Assembly: GCF_036507355.1 (NCBI RefSeq)
Contig: NZ_AP027877.1
DNA length: 64,000 nucleotides
Direction: 5' to 3' (one strand)
Source of the DNA: Escherichia coli
Lineage (GTDB): Bacteria > Pseudomonadota > Gammaproteobacteria > Enterobacterales > Enterobacteriaceae
Shown here: positions 1 to 64,000 of the stretch, piece after piece
Layout of the letters: each line of letters opens with the position of its first letter
Position numbering within the stretch: the first letter of the stretch is position 1
Notes under the pieces: model-generated
Told to the model about the DNA's origin: nothing
What the model saw: the letters and a program-made list of their open reading frames with translations, nothing else
Database searches by the model: none
Program-made: the position numbers and the translations under genes

Positions 1-400
1 GTGAGAACAGATCAACAACCACGGCAAGATACAGCCAGCCTTCGTGGGTCCTGATGTAGGTTATGTCCGTTACCCAACGCTTATCCGGAGCATCCGGATT
101 GAACTGTCGCTGGAGCCTGTTGGGCGACACGATACTGGCCTCGCCTTTACGTGCCCGCGGGCTCCGGTATCCGACCTGAGCCTTTATCCCGACACGTTTC
201 ATCAGTCGCCAGACTCTGTTCACTCCGCACTGTTGCCCGCTGTCCCGCAGATCCAGATGGATTTTGCGATAACCATAGACGCATCCCGATTCCAGCCAGA
301 ACTGTTTAATCTGCCCTGTCAGCCTCAGGTCTGCCTGATGGCGTTGTGAATGCGGCTGCTGAAGCCAGGCGTAAAAACCACTGGGATGAACATCCAGCAC
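1..400 (-). CDS. IS3-family transposase OrfB (DDE/rve), 3' part outside window
   Basis: Position-equivalent to OrfB of copy B (36072-36884) by coordinate mapping; runs off the window edge. Confidence 0.65.
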   Translation of the reverse strand, partial: MLDVHPSGFYAWLQQPHSQRHQADLRLTGQIKQFWLESGCVYGYRKIHLDLRDSGQQCGVNRVWRLMKRVGIKAQVGYRSPRARKGEASIVSPNRLQRQFNPDAPDKRWVTDITYIRTHEGWLYLAVVVDLFS

Positions 401-456
401 CCGACAGAGCAGGCGAACAGGCCAGCAACAGGTGTTGTCACGGATAAAGGCGTACC

Positions 457-741
457 TCAGTCGGACAGCTTTGCGAAGTACGCCGCGGCTTTTTTTAATA
501 TGTCCCGTTCGTCGGTAACCCGCTTCAGCTCTTTCTGGAGACGGCGGATCTCGGCCTGAGCATCTGACTGTTCTTTATTAGCGGAAGAATCCGGACCGTA
601 CTTCTTTATCCAGGCGTAAAGGCTGTGGGTGGTGATATCGAGACGTGTTGCAACGCTGGCAACAGAATAACCGCGATCAACAACCTGTTTGACTGCTTCA
701 ATTTTAAACTCTTCGGGATAACGCTTACCGCTCATGGGCAC
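457..741 (-). CDS. IS3-family transposase OrfA (HTH)
   Basis: 94-aa ORF identical to 35731-36015; T7 run at 490-496 is the reverse complement of the A7 slippery site. Confidence 0.85.
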   Translation of the reverse strand: MPMSGKRYPEEFKIEAVKQVVDRGYSVASVATRLDITTHSLYAWIKKYGPDSSANKEQSDAQAEIRRLQKELKRVTDERDILKKAAAYFAKLSD

Positions 742-795
742 CTCTCTTTAAGCCATCTTAAATGACTCTGAGGTGTCTGTTAAACCCGTGGCGAT

Positions 796-3114
<2,319 letters not shown>

Positions 3115-3427
3115 GCTTACCTTCCCTGAACGAGCTAACATAAATGCGCCCTTTCTAGCACAGCGAAAAAATGTAAATCCTGATAGCAATATGATTGAAA
3201 ATTAATAACTTTTCGTTAGGCAGTTTTGGGTGTGAGTTGCAAGAGGGGAGACTACTGAATAACTCAAGTTTTATAATCGAGGGGAAAATGGTGATGGCGT
3301 TCATAGCAAAACGCCCTCAACCATAAAGGTCGAGGGCGCTTAAGATGTTAAAAACCCGCTATCCGTTAAAAAACAATGTTCAACTAAGGTCAGTGACATT
3401 GCACTAAAAAAGCGAATTTTTAGAATT

Positions 3428-3503
3428 TGGCTCCTCTGACTGGACTCGAACCAGTGACATACGGATTAACAGTCCGCCGTTCTACCGACTGAACTACAGA
3501 GGA
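3428..3503 (-). tRNA. asnT: tRNA-Asn (GTT)
   Basis: 76-nt match to E. coli tRNA-Asn on reverse strand, ends CCA. Confidence 0.95.
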
Positions 3504-3603
3504 ATCGTGTGAACGGGGCGCATATTACTTAGCGGTACCTTGTCTGTCAACACTAAATTTCATAAGTCATTTCAATTGGTTAATTAATCTGCAACGTTGT
3601 TAA

Positions 3604-4401
3604 TTAATGAACATTCGTCGCCGAAAACGAGTCTGTATCATTAGCGTGATGCAGTCTCTGCAAAGGATCTTGTTGATAAAATTGGCAGAAACGTTGCCAC
3701 AATGAAGGGAAACGAGGAGCAAAAAGTTCTGGGGCGCTAAAGAAATATTCAGAAAGTACGGCAAAACATTCAGCAGGATCACTGGCAGCATAAGCATCAA
3801 TGCTCGCCGCATTCTCGCCAACCAATTCGATTTCTTCCTGAATGTTGTTCATTGCAGCATGAAGATCGTGTTCCCAGCCAGCAACCTCACGCAACGGAAT
3901 AAAGGGAACTCCGCTGGCGCGATCGCCGTTACGGGTGTCCAGCTTATGAGCGACTTCATGAATAATCAGGTTAAAACCAGAAGCATCAAAAGAATCTTGT
4001 ATATCCAACCAGTTCAAAACGATAGGCCCTTGCTGCCAGCTCTGACCTGACTGAACAATACGTTGGTTATGCACCAGACCGATATCGTCTTCCCATTCAT
4101 CATCGACCACAAATGGCGCAGGATAAATTAAGACTTCATGAAAACCATACAGCCATTCCAGTCCTAACTCCAGAACGGGTAGGCAAAATAGAAGTGCTAT
4201 CCGGCAGCTTCTTAATGAATCCAGTTCAAAGCCCTGTAAAGGAACAAGCCGCTTTTGCTGTAAAAAACGTTCGGCAAGAGTGACTAATTTGCTTTGTTCC
4301 TGTTCCGTCAGACACGTTAAAAGGGGGATCGATAGTGCTTCCTGCCAGGGAAGGGCAGTTTGATGTGCTGATTCTTGTACTTTCCAGGGCCACTTAATCA
4401 T
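3604..4401 (-). CDS. mtfA: Mlc titration factor A (zinc-dependent peptidase)
   Basis: 265-aa product starting MIKWPWK with HEVAH motif; ATG at 4399-4401. Confidence 0.93.
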
Positions 4402-4494
4402 CGTTTTGCTCGCAAACTCGTCACTTGAACAAAATTGCACGGACAGGGACTGTTAAAATGCCAAATTTCCTGGCATCATGGCAACCATCTGAAC

Positions 4495-4584
4495 GGAGAG
4501 ATGCCGGAGCGGCTGAACGGACCGGTCTCGAAAACCGGAGTAGGGGCAACTCTACCGGGGGTTCAAATCCCCCTCTCTCCGCCA
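4495..4584 (+). tRNA. serU: tRNA-Ser (CGA)
   Basis: 90-nt match GGAGAGATGCCGGAGCGG...CTCTCCGCCA, long variable arm. Confidence 0.95.
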
Positions 4585-5153
4585 CTTTATCAATGACTTA
4601 TCTCCCGACTTCCCGCCTTGCTTTTCCTAAACAGAACAATCGTAGAATATTCTTGAAGGGTTAGATCGTCACTGTTTTCTGTTCGATACTGTGACATTCA
4701 GCACTTGATTCGCTATGGATCTGACAGGAAGCTTTCGAGCGAAAATGTGCAGTTATTCAGTCGTTTTCTTATCGCTCACCATTATTCTTTTAGACATTCA
4801 TCCTATGAAACTGCCGCAAAGTTGGTGGTGGGAACTGAAGTTGCGTAGAGAAGGGGTCAATAATTAAGTCAAAAAAGGAACGCGGCCGTCAGATTAAAGC
4901 CGCGGGACAAAGTCCATAATTTCCAAGAGTTGTTGAATTTCCCAGCTTTTTTGAAAGCCTTTGTATCATACTAACAAGTAAAAAAGGTTTAAATACCAAA
5001 ATTAACCTGTATTTTTGATAAGTCTTACCATTGTACGATTTACACAGTTTCTGCTCCTCCTTGTTGATAGTGGAAAGGGTGCATTGTGCACTTGCGTAAA
5101 CATTTATGACGCGTTGATGTCCATGGTTCACATTTCCTTGTCAGGGGATCGAC

Positions 5154-5684
5154 TTATTTGCGGCGAGGCATCATTCGTAACAGAGTATTATCTTTCTGAA
5201 TGTAGTGATGAAAGAGTGCTGCGCCAGCGTGAGCTGCGATTAAAAAGTAACCTATATTTGCCCAGGTTTCGTGAATATTTTTTATCAGTGCTTTAATTTC
5301 GCTGTTTGGGGTAACAAAGGGAGACACATTGAAACCAAGGAAACTCCACGATTTTCCACTGTAAGCCATCAAAGCAATCCCCAGCAGAGGAAGTGCAAGG
5401 AAGGTTATATAAAGCATGATGTGCATTAGCGAAGCCGCTTTCATTTGCCAGGCAGGTGGCGGTGGCACAATAGAAGGACCACTATAACGGTGTTTTATAA
5501 TCAGGCGTGGAAACATTAACACCCAAACGAATATACCCGCATTGTAATGTGTTTCTCGCATCAGCAGATAAGTACTACTACCTTTAGGAAACCAGCCACG
5601 GAGTTCCATCGCGGCATAGGTTATTGCAACGAAAAGCAGCGTTATCCAATGTAAATAAATTTGAGTTTTTGAGAATCGGTTCAT
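5154..5684 (-). CDS. yodB: Cytochrome b561 family protein
   Basis: 176-aa membrane protein MNRFSKTQIYLHW...; start chosen by K-12 length. Confidence 0.9.
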   Translation of the reverse strand: MNRFSKTQIYLHWITLLFVAITYAAMELRGWFPKGSSTYLLMRETHYNAGIFVWVLMFPRLIIKHRYSGPSIVPPPPAWQMKAASLMHIMLYITFLALPLLGIALMAYSGKSWSFLGFNVSPFVTPNSEIKALIKNIHETWANIGYFLIAAHAGAALFHHYIQKDNTLLRMMPRRK

Positions 5685-6026
5685 TTTTGTAGCTCCTGTA
5701 ATTTTCACAGTCAAGCTATCCCACGAACCTTAAAAATTCCTTATACAGATGTGGTTTTAAGAATTTGTTATTTAAAAAATTGATAGTGCATATTGTAACC
5801 AGCCAATATAAGCAATGGCGTGAGCACAGGTATCTTTCTCTGTTGGCCGTATTGTGTATGGAATCCGTTATTGGTTAACTCAATGCGGGTTAGCTTATTA
5901 ATATACAGACACGTCATAGTGATGAGCGTGTCTGTAGCTAGCTTGCGTTCAGTGGCGTTTGTGGATGGACCAGTGGCAGTTATGATGACTTACTAAAGCG
6001 GCATCGAGGCGTTATCATGAGAATAC

Positions 6027-6677
6027 TCAATGAGACATCATTTCCTCGACCACTTCTTCGCTACTCAACTGATATGGATAATACGTTGGCCAGTTTTCCA
6101 TTTCATTTAATAAAGATTGCTGTGAATCATTACCCATAAAAATGTGAAAATGAGATGATTTTCGTGGTGCAATTATATGATCGCTAAATTGTATATATTT
6201 AGGGGCTTTGCTTTCAGGATCTTTACATTCGAATAAGTAACGAACGCCTTTCTTGCCTGATTTATAGGTGAGTATTTTGTATCCATCGTAATCATATTTA
6301 CAGGATGTTGTTTCATTATTTCTATGGAATTCAACAATGCCGTCCTCAATGCCAATCATCTCGATATCTGTTGCATAACCTTTGTGATAATAATCTTTAA
6401 TTTCAGCAAATGTTTTAGTTTTATCTGCATCCGCTTTCTTCTGAAAGACGGGGTCAAGTTTGCCACTTTGCAGTAAAGGATAAACGGATTGCCAGACTCC
6501 ATCCCAGTCACTGAGCGTTCGGTTTTGTACATTGGCATCATCAAAAACACCATTAGCAGCTTTTTGTTCGACCTCTGTTAAGGGTTTGCCGTGTGAGTGA
6601 TGACCATGCGAAAAGGCAGGAGCGCTAACAATAAAGACACCTAAAGCAACAGCCAGTTTGTGAAGACGAATCGCCAA
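6027..6677 (-). CDS. zinT: Periplasmic zinc/cadmium-binding protein ZinT
   Basis: His-rich N-terminus HGHHSHGK; 216 codons from in-frame TTG at 6675-6677 (track ATG 6698 gives 223). Confidence 0.9.
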
Positions 6678-6707
6678 AACAGTTTCCTCCAGAGTCATTG
6701 TATATGA

Positions 6708-6732
6708 TGTGTAATGTTATATTGTAACATAT
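6708..6732. promoter_or_regulatory. Zur box upstream of zinT
   Basis: TGTAATGTTATATTGTAACAT near-palindrome resembling the Zur operator consensus, just upstream of the zinT start. Confidence 0.6.
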
Positions 6733-6867
6733 GACAAAATGCAACAACTCTTAGGAGATGAGAGCATAGTTTTCTCAGGTGTACTTATCTATCTTATTGA
6801 AATAAAATGAATTATGTTGATAATTTGAGGTTGATGACAAACGAAACATAACCTGATGTGATCTGCG

Positions 6868-6903
6868 TAGGCCGGATAGGGCGCTCGCGCCGCATCCGGC
6901 AGG
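6868..6903. repeat. REP-like palindromic element
   Basis: GTAGGCCGGATAGGGCGCTCGCGCCGCATCCGGCAG between zinT and msrQ. Confidence 0.6.
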
Positions 6904-6933
6904 GATAACGCGTACTTTGTCGGCAATATGAAG

Positions 6934-7569
6934 TTATAGAGATAATTTGTTGTGAACCTGCTTGCGTAACCGGTTGAAAAAGGAAAGCAACTTCTTATAC
7001 CGTAAGGCTAAAAGCAGTACCGCCAGCCCAGCGTAGATGAGTGGCTGCGGTGAAATAATCTTCACTGACCACAAATAATGTATTGGGGCCAGGATCGCGA
7101 CAAGATAGACGAAGTTATGCAACTGTTGCCAGTGCTTGCCGAGTTTTCGCTGCATCGCCTGGGTTGAAGTGAACGCTAAAGCAAGCAAAATTACCCAGCT
7201 GATAATACCTAACGTTAAATAAGGCCGGGTAATTAACTCCTTACCTAATAACGCCAGATTATTCACGCCCAGCTCCAGCAATGCGTAACTTGTTAAATGC
7301 AGTGTCGCCCAGGCAAAGCACCATAATCCTAACAGGCGGCGAGTGCGTATCAATAACGGCTGTTTTGCGTAGCGTGCCATAGGTGTGATTAACAAGGTCG
7401 CCAGCAAAAATTTCAGTGCAGTGCGACCGGTAAAATGCTGAATATCTTTCACCGGATCGGCACCCAGTCCACCGTGATTGATCGCCCAGACCAGCCAGAG
7501 AAACGGCAACAATCCGGCAAGATGCAGGCAAACTTTCAGCCATGTCACCTGTTTTGCTGTCAGACGCAT
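6934..7569 (-). CDS. msrQ: Methionine sulfoxide reductase haem-binding subunit MsrQ
   Basis: 211-aa polytopic membrane protein; stop of msrP abuts its ATG. Confidence 0.92.
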
Positions 7570-8580
<1,011 letters not shown>

Positions 8581-8682
8581 TCACACTTTTTTGTCGTTAG
8601 CCAGCAAGAGCCGTTTACTGTTAATCTGTCAGGGAGTGTCCTCCCTAACAGTAGCAGAGATCTGCTTTTACATATTTATGCA

Positions 8683-9096
8683 TTAACTGCCACGATAGGT
8701 TGAATACCCATATTGGCTAAGTAATAAAGGCACATGATAATGCTCGTTCACTTTATTAATATGAAATTCAACGGGGATCTCAGGGAAGAAACTTTCAAGA
8801 TTTTGTTTCTTGAAATAGTCCCCGGTTTTAAATACGACACGGTAATCGCCCGTAGTTGCAGTTTGCTCGGGCCACAGTGCCTTAATTCGTCCATCCTTAT
8901 CTGTTTTGGCGGTATTAAGTTGTAACCAGCCGTTGTCCGCTTTCTTTTCAAGAGTGACTGTCACGTCGGCAGCGGGTTTTCCTGTTTGCTGGTTCAAAAT
9001 GTGCACGCTAAGAATGTTTTGTTGTGCAGCATAGACCAAAGAAGGTAATGAAAATGCAGCCGTTACTACGGAGAGTACTAAATAACGCTTTAACAT
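8683..9096 (-). CDS. hiuH: 5-hydroxyisourate hydrolase (transthyretin-like)
   Basis: 137 aa, signal peptide, C-terminal YRGS. Confidence 0.92.
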
Positions 9097-9165
9097 GTTT
9101 ATATCCTTGTCATGTGAATGAGTTTTGAGGATAGCGAAAAAGCGTCCAGGGTAACCTTACAGCAG

Positions 9166-9183
9166 CATTACAATTTTGTAATG
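9166..9183. promoter_or_regulatory. HprR/CusR-type response-regulator box in hiuH-hprR divergent region
   Basis: Inverted repeat CATTACAA-TT-TTGTAATG between divergent hiuH and hprR. Confidence 0.6.
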
Positions 9184-9228
9184 AACCAGGCTGTTTCTAT
9201 AACATATGATTTATGGCATATTATTTTC

Positions 9229-9900
9229 ATGAAGATTTTACTTATTGAAGATAATCAAAGGACCCAGGAGTGGGTAACGCAGGGGCTTTCCGAAGCGGGT
9301 TATGTCATTGATGCCGTTTCTGATGGCAGAGATGGGCTTTATCTTGCGCTGAAGGATGATTATGCATTGATCATTCTGGATATTATGCTTCCGGGTATGG
9401 ATGGCTGGCAGATCTTACAAACGTTAAGAACAGCAAAGCAAACCCCTGTTATTTGCCTTACTGCAAGGGATTCTGTCGATGACAGAGTCAGAGGGCTGGA
9501 CAGTGGGGCAAATGATTATCTGGTAAAACCTTTTTCATTTTCTGAGTTGCTGGCAAGGGTTCGGGCACAATTAAGGCAACATCACGCTTTGAATTCAACA
9601 TTAGAAATCAGCGGCTTAAGAATGGACTCTGTTAGTCAAAGTGTGAGCAGGGACAATGTCAGTATTACACTGACGCGCAAGGAGTTTCAGTTACTTTGGC
9701 TACTGGCCTCCAGAGCTGGCGAAATTATACCCAGAACGGTTATTGCGAGTGAAATTTGGGGAATCAACTTTGATAGTGATACCAATACGGTGGATGTCGC
9801 CATTCGCAGGCTCCGCGCAAAAGTTGATGATCCTTTTCCTGAAAAGCTAATTGCCACAATCCGGGGGATGGGGTATTCATTCGTAGCGGTAAAAAAATAA
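9229..9900 (+). CDS. hprR: OmpR-family response regulator HprR
   Basis: 223 aa from MKILLIEDN; receiver plus winged-helix domains. Confidence 0.92.
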   Translation: MKILLIEDNQRTQEWVTQGLSEAGYVIDAVSDGRDGLYLALKDDYALIILDIMLPGMDGWQILQTLRTAKQTPVICLTARDSVDDRVRGLDSGANDYLVKPFSFSELLARVRAQLRQHHALNSTLEISGLRMDSVSQSVSRDNVSITLTRKEFQLLWLLASRAGEIIPRTVIASEIWGINFDSDTNTVDVAIRRLRAKVDDPFPEKLIATIRGMGYSFVAVKK

Positions 9901-11258
9901 TGAAAAGATTATCTATAACCGTCCGTTTAACCTTGCTTTTTATATTGCTGCTGTCTGTTGCTGGCGCCGGAATTGTCTGGACTCTCTATAATGGCCTGGC
10001 AAGTGAGTTGAAATGGCGCGATGATACAACACTCATTAACCGGACAGCGCAGATCAAGCAGTTGTTAATTGATGGGGTAAATCCAGATACGTTACCTGTA
10101 TACTTTAACCGGATGATGGATGTTAGTCAGGATATCTTGATCATTCATGGTGATAGCATCAATAAAATTGTTAACCGGACAAATGTCAGTGATGGCATGT
10201 TAAATAACATACCTGCTAGTGAGACAATCAGTGTAGCTGGCATTTACAGAAGCATTATTAATGATACAGAGATAGATGCTTTACGAATTAATATTGATGA
10301 AGTTTCGCCATCATTAACGGTTACTGTGGCTAAATTGGCTTCAGCCAGACATAACATGCTTGAACAGTATAAAATCAATAGCATTATAATTTGCATTGTC
10401 GCCATTATACTGTGCTCAGTATTAAGTCCGCTGTTAATCCGAACGGGGTTACGAGAGATCAAAAAGTTGAGTGGTGTAACGGAAGCGCTGAATTATAACG
10501 ATAGCCGAGAGCCTGTTGAGGTTAGCGCATTACCGAGAGAACTAAAACCTCTTGGGCAGGCGTTGAATAAAATGCATCATGCTTTAGTCAAAGATTTTGA
10601 GCGTCTAAGTCAGTTTGCTGACGATCTCGCTCATGAACTTAGAACGCCAATTAATGCATTACTGGGTCAGAATCAGGTTACGCTCAGTCAAACCAGAAGT
10701 ATCGCTGAATATCAAAAAACAATTGCCGGAAACATTGAAGAGCTGGAAAATATTTCGCGGTTAACAGAGAACATACTGTTTCTTGCCAGGGCAGATAAAA
10801 ACAATGTTTTGGTGAAGCTGGACTCGCTTTCTCTCAATAAGGAAGTCGAAAATTTGTTGGACTATCTTGAATATCTTTCAGACGAGAAAGAGATTTGCTT
10901 TAAGGTCGAGTGCAATCAGCAAATCTTTGCGGATAAAATTTTACTGCAACGAATGTTATCGAATCTTATTGTTAACGCTATTCGATATTCGCCAGAAAAA
11001 TCGCGTATTCATATAACCAGTTTTCTTGATACCAACGGATCTCTTAATATTGATATCGCCAGCCCTGGAACGAAAATTAATGAGCCTGAAAAACTCTTCC
11101 GTAGATTTTGGCGGGGAGATAATTCGCGTCATTCCGTAGGTCAGGGACTAGGCCTTTCTTTAGTCAAAGCGATTGCCGAATTACATGGGGGAAGTGCTAC
11201 GTATCACTATCTCAATAAGCATAATGTGTTCCGGATTACGTTGCCGCAAAGAAATTAA
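9900..11258 (+). CDS. hprS: Sensor histidine kinase HprS
   Basis: 452 aa, two TM segments, H-box HELRTP, ATPase domain; ATGA overlap with hprR. Confidence 0.92.
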   Translation: MKRLSITVRLTLLFILLLSVAGAGIVWTLYNGLASELKWRDDTTLINRTAQIKQLLIDGVNPDTLPVYFNRMMDVSQDILIIHGDSINKIVNRTNVSDGMLNNIPASETISVAGIYRSIINDTEIDALRINIDEVSPSLTVTVAKLASARHNMLEQYKINSIIICIVAIILCSVLSPLLIRTGLREIKKLSGVTEALNYNDSREPVEVSALPRELKPLGQALNKMHHALVKDFERLSQFADDLAHELRTPINALLGQNQVTLSQTRSIAEYQKTIAGNIEELENISRLTENILFLARADKNNVLVKLDSLSLNKEVENLLDYLEYLSDEKEICFKVECNQQIFADKILLQRMLSNLIVNAIRYSPEKSRIHITSFLDTNGSLNIDIASPGTKINEPEKLFRRFWRGDNSRHSVGQGLGLSLVKAIAELHGGSATYHYLNKHNVFRITLPQRN

Positions 11259-11365
11259 CATAGGGCTTCAGTACGCCATAAATTAACCGTGAAAAAACGC
11301 AGCCACGTCGTTAATACTAACGCGGCTGCGATTGATTATGCGCTTACATTAAAACGTAACAGGGA

Positions 11366-12217
11366 TTAACCCGCGTAAGCTGCCAGCATTTCCTGCGCCG
11401 CCAGTTTACCCAACGCATTCGCTGCGAAAGGACTGTCGCCGGTGAGAAGTTTACGGTCCTTATGTACTCGCCCGGTGATGTCGTCATTAATGATGTTCAT
11501 GCCCATTTTCTTCAGTTCTTCGCCGAAGTACCAGGTGAGATGACCCGGCATATAGCCAATCTCTGGCGTTTGTTTGTCTGCGGCGTCTGGGAATGCGCAA
11601 ATGGAATAACCATTCAGTGGGTTATCGCCGTGGCGAAGCGCCAGAAAAGCCGCCGGGCCGTGGCAAAGGGAGATAACAAAACGGTCATTTTTGATTGCCC
11701 ACTGTAAAGCGGCAGCTACGTCCTGGCTTTCAGGTAAACCAATAAGTGCGCCATGACCACCAGGAACAAAGATTGCTGCATATTCGCTATCAGCGTTGAG
11801 GCTGGCGACAACCTCCGCGAGTTTCTTCGGATTGCGGAACAACGATTTATGCTGCTCAAAGAATGGCATTACTTTTTCATCTTTGTGCGGCATAGCCCAG
11901 TATTCAAACTTGGTCATCAGACCGGAAATGGTCGCCACTTCGAATTCGAAACCTGCAGCATGGAGATGATACAACGGCAGCAACGTTTCAATCGGATGGT
12001 TACCGGTCGAGAACAGTTTTCCGTTATCGGTCGGCAAATAACGTTCGTCCGCGGCGATCACCAGAATTTTATGTTTACCGCGATACGGTTTTGGATAGTC
12101 CACGCCATCAAGATCAGAGACAGGACTGGTATATTGGCTAAGCGAATATTCTGAAGGGAAGAATGCATTATCTTCAGCAATATCGACCTGCGGATTTTTA
12201 CTTGTTTGAACAGTCAT
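11366..12217 (-). CDS. hchA: Glyoxalase III / Hsp31 (DJ-1/PfpI family)
   Basis: 283 aa MTVQTSKNPQVD... Confidence 0.93.
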   Translation of the reverse strand: MTVQTSKNPQVDIAEDNAFFPSEYSLSQYTSPVSDLDGVDYPKPYRGKHKILVIAADERYLPTDNGKLFSTGNHPIETLLPLYHLHAAGFEFEVATISGLMTKFEYWAMPHKDEKVMPFFEQHKSLFRNPKKLAEVVASLNADSEYAAIFVPGGHGALIGLPESQDVAAALQWAIKNDRFVISLCHGPAAFLALRHGDNPLNGYSICAFPDAADKQTPEIGYMPGHLTWYFGEELKKMGMNIINDDITGRVHKDRKLLTGDSPFAANALGKLAAQEMLAAYAG

Positions 12218-12808
12218 AGTGTATTCCTTATTGTTGCTTAGTTAGGGTAGTCACTATATTTGCGACTGAGCTGGTCGCTATTTTTAACCAGGCTAGAAAA
12301 TTGAGTCAATATATCGAAAGCGGTAGTCGGCGGGTGTAAGTATGTAATGATGATGCTGCACTGGTGTTGAATATTATTCACGCCAAATTTTCCTTATTGA
12401 GCAACGTCGTCGCAAGTGGCCTCAATGATTTTAGACCATTATCAAAGGTACGGGGCGGCGGGGAGAGATTTAGTGCTGTGGAATATTGTGGTGCTGATGA
12501 ATATTTATATCCAGGATTGGCAGAGAAAAAGCTTTTTTCATGCACTATTTTTGCAAATATTTCTATATGGGAGGCGGTTTTGTTGCAGATTAATTCATAA
12601 AGAAATGCATTTGGGTCTTGGTTTGAAGAGTAGCTGGTTGATGTTATTGTGCCAGGAGGTGCAGGATAAGGGGCTGTATCGATATGCTTTGGCAATTGCG
12701 CGTGCCGCAGAGGGAGATGAAATGCCAATAAAAAAGCCTGAGTTCGATGAGGGACGAACTCAGGCTAGTGTTAAGTTTTACAGTAACACGCCGCAGCGAG
12801 TTGGCTGA

Positions 12809-13996
12809 TTAGAACTGGTAGACTAAGCCCACAGCAACGATATCATCGGTAGCGATGCCGTTTTCTTTGTAGAAGTCGTCGTCGTTGTCCAGCAGGTTGA
12901 TTTTGTAATCAACATAAGTGGACATGTTTTTGTTGAAGTAGTAGGTCATACCAATATCAACATATTTAACCAGATCTTTGTTGGTGTAATGATGATTACC
13001 CTGGCTGTCGAAGTTATCACTATTTACACCGCCTAAATCCTTACCTTTAGATTGCAGGTAAGCGATGGACGGGCGCAGACCGAAGTCGAACTGATACTGA
13101 GCAACAACTTCAAAGTTTTGGGTTTTGTTAGCGATGGCATCAGCATCACCGTAACCAGTCATGTTACGGGTTTCAGCATACATAGCTGCTAAGTAAACGT
13201 TATTAGCGTCGTATTTAGCACCAACGGTCCATGCTTCTGCTGTTTCACCGCCAGCAGTTGCATCGAAGCGATCTCCATAACGAGTGTTATGAGTACCTTT
13301 GTGAACCTGATTGTCGGTACGGTCAGAGTTAGAGTAAGCAGCGCCCAGACTTAAACCAAAGTCAAAGTCATAGGAAGTGGACATACCGTAACCGTCGCCG
13401 TTCTCTTTAGCAAGTTTACGTCCATTACCGTTACCTGAACCTTCTTGATCAAATAATCCGCTTTTCTCGTTGTTACCCTGATACTGGAGTGCAAAGTTCA
13501 GACCATCAACTTGACCAAAGAAACCATTGTTACGATAGGTTGCTACGCTGTTAGCACGACCGTTCATGAAGTTGTCAGCGCCAGCATAGGTATCTCCACC
13601 AAATTCTGGCAGCATATCGGTCCATGCTTCTACGTCATATACGACACCGTAGTTACGACCATAGTCGAAAGTACCATTCTGACCAAAGCCGAAACCTGCA
13701 AATGCCAGACGCGTTGCGGTATTACCCTTGTCGCTTTCAGGACCGTTTGCGCCAATGTTAAATTCCCACTGACCATAACCAGTGAACTGGTCAGCGATCT
13801 GGGTTTCACCTTTGAAACCGATACGGGCATATGACATGTCGCCATCACTGCCAGAGTCATCAGAGAAGTAGTGCAGACCCGCTACTTTTCCGTACAAATC
13901 CAGTTTATTGCCATCTTTATTATAGACTTCAGCCGCATTTGCTGCGCCAGCAACTAATAACGCCGGGACCAGCATTGCCAGAACTTTTCTTTTCAT
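12809..13996 (-). CDS. yedS: OmpC/OmpF-family general porin, apparently intact
   Basis: Signal peptide [21 protein letters not shown], ~395 aa, C-terminal ...GLVYQF. Confidence 0.88.
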
Positions 13997-14307
13997 TATG
14001 TATTCCCTTGTGATTATAATCTTCATGAATATATCAATAAGTGCCGTTATCCAAAAAAAAGCACATTTGGATACTATTCTATGAAGTTCATTTTATTTTA
14101 AAGATTACATGTAACAAATGTATTTAAAAGACTTCAAAATGTTTCTAATCTATTTAATATGATTCATAATTATGAATTCTAAATATAAATATTCATGAAA
14201 ATTATAAGTATATATCAATATGTTATGAGTTGAGCGGAAAGATAGGGAGTATCAATGATTGTTACGCCAAACACCTGGTGTGATCACGCGCACATTAATG
14301 AAGGCAT

Positions 14308-14398
14308 AAAAAAAAGCCGGCATCATGCCGGCCCAAAAAATATAAACAAGACGATAAAAGGCTAATAACGGAAGCATCATGACACAGAATAATAAAAA
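14308..14398 (-). ncRNA. rseX: Candidate small RNA at the RseX locus (yedS-yedR intergenic)
   Basis: Minus-strand intrinsic terminator (hairpin 14316-14332, U8 from the A-run at 14308-14315); locus placement from memory of K-12, sequence identity not verified. Confidence 0.35.
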
Positions 14399-14562
14399 GG
14401 TATAATTGTAATCAGTGCTAATATATTGATTGAATGAATTAATAAAGCCGATATCAAAGATAAATAAAATCGCTCAAAACGATTTTTCCTGTATTCACTG
14501 CCGTTGCGCAAAAATTATCTATTTGTTCAAAAAATGAGTGAGTCTTGACTGGCTCATTCAAT

Positions 14563-14928
14563 GTGGAAAAATGTGACTTTTATCACATAATAGTACTAAG
14601 TCTGAATTTTCCGGGTTATCTCAAAATGGAATACGGTTCGACAAAGATGGAAGAGAGACTCTCTCGCAGCCCTGGCGGCAAACTGGCTTTGTGGGCTTTC
14701 TATACATGGTGTGGCTATTTCGTCTGAGCAATGGCGCGTTACATCTGGGTGATGAGCCGGATCCCCGATGCCCCCGTGTCGGGATTTGAAAGCGATTTAG
14801 GCTCTACCGCGGGAAAGTGGTTAGGGGCACTGGTCGGATTTTTATTTATGGCTCTGGTCGGGGCATTGTTAGGCAGCATTGCCTGGTACACCCGACCTCG
14901 TCCCGCACGTAGCAGACGCTATGAATAA
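14563..14928 (+). pseudogene. yedR: Inner membrane protein YedR interrupted by in-frame TGA
   Basis: ORFs 14545-14727 and 14731-14928 are in one frame separated by TGA at 14725-14727; GTG at 14563 to 14928 gives 121 codons. Confidence 0.6.
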
Positions 14929-14967
14929 AAACTGCTAAGGTTGCGACTCTTTGGCAACGGAGCGCGT

Positions 14968-15663
14968 ATGGACTTACAACACTGGCAGGCACAGTTCGAA
15001 AACTGGTTGAAAAACCATCATCAGCACCAGGACGCGGCCCATGACGTGTGTCATTTTCGCCGCGTCTGGGCTACGGCACAGAAGCTGGCGGCAGATGATG
15101 ACGTCGATATGCTGGTGATTTTAACCGCCTGTTATTTTCACGATATTGTGAGCCTGGCGAAAAATCATCCGCAAAGGCAGCGTTCTTCAATCCTGGCGGC
15201 AGAAGAGACGCGTCGCCTGCTCCGTGAAGAGTTCGTGCAATTTCCGGCGGAGAAAATTGAGGCCGTTTGTCATGCAATTGCCGCTCACAGTTTCAGCGCG
15301 CAAATTGCCCCCTTAACAACGGAAGCTAAAATCGTCCAGGATGCGGATCGGCTGGAAGCCCTGGGAGCGATTGGCCTGGCGCGCGTGTTTGCCGTTTCAG
15401 GGGCATTGGGCGTGGCGCTGTTTGATGGCGAAGATCCGTTCGCACAGCATCGCCCGCTTGATGATAAACGTTACGCGCTGGATCATTTCCAGACTAAGTT
15501 GCTGAAGCTACCGCAAACCATGCAAACCGTAAGAGGCAAGCAGCTGGCGCAGCACAACGCGCAATTTTTAGTCGAGTTTATGGCGAAGCTCAGTGCCGAA
15601 CTGGCGGGGGAGAATGAAGGTGTCGATCACAAGGTGATAGATGCGTTTTCACCTGCGGGCTGA
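14968..15663 (+). CDS. yedJ: HD-domain phosphohydrolase
   Basis: 231 aa [14 protein letters not shown]... with HD motif. Confidence 0.9.
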
Positions 15664-15729
15664 GCGCGTGGCCCTAAATGGCTGTAATTATGTTAACCTG
15701 TCGGCCATCTCAGATGGCCGGTTAAATCT

Positions 15730-17148
15730 ATGCAGGAAAATATATCAGTAACCGATTCATACAGCACCGGGAATGCCGCACAGGCAATGCTGGAGAAACT
15801 GCTGCAAATTTATGATGTTAAAACGCTGGTGGCGCAGCTTAATGGTGTGGGTGAGAATCACTGGAGCGCGGCAATTTTAAAACGTGCGCTGGCGAATGAC
15901 TCGGCATGGCACCGTTTAAGTGAGAAAGAGTTCGCCCATCTGCAAACGTTGTTACCCAAACCACCGGCACATCATCCGCATTATGCGTTTCGCTTTATCG
16001 ATCTATTTGCCGGAATTGGCGGTATCCGTCGCGGTTTTGAATCGATTGGCGGACAGTGCGTGTTTACCAGCGAATGGAACAAACATGCGGTACGCACTTA
16101 TAAAGCCAACCATTATTGCGACCCGGCGACGCATCATTTTAATGAAGATATCCGCGACATCACCCTCAGCCATAAAGAAGGCGTGAGTGATGAGGCGGCG
16201 GCGGAACATATTCGTCAACACATTCCTGAACACGATGTTTTACTGGCCGGTTTCCCTTGTCAGCCATTTTCGCTGGCTGGCGTATCGAAAAAGAACTCGC
16301 TCGGGCGGGCGCACGGTTTTGCCTGCGATACTCAGGGCACGCTGTTCTTTGATGTGGTGCGCATTATCGACGCGCGTCATCCGGCGATGTTTGTGCTCGA
16401 AAACGTCAAAAACCTGAAAAGCCACGACCAGGGTAAAACGTTCCGCATCATCATGCAGACGCTGGACGAACTGGGCTATGACGTGGCTGATGCAGAAGAT
16501 AACGGGCCGGACGATCCGAAAATCATCGATGGTAAACATTTTCTGCCGCAGCACCGTGAACGCATCGTGCTGGTGGGTTTTCGTCGCGATCTTAATCTGA
16601 AAGCCGATTTTACTCTGCGTGATATCAGCGAATGTTTCCCTGCACAGCGAGTGACGCTGGCGCAGCTGCTGGACCCGATGGTCGAGGCGAAATATATCCT
16701 GACGCCGGTGCTGTGGAAGTACCTCTATCGTTATGCGAAAAAACATCAGGCGCGCGGTAACGGCTTCGGTTATGGAATGGTTTATCCGAACAATCCGCAA
16801 AGCGTCACGCGTACGCTGTCTGCGCGTTATTACAAAGATGGCGCGGAAATTTTAATCGATCGCGGCTGGGATATGGCCACGGGTGAGAAAGACTTTGACG
16901 ATCCGCTGAATCAGCAACATCGTCCACGTCGGTTAACGCCTCGGGAATGCGCGCGCTTAATGGGTTTTGAAGCGCCGGGAGAAGCGAAATTCCGCATTCC
17001 GGTTTCGGACACTCAGGCCTATCGCCAGTTCGGTAACTCGGTGGTCGTGCCGGTCTTTGCCGCGGTGGCAAAACTGCTTGAGCCAAAAATCAAACAGGCG
17101 GTGGCGTTGCGTCAGCAAGAGGCACAACATGGCCGACGTTCACGATAA
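15730..17148 (+). CDS. dcm: DNA-cytosine C5 methyltransferase Dcm
   Basis: 472 aa with FAGIGG and PCQ motifs. Confidence 0.95.
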
Positions 17149-17599
17149 GGCCACTCGCAGCAAAAATATGCGCGCGATTGCCACGCGTGATACGGCGATT
17201 GAGAAGCGCCTCGCCAGTCTGTTAACCGGGCAGGGCCTGGCGTTTCGCGTTCAGGACGCCAGTCTGCCCGGACGCCCGGATTTTGTCGTTGATGAATATC
17301 GCTGCGTGATATTTACCCATGGCTGCTTCTGGCATCATCATCACTGCTATCTGTTTAAAGTGCCTGCGACTCGAAGCGAGTTCTGGCTGGAGAAGATAGG
17401 TAAAAATGTTGAGCGCGATCGCCGCGATATCAGTCGCTTGCAGGAACTCGGCTGGCGCGTATTGATTGTCTGGGAGTGCGCGTTACGTGGGCGCGAGAAG
17501 CTGACGGATGAAGCGCTTACCGAGCGTCTGGAAGAGTGGATCTGCGGCGAAGGTGCCAGCGCGCAGATCGACACGCAGGGGATACATTTACTCGCTTGA
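17129..17599 (+). CDS. vsr: Very-short-patch repair endonuclease Vsr
   Basis: 156 aa [16 protein letters not shown]...; start overlaps the dcm 3' end in another frame. Confidence 0.93.
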
Positions 17600-18508
17600 T
17601 GCGTCCTGAATAACTGGCGCAACTACGGGTTTTGCCGGGAAGAGATATTTTCCCAACGTGACCAGTACCACCGCGAAGACAATTACGCCGAGCGCCAGCC
17701 ATTCAATCTTCGACAGCGTCTCTCCGCCCAGTCCCGTACCCAGCAAGACCGCGACCACCGGGTTAACGTAGGCGTAGCTGGTGGCGAGAGCCGGACTGAC
17801 ATTACGGATTAAATACATATAAGCGTTGATGGCGATAATCGAACCAAACAGCGCCAGATAGCCGACCGCAAGGAAGCCTGAAAGGGAAGGGAGCGCCGTC
17901 AGTTTTTCACCCGCAATCATCGACGCGATCATTAACACCACGCCTGCCGCCAGCATCTCAATCGCACCCGCCATCATCCCTACAGGTAAGGTAATGCGCG
18001 AGCCATAAACTGAGCCAAACGCCCAGCTAATCGAGCCGATTAAAATCAGAATCGCGCCCCACGGATTGCCGCTTAAATTTCCACCGCTATTGAGCATGAT
18101 GATTCCGGCAAGCCCAATGGCAATACCCACCCATTCCAGTTTGCGCGTTTTAATGCCAAACAGGCGGCTGAAGCACAGGGTAAAGAGGGGCACGGTTGCA
18201 ACCACTACGGCGGCGATGCCGGAAGGAACATTTTGATGTTCGGCAACCGTCACCATGCCATTACCGACAGCCAGCAATAACAGGCCAATCAGCGCGGCAT
18301 TGAGCAGCGGACGTAGCGGGGGGAGTTTGTGTCCGCGCAGTAGCAAAAATGCCAGCAATAAAATACCGGCTACCAGGAATCGAACGCCCGCCATCATTAA
18401 CGGAGGCCAGCTTTCCACGCCAATCCGAATGACAAAATAGGTTGAGCCCCAAATGATATACAACGCAAACAGCGCGCCAAAAAGCGGTAACAACTGGCGG
18501 AAACGCAT
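17588..18508 (-). CDS. yedA: EamA/DMT-family transporter
   Basis: 306 aa, ten predicted TM helices. Confidence 0.9.
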   Translation of the reverse strand: MRFRQLLPLFGALFALYIIWGSTYFVIRIGVESWPPLMMAGVRFLVAGILLLAFLLLRGHKLPPLRPLLNAALIGLLLLAVGNGMVTVAEHQNVPSGIAAVVVATVPLFTLCFSRLFGIKTRKLEWVGIAIGLAGIIMLNSGGNLSGNPWGAILILIGSISWAFGSVYGSRITLPVGMMAGAIEMLAAGVVLMIASMIAGEKLTALPSLSGFLAVGYLALFGSIIAINAYMYLIRNVSPALATSYAYVNPVVAVLLGTGLGGETLSKIEWLALGVIVFAVVLVTLGKYLFPAKPVVAPVIQDASSE

Positions 18509-18680
18509 AATCCCTCACGGTGGAAATAAAAAGGTGGTTCATAGTAAACGTGAAAATCATTCTGCTGGCGAGAGATATAATTGCACTTGATTGTTAAAAA
18601 AATGTTGACCTGTGAAGCAAGTATCAGAGCTGCCGTTTTTGCTTCATACTTACACCCTTCAACAATAAAAATGAGAGGGA

Positions 18681-19598
18681 ATGCTTTTGGCCGGGAGTAG
18701 TTTACTGACGTTGCTCGATGATATCGCCACACTGCTGGACGATATCTCCGTGATGGGCAAACTGGCGGCGAAGAAAACCGCCGGTGTATTAGGGGATGAC
18801 TTATCGCTCAATGCGCAACAAGTTTCAGGCGTGCGGGCCAACCGGGAACTTCCCGTGGTCTGGGGCGTGGCGAAAGGATCGCTGATTAATAAAGTGATTC
18901 TGGTGCCACTGGCGCTGATCATCAGTGCGTTTATCCCGTGGGCGATTACGCCTCTGTTGATGATTGGTGGCGCGTTTCTCTGCTTTGAAGGGGTAGAGAA
19001 AGTGCTGCATATGCTGGAGGCGCGTAAACATAAAGAAGATCCGGCGCAGAGTCAGCAGCGTCTGGAGAAGCTGGCGGCGCAGGATCCGCTGAAGTTTGAA
19101 AAGGACAAAATAAAAGGGGCGATTCGTACCGATTTTATATTGTCTGCCGAAATCGTCGCCATCACGCTGGGGATTGTGGCCGAAGCGCCGTTGCTTAATC
19201 AGGTGCTGGTGCTTTCAGGCATCGCGCTGGTAGTGACCGTGGGCGTCTACGGTCTGGTAGGGGTTATCGTTAAGATTGATGACCTGGGGTATTGGCTGGC
19301 GGAAAAATCCAGCGCGCTGATGCAGGCATTAGGTAAAGGGTTATTGATTATCGCGCCCTGGCTGATGAAAGCGTTATCGATTGTCGGCACGCTGGCGATG
19401 TTCCTCGTCGGCGGCGGGATTGTGGTACATGGTATTGCGCCGCTGCATCACGCCATTGAACATTTCGCCGGGCAGCAAAGTGCAGTGGTGGCGATGATAT
19501 TACCGACTGTTTTAAATCTGATTCTTGGATTTATCATCGGCGGCATCGTGGTGCTGGGAGTGAAAGCCGTAGCGAAAATGCGCGGTCAGGCACATTAA
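18681..19598 (+). CDS. yedI: DUF808 inner membrane protein
   Basis: 305 aa. Confidence 0.88.
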
Positions 19599-19676
19599 TA
19601 CTCGCACAGGCTATTATGCAAAATTCGCCATCTTCAACTAAGGTGAACAAGTTTCACTCGAAAAAAGGAGGCGAGT

Positions 19677-19859
19677 ATGAGCTTTATGGTTAGTGAGGAA
19701 GTTACGGTTAAAGAGGGCGGCCCGCGGATGATTGTCACTGGATACTCCAGCGGTATGGTTGAGTGTCGTTGGTATGACGGTTACGGGGTCAAGCGGGAAG
19801 CTTTTCATGAAACCGAGCTTGTTCCGGGGGAGGGGAGTCGTTCTGCGGAAGAAGTTTGA
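19677..19859 (+). CDS. yodC: Small protein YodC
   Basis: 60 aa, good RBS AAAGGAGG. Confidence 0.8.
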   Translation: MSFMVSEEVTVKEGGPRMIVTGYSSGMVECRWYDGYGVKREAFHETELVPGEGSRSAEEV

Positions 19860-19875
19860 AAGGGAATCATTAACG

Positions 19876-19900
19876 CCAGGCCGGATCACATCCGGCCTGG
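19876..19900. repeat. Perfect 10-bp stem hairpin (REP-like) after yodC
   Basis: CCAGGCCGGA-TCACA-TCCGGCCTGG; no U tract. Confidence 0.45.
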
Positions 19901-20029
19901 TGTGCCAATGCCTGAAATGAATGATAGTCGCGTCTTATCATGCCACCATTATAAAATTATCGCTGTTTTGCGGTACGCTATCGCCAGGTTATGCCAGAAT
20001 CATAAAAAAGCAGGTGGGGAGTCGTCAGG

Positions 20030-22555
<2,526 letters not shown>

Positions 22556-22734
22556 TTACCAGGATGATTCTCAAAACAGCACAAATTATCAAAGATGATT
22601 TTTTCGGGAGCGATCCCGCTGACGCCAGAGCCACCAAGGGGTGACGTGCGTCACATTTCTATTCATAAGTAGCGTTAATCATTCATATGGCGAATATTTT
22701 CTTGTCAGCGAAAAAAATTGCGGATAAGGTGATG

Positions 22735-22821
22735 AACACATCAGATTTCCTGGTGTAACGAATTTTTTAAGTGCTTCTTGCTTAAGCAAGTTTCATCCCG
22801 ACCCCCTCAGGGTCGGGATTT
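22735..22821 (+). ncRNA. dsrA: DsrA small regulatory RNA
   Basis: 87 nt AACACATCAGATTTCCTGGTG...GGGTCGGGATTT; three stem-loops, 3' terminator hairpin 22795-22819 plus U-run; between yedP and yodD as in K-12. Confidence 0.9.
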
Positions 22822-22834
22822 TTTTATTGTGCAT

Positions 22835-23062
22835 TCAACGATTCACTTCAGAGACGCTGAAGTCATGAATATCCAGTTCGAAGGCATCCGCCAATTCACG
22901 CCATGTATGATATTCACGTCCATCGACGCTAACGTGTTCAGAATCGTTCTGGCTGCGATGAACTTCGCTTTCGCTAATTTCATTGATCGCCGCCAGCAGG
23001 GCATCGACATCGACGCTGACCTCACGTTTTGCGGTATCGCTGTACTCTTTTGCGGTTTTCAT
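22835..23062 (-). CDS. yodD: Stress-induced small protein YodD
   Basis: 75 aa MKTAKEYSDTAKREV... Confidence 0.85.
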   Translation of the reverse strand: MKTAKEYSDTAKREVSVDVDALLAAINEISESEVHRSQNDSEHVSVDGREYHTWRELADAFELDIHDFSVSEVNR

Positions 23063-23134
23063 CATCTTTCCTCGCAACCGTTACTCTGTTGTTGCCGCCA
23101 GTCGTTAAGTCCGCCTGGCATCTCTTAAGTATAG

Positions 23135-23413
<279 letters not shown>

Positions 23414-23456
23414 TCTAATTCAGCCTGACTGGTGGGAAACCACCAGTCAGAATGTG

Positions 23457-24080
23457 TTAGCGCATGTTGACAAAAATACCATTAGTCACATTATCCGTCA
23501 GTCGGACGACATGGTAGATAACCTGTTTATTATGCGTTTTGATCTTACGTTTAATATTACCTTTATGCGATGAAACGGTCTTGGCTTTGATATTCATTTG
23601 GTCGGAGATTTGAATGGTTCCCTGACCTGCCATCCACATTCGCAACATACTCGATTCGGTTCGGCTCAATGATAACGTCGGCATATTTAAAAACGAGGTT
23701 ATCGTTGTCTCTTTTTTCAGAATATCGCCAAGGATATCGTCGAGAGATTCCGGTTTAATCGATTTAGAACTTATCAATAAATTTTTTCTGACCAATAGAT
23801 ATTCATCAAAATGAACATTGGCAATTGCCATAAAAACGATAAATAACGTATTGGGATGTTGATTAATGATGAGCTTGATACGCTGACTGTTAGAAGCATC
23901 ATGGATGAAACAGTCCTCATTAATAAACACCACTGAAGGGCGCTGTGAATCACAAGCTATGGCAAGGTCATCAACGGTTTCAATGTCGTTGATTTCTCTT
24001 TTTTTAACCCCTCTACTCAACAGATACCCGGTTAAACCTAGTCGGGTGTAACTACATAAATCCATAATAATCGTTGACAT
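23457..24080 (-). CDS. rcsA: Colanic acid capsule regulator RcsA (LuxR-type HTH)
   Basis: 207 aa [16 protein letters not shown]... Confidence 0.93.
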
Positions 24081-24369
24081 GGCATACCCTCACTCAATGC
24101 GTAACGATAATTCCCCTTACCTGAATATTTCATCATGACTAAACGGAACAACATGGGTCACCTAATGCGCCACTCTCGCGATTTTTCAGGCGGACTTACT
24201 ATCCCGTAAAGTGTTGTATAATTTGCCTGGAATTGTCTTAAAGTAAAGTAAATGTTGCGATATGTGAGTGAGCTTAAAACAAATATTTCGCTGCAGGAGT
24301 ATCCTGGAAGATGTTCGTAGGTATTATTTTTCGGATAATCCTTAGGATAACATGATAAACGTTACGGAA

Positions 24370-25155
24370 TTATATTAATGGCAATTCACTAATAATATCA
24401 GCCAGCAAATTAAAAATTTCACTGAATAAATGTTCGCAAAAAGGCGCAATTAACGGCATTAATGCCGCCATTAAAGAGATGCCGACAGTCAGAGTTAATG
24501 GAAATCCAATAACAAAAATGGATAATTGCGGGGCCATACGATTAAGTAAACCTAATGCCAGATTCAGTGTCAGCAGCAGAGTAATGAGCGGTAACGCCAG
24601 CATCAGCCCGTTAAGGAAAATCAAACTCCCTGCTTTGGTGAGTGCCAGAAACGCATTGCTGTTCAACGGTTCGCCACCAATCGGCAGGGTGTGAAAGGTA
24701 TCGACCAGCAGTGAAATCAACCATAAATGACCGTTAAATGTCAGGAACAGCAGTAACGCCAGCATATCCATGATACGCGCTAAAACGGGCATATTAAGAT
24801 GGCTGGCCGGATCGACAAATGTCGCAAATGACAGCCCCATTTGCAGACCGATAATTTCGCCAGCGGTTCGCACAGCGGCAAAGGCAAATTGCATGGTAAA
24901 ACCAAGCGCAATGCCGATCAGGATCTGCTGCACGGCCAGCCACAGAGCAAAGAACGAAAAAACAGGAACATCGTTGGCAGGTAATGATGGAGCAATGGCG
25001 AATGTGATCATCATTGCCAGACCCAGTTTTACCCGTTTCGGTACGCTGCGTTCGCTCAGAATCGGCGCGGTGGAGATCAGCGCCAGCACGCGCAGTAACG
25101 GCCAGAAGTACAGGCTTAACCAGGATAGCCATTGTTCGCTTGTCACCTGCAACAT
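24370..25155 (-). CDS. fliR: Flagellar export apparatus protein FliR
   Basis: 261 aa from MLQVTSEQW; polytopic. Confidence 0.92.
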
Positions 25156-25162
25156 AGTACGG

Positions 25163-25432
25163 CTACCCGATGATATACGGCAGGTTAGTGAACAAGGTGC
25201 GGACGTAATCCAGCAACAGATTGAGCATCCACGGTCCGGCAATAATAATGGCGATAAATACGGCGATGATTTTCGGAATAAACGACAGCGTCATTTCGTT
25301 AATCTGCGTGGCGGCCTGCAAAATACTGATGATAAGGCCCGTGACCAACGCTACCAACAATAGCGGGGCAGCCAGTGCCAGCGCGACTTTCATCGCTTCA
25401 GTCCCCATCATCATGACCGATTCAGGTGTCAT
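25163..25432 (-). CDS. fliQ: Flagellar export apparatus protein FliQ
   Basis: 89 aa. Confidence 0.92.
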
Positions 25433-25441
25433 TTTGCCTCT

Positions 25442-26179
25442 CTAGCTGTAAAAGCTCTGCGCCAGCGAACCGACCAGCAATTGCCAGCCATCCACCAGTA
25501 CAAACAGCATCAGTTTAAAGGGCAGAGCAATGGTGGCTGGGGGAACCATCATCATCCCCAATGCCATCAACACGCTGGCTATCACCAGGTCGATAATCAA
25601 AAAAGGGATGAAAATCGTGAAGCCTATCTGAAATGCGGTTTTCAACTCGCTGGTCACGTAGGCCGGGAGCAAAATGCGCATCGGCACGGCTTCAGGTCCC
25701 TGCAACGGGCCGGTATTCGCCAGTCTGGCAAACAACCCTAAATCTGCCTCACGGGTCTGACGCAGCATAAACTCACGCAGCGGCTGCGCCCCTTTTTCCA
25801 GCGCCTCCTGCATTGATATTTTCTCTTCACTGAATGGCTGGTACGCATCGACATAAATTTTGTCGATCACTGGCGACATAATAAAAAAGGTCAAAAACAG
25901 TGCCAGCCCCAGCAATACCTGGTTAGGTGGCGCGGAGGGTGTTCCCAGTGCGTTACGCAATAAACCAAAAACAATGATGATGCGGGTGAAACTGGTCATC
26001 ATCAGTAAAATTGCCGGAATAAACGTCAACGAGGTGATGAACACCAGCGTCTGCACCGGGAGCGACCAGCTTTGTCCACCGCCAGGCAGCGGCTGGCTGG
26101 TGATACCCGGCAGTTGCGCGAAGGCGAGGGGCGTAATCAGCCAGAGAAGGACAGGTGCGACAGACAATAAACGACGCAT
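25442..26179 (-). CDS. fliP: Flagellar export apparatus protein FliP
   Basis: 245 aa with signal peptide. Confidence 0.93.
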
Positions 26180-26544
26180 CAGGATCTCCCACTACGCTTA
26201 AGCAAATTTTTCATGACCGACTGAAAATCGGTCTGCGGTATCTCTTCTGTTGGTGCTGAAGGGGGAAGTTTATGCAGCAGATTGATTTGCCCTGCGGTAA
26301 CGCCGAGCACCAGCCGTGCATCTTCCACATCGACCACCACAACCCGTTCACGCGCGCCCAGCGAAGCACTGGCGCTAATTTTCAGACCGTTAACGCCAGT
26401 GCGTTTAGGGGCAAATCCCAGCCGTTTTACCAGCCAGGCAGCAGCGAGGATCAGGGCAATAATGGCGATGAGTGCGCCGCTCACCTGCAGCAGTGGCGCA
26501 GCAGAAACCGGCGCGGAAGATTGCACAGTAGCGTGGTTATTCAT
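26179..26544 (-). CDS. fliO: Flagellar protein FliO
   Basis: 121 aa from MNNHATVQ. Confidence 0.9.
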
Positions 26545-26546
26545 CA

Positions 26547-26960
26547 CTAACGGCTCAGGCGGCGCATTCGCTCAGACGGAGTAATGATATCGGTGATCCG
26601 CACGCCATATTTATCGGCAACGACCACCACTTCGCCCTGGGCGATTAAATAACCGTTGATCAGAATATCCAGTGGTTCGCCCGCCAGACCGTCCAGCGCC
26701 ACGACGGACCCTTGCGTCAGACGCAACAGCTCTTTGATGGTCATCCGCGTACGGCCCAGCTCGACGGTCAGCTTGACCGGAATATCCATAATCAGGTCGA
26801 TATCCTGCAACGTTCCGCTGACATCACCACCGCCAAATTGCTGGAACACCGCGTCGGCAGCGCTTTTGCTGCTGGTTGATTTTTGTTCGCTCAACGCTTC
26901 AGCCCACAGATCGTCCATTGCGCCGTTGTTGTCATCGGCCGGATTATTCATGTCACTCAT
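26547..26960 (-). CDS. fliN: Flagellar motor switch protein FliN
   Basis: 137 aa. Confidence 0.93.
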   Translation of the reverse strand: MSDMNNPADDNNGAMDDLWAEALSEQKSTSSKSAADAVFQQFGGGDVSGTLQDIDLIMDIPVKLTVELGRTRMTIKELLRLTQGSVVALDGLAGEPLDILINGYLIAQGEVVVVADKYGVRITDIITPSERMRRLSR

Positions 26961-27961
26961 TTGGGCTGTTCCTCGTTCAGAGAATTTAAAATCGGGTTAA
27001 TCAAATGTTCTATCCGTAACGCATACTGACCGTTGAGGGTGCCGTACTGACTGGTCAGTACCGGAACGCCGTCAACATGAGCGATGATGCGATCGGGTTT
27101 TTCTATCGGCAGGACGTCGCCGGGGTTCAGTTTTAAAATCTGCGACAGGCGTAGCGAGATATCGGCAAAGTTGGCGACCAGCTCCAGCTGTGAATGCTGC
27201 ACCTGGCGCACCAGGTTATCGCGCCAGTTCTGATCTTCATTATGCGAGTTTTCCAGCGGCGGGTTAACCAACAATTCCCGTAGCGGCTCGATCATGCTGA
27301 ATGGCAGGCAGATATTAAATTCGCCGGTCAGGTTGCCAATCTCCACATGGAACGGCGTGTTAACCACAATGTCGTTCGGCGAGGTGGTGATATTGGTAAA
27401 TTTCACCTGCATTTCCGAACGCACGTACTCAACTTCCAGCGGATTAATCGCCTTCCATGCGTCGCTATAGCCTTCAAGCGCCAGTTTCAACATGCGGTTG
27501 ATGACGCGCTGTTCGGTATGGGTAAACTCGCGGCCTTCCACTTTGGTCGGGAAGCGTCCATCGCCGCCAAACAGGTTATCCACGGCGATAAACACCAGAC
27601 TCGGCGAGAACACCACCAGCCCTGTGCCGCGCAGCGGTTTCAGATGGATAAGGTTCAGGTTGGTCGGCACCGGCAGGTTGCGGGCAAATTCATGGTACGG
27701 CTGAATGCGGATGGCCCCGACGGTTATATCCGGGCTACGACGCAGCAGGTTGAACAGCCCCATACGAAAATGGCGGGCAAAGCGCTCATTAATGATTTCC
27801 AGCGCCTGCAAACGTTCGCGCACAACCCGTCGTTGGGTATTCGGATCGTACGGACGAATGTCACTTTCGCCGCTAACACTGGCTGTCGGTTCGTCTTTGA
27901 CTTCGCTGTCACCATTCAACAGCGCATCAATTTCAGCTTGAGAAAGAATACTATCGCCCAT
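26957..27961 (-). CDS. fliM: Flagellar motor switch protein FliM
   Basis: 334 aa from MGDSILSQAEIDALL. Confidence 0.93.
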   Translation of the reverse strand: MGDSILSQAEIDALLNGDSEVKDEPTASVSGESDIRPYDPNTQRRVVRERLQALEIINERFARHFRMGLFNLLRRSPDITVGAIRIQPYHEFARNLPVPTNLNLIHLKPLRGTGLVVFSPSLVFIAVDNLFGGDGRFPTKVEGREFTHTEQRVINRMLKLALEGYSDAWKAINPLEVEYVRSEMQVKFTNITTSPNDIVVNTPFHVEIGNLTGEFNICLPFSMIEPLRELLVNPPLENSHNEDQNWRDNLVRQVQHSQLELVANFADISLRLSQILKLNPGDVLPIEKPDRIIAHVDGVPVLTSQYGTLNGQYALRIEHLINPILNSLNEEQPK

Positions 27962-27965
27962 GTCG

Positions 27966-28430
27966 TTATCGCAGAATAAAAGCGGTATACAGCACGTCGG
28001 TGACATCCTGTTTCGGTTGCCCGGCAACAAGCGGGGTGGAAAGCGTGGTTTTAATCTCGGCAATCAGGTTTTTCTTGCCTTCTTCTGTCGCCAGTACGGC
28101 AGCATCCTGACTCGAAAACAGTAACAGCAAACGGCTACGGACTTCCGGCAAATACTCACTCAGCCGCGAGCGGGTAGCTTCATCTTTCAGGCGCAGGGTT
28201 ATGCCGATATAAAGCACGCGATCCGCATCGCCCAGATTGACCGTAAAGGTATCCAGCGCATAGAAGACCGGGGAGGGCACGACGCGTTGCTGCGCTTTGT
28301 CGTCAGCGGCAACCTGATGCGAATGCCAGTAGCTGTAACCTGCGCTGGCACAGGCCGCGAGGGTAATGAATACCAGAATCGGGATCCAAAGCGATCGCTT
28401 GCTTTTCTTGCTTATCGCGTAATCAGTCAT
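27966..28430 (-). CDS. fliL: Flagellar basal-body-associated protein FliL
   Basis: 154 aa, single TM. Confidence 0.92.
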
Positions 28431-28534
28431 GTGTTGCGGTCTTCCTGTGTCGCTACTGCTTATCGGCTAATTATCCTGCGTCTTGAGCGCAACAAAGCGG
28501 GGAAAAGACGCGGATTACGGTGCTACCTCTGACG

Positions 28535-29671
28535 TTAGGCGAAAATATCAACGCCGCTGTTGCCTGTTACACGCCCTTGTAAAGAGACGGGAACCGGAAG
28601 CGTATCGTCGTCTTCCCCCGCCAGAGGTTCATGGTTTGCTGTGCGTTGGCTTTGCTGTTGCTGGGAAGCGGCCTGCTGCTGACCACTAAAGCTTTCGCCA
28701 CTGATGTTGCTTTGCCCTAACTGAATGCCACTTTCGGCCAGCTGCGTACGCAGTACCGGCAGCGCAGCTTCCAGGGCGGCGCGTACGTGTTGATGCGGTG
28801 AAACCATCTGGATTTGCGCCTGGTTATCATCCACTTTGAGGGAGATTTGCACTTCACCTAAATCCTGCGGGTGCAGACGCAACTCTGCACTTTGTTGCCC
28901 CTGGCGGGTGAACAGCGAAATATGCTGGCTTAATGATTGTTGCCATTCGTGAGAACCCAGCGGTGCACTCAAAACAGGCGCGGCGACGGTGGGCAGTGGC
29001 TGTGTCTGGTGTGGAGTGATTAGCGGGCTGGCGGCAGCGGTCACCGGTGAAGGTGTGCTGATGACTTCCGCTTTACTCTGGGCTTCTGCTACCAGCGGTG
29101 TTAATGGCTGAGCTGGCGTGCCGGGGGCATCATCAGGCTGTGCTGTTGTGAGTTGCGCAGAAGTCAGTTTTGTGAAGAGCGTTGGTTTCTCTGCCGGTAA
29201 CACGGTTGACGGCACATCAGTCACTTTGGGCGTATTGTCAAAACCCGGCAACATCGCAAAAAGGGCGCTCAGGCTTGCGGTGACGTCTTCATTCAGATCA
29301 TCCGCTTTTTCGTCTTTTGTCGTATTTTTGTCAGCCACCGCAGCCACCGCAGCCAACGCCATCGTCTGAGCGGTGGTTAACGGTGTTGATGTGGATTGTT
29401 CGTCGTTGATGACAGGCGGTGTTTCATCCACAGGTATCAGTAAATCCGCTTGTTGCGCGTCGGAAACAATATCGCTGATCAGCGGCTCGCCTTTTGTCGT
29501 AGGCTTATCTGTTGCCACCAGCAACTGGGGGGCCGCTTTGTCGGTAGTTGTCTCGCCTGCTAATGCTTCGCTCAACAACGCGAGAAAATCTTGTGCAGCA
29601 TCGCTGGCTTTGCCGCCAGGCAATGTGGTGGTGTCAACGTCGGCGGTAATCAAGGGCGCTAAGCGAATCAT
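28535..29671 (-). CDS. fliK: Flagellar hook-length control protein FliK
   Basis: 378 aa, Pro/Thr/Ala-rich linker, C-terminal T3S4 domain; contains a 9-bp tandem repeat at 29332-29358. Confidence 0.92.
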
Positions 29672-30111
29672 TCAGGTTTCCTCATGGCGGCGCGCTGGGC
29701 GAACTCATCCATCTTTTTCTGATCGAGGCGGTTTTCTGCAAGCAGTGCCGCCGTGGATTGCCGTTCCTGCAGTGTCTGCTAGGCCTGCAAACGTTGTTTC
29801 TTTTCTCGCCAGCTGTTCAGGGCAATGTCAACTTTCTGCGTCCACTGATTAAGTTGCTGGCGATGCTGAGTAATGGCTTTTTCCAGCGTCTGGATAAACT
29901 GCTGATAGTTGATCCAGCGGTTGCTGGTCATCCCGGCACTCATATCGCTGTTGAGGTTATTGCGATATTCATTCTGATAATCGATCAGCATTTTGAGCTG
30001 TTCTTCCGCCTGCTGACACCCGCGACGCATTTCACCCAGCAGGCGCGCGGCATCCTCTACCTCTTTTTCTGCCAGATCTTTCAGGGTCGCCAGCGCGCCA
30101 TGTTCTGCCAT
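29668..30111 (-). pseudogene. fliJ: Flagellar export protein FliJ with internal amber codon
   Basis: 110 codons then TAG (plus-strand CTA 29779-29781); same frame continues 36 codons to a TGA overlapping the fliK ATG (ATGA), total 147 codons. Confidence 0.85.
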
Positions 30112-30129
30112 CTGCCGTTATCTCCTGGG

Positions 30130-31502
30130 TTATGACACTGTCGGGAAAATACGCTCCAGCCCCTGGAGAGACGCTTCCCAGTCCGCGCGTTCAAAAATAC
30201 CTTGTTGTAAATAGCCCTCCAGCTGCGGCCACAGGGCGATGGCTTTATCGAGCATCGGATCGCTGCCTTTGGCATACGCGCCGACGCTAACCAGATCGCG
30301 GTTACGCTGAAAACTCGACAACAGCTGTTTGAAGGTGCGCACTCGCGCGTAATGTTGCTCGCTGATCAACGCCGTCATTGCGCGGCTGATCGACGCTTCA
30401 ATATCGATAGCCGGATAGTGCCCGGCTTCCGCCAGTCGGCGAGACAGCACAATGTGACCGTCGAGGATCGCCCGCGCGGAGTCGGCAATGGGGTCCTGCT
30501 GGTCATCGCCTTCAGTAAGCACGGTATAAAACGCGGTAATCGAGCCGCCGCCGCTAATGCCATTTCCGGCACGCTCGACCAGTGCCGGTAATTTGGCAAA
30601 CACCGACGGTGGATAACCTTTGGTGGCGGGTGGTTCGCCAATCGCCAGCGCAATTTCACGCTGGGCCATCGCGTAGCGGGTGAGGGAGTCCATAATCAGC
30701 AACACATGCTGACCACGATCGCGAAAATCTTCGGCAATGCGCGTGGCATAGGCGGCACCTTGCATTCGCAGGAGCGGAGAAACATCCGCCGGAGCAGCAA
30801 TCACCACTGAGCGTGCACGCCCTTCAGCACCGAGGATATTCTCAATGAAATCTTTTACTTCGCGCCCACGTTCACCAATCAAACCCACGACAATGACATC
30901 GGCGCGGGTGTAACGGGCCATCATCCCCAGCAGCACACTTTTACCGACACCAGAACCAGCAAACAGACCCATACGCTGCCCGCGCCCGACGGTAAGCAGG
31001 GCATTGATTGGGCGCACGCCGGTGTCCAGCACATGTTCAATCGGTGTACGTTGCAATGGGTTAAATGGTGGGGTAATCAGCGCACCGGTTTCCGTCGTAT
31101 CGGGGGAGGGCAGGCCATCGAGCGGTTTACCGCTGCCGTCCAGAACGCGACCTAATAACGCCGGACCGAGCGGCAACTGTTTGCCGCTTTGCAGCCCTTC
31201 TGCCGAAATGTTTTTGGCATAAACACGCGCGCCGGGCAGGACACCTTCGACTTCCTCCAGCGGCATTAAAAACAGCCGTTGACCGTTAAAGCCAACGACT
31301 TCGCTTTCTACTTCGTGCGTTTCGCTGCCCTTCTGGCGCTCAATGACACAGGTTGCGCCGAGCGGCAATTGTAATCCGGTGGCTTCCAACACCAACCCGG
31401 TAGCGCGAGTTAATCGCCCGTAGCGACGTACCGCAGGCAACTGCGCCATTTTGGCTTCAAAGTTATCCAGCGTGGTTAGCCAGCGAGTCAGGCGCGTGGT
31501 CA

Positions 31503-31503
<1 letters not shown>
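30130..31503 (-). CDS. fliI: Flagellum-specific ATPase FliI
   Basis: 457 aa, Walker A GSGVGKS. Confidence 0.95.
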
Positions 31504-34828
<3,325 letters not shown>

Positions 34829-35042
34829 CGCGCACCTCGTGGCTGATTATGGACGGCGTTATTGGCAAAGTGGAACAAGACTCACTCCCGGGTCAGCAAA
34901 CTCGAAAAATTGACGCTCCCATTATTTGTGCTTTCGTTTTTTTCTATCCGCCAATAAACCCGTTTTTTTGTTGCTATTTAGCGCCTTTGTCTTATTGACT
35001 TACTGGTAGGCTTTGCTACCAGAAATTATCCAGGAGATGAAA

Positions 35043-35357
35043 ATGTCAGCGATACAGGGGATTGAAGGGGTTATCAGCCAGTTACAGGCTACGGCGATGA
35101 GTGCGCGTGCGCAGGAATCACTGCCGCAACCGACCATTAGTTTTGCCGGGCAGCTGCACGCCGCGCTCGATCGCATAAGCGATACACAAACAGCCGCCCG
35201 CACGCAGGCAGAAAAATTCACTCTCGGTGAACCCGGCGTGGCGTTAAACGATGTGATGACCGATATGCAAAAAGCCTCAGTTTCTATGCAAATGGGGATT
35301 CAGGTGCGTAATAAGCTGGTGGCGGCGTATCAGGAAGTGATGAGCATGCAGGTGTAG
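35043..35357 (+). CDS. fliE: Flagellar hook-basal body protein FliE
   Basis: 104 aa [15 protein letters not shown]...; divergent from fliF. Confidence 0.92.
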
Positions 35358-35730
35358 GTTTTGTAACCTGTTGTTGATTACATCCGATCTCACCGCGTGG
35401 GGCATGGATGGGGCAAACTCACTCATTATCTGGTTTAAAATGGATACCTGATCCTGAACGTTTTCTGCCATCCACGATCCGTATACACGATAAACCCTCT
35501 GATTATCAGAGTGTCTCATTTGACACATCACCACGTCGGATGTTGTTACGACCACAGACGCAACAGTAACCTCTGGATAATTTAATCTTTGTTGATGTTT
35601 TTATTCATATTCCGGGCTATGGATATGAGCGATTTTTGATAGTGGTAATTTTATTGTGTTTTAGAATGCGCCCTGAATCGCCACGGGTTTAACAGACACC
35701 TCAGAGTCATTTAAGATGGCTTAAAGAGAG

Positions 35731-36015
35731 GTGCCCATGAGCGGTAAGCGTTATCCCGAAGAGTTTAAAATTGAAGCAGTCAAACAGGTTGTTGATCGCG
35801 GTTATTCTGTTGCCAGCGTTGCAACACGTCTCGATATCACCACCCACAGCCTTTACGCCTGGATAAAGAAGTACGGTCCGGATTCTTCCGCTAATAAAGA
35901 ACAGTCAGATGCTCAGGCCGAGATCCGCCGTCTCCAGAAAGAGCTGAAGCGGGTTACCGACGAACGGGACATATTAAAAAAAGCCGCGGCGTACTTCGCA
36001 AAGCTGTCCGACTGA
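35731..36015 (+). CDS. IS3-family transposase OrfA
   Basis: 94 aa with HTH; A7 slippery run at 35976-35982 near the 3' end for -1 frameshifting into OrfB. Confidence 0.88.
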   Translation: MPMSGKRYPEEFKIEAVKQVVDRGYSVASVATRLDITTHSLYAWIKKYGPDSSANKEQSDAQAEIRRLQKELKRVTDERDILKKAAAYFAKLSD

Positions 36016-36071
36016 GGTACGCCTTTATCCGTGACAACACCTGTTGCTGGCCTGTTCGCCTGCTCTGTCGG

Positions 36072-36884
36072 GTGCTGGATGTTCATCCCAGTGGTTTTTA
36101 CGCCTGGCTTCAGCAGCCGCATTCACAACGCCATCAGGCAGACCTGAGGCTGACAGGGCAGATTAAACAGTTCTGGCTGGAATCGGGATGCGTCTATGGT
36201 TATCGCAAAATCCATCTGGATCTGCGGGACAGCGGGCAACAGTGCGGAGTGAACAGAGTCTGGCGACTGATGAAACGTGTCGGGATAAAGGCTCAGGTCG
36301 GATACCGGAGCCCGCGGGCACGTAAAGGCGAGGCCAGTATCGTGTCGCCCAACAGGCTCCAGCGACAGTTCAATCCGGATGCTCCGGATAAGCGTTGGGT
36401 AACGGACATAACCTACATCAGGACCCACGAAGGCTGGCTGTATCTTGCCGTGGTTGTTGATCTGTTCTCACGCAAAATTATCGGCTGGTCCATGCAATCC
36501 CGGATGACAAAGGACATTGTCCTGAACGCACTGCTGATGGCTGTATGGCGCCGTAATCCCCAAAAACAGGTGCTGGTTCATTCGGATCAGGGCAGTCAGT
36601 ACACAAGCCATGAGTGGCAGTCGTTCCTGAAATCACACGGCCTGGATGGCAGCATGAGCCGTCGCGGTAACTGCCATGATAATGCGGTTGCAGAAAGCTT
36701 TTTCCAGTTGTTGAAACGCGAACGGATAAAGAAAAAGATCTACGGAACGCGGGAAGAAGCCCGCAGCGATATTTTTGATTACATCGAAATGTTTTATAAC
36801 AGTAAGCGTCGGCATGGTTCCAGCGATCAGATGTCACCGACAGAATATGAAAACCAGTATTATCAACGGCTCGGAAGTGTCTAG
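36072..36884 (+). CDS. IS3-family transposase OrfB (DDE/rve integrase domain)
   Basis: 270-aa ORF; frame stays open upstream of the first ATG, consistent with an OrfAB fusion. Confidence 0.88.
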   Translation: MLDVHPSGFYAWLQQPHSQRHQADLRLTGQIKQFWLESGCVYGYRKIHLDLRDSGQQCGVNRVWRLMKRVGIKAQVGYRSPRARKGEASIVSPNRLQRQFNPDAPDKRWVTDITYIRTHEGWLYLAVVVDLFSRKIIGWSMQSRMTKDIVLNALLMAVWRRNPQKQVLVHSDQGSQYTSHEWQSFLKSHGLDGSMSRRGNCHDNAVAESFFQLLKRERIKKKIYGTREEARSDIFDYIEMFYNSKRRHGSSDQMSPTEYENQYYQRLGSV

Positions 36885-37086
36885 ATTATCCGTGGCGATT
36901 CATACTTTTTATAGAATGCAATCCTATTAAAGAGGCATTTTTAATGCCATGGACTTTGACAGACATTACCTATGGAATATCGCAGAGAAAATATATTGTT
37001 ACGAATCCCGATGATTATGATAAATATTCTTACATGGTTAAAAGGATAGTAATAGATGGTCATAATTAAATAATTTATTTATGTGC

Positions 37087-38152
37087 TGAATTTACAATCC
37101 AAGTGCAACAAAAAAAGAAGTACTCATCAACTAGAATATAATTTTGTTTCCACACAAAAACCACTTCCAAATGATGAGTACTTCCTACCGACATCTTACA
37201 ATAAACGAGCGAGAAAAGATAATGATTTTACTCGCACAGGGCAAAAAACAAGCAGAAATTGCCAAAGCACTGGGACGTAGCTCCAGCACCATTTCTCGCG
37301 AGCTGAAACGACACGCTCTAGAAAGCTACAGTGCAACGAACGCACAAAACAGCTATTTGAAGCATCGTCAAAATAGCAAAGCACAGCGCAAATTAGAGCA
37401 GCCTGAATATTTCAATTTGGTGCAAGAAAAGTTTCTGACAGAAAACTGGTCGCCCGAACAAATCAGCGCACGATTAAAATTGGAAAAATCTGAATTATCC
37501 ATTAGTTATTCAACCATTTATCGTGGTATTTATTCAGGGTTGTTTGATATAGGCGAACGCAAAGCCAGTCGCAAACTGCGCCACAAAGGCAAAACACGGC
37601 ATACAAAAAATCATCATGAAAAACGTGGCAAAATTCAGATATCCAACCATTTGAACGACCGTCCCATTTCGGCGCAAAATCGCAGTCGCTTTGGACATTG
37701 GGAAGCCGATACCGTACTGGGTAAAGCGGGTGGAGCTTGTTTGCTGACGCTGACGGAACGCAAAAGTCGTTTTGAGTTGGTGAAGAAAATTCCTGCCAAA
37801 AAAGCCGAAGCAGTCCAAAAAGCCATGATTGAATTGCTGGATTCACATATATTGCGGTCAATTACGCCAGACCGTGGTAAAGAATTTGCCCAACATCGTT
37901 TGGTAACAGAAGCACTGGGTGTAGAATTTTACTTCCCCGAGCCGCATCAACCGTGGACACGGGGAACGAATGAAAATACAAATGGGTTACTTCGTGAATA
38001 CTTTCCGAAGCACCAAGACATCAATCAGTGGAGCGAAGTTGATATTCAACAGGTGATCAATAAACTGAATTTACGACCACGTAAATGTTTAGGTTGGAAA
38101 ACACCTTATGAAGTTTACTTCAAAAAATCGTTGCACTTGGTTTGACAATTCA
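37087..38152 (+). mobile_element. IS30-family insertion sequence (~1.07 kb, AT-rich; ISApl1-like by size and organisation)
   Basis: Single transposase ORF; imperfect ~23-bp inverted repeats TGAATTTACAATCCAAGTGCAAC / GTTGCACTTGGTTTGACAATTCA; right repeat overlaps the tnp stop. Confidence 0.7.
37222..38145 (+). CDS. IS30-family DDE transposase
   Basis: HTH N-terminus, conserved GHWEADTV and TRGTNENTNGLLR motifs; 307 codons from ATG 37222 (track ORF from TTG 37144). Confidence 0.8.
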   Translation: MILLAQGKKQAEIAKALGRSSSTISRELKRHALESYSATNAQNSYLKHRQNSKAQRKLEQPEYFNLVQEKFLTENWSPEQISARLKLEKSELSISYSTIYRGIYSGLFDIGERKASRKLRHKGKTRHTKNHHEKRGKIQISNHLNDRPISAQNRSRFGHWEADTVLGKAGGACLLTLTERKSRFELVKKIPAKKAEAVQKAMIELLDSHILRSITPDRGKEFAQHRLVTEALGVEFYFPEPHQPWTRGTNENTNGLLREYFPKHQDINQWSEVDIQQVINKLNLRPRKCLGWKTPYEVYFKKSLHLV

Positions 38153-38295
38153 AGGTAATTAATTAGGCGTAATTGTGTCACTGGAATAGAGGTTTCTTGT
38201 GGCGCATGTAGAAGTGGCGTCTATGGACAAGGCGTTTCCTGCTGGTGATAAATAAAGGCGCAGCACGTCGAATGCAAGAATGTGCTGCGTCTGGC

Positions 38296-38775
38296 TCATG
38301 GCAATTCATTATTTTCGCATAGCGTCAATGATAAAAATCGACTGTGTGGATCAAATCGATAATCAGCAAACGGTTCGCAATCAACGAATCCATGTTTCAA
38401 ATAAAGTTGATGGCAGGCCGTAAATCCAGCCTGTGTACCCGTTTCTAAGCTCAGGCGATGAAGGCATCTGTCCTGGGCGACCTGCAAAATGTGGCGTAAA
38501 ATCAGACTGGCGACACCACGACGTAAATAATTTGGCGCGGTACGCATTGATTTTAGCTCGCCATGTTTATCATCCAGCAACTTCAGCGCACCAATTCCTG
38601 CGAGTTGTTCGCCTTCCCATACTGACCAGAATGTCACTGTCGGGTTACGTAATTTTTGCACATCTAAAGCATGACTGCTTTCGGGGGGAGACTGCTGCAG
38701 CATGTCGGAAATATGGTAAGCCACTAATGCTTGCACTGCTGGATGGGTGAGATCATCTGTTTTAATCGTGAACAT
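38296..38775 (-). CDS. yedL: GNAT-family N-acetyltransferase
   Basis: 159 aa. Confidence 0.85.
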   Translation of the reverse strand: MFTIKTDDLTHPAVQALVAYHISDMLQQSPPESSHALDVQKLRNPTVTFWSVWEGEQLAGIGALKLLDDKHGELKSMRTAPNYLRRGVASLILRHILQVAQDRCLHRLSLETGTQAGFTACHQLYLKHGFVDCEPFADYRFDPHSRFLSLTLCENNELP

Positions 38776-38885
38776 GACGATTCCGTATTGGTGTTATTTT
38801 TGCAATATGCCAACAGGTAATGAAATCTTTGTCTAATAGAGATTTCTTATGACGCAGTATTGTTGATCAATAATCTCCAGGCTTA

Positions 38886-39554
38886 TCAAACAGGTTGAAT
38901 TAACTCCGCGCCCTGGTTTTTAACATTACCCACCGCGCGCGATACCGGGTGCCAGGTGAACTGGTTTGCTGGCACACAACCACTGGCCGCGATTTCTGAG
39001 GCTTCTTTACCGCTAATCTCTTGCCGCATCCATTCCCGCGCAGCATCTGGCGACAGTACCAGTGGGCGGCGGTCATGAATATCCACCAGACCTTGATCTG
39101 CCGCCGCAGTGACAATCAAAAATCCTTCGGCTTCGTCACCGCGCTCGAACGGTGTGCTGCCTATCGCGGCCATAAAAACAGGTTGTCCATCAGTACGATA
39201 GATAAAATAAGGCTGCTTTTTGTCGCCTTCTTTTTTCCACTCAAACCAGCCATCGGCAAAACAGATTGCCCGACCATGTTGCCAGAGCGGTTTAAACATG
39301 CGACTCGTTGCGGCAGTTTCTACGCGGGCGTTAATCAGTGGCGGTTTATCCCACCATCCGGGAGCATATCCCCAAAAAACCGGATCCAGATGAAGGTGTT
39401 CATCACGTTCACTGAGCAGAAGGACTTTGGTTCCCGGCGCGACGTTGTATCTGCCAATGGGTTCGGGATCATAGGGAATATCGCGTTCAATATCTTCAGC
39501 GAGAAGCGCAAGGTAATCTTCACGCGTTTGGGATTGGGCAAAGCGTCCACACAT
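38886..39554 (-). CDS. yedK: SOS-response-associated peptidase (SRAP/HMCES-like abasic-site binding protein)
   Basis: 222 aa starting MCGRF (Cys2). Confidence 0.9.
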   Translation of the reverse strand: MCGRFAQSQTREDYLALLAEDIERDIPYDPEPIGRYNVAPGTKVLLLSERDEHLHLDPVFWGYAPGWWDKPPLINARVETAATSRMFKPLWQHGRAICFADGWFEWKKEGDKKQPYFIYRTDGQPVFMAAIGSTPFERGDEAEGFLIVTAAADQGLVDIHDRRPLVLSPDAAREWMRQEISGKEASEIAASGCVPANQFTWHPVSRAVGNVKNQGAELIQPV

Positions 39555-39662
39555 AGAAACCTCCTGAGAGCACACTGAAAAGAATAGGAGAGGGGGCGGG
39601 TAAAATCTATGTGGTACAGAGGCAACGATATTCCCGCTGTGGGCCACAGCGGGAATGAGGGA

Positions 39663-39896
39663 TTACTTCTGAATTAAATAACGAATGGTCGGCCCGTCTT
39701 GCTGAATATCCAGCACCGTATAGCCGTGATTACGCGCATCCAGTGGAATATTATTGATCGACTGCGGACAGTCGCTCACCACTTCCAGGATTTCCCCTTT
39801 TTTTAACTGCGGCATCGCCTCAAGGGTTGCGACTGCCGGATAAGGGCAGGGTTCACCCACCATATCAAGGCGGTAATCAGGAACGATATTTTTCAT
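39663..39896 (-). CDS. yedF: TusA-like sulfur carrier protein
   Basis: 77 aa with CPxP motif. Confidence 0.9.
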   Translation of the reverse strand: MKNIVPDYRLDMVGEPCPYPAVATLEAMPQLKKGEILEVVSDCPQSINNIPLDARNHGYTVLDIQQDGPTIRYLIQK

Positions 39897-41098
39897 GCGA
39901 TCTCCTTAGCAGTCTGCGGTGCCGCACGGCGGAAGAAGCGTTTTTCCCAGCCGATAATCAACATCAGCGCAGCAAACAACAGCAAATATGTCACCAGCAG
40001 GCCACCCATCGGACCAAAGGTTTTCAGCAGGTTGATTTTGTCCCAGTCGGTGGCCAGCGCCGGAGCGAAATCATCCCAGTAATACGCCAGAATCGTTGAG
40101 CCGATCACATTGCCCAGACCGACCCACCAGTAGTGCACCTGGCCTTCTACCGCGCGGTACATCCAGCCGGTTTCGCAGCCGCCAGCCAGCACGATGCCAA
40201 AACCAAACAGTAAACCACCAATTACCGCGTTTGGTCCCGCCCACATGATTTTGGGTTCAACGCCTAACTGTACGTAACTGAAGATCCCGATGGCACTCAC
40301 CGCTATACCAAGAATGATTGCTTTCGCCATATGGGTACGTCCGGTGATCCACATATCGCGGAACGCCGAAGTAAAGCAGATTTGCGCACGTTCAATCAGT
40401 AAACCAAAGCCGACGCCAAACAGCATTGCCAGCCCCAGTTTGGGTTGGTTCATCGCTGTGAGCAGCGCCCAGCCCAGCATGCCGAAAAAGACCAGCATCC
40501 CGAGACGAAAACGACGCCGCGCCTGATCCGGTTTTTGCGTCAGCGGTGAGGCGGCAGAAACTTTCTGCATTTTCACGGGAATACGGAAGATGGGCAGCAG
40601 GGTAAAGCGCGCGCCAAACCATGAACCAATGGCAGTGGCGATGGCAAAGAACCAGGCATGCAGCGAGAACTGAGGAATACCGGTAAAGAACGCCGCCAGG
40701 TTACAGCCCATTGCCAGACGCGCGCCAAAACCGGCGATAATGCCGCCAATGATGGCCTGCATAATGCGGATACGGCTGCGCGGCATTCGCAGTTTGACAT
40801 TGTTGGCCCACAGCGCTGCGGCAAAGCAGCCGCCAAACATACCGAGGATCATCATCCCGTCGATGCGGGTTAATGGCGATCCTTCCAGATGGATAATTTT
40901 AAAGTAACCCCACTCTTCAGCATGGACGCCGAACAGTTGCAGGAGCTGGCCGCCCCAACGGGTAAATTCACCCGTGACAGCCCAAAAGGTGCCAGTAATG
41001 CCAAAATAGTAAGTGGAGAGAATACCCGCCGCGATGACCGCGGGGATGGGCGCCCAGAATTTAATCAACCAGGCGTGTTTGAATTGCTGCCATGACAT
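39893..41098 (-). CDS. yedE: YeeE/YedE-family membrane transporter (selenium/thiosulfate-related)
   Basis: 401 aa polytopic; overlaps yedF start. Confidence 0.9.
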   Translation of the reverse strand: MSWQQFKHAWLIKFWAPIPAVIAAGILSTYYFGITGTFWAVTGEFTRWGGQLLQLFGVHAEEWGYFKIIHLEGSPLTRIDGMMILGMFGGCFAAALWANNVKLRMPRSRIRIMQAIIGGIIAGFGARLAMGCNLAAFFTGIPQFSLHAWFFAIATAIGSWFGARFTLLPIFRIPVKMQKVSAASPLTQKPDQARRRFRLGMLVFFGMLGWALLTAMNQPKLGLAMLFGVGFGLLIERAQICFTSAFRDMWITGRTHMAKAIILGIAVSAIGIFSYVQLGVEPKIMWAGPNAVIGGLLFGFGIVLAGGCETGWMYRAVEGQVHYWWVGLGNVIGSTILAYYWDDFAPALATDWDKINLLKTFGPMGGLLVTYLLLFAALMLIIGWEKRFFRRAAPQTAKEIA

Positions 41099-41284
41099 GA
41101 ATGTAGCCTCTGAACTCAGAAGGTTTGAAACAAGAGTCGCGAATCATACACCATGCAAATTTATTTTCGGGGTAATAATTCACAAAAATAATAGTTAGAT
41201 CAAATTTCTCTCTGAACCTGGAAAGGCTGGCGACATCAGGGCTTTAATGCCACAATCCTCTTTTCTTCTCATGCAGGACGAATG

Positions 41285-41698
41285 ATGAAAAAACTCGCAA
41301 TTGCAGGCGCGCTCATGTTGCTGGCGGGCTGTGCCGAAGTCGAAAACTATAACAATGTCGTGAAAACCCCCGCGCCGGACTGGCTGGCGGGCTACTGGCA
41401 GACCAAAGGGCCGCAACGTGCGCTGGTCAGTCCGGAAGCGATAGGCAGCCTGATTGTCACTAAAGAGGGCGATACTCTTGATTGCCGTCAGTGGCAGCGG
41501 GTGATTGCTGTGCTGGGCAAGTTGACATTGATGTCTGATGATCTCACTAACGTTACCGTAAAACGTGAGCTGTACGAGGTTGAGCGTGACGGTAACACCA
41601 TTGAGTACGATGGTATGACGATGGAGCGTGTGGATCGCCCGACGGCAGAGTGTGCCGCTGCGCTGGATAAAGCGCCGTTACCGACGCCATTGCCGTAA
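41285..41698 (+). CDS. yedD: Lipoprotein YedD
   Basis: 137 aa with lipobox LLAGC. Confidence 0.85.
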   Translation: MKKLAIAGALMLLAGCAEVENYNNVVKTPAPDWLAGYWQTKGPQRALVSPEAIGSLIVTKEGDTLDCRQWQRVIAVLGKLTLMSDDLTNVTVKRELYEVERDGNTIEYDGMTMERVDRPTAECAAALDKAPLPTPLP

Positions 41699-41731
41699 TG
41701 AAATCTCCCCGGCTTGCCGCCGGGGATGAAT

Positions 41732-43219
41732 TTAAATCACCTCTTCGATAACCCACACGCTAACGCTGCCGCCGTTGCAAAAGAAGGTCGCTTCGCCGTT
41801 TTCGTCGGTTACTACACTCTCTTGCCGGTTCCCAAGAAAATCACGCCAGGTTTTATTGCCGTAATTCTCTCCTAAATGAATGGTTTTTTCGCCATCATCT
41901 CCGTTCGACATGACCACCACGCAGCCGGGATATTCGTCGGTGCCACTGCGGCTAAAGGCAATGCAGTTCGGATGGTCGAAAAATAACGTCTGTACACCGT
42001 GGGCGAAACGCTGACGGGCGAGAATTAACTCATCAAGCTGTTCGATTATTGGCATATCTATCGGATAGGTTTGCCCGTCACCACCGACATCTTCGTAATG
42101 CGCACCGTAGAGGTCCGGATAGAACACCGAAGGAACGCCATTTTCCCGCAACAAAATTAGAGCATACGCCAGCGGTTTAAACCACGGTTCGACCGGTGCT
42201 TCGAGGGCTTGCAACGGTTGGGTGTCGTGGTTGGCAACGAGGGTTACGGCGTGAAAAGGATCGGCTTCCACCAGCGTCCCAGTGAAAATCTGCGTCATGT
42301 CGTAGTTGCGTCCCATGCGCGATGCTTCATGGAATTTCATCTGCAGCGGCGCATCAAACAGCATGGTTTTGCCTTCCACCTGATCAATATACGTTTGCAG
42401 CTTATCAACTTCATGCGACCAGTACTCCGCCACAATAAACAGCGGCTTTGGCGCAACTTCCTGTACGTGTTCGATCCACTCTTTATAAAACCAGGCTGGA
42501 ATATGTTTGACCGCATCAAGACGAAAACCGTCGCATTGCGTTTGTTCCATCACCCAGCGCGCCCAGTATTTAATCTCTTCCGTCACGGCATGATTGCGAA
42601 AATCGATATTCTCGCCCATCAGATAATCGAAATTACCGAGTTCATCATCAACCTGATCGTTCCAGCCTTCGCCGGTGTAGTCGTTAACAATTTTAAAAAT
42701 GCCATCTTCATTGGGGTTTTCGATATGGTCGATACCGCTAAAACATTTGAAATCCCAGATAAACTGTGAGTATTGCCCGGCACGAGCGGGGAAGGTGTAA
42801 CGCGTCCAGCCTTCGCATTCAATGATTTCTTCATCAATTTGCGTACGGTCGTCAGCATTAACGCGCTGCACGCGAATAGCTTCTTTTTCATCCGCGCCCA
42901 TTTTGTGGTTGACTACCACGTCCAACAGCACCGCAATGTCATTACGTTTCAGGGCGTCAATGGCGGCCAGCAGTTGTGCTTTATCGCCATATTTAGTAGG
43001 GATGCTGCCTTTCTGATCAAACTCGCCTAAATCAAATAAATCATAGGAGTCGTAGCCGACCGAATACCCGCCCGATGCGCCTTTATAGGCGGGCGGCAAC
43101 CAGACCATATTGATACCAATATCATTAAAACCGTCGGCGCGCTCGGCCAGTTCAGGCCAAAGCTTACCGCCTTCCGGGTAATACCAGTGAAAACATTGTA
43201 ACAGCGTGGGATTACGCAT
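41732..43219 (-). CDS. amyA: Cytoplasmic alpha-amylase
   Basis: 495 aa, GH13 motifs. Confidence 0.93.
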
Positions 43220-43296
43220 TCTTCGACTCCATTCAAGGGGAACATTAGAAGCGTAGCCGTAATCGGATTATTCGCGAGCCATCGACTCATTCAGAT

Positions 43297-43662
43297 TCAA
43301 AAGAGGTTATCCTGCGGAGCCAGCACAAAGCCGCCCTGATCGCCATAGGCACTTAACACCGATTTTTGCACCGATGACTGACCGACCAGTTTCGCCAGTT
43401 CATCCATCCGAATCTGTAATAACTGCTTTACCTTGCTTTCGTTGTCGAGAATCAGGCGCAGCATCGGGCGGAGCTGCTCCTGCATCGTGGTGGACGGGTC
43501 AACCTCTTCAGTCAAATGTGCAATCTCCTGCACCGCATTAACATACGCCATTTCGCTGGCGATGAGTTCGTCCCATTGTTCTTCCGTTGCCAGGCGTAAC
43601 ATGAGCTGGCTTTTTTCGACGAGTTGTTGCCAGGCGAAATATAAATGCGGTGCATGGTTCAT
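43297..43662 (-). CDS. fliT: Flagellar chaperone / anti-FlhDC factor FliT
   Basis: 121 aa. Confidence 0.9.
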
Positions 43663-44072
43663 CAGACTGGGTCCTGAATCAAAGAAGGGGAGAGTAACGA
43701 CTCTTTCCAGGCATCGGCAATATTACGCATTAATGCTTCCACTTCTTCGACTGCGGAGACATCGTTGCGTAAATTGGCTTGCAGCAAGCGCCTGACCATA
43801 TAGCTATAAAGAGCAATCAAGTTTTGGGTTAATTCGTCTTTGCTCTCTTCATCAAGACTCACCCGCAGTCCGTTCTCAATGATGTTGATCGCTTTTGACA
43901 AAGAGACGCCTTTGCCTTGCTGATTGTTGTCCTGCATAAACAGGCGCGCTCTAACCAGTGCGCTCAGCACTCCATCAAATAGCATGGTGACCAGCTGCTG
44001 CTGGCTGGCGCTCATTACGGCGCTTTCGACGCCAATTTGTGCATAGGCCTGGGTGCCTTTTGCCGCGTACAT
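43662..44072 (-). CDS. fliS: Flagellin-specific chaperone FliS
   Basis: 136 aa. Confidence 0.92.
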
Positions 44073-44096
44073 GACCTGTCTCCCGATGAATAATGA

Positions 44097-45503
44097 TTAC
44101 TTGGAATTACTGTTGTTTTCGAACTGCTGCGTTAAGTAGCTGCTGGTGCTGTTTAACGAGGTCATTAAAACGTCCAGTTGGGTAAATTGTTCTTTGTAGC
44201 GCGCGACCTGCGCATCAATGCGATCGCTGGCGGCGTTGTAGTCTTTAGTTAACTTATTCAGGGTCTTACTAACGCCATCGGTAGCGGCTTTAATAATGCC
44301 CGTTGTCGAAAGCCAACTGGTCAGGTTGCTGCCGATGGTGGTTGTGATGCCGGTTTTTTTACCATCGCCAACAATCAATGCACCTACGCCGCTGGCATCT
44401 TTTTTCAGTGCAGCGGTGAGTTTGTCGGCATCCAGTTCCAGTTTGCCATCGCTGGGATCGGTCGTGATACCAATCTGCGCCAACGTTTTATAGCTGGAAG
44501 AACTGACGGTATTACTCAGCATCGATTTCAACTGCGTCTGAATCGTCCGCAGCGTGGAGTCGCCGAGCAGTGCGCCATTGCTAGAACTCTGGCTATCAGC
44601 TCCCGCATCTACGGCGGTGTATTTGGTCAGGCTGCTGAAGGTATCTATTAGCGAGTTATAGGCATTCACCCAGTCTTTAATCGCTGTTTGCGCTTTGGAG
44701 GTGTCCTGTGTGATGGTTAGCGTCTGGTTGCCCGTGGTGACATCGTTCAGGTTCAGGGTGATGTTTTCCAGCGCGTCGCTGATGGTGTTGCTGCTGTTCT
44801 CAATGGCGACGTTGTTGACCGTCAGCTGCGCATTCTGGGCGGCAACCGAGACCTCCATACCGTTGCTGCTGGCACTGGCGTCATAGCCCATAAAACTTTG
44901 TAGCGCATCATCACCGCTGACCGAGAGTGTCATCGCATTATCAAGGCCGGTGTCATTTGATGTGACTGACAGACGATATTCACCGTTACCCACGTTAATG
45001 ATGCTTGCGCTTACGCCTGCTTTTGCGTTGTTGATGGCATCACGGATCCCGCTTAACGATGAGTTAGTCGCGCTGATATCAATGGTAATCGGATCTTTGT
45101 CGCCGCCTTGTTGAATGGTGAGTTTACTGTCGCTGGTGGCGATCGCCGTTTTCGTATCGTCTCTGGTGGTGCGCGTGGTCAGGGTTTGCGCCTGCGCCAG
45201 ATGGGTGACGCTGATGGTGTATTTCCCGGCGATGGCGTTACCCGCGGTGGTGGCACTGAACGCGGTGGTGCTGCTGGTGGTGCTGGTGGCGGAAAAAAGA
45301 TCGGCTTTAGACAATGCAGTATTGGCGGTCTGGAAAGTCGTCAACGCGCTTTTCAGCGTACCGTAGGCGCTAAGTTTAGCGGTAAACGACGATTGCTGAT
45401 TTGAAATGGGGGTTAGCGTCGCTTTTTGCGCGGCGGTGAGGCTATCAAGGATTGAACTTAAATCCAGACCTGACCCGACTCCCAGCGATGAAATACTTGC
45501 CAT
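44097..45503 (-). CDS. fliD: Flagellar filament cap protein FliD
   Basis: 468 aa. Confidence 0.93.
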   Translation of the reverse strand: MASISSLGVGSGLDLSSILDSLTAAQKATLTPISNQQSSFTAKLSAYGTLKSALTTFQTANTALSKADLFSATSTTSSTTAFSATTAGNAIAGKYTISVTHLAQAQTLTTRTTRDDTKTAIATSDSKLTIQQGGDKDPITIDISATNSSLSGIRDAINNAKAGVSASIINVGNGEYRLSVTSNDTGLDNAMTLSVSGDDALQSFMGYDASASSNGMEVSVAAQNAQLTVNNVAIENSSNTISDALENITLNLNDVTTGNQTLTITQDTSKAQTAIKDWVNAYNSLIDTFSSLTKYTAVDAGADSQSSSNGALLGDSTLRTIQTQLKSMLSNTVSSSSYKTLAQIGITTDPSDGKLELDADKLTAALKKDASGVGALIVGDGKKTGITTTIGSNLTSWLSTTGIIKAATDGVSKTLNKLTKDYNAASDRIDAQVARYKEQFTQLDVLMTSLNSTSSYLTQQFENNSNSK

Positions 45504-45546
45504 GCGATTTCCTTTTATCTTTCGACACGTAAAACGAATACCGGGG

Positions 45547-45573
45547 TTATCGGCCTGAATTGCGCAAAGTTTA
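45547..45573 (-). promoter_or_regulatory. Sigma-28 (FliA) promoter of fliDST
   Basis: Plus strand TTATCGGC-N11-AAAGTTTA is the reverse complement of TAAAGTTT-N11-GCCGATAA. Confidence 0.8.
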
Positions 45574-45665
45574 CGTTTAATTGTTTTTTTTAATAGCGGG
45601 AATAAGGGGCAGAGAAAAGAGTATTTCGGCGACTAACAAAAAATGGCTGTTTGTGAAAAAAATTC

Positions 45666-45692
45666 TAAAGGTTGTTTTACGACAGACGATAA
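45666..45692 (+). promoter_or_regulatory. Sigma-28 (FliA) promoter of fliC
   Basis: TAAAGGTT-N11-GACGATAA about 75 nt upstream of the fliC ATG. Confidence 0.8.
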
Positions 45693-45768
45693 CAGGGTTG
45701 ACGGCGATTGAGCCGACGGGTGGAAACCCAATACGTAATCAACGACTTGCAATATAGGATAACGAATC

Positions 45769-47436
45769 ATGGCACAAGTCATTAATACCAACAGCCTCTC
45801 GCTGATCACTCAAAATAATATCAACAAGAACCAGTCTGCGCTGTCGAGTTCTATCGAGCGTCTGTCTTCTGGCTTGCGTATTAACAGCGCGAAGGATGAC
45901 GCCGCAGGTCAGGCGATTGCTAACCGTTTTACTTCTAACATTAAAGGCCTGACTCAGGCTGCACGTAACGCCAACGACGGTATTTCTGTTGCACAGACCA
46001 CTGAAGGCGCGCTGTCTGAAATCAACAACAACTTACAGCGTATCCGTGAACTGACGGTTCAGGCTTCTACCGGGACTAACTCCGATTCGGATCTGGACTC
46101 CATTCAGGACGAAATCAAATCTCGTCTGGACGAAATTGACCGCGTATCCGGTCAAACCCAGTTCAACGGTGTGAACGTACTGGCGAAAGACGGTTCGATG
46201 AAAATTCAGGTTGGTGCGAATGACGGCCAGACTATCACTATTGATCTGAAGAAAATTGACTCTGATACGCTGGGTTTGAGTGGATTTAATGTGAATGGTG
46301 GCGGGGCTGTGGCTAATACTGCAGCGACTAAAGATGATTTGGTCGCTGCATCAGTTTCAGCTGCGGTAGGTAATGAATACACTGTCTCTGCTGGCCTGTC
46401 GAAATCAACTGCTGCTGATGTTATTGCTAGTCTCACAGATGGTGCGACAGTAACTGCGGCTGGTGTAAGCAATGGTTTTGCTGCAGGGGCAACTGGAGAT
46501 GCTTATAAATTCAATCAAGCAAACAACACTTTTACTTACAATACCACCTCCACAGCGGCAGAACTCCAATCTTACCTCACGCCTAAGGCGGGGGATACCG
46601 CAACTTTCTCCGTTAAAATTGGTGGCACCAAGCAGGATGTTGTTCTGGCTAGTGATGGCAAAATCACAGCAAAAGACGGGTCTAAACTTTATATTGACAC
46701 CACAGGGAATTTAACCCAAAACGGTGGTGGTACTTTAGAAGAAGCTACCCTCAATGGCTTAGCTTTCAACCACTCTGGTCCAGCCGCTGCTGTACAATCT
46801 ACTATTACTACTGCGGATGGAACTTCAATAGTTCTAGCAGGTTCTGGCGACTTTGGAACAACAAAAACTGCTGGGGCTATTAATGTCACAGGAGCAGTGA
46901 TCAGTGCTGATGCACTTCTTTCCGCCAGTAAAGCGACTGGGTTTACTTCTGGCACTTATACCGTAGGTACAGATGGAGTTGTTAAATCTGGTGGCAATGA
47001 CGTTTATAACAAAGCTGACGGGACGGGATTAACTACTGACAATACCACAAAATATTATTTACAAGATGACGGGTCTGTAACTAATGGTTCTGGTAAAGCT
47101 GTGTATGCTGATGCAACAGGAAAACTAACTACTGACGCTGAAACTAAAGCCGAAACCACCGCCGATCCCCTGAAAGCTCTGGACGAAGCGATCAGCTCCA
47201 TCGACAAATTCCGTTCTTCCCTCGGTGCGGTGCAAAACCGTCTGGATTCCGCAGTCACCAACCTGAACAACACCACTACCAACCTGTCTGAAGCGCAGTC
47301 CCGTATTCAGGACGCTGACTATGCGACCGAAGTATCCAACATGTCGAAAGCGCAGATTATCCAGCAGGCCGGTAACTCCGTGCTCGCAAAAGCCAACCAG
47401 GTACCGCAGCAGGTTCTGTCTCTGCTGCAGGGTTAA
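45769..47436 (+). CDS. fliC: Flagellin FliC (555 aa; central domain differs from K-12)
   Basis: Conserved N- and C-terminal D0/D1 segments; Thr/Ala/Gly-rich hypervariable middle at ~46270-47180. Confidence 0.93.
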
Positions 47437-47479
47437 TCGTCGTAAACTGATTAACTGAGACTGACGGCAACGCCAAATT

Positions 47480-47580
<101 letters not shown>

Positions 47581-47610
47581 CATGAAGCGCAATTTGTCAG
47601 CAACGTGCTT

Positions 47611-47634
47611 CCCCGCCACCGGCGGGGTTTTTTC
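47611..47634 (+). terminator. Rho-independent terminator ending the fliC transcript
   Basis: CCCCGCC-ACC-GGCGGGG followed by T7. Confidence 0.8.
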
Positions 47635-47755
47635 TGCATGGAATTTACCGGTAACCCCCAAATAACCCCTCATTTCACCCACTAATCGTCCGATTAAAAA
47701 CCCTGCAGAAACGGATAATCATGCCGATAACTCATATAACGCAGGGCTGTTTATC

Positions 47756-48475
47756 GTGAATTCACTCTATACCGCTGAAGGTGTAATGGATAAACACTCG
47801 CTGTGGCAGCGTTATGTCCCGCTGGTGCGTCACGAAGCATTGCGCCTGCAGGTTCGACTGCCCGCGAGCGTGGAACTTGACGATCTGCTACAGGCGGGCG
47901 GCATTGGGTTACTTAATGCCGTCGAACGCTATGACGCCCTACAAGGAACGGCATTTACAACTTACGCAGTGCAGCGTATCCGTGGCGCTATGCTGGATGA
48001 ACTTCGCAGCCGTGACTGGGTGCCGCGCAGCGTGCGACGCAACGCGCGTGAAGTGGCACAGGCAATAGGGCAACTGGAGCAGGAACTTGGCCGCAACGCC
48101 ACGGAAACTGAGGTAGCGGAACGTTTAGGGATCGATATTGCCGATTATCGCCAAATGTTGCTCGACACCAATAACAGCCAGCTCTTCTCCTACGATGAGT
48201 GGCGCGAAGAGCACGGCGATAGCATCGAACTGGTTACTGATGTTCATCAGCGAGAAAACCCGCTACAACAACTGCTGGACAGTAATCTGCGCCAGCGGGT
48301 GATGGAAGCCATCGAAACGCTGCCGGAGCGCGAAAAACTGGTATTAACCCTCTATTACCAGGAAGAGCTGAATCTCAAAGAGATTGGCGCGGTGCTGGAG
48401 GTCGGGGAATCGCGGGTCAGTCAGTTACACAGCCAGGCCATTAAACGGTTACGCACTAAACTGGGTAAGTTATAA
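47756..48475 (+). CDS. fliA: Flagellar sigma factor sigma-28 FliA
   Basis: 239 aa, GTG start, MNSLYTAEGVMDKHSLW. Confidence 0.95.
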   Translation: MNSLYTAEGVMDKHSLWQRYVPLVRHEALRLQVRLPASVELDDLLQAGGIGLLNAVERYDALQGTAFTTYAVQRIRGAMLDELRSRDWVPRSVRRNAREVAQAIGQLEQELGRNATETEVAERLGIDIADYRQMLLDTNNSQLFSYDEWREEHGDSIELVTDVHQRENPLQQLLDSNLRQRVMEAIETLPEREKLVLTLYYQEELNLKEIGAVLEVGESRVSQLHSQAIKRLRTKLGKL

Positions 48476-48520
48476 CGTCAGTAAATGCCGCACTTTAACT
48501 TTGACTACCAGGAGTTCTTA

Positions 48521-49072
48521 ATGATGGTGCAGCACCTGAAAAGACGGCCATTAAGCCGCTATCTTAAAGACTTTAAACACAGCCAGACCCATTGCGCGCA
48601 TTGCCGTAAATTACTCGATCGCATTACCTTAGTTCGCGACGGCAAAATAGTGAATAAAATCGAGATTTCCCGCCTGGACACGCTGCTTGATGAAAATGGC
48701 TGGCAAACGGAACAAAAATCATGGGCGGCATTGTGCCGATTTTGCGGTGATTTACACTGCAAAACGCAGAGTGATTTTTTCGATATTATCGGCTTTAAGC
48801 AATTTCTTTTTGAGCAAACTGAAATGAGCCCAGGTACGGTGCGTGAATATGTCGTTCGTCTGCGCCGTTTGGGGAATCATCTACACGAGCAAAATATTTC
48901 CCTCGATCAGCTGCAGGACGGTTTCCTTGATGGAATCCTCGCCCCGTGGCTGCCCACCACCAGCACCAACAATTACCGCATCGCATTACGGAAGTATCAA
49001 CACTATCAGCGCCAAACCTGTACCGGACTTGTGCAGAAATCCTCCAGCCTGCCTGCTTCTGATATATATTAA
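48521..49072 (+). CDS. fliZ: Regulator FliZ
   Basis: 183 aa from MMVQHLKRRPL. Confidence 0.9.
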   Translation: MMVQHLKRRPLSRYLKDFKHSQTHCAHCRKLLDRITLVRDGKIVNKIEISRLDTLLDENGWQTEQKSWAALCRFCGDLHCKTQSDFFDIIGFKQFLFEQTEMSPGTVREYVVRLRRLGNHLHEQNISLDQLQDGFLDGILAPWLPTTSTNNYRIALRKYQHYQRQTCTGLVQKSSSLPASDIY

Positions 49073-49159
49073 ATAAGAATAAGATGTAGCGGAGTTGTTT
49101 TTGTGTTTACAAACAATGGCTCTACACTGCAAACAGACATAACAACATTCGGGGTGAAT

Positions 49160-51051
<1,892 letters not shown>

Positions 51052-51065
51052 CTCCGGGAACGCTC

Positions 51066-51734
51066 ATGCAAGAAAGTATACAACTGGTTATTGATTCCTT
51101 GCCGTTCCTGCTGAAAGGGGCTGGGTATACGCTGCAACTCAGTATCGGCGGCATGTTTTTTGGCTTACTGCTCGGGTTTATTCTCGCGCTGATGCGCCTG
51201 TCGCCAATCTGGCCCGTGCGCTGGCTGGCGCGTTTTTATATCTCTATTTTTCGTGGTACGCCGCTCATCGCACAACTGTTTATGATCTATTACGGCCTGC
51301 CGCAGTTTGGTATCGAATTAGATCCCATTCCGTCAGCAATGATTGGTCTGTCGCTCAACACTGCCGCCTATGCTGCCGAAACGCTTCGCGCCGCCATTTC
51401 TTCTATTGATAAAGGTCAGTGGGAAGCAGCTGCCAGTATTGGTATGACGCCATGGCAGACTATGCGTCGCGCGATTTTGCCACAGGCGGCGCGGGTGGCG
51501 TTGCCGCCGCTGTCAAACAGCTTTATCAGTCTGGTAAAAGATACGTCGCTGGCCGCGACAATCCAGGTGCCGGAGCTGTTCCGTCAGGCGCAGTTGATTA
51601 CCTCGCGCACGCTGGAAGTGTTCACCATGTACCTGGCGGCTTCGCTCATCTACTGGATCATGGCGACAGTGTTATCGACGTTGCAGAACCATTTTGAGAA
51701 TCAACTTAATCGCCAGGAGAGAGAACCAAAATGA
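51066..51734 (+). CDS. tcyL: L-cystine ABC transporter permease
   Basis: 222 aa. Confidence 0.92.
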   Translation: MQESIQLVIDSLPFLLKGAGYTLQLSIGGMFFGLLLGFILALMRLSPIWPVRWLARFYISIFRGTPLIAQLFMIYYGLPQFGIELDPIPSAMIGLSLNTAAYAAETLRAAISSIDKGQWEAAASIGMTPWQTMRRAILPQAARVALPPLSNSFISLVKDTSLAATIQVPELFRQAQLITSRTLEVFTMYLAASLIYWIMATVLSTLQNHFENQLNRQEREPK

Positions 51735-52483
51735 GTGCCATTGAAGTTAAGAACCTGGTGAAAAAATTCCACGGTCAGACGGTGCTGCACGGTATCGACC
51801 TTGAGGTAAAGCCTGGCGAAGTGGTGGCAATTATCGGTCCGAGTGGTTCCGGCAAAACCACGTTGCTACGCAGCATAAATCTGCTGGAACAACCCGAAGC
51901 GGGAACGATCACCGTTGGCGATATCACTATTGATACTGCACGTTCATTAAGTCAGCAAAAATCGCTGATTCGCCAGTTGCGTCAGCACGTCGGGTTTGTC
52001 TTCCAGAACTTTAATTTGTTTCCGCATCGTACGGTGCTGGAGAACATTATTGAAGGGCCGGTGATCGTCAAAGGCGAACCAAAAGAAGAGGCTACGGCGC
52101 GCGCTCGCGAGCTACTGGCAAAAGTTGGGCTGGCCGGTAAAGAAACCAGCTATCCACGTCGTTTGTCTGGCGGTCAACAGCAGCGTGTTGCGATTGCGCG
52201 TGCGCTGGCAATGCGTCCTGAGGTGATTTTGTTTGACGAGCCAACGTCAGCGCTGGATCCAGAGCTGGTGGGCGAAGTCCTGAACACCATCCGTCAGCTG
52301 GCGCAGGAAAAGCGCACGATGGTGATTGTGACACACGAAATGAGCTTTGCCCGGGATGTTGCGGACCGGGCGATCTTTATGGACCAGGGGCGGATAGTCG
52401 AGCAGGGGGCCGCAAAAGCGTTATTTGCCGATCCCAAGCAGCCTCGCACCCGCCAGTTCCTCGAGAAGTTTCTGCTGCAATAA
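51731..52483 (+). CDS. tcyN: L-cystine ABC transporter ATP-binding protein
   Basis: 250 aa, Walker A GPSGSGKT and LSGGQQQR signature. Confidence 0.93.
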   Translation: MSAIEVKNLVKKFHGQTVLHGIDLEVKPGEVVAIIGPSGSGKTTLLRSINLLEQPEAGTITVGDITIDTARSLSQQKSLIRQLRQHVGFVFQNFNLFPHRTVLENIIEGPVIVKGEPKEEATARARELLAKVGLAGKETSYPRRLSGGQQQRVAIARALAMRPEVILFDEPTSALDPELVGEVLNTIRQLAQEKRTMVIVTHEMSFARDVADRAIFMDQGRIVEQGAAKALFADPKQPRTRQFLEKFLLQ

Positions 52484-52712
52484 TAAGAAAAAATCAGCCC
52501 CGACGATTCACCTGTCGGGGCGGGACGCCATTTCAAGCCTGATAAAACTGCTTAACAAATCAGCATAACTCATTAATAACATAAGAGAATGCGATGGCTT
52601 GCAAAAGTAATTCATTGCCTGAATAATATAAATTATATATAAATCTTATTTATGTGATAGTTTGAATTATCATTATAAATGATACTCACTCTCAGGGGCG
52701 TTGCGGTTTACT

Positions 52713-53435
52713 ATGCAGGATACGGATTTTTTCAGCTGGCGTCGCACGATGCTGTTGCGTTTTCAGAGGATGGAGACCGCAGAAGAGGTCTACCATGAAA
52801 TTGAGCTTCAGGCTCAGCAGCTGGAGTACGATTACTATTCGTTATGTGTCCGCCACCCGGTACCATTCACTCGACCTAAAGTGGCTTTCTACACCAATTA
52901 CCCTGAGGCGTGGGTTAGTTATTATCAGGCAAAAAACTTTCTCGCAATTGATCCGGTGCTGAACCCTGAAAACTTTAGTCAGGGCCATCTAATGTGGAAT
53001 GATGACTTATTCAACGAAGCACAGCCGTTATGGGAAGCCGCGCGCGCACATGGTTTACGCCGCGGTGTCACTCAGTATTTAATGCTGCCAAACCGGGCGC
53101 TGGGCTTTTTGTCCTTTTCCCGTTGCAGCGCGCGCGAAATACCCATTCTTAGTGATGAACTGCAATTAAAAATGCAGTTACTGGTGCGCGAAAGTCTGAT
53201 GGCTCTGATGCGTTTAAATGATGAAATAGTGATGACGCCAGAGATGAATTTCAGCAAGCGCGAAAAAGAAATTCTGAGGTGGACGGCGGAAGGGAAGACA
53301 TCAGCAGAGATAGCGATGATTTTGTCAATCTCTGAGAATACGGTCAATTTCCACCAGAAAAACATGCAGAAAAAAATTAATGCACCAAATAAGACCCAGG
53401 TTGCCTGTTACGCGGCCGCTACTGGCTTAATTTGA
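52713..53435 (+). CDS. sdiA: LuxR-family quorum-sensing regulator SdiA
   Basis: 240 aa from MQDTDFFSWRR. Confidence 0.93.
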   Translation: MQDTDFFSWRRTMLLRFQRMETAEEVYHEIELQAQQLEYDYYSLCVRHPVPFTRPKVAFYTNYPEAWVSYYQAKNFLAIDPVLNPENFSQGHLMWNDDLFNEAQPLWEAARAHGLRRGVTQYLMLPNRALGFLSFSRCSAREIPILSDELQLKMQLLVRESLMALMRLNDEIVMTPEMNFSKREKEILRWTAEGKTSAEIAMILSISENTVNFHQKNMQKKINAPNKTQVACYAAATGLI

Positions 53436-53464
53436 TCTCTTTTCTGTCCTGCGTGCCAGATGCA

Positions 53465-53499
53465 AAAACCGGCTGAAAGGCACGCTATCAGCCGGTTTT
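53465..53499. terminator. Bidirectional terminator between convergent sdiA and yecF
   Basis: A-run, 10-bp stem AACCGGCTGA/TCAGCCGGTT, then T-run. Confidence 0.7.
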
Positions 53500-53502
53500 A
53501 TA

Positions 53503-53727
53503 TTACTGACGGTAGGCTTGTTTAATTTGCTTAACCGTTTTGGAAAATACTGCAGCCTGGGTTTCGTCTTCGATCAGCGCAAGCTGTTTTTCCATCTTTA
53601 ACATCACGCGGCCCGCGTCAGCTTGTCCCATCGCCTGCAGCATCAGCGTCAGCATCGCTTTCAGGCAGGAGACTTCATTTGCCAGTTCTTGATTATTCTC
53701 GGCAGTAGAAAAATCAGGCGTACTCAT
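53503..53727 (-). CDS. yecF: Small protein YecF (DUF2594)
   Basis: 74 aa. Confidence 0.85.
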
Positions 53728-54185
53728 TTATTTTCCTCGTCATGTTGCAATGAAAATTTGCGGTGAAAAATGTTAAGGCGGCGGAGTATACCATAAGCTT
53801 TGCTAAAAATAGCAGTGGTTGTTTTTTGAGCGTGATATCGGCAGTGCTATAAAATACGTTAATATAATGACCAATAAATATTTTTATCATGAATGTTTTT
53901 TGCCCGTATTGTTCGGGTTAATTAATGTTACATATTCAGCGGGCTGATTTTCATTTTTGCTGAATAAAGTCAATTTTTGTCACATTTCATCGCAGGGCTT
54001 ACTGTGAAACGATCCCGGAAGCCGTTGGTGACGGGCGTGACCATAACTGTGGACAATCGAATTTACAAAAACGAGAGAAAAATCGAATACCCACCATTTT
54101 TAACGTTTCAAAGTTGCAATAAAAACCGCTAATATACGAATGACTAACTATCAGTAGCGTTATCCCTATTTCTGGAGATATTCCT

Positions 54186-54842
54186 TTGATCAACGTTCTA
54201 CTTGTTGATGACCACGAACTGGTGCGCGCAGGGATACGACGCATTCTGGAAGATATAAAGGGTATAAAAGTCGTCGGTGAGGCATCGTGCGGTGAAGACG
54301 CCGTTAAGTGGTGCCGGGCAAATGCCGTTGACGTGGTGCTAATGGACATGAGTATGCCGGGCATTGGCGGTCTTGAGGCGACGCGTAAAATCGCGCGTTC
54401 CACAGCTGATGTCAAAATCATCATGCTTACCGTCCATACAGAAAACCCTTTACCAGCGAAAGTCATGCAGGCCGGTGCTGCGGGCTACCTCAGCAAAGGC
54501 GCGGCACCGCAGGAAGTCGTGAGTGCGATCCGTTCTGTCTATTCAGGGCAGCGTTACATTGCTTCTGACATCGCTCAACAAATGGCGTTAAGCCAGATCG
54601 AACCAGAAAAAACAGAAAGCCCATTTGCCAGTTTGTCTGAACGTGAATTGCAGATTATGCTGATGATCACCAAGGGCCAGAAGGTCAATGAGATCTCAGA
54701 ACAGCTCAATCTCAGTCCGAAAACGGTGAACAGCTACCGCTATCGTATGTTCAGTAAACTAAACATTCATGGCGATGTTGAGCTGACTCACCTGGCAATT
54801 CGCCATGGTCTGTGTAATGCGGAGACATTATCAAGTCAGTGA
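54186..54842 (+). CDS. uvrY: Response regulator UvrY (BarA partner)
   Basis: 218 aa [16 protein letters not shown] start; LuxR-type HTH. Confidence 0.93.
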
Positions 54843-56671
54843 GTGATCAGTTTGACGCAAAAGCGTTTTTAAAAACCGTAACCAGCCAGCCAGGCGTTTA
54901 TCGCATGTACGATGCTGGTGGTACGGTTATCTATGTCGGCAAAGCGAAAGACCTGAAAAAACGGCTTTCCAGCTATTTCCGTAGCAACCTCGCTTCGCGC
55001 AAAACCGAAGCGCTGGTCGCCCAGATCCAGCAAATTGATGTAACGGTTACTCATACAGAAACCGAAGCGCTGTTGCTGGAACACAACTACATCAAACTCT
55101 ATCAGCCGCGTTACAACGTTTTGCTACGCGATGATAAATCATATCCTTTTATCTTCCTGAGTGGCGATACCCACCCGCGTCTGGCGATGCATCGTGGTGC
55201 GAAGCATGCCAAAGGTGAATATTTCGGCCCGTTCCCGAATGGCTATGCCGTACGTGAAACACTGGCGCTACTGCAAAAGATTTTCCCCATTCGCCAGTGC
55301 GAAAATAGTGTTTATCGCAATCGCTCGCGTCCGTGTCTGCAATATCAGATAGGGCGCTGTCTGGGACCGTGCGTTGAAGGACTGGTGAGTGAAGAAGAAT
55401 ACGCTCAGCAGGTCGAGTATGTGCGCCTGTTTTTGTCTGGCAAAGATGATCAGGTGCTTACGCAACTGATTAGCCGTATGGAAACTGCCAGTCAGAATCT
55501 GGAGTTTGAAGAAGCGGCACGTATTCGCGACCAAATTCAGGCGGTGCGACGCGTCACCGAAAAACAGTTTGTGTCCAATACCGGCGACGACCTTGACGTT
55601 ATTGGTGTGGCGTTCGATGCGGGCATGGCTTGTGTCCACGTATTGTTCATTCGTCAGGGCAAAGTGCTCGGCAGCCGCAGCTATTTCCCGAAAGTGCCTG
55701 GCGGTACGGAACTGAACGAGGTGGTGGAAACCTTCGTAGGACAGTTCTATTTACAAGGCAGCCAGATGCGCACCTTACCGGGTGAGATCCTGCTCGATTT
55801 TAATCTTAGCGATAAAACGCTGCTCGCCGATTCCCTTTCAGAACTGGCGGGACGCAAGATTAATGTTCAAACCAAACCTCGTGGCGATAGGGCGCGTTAC
55901 CTGAAACTCGCGCGCACCAATGCGGCGACGGCCTTAACCAGCAAACTTTCGCAGCAATCTACCGTTCACCAGCGGCTTACAGCACTTGCCAGCGTGTTGA
56001 AATTGCCGGAAGTGAAGCGGATGGAGTGCTTTGACATCAGCCATACCATGGGTGAACAAACCGTCGCTTCCTGTGTGGTGTTTGATGCTAACGGCCCGCT
56101 GCGTGCGGAGTATCGGCGCTATAACATTACTGGCATCACGCCGGGCGATGATTATGCGGCGATGAATCAGGTGCTGCGTCGGCGTTATGGTAAAGCCATC
56201 GACGACAGTAAGATCCCGGATGTGATACTTATCGACGGCGGCAAAGGCCAGCTTGCGCAGGCGAAAAATGTCTTCGCCGAACTGGATGTCTCATGGGATA
56301 AAAATCATCCGCTGCTACTTGGCGTTGCCAAAGGAGCAGATCGTAAGGCTGGGCTGGAAACGCTGTTCTTTGAGCCGGAAGGTGAGGGATTCAGTTTGCC
56401 GCCAGATTCTCCCGCGCTGCATGTTATCCAGCATATTCGCGATGAATCACACGATCACGCGATTGGCGGGCACCGTAAAAAACGGGCGAAGGTCAAAAAT
56501 ACCAGTTCCCTGGAAACCATTGAAGGCGTCGGGCCAAAACGCCGGCAAATGTTGTTGAAATATATGGGCGGTTTGCAAGGTTTACGTAACGCCAGCGTCG
56601 AGGAAATTGCAAAAGTGCCGGGTATTTCGCAAGGTCTGGCAGAAAAGATCTTCTGGTCGTTGAAACATTGA
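54839..56671 (+). CDS. uvrC: Excinuclease ABC subunit C
   Basis: 610 aa, GTG start, GIY-YIG N-terminus. Confidence 0.95.
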
Positions 56672-56727
56672 TGTCTCTGTAGCAACATAGGGGTAATCTT
56701 ACTGACAACAGATAGTTACCCGTCATT

Positions 56728-57276
56728 ATGCAATTTAATATCCCTACGTTGCTTACACTGTTCCGTGTCATCCTTATCCCATTCTTTGTATTGGTCTTTT
56801 ATCTGCCTGTCACCTGGTCGCCGTTTGCCGCCGCGCTCATTTTCTGCGTCGCGGCGGTGACTGACTGGTTCGATGGTTTTCTGGCACGCCGCTGGAACCA
56901 GAGTACCCGGTTTGGTGCTTTCCTTGACCCTGTAGCAGATAAAGTTCTCGTGGCTATCGCCATGGTGCTGGTAACCGAGCATTACCACAGCTGGTGGGTG
57001 ACCTTACCGGCGGCAACGATGATCGCCCGTGAAATTATTATTTCTGCGCTACGCGAATGGATGGCGGAGTTGGGTAAACGCAGTAGCGTGGCTGTCTCCT
57101 GGATTGGGAAAGTGAAAACCACTGCCCAGATGGTGGCGCTGGCATGGCTGCTGTGGCGTCCGAACATTTGGGTTGAGTACGCCGGTATTGCACTTTTCTT
57201 TGTGGCTGCGGTACTGACTCTGTGGTCAATGTTGCAATATTTGAGCGCTGCGCGTGCAGATTTGCTTGATCAGTGA
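56728..57276 (+). CDS. pgsA: CDP-diacylglycerol--glycerol-3-phosphate 3-phosphatidyltransferase
   Basis: 182 aa. Confidence 0.93.
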
Positions 57277-57427
57277 TCGTTTCGGCGCAATTTTCAGCAA
57301 ACGATCAAAAGTGGTGAAAAATATCGTTGACTCATCGCGCCAGGTAAGTAGAATGCAACGCATCGAACGGCGGCACTGATTGCCAGACGATAATAAAATC
57401 AAGTGATTAACTGATTGCTTGATGAAT

Positions 57428-57503
<76 letters not shown>

Positions 57504-57557
57504 GTTTAAAAGACATCGGCCTCAAGCGGATGTCTGGCTGAAAGGCCTGAAGAATTT

Positions 57558-57631
57558 GGCGCGTTAACAAAGCGGTTATGTAGCGGATTGCAAATCCGTC
57601 TAGTCCGGTTCGACTCCGGAACGCGCCTCCA
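57558..57631 (+). tRNA. cysT: tRNA-Cys (GCA)
   Basis: 74 nt GGCGCGTTAACAAAGCGG...GCGCCTCCA. Confidence 0.95.
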
Positions 57632-57643
57632 ATTTCTTCCCGA

Positions 57644-57730
57644 GCCCGGATGGTGGAATCGGTAGACACAAGGGATTTAAAATCCCTCGGCGTTCGCGCT
57701 GTGCGGGTTCAAGTCCCGCTCCGGGTACCA
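57644..57730 (+). tRNA. leuZ: tRNA-Leu (TAA)
   Basis: 87 nt GCCCGGATGGTGGAATCGG...GGGTACCA. Confidence 0.95.
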
Positions 57731-57772
57731 TGGGAAACATCAGAATAATCAAAGCAATAAGCAGTGTCGTGA

Positions 57773-57796
57773 AACCACCTTCGGGTGGTTTTTTTG
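57773..57796 (+). terminator. Rho-independent terminator of the glyW-cysT-leuZ operon
   Basis: AACCACC-TTCG-GGTGGTT followed by T7. Confidence 0.85.
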
Positions 57797-57969
57797 TGCA
57801 TGCAATTCACGCCCTGTGCATATCCTGTGCTCACGGGGTGCAATGAGCTGCAATCTTCAGCCTGGCAATGCCGAATCGAACGTGTCGCTTCCAGCATAGA
57901 GAACCAGGCCGCTTTGCCTGTTTTCCGGTACGCTTCCGGGAAGGGGGCCGCTGAGCAAGCTGTAATGCT

Positions 57970-58709
57970 CTAGCCACCCTGAGTACAAAGTTGCTTAATT
58001 CGTGCAATCACCTCATCTCTGTACTTCTGGTGTCCGCGCATAGCCCTTGGATGGGCAATTCTGAAACAGATTGCATTACCTGTTTTGAACTCCCATAGCT
58101 TCCCCGGAATGACTGCAGAAGTCTCATAGCCGCCCAGCTCAGTAAGCACCTGTTTTATGATGTAGTCTGTTCTCCGGGCTCCAGATGCAAAGATGATGAA
58201 ATCAGGCTCAAGGTGTTTAATTTGTACCGCCAGCAGCTTCAGCGAGGCAATATAACTTCCTGCACTTCATTTTGAGGGCGATTGAGAGGGGTCAGTCCGT
58301 CGTAATCCCACGCCAGTAGATTGGCATACACGATAGCCTGAGGAGGGATATTAAGCTCCCGGGCCAGCCTGAAATGATACTGCGTGAAGCGGCTACGTGA
58401 TTTGAGGTTAGTGGTGCCATAATTTTGTACCGGAAGATGTTTCCTGTAACGATCTACAGCTTCTTCAACCACCTGCCCGATGGTGACGTCAGGTATAAGT
58501 CCCAACACCCGTGATATCGTATTCTTACCATTCAGAGTATTCCAGCCAGCGGTTTCACGTCCAACCAGCATGATTTTTACCGGTGAGTGCCAGTATTCTT
58601 CAAAGGGCACGGGTAAAAAGACGCCTGAGTATTTATCCTCATTCAGGTTAAATGACTGGGCGTCAACTTCCTGCAATATCCGTTTGTACGCGTCTAATAG
58701 CTTTTCCAT
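57970..58709 (-). pseudogene. Hypothetical protein with uracil-DNA-glycosylase-superfamily-like motifs, split by a frameshift
   Basis: 156-codon ORF (58239-58709) continues in another frame for ~89 codons to TAG at 57970-57972; frames overlap at ~58242-58268; motifs KIMLVGRETAGW and IAHPRAMRG resemble UDG motifs A and B. Confidence 0.55.
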
Positions 58710-58789
58710 TCTTCAATCCTGCCCCGTAATAAAAACACCTTCAGATATATATTATCTCCATGATATCAATCAGATACATGAGGATAATT

Positions 58790-59989
58790 ATGCAAAAATC
58801 CTTCCGGTTTACCAATGCATCCATCAAAGCCCTACCTGCAAATACTGATACCCGCTCTACAGAGCTTGAGGTATCTGATACCGAAGTTATTGGACTCAAG
58901 TGCCTCTCAGGTCGAACAGGCAACAAGCGCTTCCTTCTGCGGTATACATTCCACGGTACCAAAAAAAGTATCAGTATTGGCAGATTTCCTGAAATTGATG
59001 TGGGAACAGCCCGGCAAATAGCCCGTCGTCACAAAGAAGCGATTGCGCTGGGAAATGACCCTAAAGCGGAGCGAGATAACTACCGCGCGATGCCAACACT
59101 TGGTGAGTTTTTCCATCAAACCTATGTTCCTTATATAAAGCGCCATAAAAAGTCATGGGATAAGGATGTTCAGCGTTTCACGCAATACATTGAACCTCGT
59201 CTGGGAAAGATACGTTACTGCGATCTCAGGGCCAGAGAGATACAACAGGTGCTGTTTGACATGCTGGAGGGGCGTATTCACGGGCAGCAATATGCGCCGT
59301 CTACCTGTAACAGAGCCCTTGCTATTCTGAAAACGATGGGGCGTTATGCGTTGCGACAGGATGTGCTGGAAAAGAATGAAGCCGATAAGATCCCTTTGCT
59401 GAAAGAGAATAATCAGCGGACGCGCTTTTTTGATGCTGATGAGATCAGGCGCATTCTTGACGCTGCTACCCAATATCCCAACAAAGCTGCCGGGGGATTG
59501 ATAGCCATGTTGTTGTTAACCGGTACACGCAAATCAGAAATGCTTAATGTCAGGCATGAACATATCGACCGGGCCAATCGTACTCTGTTCATTCCTTATA
59601 CAAAAAATGGTCGCAGTCGGACGGTATATCTAAGCGATGCCGCATTATCGATTATTGATGCTATCCCACGAGTTGGCAGTAATCCGTATCTGTTCGCCAT
59701 TAAGGATAATGGAAAACCGATATCGGAACCCCGATGGGCATATGAAAAAATACTGGCACAGTGCGGTATAGACAAGAATGAAGTCTGTTTTCACACCACA
59801 CGTCATTCTGTTGCCTCTTTACTGGTTTCGAGTGGTCAATTCAGCCTGTATGACGTTAAAGCCCAACTGGCGCATGCCAGTATTCAGAGTACAGAACGTT
59901 ACGCGAAATTAACACCGGAACGTATGCGTCAGACAGGGCAGGGAGTGACTGACCTGCTTCTGAATACTGCGGCTACGAAGCAGATGTGA
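58790..59989 (+). CDS. int: Tyrosine recombinase / phage integrase (P4-type), island integrase next to leuZ
   Basis: ~399 aa from ATG 58790 with RBS GAGGA; C-terminal catalytic region HTTRHS...ERYAKL. Confidence 0.88.
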   Translation: MQKSFRFTNASIKALPANTDTRSTELEVSDTEVIGLKCLSGRTGNKRFLLRYTFHGTKKSISIGRFPEIDVGTARQIARRHKEAIALGNDPKAERDNYRAMPTLGEFFHQTYVPYIKRHKKSWDKDVQRFTQYIEPRLGKIRYCDLRAREIQQVLFDMLEGRIHGQQYAPSTCNRALAILKTMGRYALRQDVLEKNEADKIPLLKENNQRTRFFDADEIRRILDAATQYPNKAAGGLIAMLLLTGTRKSEMLNVRHEHIDRANRTLFIPYTKNGRSRTVYLSDAALSIIDAIPRVGSNPYLFAIKDNGKPISEPRWAYEKILAQCGIDKNEVCFHTTRHSVASLLVSSGQFSLYDVKAQLAHASIQSTERYAKLTPERMRQTGQGVTDLLLNTAATKQM

Positions 59990-60019
59990 CTACTTTTTAG
60001 CAAACTATAAATATGGAGA

Positions 60020-60262
60020 ATGAGGATGCATTTAAAATGCCCACAGTGTGGCAGTTGTAATACATTGATAAGTTCAGCAGGAAAACTGCCATCGATAACC
60101 GATAATAAACGCTCTGGGTATATTAGCCTGGAGTTTTTACCTGAAATACTGAAAGAAATTATTAAGGCTATTAAAAAACTATTTGGATTCCTTGAACAGT
60201 GTGAAAGGAATAATGCTCCAGTGCTTATCTGTATGGACTGTGGGTATTATGAAAGAATTTAA
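60020..60262 (+). CDS. Small zinc-ribbon protein (CxxC...CxxC), hypothetical
   Basis: 80 aa with CPQCGSC and CMDCGY; followed by its own terminator. Confidence 0.55.
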   Translation: MRMHLKCPQCGSCNTLISSAGKLPSITDNKRSGYISLEFLPEILKEIIKAIKKLFGFLEQCERNNAPVLICMDCGYYERI

Positions 60263-60310
60263 ATAGAAAACCAATAACTGTAAATAATAGTTATGCGGAT
60301 GTATAAAAAC

Positions 60311-60339
60311 CCCGATACGTTAATCGTATCGGGTTTTTT
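60311..60339 (+). terminator. Rho-independent terminator separating the zinc-ribbon gene from the three-gene cluster
   Basis: CCCGATACG-TTAAT-CGTATCGGG followed by T6, A-run upstream. Confidence 0.8.
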
Positions 60340-60357
60340 GTTTATGAGGATCATTCA

Positions 60358-60729
60358 ATGAAATTTGTCTCGAACTGGCAAGACCTGCCGTCGCTCCTTC
60401 TTCCGGAGTCAGTAATGAGTCTGTTGAAAACAGAGCTGGTACTCCCATTTGAAGATGAATACTCTGCAATGAGTTTCTGGGATGAAGTCGGGGTGACATT
60501 AATATATGTCGAGCCCGATGATGTACCTGAAGATATTAAAGCGCAGGTATTAAATGTGATTCATCAGTTAATTGCAAATCCAGAATTTGTAGTCCGTCTG
60601 ACAGATGACTATTACCTGATGCTTTCTGTTACGGAAGATAACGGGAACGGTATTTATCTGTTATTTCACCCCGATTGCCCTCTGAAGGGTATTGATTTAT
60701 TAGTTTCTATGGCCGAATCACGCTATTAA
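60358..60729 (+). CDS. Hypothetical acidic protein (123 aa)
   Basis: RBS GAGGA; highly acidic; AT-rich codon usage unlike the flanking core genes. Confidence 0.6.
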   Translation: MKFVSNWQDLPSLLLPESVMSLLKTELVLPFEDEYSAMSFWDEVGVTLIYVEPDDVPEDIKAQVLNVIHQLIANPEFVVRLTDDYYLMLSVTEDNGNGIYLLFHPDCPLKGIDLLVSMAESRY

Positions 60730-60754
60730 ACACAAGCAAAACCAGGAACACAAA

Positions 60755-61288
60755 ATGAGTAAATCAAAATTAGTTAAAAATAATGTTGAGTCAGTTTCGA
60801 AGGAGATTAAAAATGAGGCAGAGGTTATTCATGAAAATCTCAGTGCAGATGAACAAACATTATCTGATGTAAAAGACTATCAGTTGCTCATTGAAACAGG
60901 TCAGGCAGAAAAAATCAGTCCTAAGGCAAGTGGTATGCTGACATGGCAACTGGCGATATCAGAGGTGGACAATGAACTTTATCTTCGTCTGGTGGCAAAT
61001 GGCTGTGGAGGGTTGTTCTCTAAGGACTGGATCTCACTTTCAAAGATTGCATCTGTTCTGGAAACACAACCTGCTACCGGCTTCTCATCCGGAGTATTCA
61101 GGCCGCTATTCAAAGGGGCAAGCACCAACAATGCAGGTTTTCTGGCTGCAGTTTTACGCTCCCCGGATATATGTCTGCTGGAGGCACATCCAGAGAAGTT
61201 ATTTACTCATGTATTATACCCGGACTGGAGGGAGCGGTTGAATAAACTTAATACGATTAGTAGCCAGGAAAAGATTACAGAGGATTAA
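60755..61288 (+). CDS. Hypothetical protein (177 aa)
   Basis: RBS AGGA; 25-nt gap from upstream gene, suggesting co-transcription. Confidence 0.6.
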   Translation: MSKSKLVKNNVESVSKEIKNEAEVIHENLSADEQTLSDVKDYQLLIETGQAEKISPKASGMLTWQLAISEVDNELYLRLVANGCGGLFSKDWISLSKIASVLETQPATGFSSGVFRPLFKGASTNNAGFLAAVLRSPDICLLEAHPEKLFTHVLYPDWRERLNKLNTISSQEKITED

Positions 61289-61360
61289 TTTATTTCCTGC
61301 ACTGTTATACAACCAGAAATCACCACACACCACTATTTACTTTCTAAAGGAAAATTTATT

Positions 61361-61795
61361 ATGCAAACCCAATATGCCTTAAAACAGGCAGGATTAACTC
61401 TGCCTGTTACTAAAGAATTTCAGCAGCATATTACTACGCTTCTGGCAAATCGGGTTTTACAAAAAATAACTGAGGCAGTGGTTATTAATTTCCGTGATCC
61501 GGACTACAGTGCAGAATCCGGCGGATTTCATCCGGTTGAAATGCGATTCATCCGTCAGGATAACGAATGGTATTTCGATTATGTCACAGACTTTAGTTAC
61601 ATGGGACGAGTCTACCCGGAACTGGAAAAAGAAATTGATTTTTGCTGGTCGGGGAATTATGTCTTCCATTATCTGGCTGGGGATATTTCACTGGCGGCAG
61701 AGAGGAATGAACTCTGGTCCTTATGGGAGGGTAATTTTATGGATTACCTGTCTATGGGGATTTACCGGGTAACGGTAACTGTGGAAAGTTGTTGA
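61361..61795 (+). CDS. Hypothetical protein (144 aa)
   Basis: RBS AAGGA; Trp/Tyr/Phe-rich. Confidence 0.6.
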   Translation: MQTQYALKQAGLTLPVTKEFQQHITTLLANRVLQKITEAVVINFRDPDYSAESGGFHPVEMRFIRQDNEWYFDYVTDFSYMGRVYPELEKEIDFCWSGNYVFHYLAGDISLAAERNELWSLWEGNFMDYLSMGIYRVTVTVESC

Positions 61796-62096
61796 CCCGT
61801 TATGAACAGGAAGAAAGCGGGCGGCTTTGTAATCTACTGCATGTGGCGTGCATCACAGCATGGAGATGATGTCTCTTTTTCCTGGCTGTTCGCATAAACA
61901 AGTGCAGACACGGGGGATCTCAGATCCCTCGTGATTTTTGCCCCCTATGGTGCATTCTCCAGTAGCAGGGTGATAACGGTTAATCCATTACCCCAACGAC
62001 AGTATTACACCGGTAATAAATGTTCATGAATACAGTTAGTTATGTGGGTTTTGAGGTGGGCTATGTCATCGTTGACGATAACTGAAGGTTTTACAG

Positions 62097-62324
62097 ATGT
62101 ATAAAACTCGCGGTGAAAGGATCGCAGAAAGGCTGTGCTGGATATTACTTCAACTGTATACCGGTAATACGGTATCGGTTAATGATATATGTCAGCGTTT
62201 CGCGGTCAGTCGCCGAACCGGACAGCGTGATTTGTTGAGAGTTGAAACTGTAACGGAAACTATTTCACCTGGAAGGGTAAGGCTGGCAAATTTGATAAGG
62301 GAACGAGTTAGACGAAATTTTTAA
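62097..62324 (+). CDS. HTH DNA-binding protein, possibly a truncated regulator
   Basis: 75 aa; helix-turn-helix-like segment VSVNDICQRFAVSRRTGQRDL. Confidence 0.45.
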   Translation: MYKTRGERIAERLCWILLQLYTGNTVSVNDICQRFAVSRRTGQRDLLRVETVTETISPGRVRLANLIRERVRRNF

Positions 62325-62546
62325 TCGAATCCATATCAATTCTATAAAATATGAAAATTAACGGGAGTAAATATACACTCCCGTTATAATGCAACCTTTT
62401 TTTAACTACTCAAATGATATTAATTTAGGTGCGACAGTGTTTTTATGACATGTTAAATTCGCAAGATCAATAATATCATGAAACAATTTTAGGTAATGCT
62501 GCCAACTTACTGATTTAGTGTATGATGGTGATTTTAAGGTGCTTGC

Positions 62547-62822
62547 GTGGCTTCCATTTCCATCAGATGTCCTTCCTGCTACGCTACTGAAGGCGTGGTG
62601 CGTAACGGCAAAAGCACTGCCGGACATCAGCGCTATCTCTGCTCTCATTACCGTAAAACATGGCAACTACAGTTCACTTACACCGCCTCTCAGCCCGGTA
62701 CGCACCAGAAAATCATTGATATGGCCATGAATGGCGTCGGATGTCGCGCCAGTGCACGCATTATGGGCGTTGGCCTCAACACGGTTTTACGTCACTTAAA
62801 AAACTCAGGCCGCAGTCGGTAA
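62547..62822 (+). CDS. insA: IS1 InsA
   Basis: 91 aa [23 protein letters not shown]... Confidence 0.92.
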
Positions 62823-62848
62823 CCTAGCGCATACAACCGGGCGGTGAT

Positions 62849-63244
62849 GTGATTGTCTGCGCTGAAATGGACGAACAGCGGGGTTACGTCGGCGCTAAAT
62901 CACGCCAGCGCTGGTTGTTTTACGCGTATGACAGGATTCGGAGGACGGTTGTGGCGCACGTATTCGGTGAACGCACTCTGGCCACACTGGAGCGTCTTCT
63001 GAGCCTGCTGTCGGCCTTTGAGGTCGTGGTATGGATGACGGATGGCTGGCCGCTGTATGAATCCCGCCTGAAGGGAAAGCTGCACGTTATCAGCAAGCGT
63101 TACACTCAGCGCATTGAGCGACATAATCTGAATCTGAGACAACATCTGGCAAGGCTGGGACGGAAGTCACTGTCGTTCTCAAAATCGGTGGAGCTGCATG
63201 ACAAGGTCATCGGGCATTATCTGAACATAAAACACTATCAGTAA
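62849..63244 (+). CDS. insB: IS1 InsB (expressed as InsAB' by -1 frameshift)
   Basis: Frame open upstream of the first ATG. Confidence 0.9.
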
Positions 63245-63435
63245 GTTGGAGTCATTACCTGTTTTTGCTGCATATTTGGCCATGCACTTTTGCCATCAAG
63301 TCAGAGAGACAGGGGCACCGTAAGAGACGAAGGTTGCTGCCTGTGATGAGAGGTTATCAGCAATTACAATGGTCACTAATATTTACATAATGTCGGAGAA
63401 CATCATTTTAGTTGAAATAATATAAAGGCGGTTCT

Positions 63436-63762
63436 ATGTATTTACATATCAGAAAGTATCAACTCGTAAATGCGAGATGGCGTGATATCATTGATTTGAC
63501 GGATTATGAAGAAACAATCAAGCAGGTTGTGAGTACATTATTTGGAAATGATTTTATTGAGGTCAGAGTTGAAACGCGTTGTTTTATTCTGACAGTAAAC
63601 AGTACAAGCAGTAAAATACCACACGGCATACTGGTGAATATGGGGAAAAGGCTGGCGGCGAATCTCCAGAGTATCACCTGTCATGCCATGCGGATCTATC
63701 ATGTAAATGGCCATCCTGACGCGCGGCAGTTATTTCACTGTTTTGATGCCGATTGCCTGTGA
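63436..63762 (+). CDS. Hypothetical protein (108 aa)
   Basis: ORF only; beyond IS1 in AT-rich DNA. Confidence 0.4.
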   Translation: MYLHIRKYQLVNARWRDIIDLTDYEETIKQVVSTLFGNDFIEVRVETRCFILTVNSTSSKIPHGILVNMGKRLAANLQSITCHAMRIYHVNGHPDARQLFHCFDADCL

Positions 63763-64000
63763 TTAAGCCCCCAACTTCTGTTAAAGGAGTTGGGGGAGAT
63801 TTAACGGTTATCAGACTGGAAGACAGAATGTCGGATATTTACGGGCTATGATATCCATCAGTGACTTCATTCGCGGTGTTACAGAACTAAATTTCATTTG
63901 GGGTATTTTTGCTCTTACCGCATTTTTTACATCAGTCACCGTTACTGAATAGCCTTCTGACGTCAGCCATTCAGCAACCTCTTTACAGGAATAACTTTTT

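Follow-up and report, generated by a model that had tools for sequence, protein, structure and literature searches.

What are the small genes that lie directly downstream of an integrase gene beside a tRNA cluster in E. coli, and do they form an exchangeable payload or a fixed part of the mobile element that carries them? An initial annotation had regarded them as a cargo module, possibly with a defence or anti-defence function. We find that they belong to the conserved core of a pipolin, and we weigh below what this core may do.

Identity of the element at the tRNA-Leu site

In the window (the whole stretch of 64,000 nucleotides that was analysed), the E. coli genes uvrC and pgsA and the tRNA(Gly,Cys,Leu) cluster are followed by a pipolin, with these features:

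57644..57730, + strand: tRNA-Leu(taa), last of the Gly-Cys-Leu tRNA cluster and the element's integration site (ARAGORN)
57970..58709, - strand: conserved element gene of 246 aa, here a frameshifted remnant, between tRNA and integrase
58760..59989, + strand: integrase of the tyrosine recombinase type, adjacent to the integration site (RefSeq 'site-specific integrase', with its start at 58790)
60020-60262, + strand: ORF1, 80-aa split zinc-ribbon protein (phrog_32727 match, E 1e-57)
60311-60339, + strand: predicted intrinsic terminator between ORF1 and ORF2 (terminator scan), its end 18 nt upstream of the ORF2 start
60358-60729, + strand: ORF2, 123-aa acidic alpha/beta protein, first 'orphan' core gene (AF2 model, pLDDT 87)
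60755-61288, + strand: ORF3, 177 aa, second 'orphan' core gene and anchor of the module
61361-61795, + strand: ORF4, 144-aa DUF2787 protein, acidic (pI 4.7) and 16% aromatic
61909-61940, + strand: predicted intrinsic terminator closing the putative ORF2-ORF4 operon (terminator scan)
62097..62324, + strand: small HTH protein, 75 aa, like the N-terminal HTH of WYL/DeoR-type regulators
62492..63259, + strand: IS1 insertion (insA/insB), outside the module (left inverted repeat 62492-62514, InsA/InsB ORFs)
63811..64000, - strand: 3' end of the gene for piPolB, the pipolin hallmark, continuing past the window end

The right end of IS1 (63259) was estimated from its canonical length of 768 bp. The element starts directly after tRNA-Leu(taa), likewise in every E. 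coli locus examined, and any distal att repeat would lie beyond the window; the tRNA layout matches the RefSeq annotation of related E. coli genomes. In the remnant gene, an ORF at 58239-58709 matches phrog_29550 at positions 1-154 of 293. The 246-aa gene is also a frameshifted pseudogene in locus L001 (RefSeq) and is intact in L066 and L067. The integrase has NCBIfam matches to XerC/XerD-type tyrosine recombinases, each below the curated cut-offs, and its IntSXT subfamily label is taken from the pipolin literature, which names this integrase IntSXT-type (PMC11551731). The 75-aa HTH protein matches the PADLOC WYL model (E 1e-4), is named 'DeoR family transcriptional regulator' by RefSeq in L066, and recurs downstream of the module in 23 loci as neighbour cluster 4.

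Pipolins are integrative elements defined by piPolB, a family-B DNA polymerase that needs no primer. Only the 3' end of its gene falls in the window, where a 42-aa ORF at 63811-63939 (-) matches the piPolB profile (E 5e-16). In L001, a locus 99.9% identical to this one, the polymerase is complete (866 aa) and lies 3.4 kb from ORF3; E. coli loci of this identity also have type I restriction-modification, a second recombinase and a gene resembling an HTH excisionase. The layout is integrase, ORF1, terminator, ORF2-ORF3-ORF4, second terminator and small HTH regulator. Past the regulator lie piPolB and a second integrase with its excisionase, as well as cargo that varies, type I restriction-modification being one example. 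For gammaproteobacterial pipolins, a core module of IntSXT, DUF2787, two orphan proteins and a WYL regulator has been described (Mateo-Caceres and Redrejo-Rodriguez, NAR 2024, PMC11551731), and the enterobacterial core as piPolB, IntSXT, IntP2, DUF2787 and two orphan proteins (PMC11551731). Here too, a recombinase near the integration site is followed by the orphans, DUF2787 and a WYL-type HTH, as in the gammaproteobacterial pipolin core, and 11 Enterobacterales loci share one and the same core gene order. The genes in question make up the conserved core, on the integrase side, of an E. coli pipolin that sits at tRNA-Leu downstream of pgsA. The element is a known entity, and its core was described in 2024. 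The term cargo was wrong: the genes belong to a conserved, non-exchanged core near the integration site, and the variable cargo is distal (PMC11551731; our synteny survey).

Four genes and two predicted terminators

All four reading frames are on the + strand, with gaps of 25 nt between ORF2 and ORF3 and 72 nt between ORF3 and ORF4, and G+C is 0.376 for 60001-61000 versus about 0.52 in uvrC and pgsA. The frames, gaps, first terminator and low G+C were all confirmed as the initial annotation had placed them, and so was its reading of ORF1 as a double-CxxC zinc ribbon. ORF1 has the motif CPxCG...CxxCG, and its four cysteines are invariant across 11 Enterobacterales loci. The gene is confined to Enterobacterales and unannotated in the RefSeq records examined. 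It is probably co-transcribed with the integrase gene, 30 nt away. Elsewhere (Vibrio, Aeromonas, Oceanospirillales) its slot is taken by a 60-72-aa glycine-zipper membrane peptide.

The terminator after ORF1, which had been called strong, has the form CCCGATACG-loop-CGTATCGGG followed by a T-run, with a fold energy of -19.1 kcal/mol; among its seven distinct versions the stem is invariant, and loop and flanks vary. The second terminator (-21.9 kcal/mol), which had been overlooked, is kept in eight Enterobacterales versions. With a G+C-rich stem, a T-run and conservation among relatives, both hairpins are predicted Rho-independent terminators. Because 21 of 26 positions of the second one are identical to part of tRNA-Leu, it was considered as an internal att site; the idea was dropped since the match stops short of the tRNA 3' end.

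ORF2-ORF4 look like one operon, as first proposed, judging from their co-orientation, close spacing, flanking by two conserved terminators and an order that is kept in distant genomes. The ribosome-binding sites, previously rated good, are purine-rich (gagga, aggaa and aaggaaa before ORF2, ORF3 and ORF4, respectively). In other lineages the reading frames overlap (ORF2'/ORF3' by 8 nt, ORF3/DUF2787 by 4 nt), and these overlaps suggest translational coupling. A scan between ORF1 and ORF2 gave no convincing promoter for ORF2-ORF4, and a search for operator-like repeats in 57600-62500 yielded short, chance-level ones only. By eye, a -10-like TATAAA abuts the ORF1/ORF2 hairpin, a speculative reading. 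Purifying selection on all four ORFs is evident from dN/dS values of 0.16-0.19 (0.18 for ORF1). In E. coli, IS elements have inserted between module genes or at gene ends.

ORF2 proved as acidic as the initial annotation had claimed (pI 4.05, net charge -15 over 123 aa; homologues pI 4.1-5.2), and its long start is correct, since the N-terminal 19 residues are conserved. The proposed compatibility with a DNA-mimic or anti-restriction role stands as far as charge goes, but ORF2 has no sequence or fold relationship to known mimics (Ocr, ArdA and similar). Neither a Pfam match nor a PDB fold match was obtained, and sequence and profile searches of the PDB were empty. Structural relatives were found among predicted structures from Vibrio, Yersinia and Aeromonas. 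One relative in AFDB carries the name 'SMI1/KNR4 family', but a test for SUKH / SMI1-KNR4 membership was negative, with no Pfam SMI1_KNR4 match in the ORF2 family and no match to a solved SUKH structure. In loci of Methylococcales and Zoogloea, a probable remote ORF2 homologue is encoded on the downstream side of ORF3 (hhalign probability 74%). The 174-aa Aeromonas protein in the ORF2 slot was rejected as a remote homologue (hhalign probability 2%); it is acidic too (pI 4.5).

At 50% identity, the large ORF3 family falls into 1,172 clusters; Pfam has no entry for it. From the N terminus, the predicted architecture runs from a disordered tail through a three-stranded sheet and a winged-helix-like domain to a helix at the C terminus. 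The predicted domain has the three-helix bundle and beta-hairpin wing of a winged helix, and the family carries the near-invariant motif S-x-N-N-A-G-F-L-A-A-V-L-R. Residues K53, N82, G85-G86, S89, S123, N125-N126 and R135 of ORF3 are invariant. Sequence and profile PDB searches and a Pfam scan with ORF3 were empty. Helix 3, the putative recognition helix (NNAGFLAAVLR), is mostly hydrophobic, and the median net charge of the winged-helix region is 0 across 140 homologues. A protein-binding winged helix is therefore as plausible as a DNA-binding one.

The claim that none of the three genes could be assigned to a family held for ORF2 and ORF3, which are without Pfam match, but not for ORF4. Correctly described as aromatic-rich, ORF4 matches DUF2787 (PF10980) over its full length (E 2.4e-39, model positions 2-126 of 126). 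Profile and structure searches, which had been recommended, likewise yielded solved relatives for ORF4 (2W56, VC0508, E 1e-26; 2V1L, E 2e-24) and none for ORF2 or ORF3 in the PDB by sequence. ORF4 and Vibrio cholerae VC0508 of VSP-II (2W56) align over residues 13-137, have the motifs NFRDxxYSAxxGGFHPVE and YPELE in common, and both lie in integrase-bearing genomic islands. In Vibrio, vc0504 to vc0508 are reported just as up-regulated in a zur mutant (PMC8248653). A phage-infectivity study places DUF2787 genes in a Vibrio gene-association cluster, beside clusters with predicted defence systems (PMC12409351). ORF1-ORF3 had no NCBIfam matches, and PHROGs gave 'unknown function' families only. No PADLOC-DB 2.0 model matched ORF1-ORF4; the downstream HTH alone matched the WYL model.

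Distribution and linkage to the integrase

Absence of the ORFs from other genomes, or scattered homologues, would have spoken against a functional set; instead, a 1.9-kb block with the module was found in 349 of 5,426 complete E. coli genomes. The piPolB allele of the window is present in 295 E. coli genomes. The block-positive genome E8 (locus L066) has an annotated B-family polymerase, which may explain part of the gap between 349 and 295. The survey of homologous neighbourhoods proposed in the initial annotation covered 60 loci (59 fetched plus the window) of Gamma- and Betaproteobacteria, with flanks of up to 8-10 kb on each side and often less; the genome scan used a 31-sequence alignment.

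Co-occurrence was conserved. A tyrosine integrase lies in the fetched flank of the ORF3 homologue in 55 of the 60 loci, the nearest full-length one usually at 0.1-0.9 kb and at most at 6.5 kb. ORF2 is directly upstream of ORF3 in 32/60 loci and DUF2787 directly downstream in 35/60. Gene order and integrase linkage hold down to about 30% identity, and the order persists across different target tRNAs (Leu, Phe, Asn, Met). A mirror-tree comparison of pairwise identities, pairing ORF3 with the integrase, with ORF2 and with ORF4, was non-discriminating, with Pearson coefficients high throughout and Spearman coefficients low or mixed. Three neighbour clusters beside ORF3 (c27, c28 and c159) are unrelated to ORF1-ORF4. 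At a Neptunomonas locus, ORF2, ORF3 and an integrase adjoin rpoD of the host, and the 8-kb flanks contain no replicase; no att repeats were found around this possible mini-element.

The ORF3 family reaches Betaproteobacteria, and some of its islands have a Cch-like helicase and no piPolB in the flanks fetched (up to 10 kb). It had no match in 50,697 phage records and matched only 2 of 72,556 plasmids. On one of these, ORF3 is next to DUF2787 and an integrase; on the other, from Pseudomonas, ORF3 is followed by a VapE gene at 0.9 kb and by an integrase at 2.9 kb.

Possible roles and related systems

Taken jointly, these data suggest a pipolin core whose ORF2-ORF4 form a module that, in concert with the integrase, maintains or regulates the element, a reading that we consider about equally likely to be right or wrong and whose mechanism we infer as follows: 1) the ORF2, ORF3 and ORF4 proteins would act together, probably as a complex; 2) the trio would serve the element itself, not the host; 3) ORF3 would serve as a hub that binds either nucleic acid or the recombinase, and its two acidic partners, ORF2 and ORF4, would modulate it; 4) together with the neighbouring tyrosine integrase, the module would control integration or excision, or maintain and regulate the element after excision; and 5) the trio would not be an exchangeable defence payload. 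Several findings weigh against this reading. The module is located in defence-gene-rich islands, a strong terminator stands between the integrase gene and the ORF2-ORF4 operon, DUF2787 belongs to the phage-infectivity gene cluster (PMC12409351), helix 3 of ORF3 is hydrophobic and its core near neutral, and no homology ties ORF2, ORF3 or ORF4 to recombination, regulation or maintenance.

Some of the same findings would suit a small defence or anti-defence system, in which, for example, ORF2 or DUF2787 would be a DNA mimic or an inhibitor of nucleases of the host or of competitors, or the whole set would sense phage infection. We regard this as unlikely. ORF2 (pI 4.05), DUF2787 (pI 4.7) and the Aeromonas ORF2-slot protein (pI 4.5) are all acidic, and the AFDB relative of ORF2 bears the name of SMI1/KNR4, a superfamily of immunity proteins. 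The module also lies beside type I restriction-modification, GmrSD and PDC-type candidate systems and WYL-type regulators, and DUF2787 occurs in the Vibrio gene-association cluster (PMC12409351). However, none of the four proteins matches a PADLOC model, every ORF2 family member fails to match Pfam SMI1_KNR4, and the genes are classed as non-recombining core without homologue in distant mobile elements (PMC11551731). The lack of phage matches and near absence from plasmids of the ORF3 family are unusual for shuffled defence or anti-defence genes, as is an order and integrase linkage kept to about 30% identity; the defence role first proposed gains no support from these negative results, although they leave it some probability.

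Two further alternatives were weighed. One, which we consider quite unlikely, is a part in replicating the excised element; ORF3 would be a factor that binds the origin or resembles a loader, working for piPolB or a replicative helicase. Winged-helix domains are common in replication initiators and ORF3 is predicted to have such a core; piPolB is in the flank of 11 ORF3-family loci, a Cch-like replicative helicase (DUF927; NF047345, E 1e-20, below cut-off) is present in 17, VapE is near ORF3 on the Pseudomonas plasmid, and the pipolin literature considered assigns no initiator. Yet the module usually adjoins an integrase rather than a polymerase or helicase, the Neptunomonas locus has no replicase in its 8-kb flanks, the block outnumbers the piPolB allele in E. 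coli (349 versus 295 genomes, a gap that the L066 polymerase may narrow), and the hydrophobic helix 3 and neutral core of ORF3 do not favour such a factor. A toxin-antitoxin-like addiction or stabilisation system that penalises island loss is very unlikely, although the compact array of small genes at the island edge, a first slot holding either a glycine-zipper membrane peptide (Vibrio, Aeromonas, Oceanospirillales) or a zinc ribbon (Enterobacterales), and an acidic protein adjoining a winged-helix-like one, a pairing that resembles some antitoxin-regulator pairs, would fit it. No known toxin or antitoxin family was matched in Pfam, NCBIfam or PADLOC, Citrobacter koseri L025 has a frameshifted ORF3 with intact ORF2 and ORF4, and E. 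coli tolerates IS elements separating the module genes.

A broader conjecture, which we find unlikely, is that the ORF3 family, with an acidic ORF2-like partner and often DUF2787, is an integrase-coupled module that marks, in Gamma- and Betaproteobacteria, a superfamily of scaffold islands integrating at tRNA genes, of which pipolins would be the piPolB-bearing branch. If true, the module would be a new accessory function for tyrosine recombinases (for example control of directionality, choice of target or partner, or hitch-hiking with the aid of a helper), and could explain how elements free of transfer genes move between genera. The genes treated here are the only conserved ones of pipolins besides the polymerase and recombinases, and the function of the ORF2-ORF3-DUF2787 trio would be the most direct route to how defence-carrying islands are kept, regulated and moved. 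As the ORF3 family is large and without Pfam entry, one assigned function would annotate many integrase-adjacent genes.

Among known proteins, ORF3 has no sequence relationship to MarR/ArsR/Fur-type regulators, TubR or kleisin winged-helix domains and, unlike these, has an extra N-terminal three-stranded sheet and a disordered tail. Among known islands, GMT islands and the P. aeruginosa cDHS have been named as analogues of pipolins (PMC11551731). In them as in the pipolin, a few conserved core genes beside a recombinase are joined to a variable defence arsenal, but their core genes are others, and the integrase here fits the GmtY recombinase model only at E 0.008. The gammaproteobacterial pipolin core (PMC11551731), by contrast, is the same element type in the same host species and at the same tRNA-Leu site, with the same integrase-side gene set and order, and with piPolB and a second integrase with excisionase downstream in both. 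The locus is thus an instance of the pipolin core module, without essential difference, and our additions to the published core are the size and winged-helix-like core of the ORF3 family, its wider range, and a conserved fourth gene, ORF1.

Pipolin setting of the four-ORF block

The four genes ORF1 to ORF4 lie in the window between a tyrosine recombinase gene and a family-B DNA polymerase gene, in the following arrangement (both terminators from a terminator scan):

54839-56671: uvrC, E. coli chromosome
56728-57276: pgsA, E. coli chromosome
57428-57730: tRNA-Gly, tRNA-Cys and tRNA-Leu(taa)
57970-58709, minus strand: conserved 246-aa gene, here a frameshifted remnant, after tRNA-Leu and before the integrase
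58760/58790-59989: tyrosine recombinase, after the 246-aa remnant and before ORF1
60020-60262, plus strand: ORF1, 80 aa
60311-60339: intrinsic terminator between ORF1 and ORF2, hairpin CCCGATACG/CGTATCGGG followed by a T-run
60358-60729, plus strand: ORF2, 123 aa
60755-61288, plus strand: ORF3, 177 aa
61361-61795, plus strand: ORF4, 144 aa
61909-61940: second hairpin and T-run, at the operon end
62097-62324: WYL/DeoR-type HTH protein of 75 aa, after ORF4
62492-63259: IS1 (right end estimated), with its left inverted repeat at 62492
between IS1 and the polymerase gene: conserved 108-aa ORF
window edge, minus strand: 3' end of the family-B DNA polymerase gene

The element is a pipolin, an integrative element encoding a primer-independent family-B DNA polymerase (piPolB). 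Three related genomes share this layout and extend it by an 866-aa DNA polymerase, a 212-aa protein, an HTH excisionase-like protein, a second tyrosine recombinase and a type I restriction-modification system. The enterobacterial pipolin core has been described as piPolB, the integrases IntSXT and IntP2, DUF2787 and two orphan proteins, and a WYL regulator lies close by (PMC11551731, 2024). This core sits near the integration site, was found to undergo no exchange with other mobile elements, and has been proposed to maintain the element, the distal module being exchangeable defence cargo (PMC11551731). The window matches this published core, indicating that the block is core rather than the cargo module that the initial annotation had taken it for.

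In a set of 5,426 complete E. coli genomes, 349 carry the 1.9-kb block, chromosomal every time, as against 295 with the piPolB allele of the window. Part of this gap may come from polymerases that have diverged beyond the reach of megablast; at least one block-positive genome (E8) has an annotated B-family polymerase. The pipolin core has been described before, and hundreds of E. coli genomes carry a near-identical copy. Other E. coli pipolins have an intact version of the 246-aa gene that is frameshifted here. Judged from annotation coordinates rather than an alignment, the IS1 of the window lies apparently about 300 bp off the IS1 position in an otherwise 99.9% identical E. coli locus, and could have inserted independently, both copies falling in the one short interval that separates the HTH gene from piPolB.

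Organization and signals of the operon

The ORF coordinates and sizes, the gaps of 25 nt (ORF2-ORF3) and 72 nt (ORF3-ORF4), the ribosome-binding sites ahead of ORF2, ORF3 and ORF4 and the 60311-60339 terminator of the initial annotation were all borne out; the binding sites are purine-rich. The stem of this terminator (fold energy -19.1 kcal/mol) is invariant across seven distinct Enterobacterales versions, which differ in loop and upstream flank. The second terminator, which had been missed, is conserved (-21.9 kcal/mol) and closes the end of ORF2-ORF4, so that their reading as a single operon holds, these genes also travelling together with frames that overlap in some lineages. The G+C content of the ORFs is 0.35-0.43, compared with about 0.52 in flanking host genes. 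Pairwise dN/dS among the seven versions was 0.18, 0.19, 0.16 and 0.17 for ORF1 to ORF4, indicating that all four are protein-coding and under purifying selection.

At 60300-60311, a -10-like TATAAA with a preceding TG directly adjoins the terminator between ORF1 and ORF2 on the side of its 5' arm, and the other versions of this region have comparable motifs; the site was absent from the list of a promoter scan. Transcripts from such a putative start would lack the full 5' terminator arm and escape termination, and it could therefore offer a route to ORF2-ORF4 expression despite the terminator. The operon-end hairpin AGACACGGGGGATCTCAGATCCCTCG (61906-61931) shares 21/26 identity with 57664-57689, the D-arm and anticodon-arm part of tRNA-Leu. 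This tRNA-like hairpin is kept in all Enterobacterales versions. The likeness stops short of the tRNA 3' end and could reflect chance or an old tRNA/att remnant.

Linkage to tyrosine integrases and features of the proteins

An ORF3 alignment was scanned against 100,044 species genomes, yielding 50 loci. Together with the window and nine loci from E. coli similarity and exact-protein look-ups, these made up a survey of 60 loci, in which ORFs were called and profiles iterated locally. The 50 scan loci came from gammaproteobacteria (Enterobacterales, Vibrionales, Aeromonadales, Alteromonadales, Oceanospirillales, Methylococcales and Chromatiales) and several betaproteobacteria (Massilia, Janthinobacterium, Zoogloea and others). 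This neighbourhood survey, which the initial annotation had proposed, revealed conserved co-occurrence. A tyrosine integrase was present in the fetched flank of the ORF3 homologue (at most 8-10 kb on each side, often less) at 55/60 loci, DUF2787 directly downstream at 35/60 and an ORF2 homologue directly upstream at 32/60; piPolB in the flank and ORF1 were each found at 11/60. Unbiased clustering of all neighbour ORFs gave the same ranking, with integrase ahead of DUF2787 and DUF2787 ahead of ORF2. The nearest full-length integrase was usually 0.1-0.9 kb from ORF3, and 6.5 kb at most. ORF1-ORF4 are a conserved, integrase-linked core of a pipolin.

The order is INT-ORF1-ORF2-ORF3-ORF4 in Enterobacterales, INT-ORF2-ORF3-ORF4 in Vibrio, ORF2-ORF3-(ORF4)-INT in Oceanospirillales and one metagenome contig, and ORF3-ORF4-INT in Aeromonas, and the target tRNA varies by lineage (Leu, Phe, Asn or Met). 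ORF2, ORF3 and ORF4 travel together, in some lineages with frames that overlap by 8 nt (ORF2'/ORF3') or 4 nt (ORF3/DUF2787), suggesting translational coupling there. Loci that lack ORF1 often have a 60-72-aa glycine-zipper peptide ahead of ORF2. Aeromonas has a 174-aa protein in place of ORF2 that is equally acidic (pI 4.5) but unrelated, and was rejected as an ORF2 homologue (hhalign probability 2%). An acidic protein coupled downstream of ORF3 in Methylococcales and Zoogloea is probably a remote ORF2 homologue (hhalign probability 74%). This candidate lies 3' rather than 5' of ORF3, with overlapping frames, at loci L036, L041, L043, L057 and L058. A RadC-like JAB-domain protein, assigned by eye from an HNHPSG motif, lies upstream of ORF3 at L047, L056 and L058.

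Edwardsiella, Enterobacter, Kluyvera and others have a second island type (L002, L007, L008, L016-L021, L023; features around locus positions 4000-20000), which lies at tRNA-Phe in the loci where a tRNA was found (L002 and L007). Besides two integrases and a nearby Cch-like replicative helicase (DUF927), it carries divergent ORF2, ORF3 and DUF2787 genes followed by an LRAT-family gene; at most loci, regulators of the HTH/WYL type, an MsyB-like acidic protein and type I restriction-modification or GmrSD come next. Flanks of up to 10 kb contained no piPolB. In Aeromonas allosaccharophila (L042, 2230-15702), a compact pipolin of about 13.3 kb between two tRNA-Asn copies contains PDC-S33 and PDC-M40B candidate defence genes, an H-NS-like gene, the glycine-zipper peptide, the acidic 174-aa protein, ORF3, DUF2787, integrase and piPolB, making it a good minimal model pipolin. 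In Neptunomonas qingdaonensis (L032, 6617-10104), the stretch from host rpoD to tRNA-Met holds only the glycine-zipper peptide, ORF2, ORF3 and integrase, and may represent either a remnant or a mini-element some 3.4 kb long; a search for a delimiting att repeat found none. Beyond this tRNA-Met is a type I restriction-modification system.

ORF1, confined to Enterobacterales loci, is a split zinc ribbon with four invariant cysteines and has a PHROG family. It is conserved, yet without annotation in every RefSeq E. coli record examined. The initial annotation could assign no family to the operon proteins; this stands for ORF2 and ORF3, which lack matches in Pfam, NCBIfam and PADLOC, but not for ORF4, a DUF2787 protein (PF10980, E 2.4e-39) with 16% aromatic residues.

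ORF2 is strongly acidic, as had been noted (pI 4.05, net charge -15). Its N-terminal 19 residues are conserved, indicating that the 123-aa start is right rather than the 104-aa start of some records. Word-index searches placed ORF2 only in Enterobacterales, to 46% identity; local profile iteration on the fetched loci widened its reach to Vibrio, Photobacterium, Oceanospirillales and one metagenome contig. Its predicted fold is alpha/beta (pLDDT 87, reached by just one of five models). Foldseek against AFDB50 retrieved uncharacterised relatives (TM 0.8-0.9, 25-33% identity), one labelled 'SMI1/KNR4 family' and one 'DUF3630'. As 0/19 diverse ORF2 members match those Pfam families, the SMI1/KNR4 label is a lead only.

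ORF3, which has no PDB match by sequence, belongs to a family of 1,172 clusters at E<=1e-3 (574 at E<=1e-10) in a profile search of 1.84 billion cluster representatives. The N-terminal tail is disordered and differs between members. It leads into a conserved core of about 130 residues, with K53, N82, G85-G86, S89, S123, N125-N126, F129, A132 and L134 near-invariant and R135 conserved in 81% of sequences. The AlphaFold model (140 sequences; mean pLDDT 84.7, core >90) comprises a three-stranded sheet (42-82), a helix-helix-helix-hairpin (95-154) and a C-terminal helix. Helix 3 is mostly hydrophobic and the domain about neutral family-wide, so that the modelled fold is winged-helix-like and DNA binding putative. 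ORF3 matched 0/50,697 phage records and 2/72,556 plasmids; one plasmid copy adjoins DUF2787 and an integrase, and the other has a VapE gene 0.9 kb and an integrase 2.9 kb downstream. No other class of mobile element was found to carry the operon genes.

Function of the operon and relation to known systems

We give about even odds to a class of function in which the trio acts for the element together with the neighbouring recombinase. ORF2, ORF3 and ORF4 would work as a unit serving the element itself, and their task may be to control integration or excision, or to maintain and regulate the element. The initial annotation suggested, speculatively, a defence, anti-defence or toxin-immunity role. 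The acidity of the proteins, the defence-island context and a Vibrio gene-association cluster with two DUF2787 genes from a phage-infectivity study (PMC12409351) speak for defence or anti-defence; this cluster also holds an integrase, an LRAT-family gene and RNase HI. No operon gene matches known defence models, and we regard the idea as unlikely.

Co-occurrence with piPolB, Cch-like and VapE genes would fit a replication-origin or loader accessory, which we consider improbable, and an addiction module appears more doubtful still. Against these alternatives, insertions of IS elements that split the operon are tolerated, Citrobacter koseri carries a frameshifted ORF3 beside intact neighbours, and the Neptunomonas locus has just the peptide, ORF2, ORF3 and the integrase between rpoD and tRNA-Met. 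Overall, the initial observation was confirmed and its interpretation partly supported.

The operon genes are the sole conserved pipolin genes without an assigned function. One of them leads a family with over 1,000 clusters and no Pfam entry, whose tight linkage to tyrosine recombinases reaches far past the pipolins observed in the surveyed flanks. For vc0504 to vc0508, the sole report is of up-regulation in a zur mutant (PMC8248653). ORF4 has two solved relatives, 2V1L and 2W56 (E 1e-26), the latter being VC0508 of the Vibrio cholerae VSP-II island.

Follow-up and report, generated by a model that had tools for sequence, protein, structure and literature searches.

The leuZ island and its gene map

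The window, that is, the whole 64,000-nucleotide stretch of Escherichia coli DNA that was analysed, carries the tRNA-Gly, tRNA-Cys and tRNA-Leu(taa) genes at 57428-57730, and an Rfam search over 57300-64000 returned nothing besides these three tRNAs. To the right of leuZ lie an integrase gene with two orphan genes, a DUF2787 gene, a small 75-aa helix-turn-helix (HTH) ORF, an IS1 copy, a 108-aa orphan gene and the end of a gene for an 866-aa protein (Table 1). The order uvrC-pgsA-tRNA Gly/Cys/Leu and then integrase is the same in three E. coli relatives, strain WCHEC050613 (L001), strain 1506 (L002) and L003. Between leuZ and the integrase, a minus-strand gene at 58239-58709 encodes 156 aa in the window versus 246 aa in L002 and L003; its L001 copy is marked as frameshifted by PGAP, and it looks like a pseudogene common to the L001-type lineage.

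Table 1. Features of the island around the IS1 copy (window coordinates; L002 is E. coli strain 1506)
Feature	Coordinates	Strand	Basis
tRNA-Leu(taa), leuZ; island integration site	57644..57730	+	ARAGORN, Rfam
DUF2787 gene, intact, pipolin core	61361..61795	+	Pfam DUF2787 E 2e-39
Small stand-alone HTH gene, 75 aa, evidently full length and conserved	62097..62324	+	Orthologues, synteny, pN/pS
Terminator-like hairpin between the convergent small HTH and DUF726 genes	62359..62386	.	Terminator scan
DUF726 remnant: stop, last 27 codons and 2 nt	62406..62491	-	Aligns with L002 9207-9292
Left junction of the deletion, private to the window	62491..62492	.	L002 position 9292
IS1, 768 bp, ends intact, evidently chimeric, predicted transposase-defective	62492..63259	+	
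IS1 positions 159-447, rare-variant alleles	62650..62938	+	8/8 informative sites
TAG nonsense codon in the InsAB' frame	62825..62827	+	Translation
IS1 positions 524-768, resident-type alleles	63015..63259	+	12/12 informative sites at 524-750
Right junction, common to all 93 IS1-bearing relatives	63259..63260	.	L002 11202/11203
108-aa orphan pipolin gene, intact	63436..63762	+	Hypothetical protein in all relatives
piPolB gene 3' end: last 62 codons and stop, runs off the window	63811..64000	-	Identical to L001 C-terminus

The 866-aa protein, of which the window holds the last 62 codons alone, has K613-H614 and KTRG623 in L001 and L002, and a KH motif and a KTRG in place of KxY are hallmarks of E. 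coli piPolB (PMC5695915). Its Pfam DNA_pol_B_2 match is weak (E 0.009), and a PDB sequence search with piPolB was empty. A Leu-tRNA gene is the published site of E. coli pipolins (PMC7385651). Enterobacterial pipolins have core genes for an IntSXT-type integrase, DUF2787, a WYL-domain protein, IntP2 and an excisionase (PMC11551731). The window contains integrase and DUF2787 genes and lacks a WYL gene, evidently owing to deletion, and L002 does have one. Integrated pipolins are bounded by att direct repeats, of which the distal one would fall beyond the window's right end. Since the piPolB hallmarks, the integration at a Leu-tRNA gene and the integrase/DUF2787/WYL core set match published pipolins, the island at leuZ is, judged by its sequence, a pipolin, an element encoding piPolB.

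The island shares with the enterobacterial pipolins described previously (Redrejo-Rodriguez 2017, Flament-Simon 2020, Mateo-Caceres 2024) its leuZ neighbourhood, integrase, DUF2787, orphan genes and a piPolB with KH and KTRG, and in the window's relatives piPolB is followed, as in those elements, by an HTH_17 protein and a second tyrosine recombinase. It differs from them in that the window copy lacks the WYL core gene and its DUF726 neighbour, through what appears to be an IS1-associated deletion. Regarding the other genes, the 108-aa orphan had no Pfam, NCBIfam or PADLOC match, and NCBIfam and PADLOC gave nothing for DUF726 and DUF2787 and just a weak, HTH-level match for the 75-aa ORF.

The small HTH gene

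The HTH matches of the 75-aa ORF fall below the Pfam gathering scores (HTH_11, 21.4 versus 25 bits; HTH_DeoR, 17.8 versus 21); several orthologues are listed in their source databases as DeoR family regulators, and for two orthologues PF08220 matches are precomputed. HTH-WYL regulators are laid out as an N-terminal HTH followed by WYL and WCX domains in about 230-330 aa, and the ORF, which is HTH-like only, does not have this layout. The preliminary description had considered it a possible N-terminal remnant. A decayed fragment of a longer WYL-type regulator would fit the 27% identity that it shares with the 300-aa WYL regulator of the island in the latter's N-terminal HTH (pairwise E 2e-4), the match of the PADLOC WYL model to its N-terminal part (E 1e-4) and the fact that PGAP leaves it unannotated in L001, L002 and L003. 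We consider this origin highly improbable, because the relatives of the ORF tell otherwise.

Among 5.8 billion proteins searched, 26 relatives were found; the full-length ones measure 75-78 aa, share 73-77% identity and come from Citrobacter, Enterobacter, Scandinavium, Serratia and E. coli, the orthologues found aligning end to end across the five genera, and the ORF has the same length in IS1-free relatives. The orthologue of Citrobacter freundii keeps the position: there, too, it follows DUF2787 directly, within a pipolin that occupies the corresponding chromosomal locus. Comparison of the two genes (69% nucleotide identity; 14/11/45 differences by codon position) gave a pN of 0.155 versus a saturated pS of 0.78, which points to strong purifying selection. 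Orthologue length, synteny and selection thus speak against a remnant, and the 75-aa gene is evidently a maintained, full-length and conserved small gene. As its orthologues are HTH-only proteins of 75-78 aa, they would constitute a separate family of small stand-alone HTH proteins, whose HTH domain may share ancestry with the WYL regulators. The ORF can accordingly be regarded as a real small HTH gene of enterobacterial pipolins that merits a gene call.

The gene ends 167 bp before IS1, and in between lie a hairpin with an 11-pair stem, followed on the minus strand by a T-run, and the stop codon of the DUF726 gene. It appears to be unaffected by IS1 and unrelated to the deletion event; the regulator truly lost is another gene, the 300-aa HTH-WYL-WCX protein encoded on the opposite strand.

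The IS1 copy and the DNA missing beside it

The element has the attributes of the IS1 family, with a length of 768 bp, terminal inverted repeats (left GGTAATGCTGCCAACTTACTGAT; right, on the reverse strand, GGTAATGACTCCAACTTACTGAT), an insA gene (62547-62822) with Pfam matches to Zn_ribbon_InsA and HTH_Tnp_IS1, an insB frame matching DDE_Tnp_IS1 (E 7e-73) and an A6C frameshift site at 62798-62804 joining the insA and insB' frames. The IS1 end pattern (about 23 bp, imperfect, GGTRATG...) was matched at 62492 and 63259, with 0 and 3 mismatches, and nowhere else in the 64-kb window, where 0 matches were expected by chance. Unlike a typical family member, this copy lacks a target duplication and combines two alleles in a mosaic; its frames show a nonsense codon and the loss of a zinc-ligand Cys. 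The nonsense codon is a TCG to TAG change that stops InsAB' seven codons past the A6C site, and the lost ligand is the result of Cys35Tyr in InsA (62650), within the CxxC...CxxC zinc ribbon. Owing to these two defects the window IS1 is predicted to be non-autonomous, unable to make transposase, and a non-autonomous pseudogene would be its proper annotation. With its two terminal repeats intact, it could still be moved in trans, and it remains a substrate for homologous recombination. Additionally, an 86-aa minus-strand ORF at 62406-62666 starts within the left end of IS1 and reads on into what is left of DUF726; this deletion-made fusion is probably meaningless, and gene callers could annotate it.

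The 9-mers flanking the element differ, ACAATTTTA at 62483-62491 and TGTTTTTGC at 63260-63268, and inspection of the junctions for a shorter direct repeat found none. End-pattern search, Pfam and flank comparison therefore confirm the first reading of this site as a 768-bp IS1 between unlike 9-mers. In control simple IS1 insertions we found duplications of 9 out of 9 bp in L005 and L006 and of 8 bp in L007, which makes the missing duplication a meaningful anomaly. A second IS1 carrying the matching 9-mers was sought in the 64-kb window, which contains one IS1 only. A simple insertion whose duplication had since decayed was rejected, as no register aligns the two 9-mers and the comparison with relatives proves a loss of DNA.

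The comparison with an IS1-free relative, which had been proposed together with the first reading, was carried out on strain 1506. Its DNA is not continuous across this point: between the window's flanks it holds 1,910 extra collinear bp (L002 9293-11202), which together with the controls bears out that IS1 did not arrive here by simple insertion. The best E. coli matches cover the full query but span 308 bp more than the window. In L001, whose island type is 99.9% identical to that of the window, the left flank aligns up to position 7192 and IS1 with the right flank starts from 7501, so that the extra 308 bp lie directly left of IS1. Three IS1-bearing forms can be distinguished by their left junctions. 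The L001 type has its junction at L002 9600, has lost 1,602 bp and occurs in 90 of 5,426 complete E. coli genomes; the L003 type (junction at 9326, 1,876 bp lost, 3/5,426) has lost 274 bp more than the L001 type and keeps 34 bp more than the window; and the window form (junction at 9292, 1,910 bp lost, 0/5,426) exceeds the L001-type loss by 308 bp. At least 80% of the intact segment, with no junction and none lost, is present in 179/5,426. Neither a full 50-mer match nor a 240-mer match to the window's left junction was found in the 5,426 genomes, a set that thus does not include the source strain or close kin of it. The right junction, L002 11202/11203, is by contrast with these variable left ends identical in every IS1-bearing form (93 genomes and the window). 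The L001-type junction also lacks a duplication (GTGGCTCCG / TGTTTTTGC). Between the window and L001 there are 12 differences in 62492-64000, all of them within IS1 and 0 in the 741-bp right flank (63260-64000).

These comparisons support the view that IS1 marks a 1,910-bp local deletion inside the pipolin, and the nested left junctions combined with one fixed right junction indicate that the loss was evidently stepwise. The preliminary description had suggested an IS1-mediated deletion or rearrangement that took away part of the island; the deletion part stands, with 1,910 bp accounted for in L002, and the rearrangement part falls, since the flanks are collinear and in the same orientation in IS1-free forms. 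For the same reason its suspicion that the DNA to the right was originally non-contiguous with the left does not hold: both belong to one island, in one orientation, 1.9 kb apart in the IS1-free form. The opposite polarity, in which the IS1-free forms gained 1.9 kb, was rejected. Loss is indicated by the truncated DUF726 end that the window retains and by the WYL gene, which belongs to the conserved pipolin core and which the C. freundii pipolin has as well. The deletion also explains the lack of a duplication, which is consequently no argument against the identity of the element as IS1.

In L002, two minus-strand genes, DUF726 and the 300-aa regulator, separate the small HTH gene from the 108-aa orphan. 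The DUF726 gene (272 aa, 9207-10025), whose product resembles alpha/beta hydrolases, is gone from the window but for its last 27 codons. The regulator, with HTH_DeoR, WYL and WCX domains and named YafY family protein in some records, is missing as a whole. The deleted gene has the domains of the HTH-WYL-WCX regulators of defence islands (YafY / BrxR / CapW type); it differs from them in being absent here. That the WYL protein regulates neighbouring pipolin cargo would follow by analogy with the BrxR/CapW literature cited in PMC11551731.

For annotation, these findings mean that IS1 at this site marks missing DNA and not an insertion into intact DNA, and that this is a pipolin copy without a core regulator (WYL) and a cargo gene, an instance of pipolin core modules eroded by IS activity. 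IS1, IS-mediated deletions and pipolins are all already known, and the event is an ordinary insertion-sequence deletion.

The C. freundii pipolin (CP056967.1; L009 8001-11344) lies at the same uvrC-pgsA-tRNA locus and has other genes between its small HTH gene and its WYL regulator, namely three small ORFs and one for a GTPase-like protein of 295 aa. Such differing cargo suggests that the interval may be an exchangeable cargo slot. Sampled E. coli genomes show many independent insertions (IS1A, IS1B, IS2, IS3, IS903B) in the homologues of the DUF726-WYL segment (L002 9150-11450), among them simple IS1A/IS1B insertions in the same 2-kb segment in L007 (2178-2945) and L008 (1206-1973), and the WYL gene is split in some E. 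coli pipolin genomes of the sample. The segment is 61% AT, and either an AT-rich hot spot or selection against these genes could explain the insertions. We find it doubtful that the recurrent independent disruptions, the IS1 deletion of the 93 genomes included, reflect selection to inactivate the WYL regulator or the cargo and not just an AT-rich hot spot; if they did, piPolB or a toxic/defence function, for example, would be de-repressed, and the window would represent the most reduced state.

Allele composition of the IS1 copy and the last step of the loss

Six IS1 copies were compared at informative sites. At IS1 positions 159-447, 8/8 sites match the copies of EA2 (L004), EH10-18-47 (L005) and E8 (L006) and not the resident type, whereas at positions 524-750 it is the resident type of L001 and L003 that is matched, at 12/12 sites, rather than the EA2 type. 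The EA2-type bases in the first segment are A159, A335, G352, T393, C402, C414, T424 and T447. Over the rare-allele segment, identity to the EA2 copy amounts to 99.5%, against 97.4% for the resident type. The switch falls between positions 447 and 524 (62938 and 63015); within positions 1-158, the EA2 copy cannot be told from the resident type at any site. The base that creates the TAG codon is the same in the EA2 and EH10-18-47 copies, both of which PGAP annotates with 'internal stop', and private to the window are changes at position 90 (62581, InsA S12Y) and position 388 (62879, Trp to Arg, in the InsB part). The window IS1 thus appears as a chimera, with a rare defective allele on the left and the resident IS1 on the right.

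From the observed states, the following course can be proposed. The ancestral state would be IS1-free, with DUF726 and the 300-aa regulator between the small HTH gene and the 108-aa orphan. In a first step, IS1 replaced 1,602 bp, which covered the regulator in full, the region upstream of it and DUF726 in its 5' half; this state is the one seen in the L001 type, and for its mechanism two routes, a crossover between IS1 copies or an adjacent deletion, come into question with neither favoured. In a second step, 308 bp more were lost to the left of IS1 while the right junction stayed fixed, which is the state of the window. We infer that for this second step another IS1, a rare and already defective allele, would have inserted at ACAATTTTA, oriented like the resident and 308 bp to its left. 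The two copies would then have recombined homologously, crossing over somewhere in IS1 positions 447-524, which would remove the 308 bp plus one IS1 equivalent and leave a single chimeric IS1, with the left flank and left half of the newcomer and the right half and right flank of the resident. As the left flank would come from one insertion and the right flank from another, no target duplication would remain.

We hold with moderate confidence that the last 308 bp were lost by such an IS1 x IS1 crossover after a second insertion, because the hybrid IS1 and the private junction then fit one chain of events. A donor-like allele of EA2 type exists in other E. coli, which supports the crossover, and a relative genome has about 40 IS1 places, so that recombination partners would be abundant. 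Less in its favour are the uninformative positions 1-158, where a left switch point, as in a gene-conversion patch, is possible, and the defect of the incoming allele, which would have needed transposase in trans. The predicted junction of a two-IS1 precursor (the IS1 right end followed by ACAATTTTATGTCGTC...) occurred in none of the complete E. coli genomes. In the Lenski long-term E. coli lines, IS150-mediated rbs deletions reportedly arise in this manner, with a new IS copy recombining with a nearby resident. The present case is like those and like IS1 adjacent deletions in that one junction is fixed at the IS end and the other is variable and nested, in that no target duplication is left and in that an IS-free relative holds the missing DNA. 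It is unlike them in that the event is known from sequence alone, the chimeric IS1 providing sequence-level evidence that two alleles recombined. If correctly read, it would be a clean natural example of an IS allele mosaic that records how a deletion formed.

An alternative that we regard as possible, though unlikely, is a transposase-mediated adjacent deletion, in which the left end of the resident IS1 transposed intramolecularly into ACAATTTTA and the mosaic, from about position 90 or from 159 up to 447, is a separate conversion patch for which another IS1 of the genome, of EA2 type, served as template. Nested left end points with a fixed right junction are its classical signature, and deletions of the Reif and Saedler type are said to show just these nested end points and fixed IS1 junction; the end points fit a crossover equally well. 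IS1 targets AT-rich DNA, and the end point in the window is AT-rich (67% AT). Moreover, the transposase of the resident L001-type IS1 is intact (PGAP WP_094106546.1), and IS1 positions 1-158 leave room for the left switch point that a patch demands. Against this, an adjacent deletion needs two independent, rare and lineage-private events where the crossover needs one chain, and the present IS1 is transposase-dead, so that the deletion would have had to come first and the conversion second.

An assembly artefact seems to us very unlikely; the true sequence would then be either a direct pair of IS1 copies separated by the 308 bp or a resident-type IS1, which the assembler collapsed or mis-threaded. 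The abundance of IS1 in related genomes (about 40 copies) would facilitate such an error, mis-threading through a repeat would also yield a chimeric pattern and the junction is found in no other genome. However, the contig continues across the IS1 for 64 kb in all, an unusual outcome where short reads of a repeat have collapsed, the private substitutions at IS1 positions 90 and 388 are left unexplained by a mixture of two known alleles, and real deletions of more DNA at this end are seen in the L003-type genomes. Finally, we consider it extremely improbable that an IS1-mediated inversion or translocation, or recombination involving a distant IS1, brought together DNA that never belonged to one island. 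The absence of a target duplication is the one point in favour of this reading, and in the relatives checked, E. coli L002, L007 and L008, one pipolin contains both flanks with order and orientation unchanged, in a gene order that the C. freundii pipolin shares.

Two of the other IS1 copies compared here deserve mention with regard to the spread of the rare allele. The internal-stop IS1 of EH10-18-47 (L005 932-1699) lies inside a c-di-GMP phosphodiesterase gene and is flanked by a perfect 9-bp duplication, CATTTTGGT, and the EA2 copy (L004 1001-1768) is without one. As the EH10-18-47 copy bears the stop and yet has a perfect duplication, this transposase-dead element was apparently mobilised in trans, unless the stop spread by conversion. 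The L003 IS1 (6327-7094), for its part, contains three private substitutions within 40 bp, at positions 435, 471 and 474, a cluster that may be another small conversion patch linked to the 274-bp deletion of that form.

Follow-up and report, generated by a model that had tools for sequence, protein, structure and literature searches.

The window analysed in the present study, i.e. the whole stretch of 64,000 nucleotides of Escherichia coli DNA, ends within an E. coli pipolin integrated at tRNA-Leu(taa), and the small open reading frame considered here (ORF108) belongs to this element. The genes for tRNA-Gly, tRNA-Cys and tRNA-Leu(taa) are located at positions 57428–57730, downstream of uvrC and pgsA. 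The following features were distinguished from the last of these genes to the end of the window:

57644–57730, + strand: tRNA-Leu(taa), where E. coli pipolins integrate according to PMC7385651
58790–59989, + strand: IntSXT-type tyrosine integrase, the integrase of the island
60358–60729, + strand: 123-aa orphan core gene
60755–61288, + strand: 177-aa orphan core gene
61361–61795, + strand: DUF2787 gene, a published pipolin core marker (PMC11551731)
62406–62491, − strand: remnant of a DUF726 alpha/beta-hydrolase gene (last ~28 codons), truncated by IS1
62492–63259, + strand: IS1 (768 bp), insA/insB reading towards ORF108, no target duplication
63363–63391, + strand: sigma-70-like promoter candidate, ATTACA-17-CATAAT (consensus match only)
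63425–63428, + strand: Shine-Dalgarno-like AAGG, 7 nt 5' of the ORF108 ATG (read from the sequence)
63436–63762, + strand: ORF108, protein-coding gene for a 108-aa product, ATG start, TGA stop
63768–63796, no strand assigned: G+C-rich hairpin with a 12-bp stem, between the convergent ORF108 and piPolB stops
63811–64000, − strand: 3' end of piPolB, which runs off the window (866 aa in L001)

Two further reading frames lie among these features. A 246-aa hypothetical gene (57969–58709, − strand), placed between tRNA-Leu and the integrase gene, is intact in the related loci L001 and L004 and annotated as frameshifted in L002; in the window it is seen only as a 156-aa ORF (58239–58709) and is probably frameshifted. 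A 75-aa ORF (62097–62324, + strand) between the DUF2787 gene and the DUF726 remnant carries no annotation in RefSeq relatives and weakly resembles HTH_11 and HTH_DeoR (E 2e-4 and 3e-3, neither reaching the Pfam cut-offs); in L011, L035 and L036, genes for 79–82 aa have been called in a comparable position.

The gene that runs off the window is complete in L001, which is 100% identical to positions 63261–64000. In its 866-aa product, D59/E61 and the KH-X8-KTRG motif occupy the same positions as in the published primer-independent PolB (piPolB) of E. coli (PMC5695915), and the match of this gene to the Pfam family DNA_pol_B_2 is weak (E 0.006). Past piPolB, L001 contains a 212-aa gene, an HTH_17 excisionase-like gene, a gene for an XerC/IntP2-type recombinase and type I restriction-modification cargo. 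The restriction-modification operon (L001 23623–30740, past the window end) carries two extra genes between hsdS and hsdR, encoding a YecA-family protein and a 620-aa cold-shock-domain protein.

The integration site of enterobacterial pipolins is a tRNA-Leu gene downstream of pgsA (Flament-Simon et al. 2020, PMC7385651), and their core, as set out in the published descriptions, comprises piPolB, IntSXT, IntP2 with its excisionase, DUF2787, a WYL protein and 'several orphan proteins' (PMC11551731, PMC7385651). The element carrying ORF108 is of the same type, with the same tRNA-Leu site and the same neighbours. The full set of IntSXT, IntP2 and excisionase, DUF2787 and WYL is present in L003, L004, L014 and L015; in the window, the WYL gene has been removed by IS1, and the IntP2 side lies past the window end. 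The main text of both papers mentions the orphan proteins without singling out the ORF108 gene, which is evidently one of these published, uncharacterised core orphans. Within the element, ORF108 closes the integrase-proximal core module and is convergent with piPolB.

The ORF list bore out the reading frame (+ strand, ATG/TGA), which a preliminary description of this DNA had placed in AT-rich sequence to the right of IS1 and had considered to be devoid of any recognisable motif. Both of these statements also held. The G+C content is 0.375 (63200–63599) and 0.443 (63600–63999), compared with 0.552 within IS1, while searches with the ORF108 protein gave no hits in Pfam at E ≤ 10, none in PHROGs, and only noise in NCBIfam (a partial helicase match, E 0.06) and PADLOC (a partial match to the HamB helicase, E 0.01). 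Our literature searches found no study describing ORF108.

The AAGG preceding the start codon is likewise found in L003, L014 and L015, and the promoter candidate, retained to the right of IS1, is conserved in L003. The hairpin between the two stop codons (dG −26.1 kcal/mol, z −4.3 by RNA folding) is likely to act as a bidirectional terminator lacking a clear T-run, and hairpins of unrelated sequence are present at the equivalent place in L005 and L006. A simple terminator scan around ORF108 detected none (the hairpin at 63768–63796 has no T-run), and positions 63200–64000 had no match in Rfam.

Homologues, on which the preliminary description had made the standing of this ORF depend, were found in both protein searches performed. 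A word-indexed search revealed 12 close relatives, among them full-length 108-aa proteins of 97, 94, 84, 74 and 49% identity, and a HMMER profile search of 1.84 billion representatives yielded 35 hits, mostly of 100–118 aa, with identity reaching down to ~24%. At the DNA level, ORF108 is present in 267 of the 5,426 complete E. coli genomes, where it is called as a CDS for a hypothetical protein (e.g. WP_042631080.1) with a median of one copy per genome. The dN/dS values for E. coli and Citrobacter alleles (0.18–0.40) were accompanied by a clustering of the changes at residues 12–52 and 104–106, residues 53–103 being invariant in these alleles. The family is recognised by the motifs Y-x-L-V...R...D-L..Y, G-x-L-V-N-x-G-K, A-x-R-x-Y and R-Q-L-F-x-C, and the residues Y8, L10, V11, R16, D20, L21, I28, G70, Y88, L99 and F100 are nearly invariant in an alignment of 21 sequences. 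ORF108 is a genuine, conserved gene without a database family name.

Comparison with relatives lacking IS1 (L003 and L004 from E. coli, L014 and L015 from Citrobacter, and L036) revealed that the sequences flanking IS1 in the window are contiguous in a single island. The gene order there is IntSXT-type integrase, 123-aa gene, 177-aa gene, DUF2787, an effector and WYL regulator pair (− strand), ORF108 and piPolB (− strand). In L003, L004, L014 and L015 the pair, both genes on the − strand, encodes an alpha/beta hydrolase of the DUF726/LCAT-like type (272 aa) and an HTH-WYL-WCX regulator (300 aa); 378 bp of intergenic DNA separate the regulator gene from ORF108, the two being transcribed divergently. 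In the window, IS1 stands in place of ~1.9 kb of this DNA (roughly L003 9982–11889), comprising most of the DUF726 gene, the entire WYL regulator gene and ~210 bp of the intergenic region.

As reported in the preliminary description, IS1 is not bordered by an 8–9 bp target-site duplication: its 9-bp flanks, ACAATTTTA on the left and TGTTTTTGC on the right, differ. The absence of the duplication is explained by the ~1.9-kb internal deletion. Approximately 105 complete genomes (of the L001/L002 type) share the right IS1 junction and retain 308 bp more of the hydrolase gene on the left, and no genome among the 5,426 complete ones of E. coli contained the left junction of the window as one contiguous piece. 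The window IS1 is a mosaic relative to that of L001/L002, from which it differs by 13 substitutions, all within 62581–62965; over 62966–63259 it is the same as the L002 copy, and L001 has one private change, at 63209. From these comparisons we infer that the present arrangement arose by nested deletion or by IS1–IS1 recombination inside one island. The earlier proposal that ORF108 may come from another acquired segment, which a rearrangement fused to the island, is thus correct as regards a rearrangement at IS1 and fails as regards the separate segment; analysis of the neighbourhoods of homologues placed ORF108 in the same island backbone. IS1 marks an internal pipolin deletion, not a junction of two islands. 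This deletion takes out the WYL regulator and the hydrolase, and ORF108 is intact in at least ~105 genomes with the IS1 deletion.

Related loci were also collected by a search based on an 11-sequence ORF108 alignment. Among pipolins, the gene was found at a conserved position in L003, L004, L013, L014, L015, L035 and L036 and in the divergent L006–L008. It is always located just past the 3' end of piPolB, and the slot on its left varies. This slot, between DUF2787 and ORF108 (window 61796–63435; L003 9286–12056; L036 4047–6853; L006 6983–8000), contains (i) WYL300 and DUF726 genes (L003, L004, L014, L015), (ii) WYL312 and MMR_HSR1 GTPase genes (L035, L036), (iii) an LRAT-family gene alone, without a WYL gene (L006–L008), or (iv) IS1 with the deletion. 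The WYL and effector pairs look like two-gene defence-type cassettes, of which PADLOC recognises only the WYL domain.

The L006-type pipolin and its E. coli counterpart share 39% identity in ORF108, compared with 71% in piPolB, 95% in the integrase and 87.5% in DUF2787. By this measure, ORF108 diverges much faster than its pipolin neighbours, a pattern that would suit a conflict-type role, in defence or anti-defence, just as well; the L006-type protein still groups with the other pipolin alleles.

Homologues of ORF108 were also identified in islands of Enterobacter, Pseudocitrobacter, Citrobacter, Morganella, Mixta and Kluyvera (L005, L011, L017, L019–L024; e.g. L005 335–9498), in which a DUF927 primase-type gene and an integrase replace piPolB. 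Their module consists of a 117-aa gene, a 139-aa gene, DUF2787, LRAT and a 126-aa gene, followed by a JukA homologue (PADLOC E 1.5e-68), a 236-aa WYL regulator and the ORF108 homologue, which is the last gene before variable cargo. In L011, this cargo includes a Prok-E2/ThiF/JAB protein and a metallo-beta-lactamase-fold gene. The 139-aa gene is a homologue of the 177-aa pipolin orphan, other homologues of which (176–188 aa) occur in L028 and L029. Since the DUF927 islands carry homologues of the 177-aa orphan, DUF2787 and ORF108, the integrase-proximal pipolin core is common to a sister island family with a DUF927 primase. The WYL regulator beside ORF108 is divergent from it in pipolins and in tandem with it in DUF927 islands, and the partner genes of the regulator (DUF726 hydrolase, MMR_HSR1 GTPase, JukA homologue) are unrelated. 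Adjacency to a WYL gene is not universal, being absent in L006–L008 and L012.

In L012, the ORF108 homologue has a DUF927-HTH_56 gene on one side and an integrase gene on the other, and the stop codon of the homologue overlaps the integrase start. Distant homologues (~25% identity) in L028 and L029 adjoin an IntSXT-like integrase and the homologue of the 177-aa orphan. Other distant homologues (L009, L010, L027 and L030) are on contigs too short for their surroundings to be read. Pseudogene relics of the family were detected in E. coli-type island contigs from IMG/VR (L031 7950–8300; L032–L034 around 8001–8207); these have lost the N-terminus, contain in-frame stops and are placed directly 5' of a DUF262-like 625-aa gene with hsdM and hsdS. 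Members of the ORF108 family form part of the backbone in a broader class of tyrosine-integrase islands, usually with a WYL neighbour and often bordering variable DNA. What the present study adds to the published pipolin core is the occurrence of ORF108 relatives in islands without piPolB and the location of the gene at the border of a small variable slot.

HTH-WYL-WCX is the domain layout of BrxR and CapW, the WYL-type regulators of defence systems. Like the genes controlled by such regulators, ORF108 adjoins an HTH-WYL-WCX protein gene in two island families; it differs from them in that it is no known defence protein and in that the window, like some relatives, lacks the regulator. In L003, the intergenic DNA separating the WYL gene from ORF108 contains a perfect 17-nt inverted repeat (arms GGACAGGATGAGTCCAC / GTGGACTCATCCTGTCC at 11728–11744 and 11821–11837, 76 nt apart), with further ATCCTG(T/A)CC copies nearby. 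This repeat is a candidate operator or structured element, and all of the intergenic repeats are deleted in the window. A TGATGATTAA-like upstream operator common to the island families was also considered and was rejected as too AT-rich and too short.

Where a WYL sensor-regulator adjoins, the ORF108 promoter would be controlled by it. In the window strain this control would have been lost, and ORF108 would be expressed from the retained proximal promoter or by read-through from IS1. Judged from the sequence, such expression is plausible, since the promoter candidate and ribosome-binding site are kept and ORF108 lies in the reading direction of the IS1 transposase genes, and it would presumably be unregulated. 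That ORF108 is a toxic effector curbed only by the WYL regulator is unlikely, because the gene is intact in many genomes in which IS1 has removed the regulator.

The structure of the ORF108 protein was predicted with AlphaFold2 from the 21-sequence alignment, and all five models agreed (pLDDT 93.8, pTM 0.83). The predicted topology comprises strand b1 (residues 2–10), a helix (21–39), strands b2 (40–45) and b3 (50–56), helices at 63–76 and 78–84, a short hairpin and strand b4 (100–107). The nearest solved structures to this beta-alpha-beta-beta-alpha-beta domain are Y1 (HUH) transposases of the IS200/IS605 type, to which ORF108 shows only 9–13% identity; generic ferredoxin-like folds scored 7.4 or less. 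Foldseek with an earlier model again ranked TnpA chains at the top, and a comparison of the model with the viral structures of BFVD gave nothing meaningful.

The model shares the alpha/beta core fold of TnpA, but the catalytic features of the latter are missing. TnpA carries an HUH metal-binding motif on a beta strand, whereas no His pair is conserved among the 21 aligned sequences of the ORF108 family; the third strand reads CFILTVNS, with variable outward-facing positions. In TnpA the catalytic Tyr resides on a C-terminal helix, which ORF108 lacks because the protein ends at residue 108, directly past strand b4. ORF108 does not match the Y1_Tnp profile (PF01797), hhalign of the family against IS200 TnpA gave a probability of 0.2% (with a TnpA sequence that matches Y1_Tnp at E 3.9e-38), and a search of PDB sequences with the family profile returned only noise and no TnpA chain. 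IS200/IS605 systems are insertion sequences with tnpB and multiple copies, whereas ORF108 is a single-copy gene outside any IS and without tnpB; from REP-associated tyrosine transposases, which belong to the same Y1 (PF01797) group, it differs likewise. Since both the catalytic features and the sequence-profile relationship are absent, we rejected the classification of ORF108 as a Y1 transposase. The model looks like a TnpA-like fold without TnpA chemistry, a predicted resemblance that is not diagnostic, as ferredoxin-like folds are very common and structural similarity at 9–13% identity is no proof of common ancestry with TnpA.

A zinc or disulphide site formed by C82, H83, H93 and C102 was also considered and rejected, since none of the four residues is invariant across the family. 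The charge of the protein is near neutral (12 K/R and 11 D/E), unlike the basic profile typical of DNA binders.

The best explanation overall, which we give a probability of about one half, has an established part, that ORF108 is a gene of the pipolin backbone, and a more tentative one, that it encodes a non-catalytic accessory or regulatory factor. This factor would bind nucleic acid or a partner protein and would be under WYL control where a WYL gene adjoins. The protein would have no catalytic activity of its own and would bind single-stranded, hairpin or origin-like DNA, or a partner protein, in the service of the island life cycle. A DNA-binding role is weakened by the non-basic character of the protein and by the commonness of the fold.

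It is rather unlikely that ORF108, instead of serving the island as a housekeeping gene, forms part of a WYL-controlled anti-phage cassette located in the adjacent variable slot, as its output, adaptor or effector. The neighbouring regulator is of the HTH-WYL-WCX type, as in BrxR/CapW, and its partner changes between the DUF726 hydrolase, the MMR_HSR1 GTPase and the JukA homologue; however, ORF108 stays constant while this effector-like partner is swapped, and it persists without a WYL gene in L006–L008 and L012. Pipolins have been described as defence islands (Mateo-Caceres et al., NAR 2024, PMC11551731), JukA loci often adjoin WYL genes (bioRxiv 10.1101/2022.09.17.508391), and the ORF108 relics adjoin DUF262-like and type I restriction-modification cargo, but ORF108 itself has no PADLOC or PHROG match. 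Its fast evolution relative to its neighbours speaks for a place in such a cassette, and its intactness in the genomes that have lost regulator and hydrolase to IS1 speaks against it.

A role as recombination directionality factor or other accessory protein of the IntSXT-type integrase appears doubtful. The overlap of the L012 homologue with the integrase start resembles a xis-int arrangement, and the family is always found in tyrosine-integrase islands; in pipolins and DUF927 islands, however, ORF108 is separated from the integrase gene by 3.5–4.5 kb and at least five genes, adjacency being confined to L012. As presented in the text of PMC11551731, the HTH_17 excisionase-like gene of pipolins pairs with the other (IntP2/XerC-like) integrase, which leaves IntSXT without an obvious partner, yet ORF108 is not basic and is predicted to adopt an alpha/beta fold, not that of HTH_17 or of a winged helix.

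The two remaining readings are essentially excluded. A different acquired segment, joined by IS1-mediated rearrangement, would account for the AT-rich DNA to the right of IS1 and the missing duplication, but the latter is explained by the ~1.9-kb deletion, one of a nested series with a common right junction, and both flanks are contiguous in one island of IS1-free E. coli and Citrobacter genomes, with the same gene order recurring in divergent pipolins. A chance ORF, non-coding DNA or a decayed IS200-type transposase gene would fit the small, AT-rich region, the lack of a family annotation and the TnpA-like fold, but not full-length homologues of conserved length and motifs down to 24% identity, dN/dS below 0.4, a model of pLDDT 93.8, or a gene with a median of one copy per genome, no tnpB and no Y1_Tnp match.

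If ORF108 does encode an accessory factor of the island backbone, a speculative and in itself improbable elaboration is that it acts as a stand-alone, catalytically dead HUH/TnpA-fold protein that gives the island replicase its target and is induced via the WYL sensor. It would bind a hairpin or origin of the element, being switched on through the neighbouring WYL sensor, and would thereby direct the primer-independent, apparently sequence-unspecific piPolB or, in the sister islands, the DUF927 primase-helicase. The origin-binding domain of SV40 large T antigen and the DNA-binding domain of papillomavirus E1 are HUH-like folds without catalysis that serve as DNA-recognition modules. Like the ORF108 model, these domains have an HUH-like fold minus the nuclease residues and would offer a parallel in being tied to the replicase of their own element; they differ in being fused to SF3 helicases and in binding double-stranded origin repeats, whereas ORF108 is a stand-alone protein. 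In L012 the ORF108 homologue is located directly beside the DUF927 replicase gene. By analogy, the association of the family with self-replication genes (piPolB, DUF927) makes a role in origin or hairpin recognition attractive. To our knowledge, no origin has been reported for pipolins.

Pipolins encode a primer-independent polymerase yet are not known to have an origin, a specificity factor or genes for transfer, and our literature searches found no functional study on pipolin induction, replication or transfer (see also PMC11551731). On present evidence, ORF108 is an uncharacterised small protein of an already described element, and its family, unnamed so far, can be defined from the alignment made here. 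The gene lies between the WYL sensor-regulator and piPolB, and the predicted fold is typical of proteins with a role in DNA hairpin or origin recognition. The conserved backbone position and this fold make ORF108 a cheap, testable candidate for one of the missing pipolin functions; if it does target the replicase, such targeting would be the missing link between pipolin induction and self-replication.
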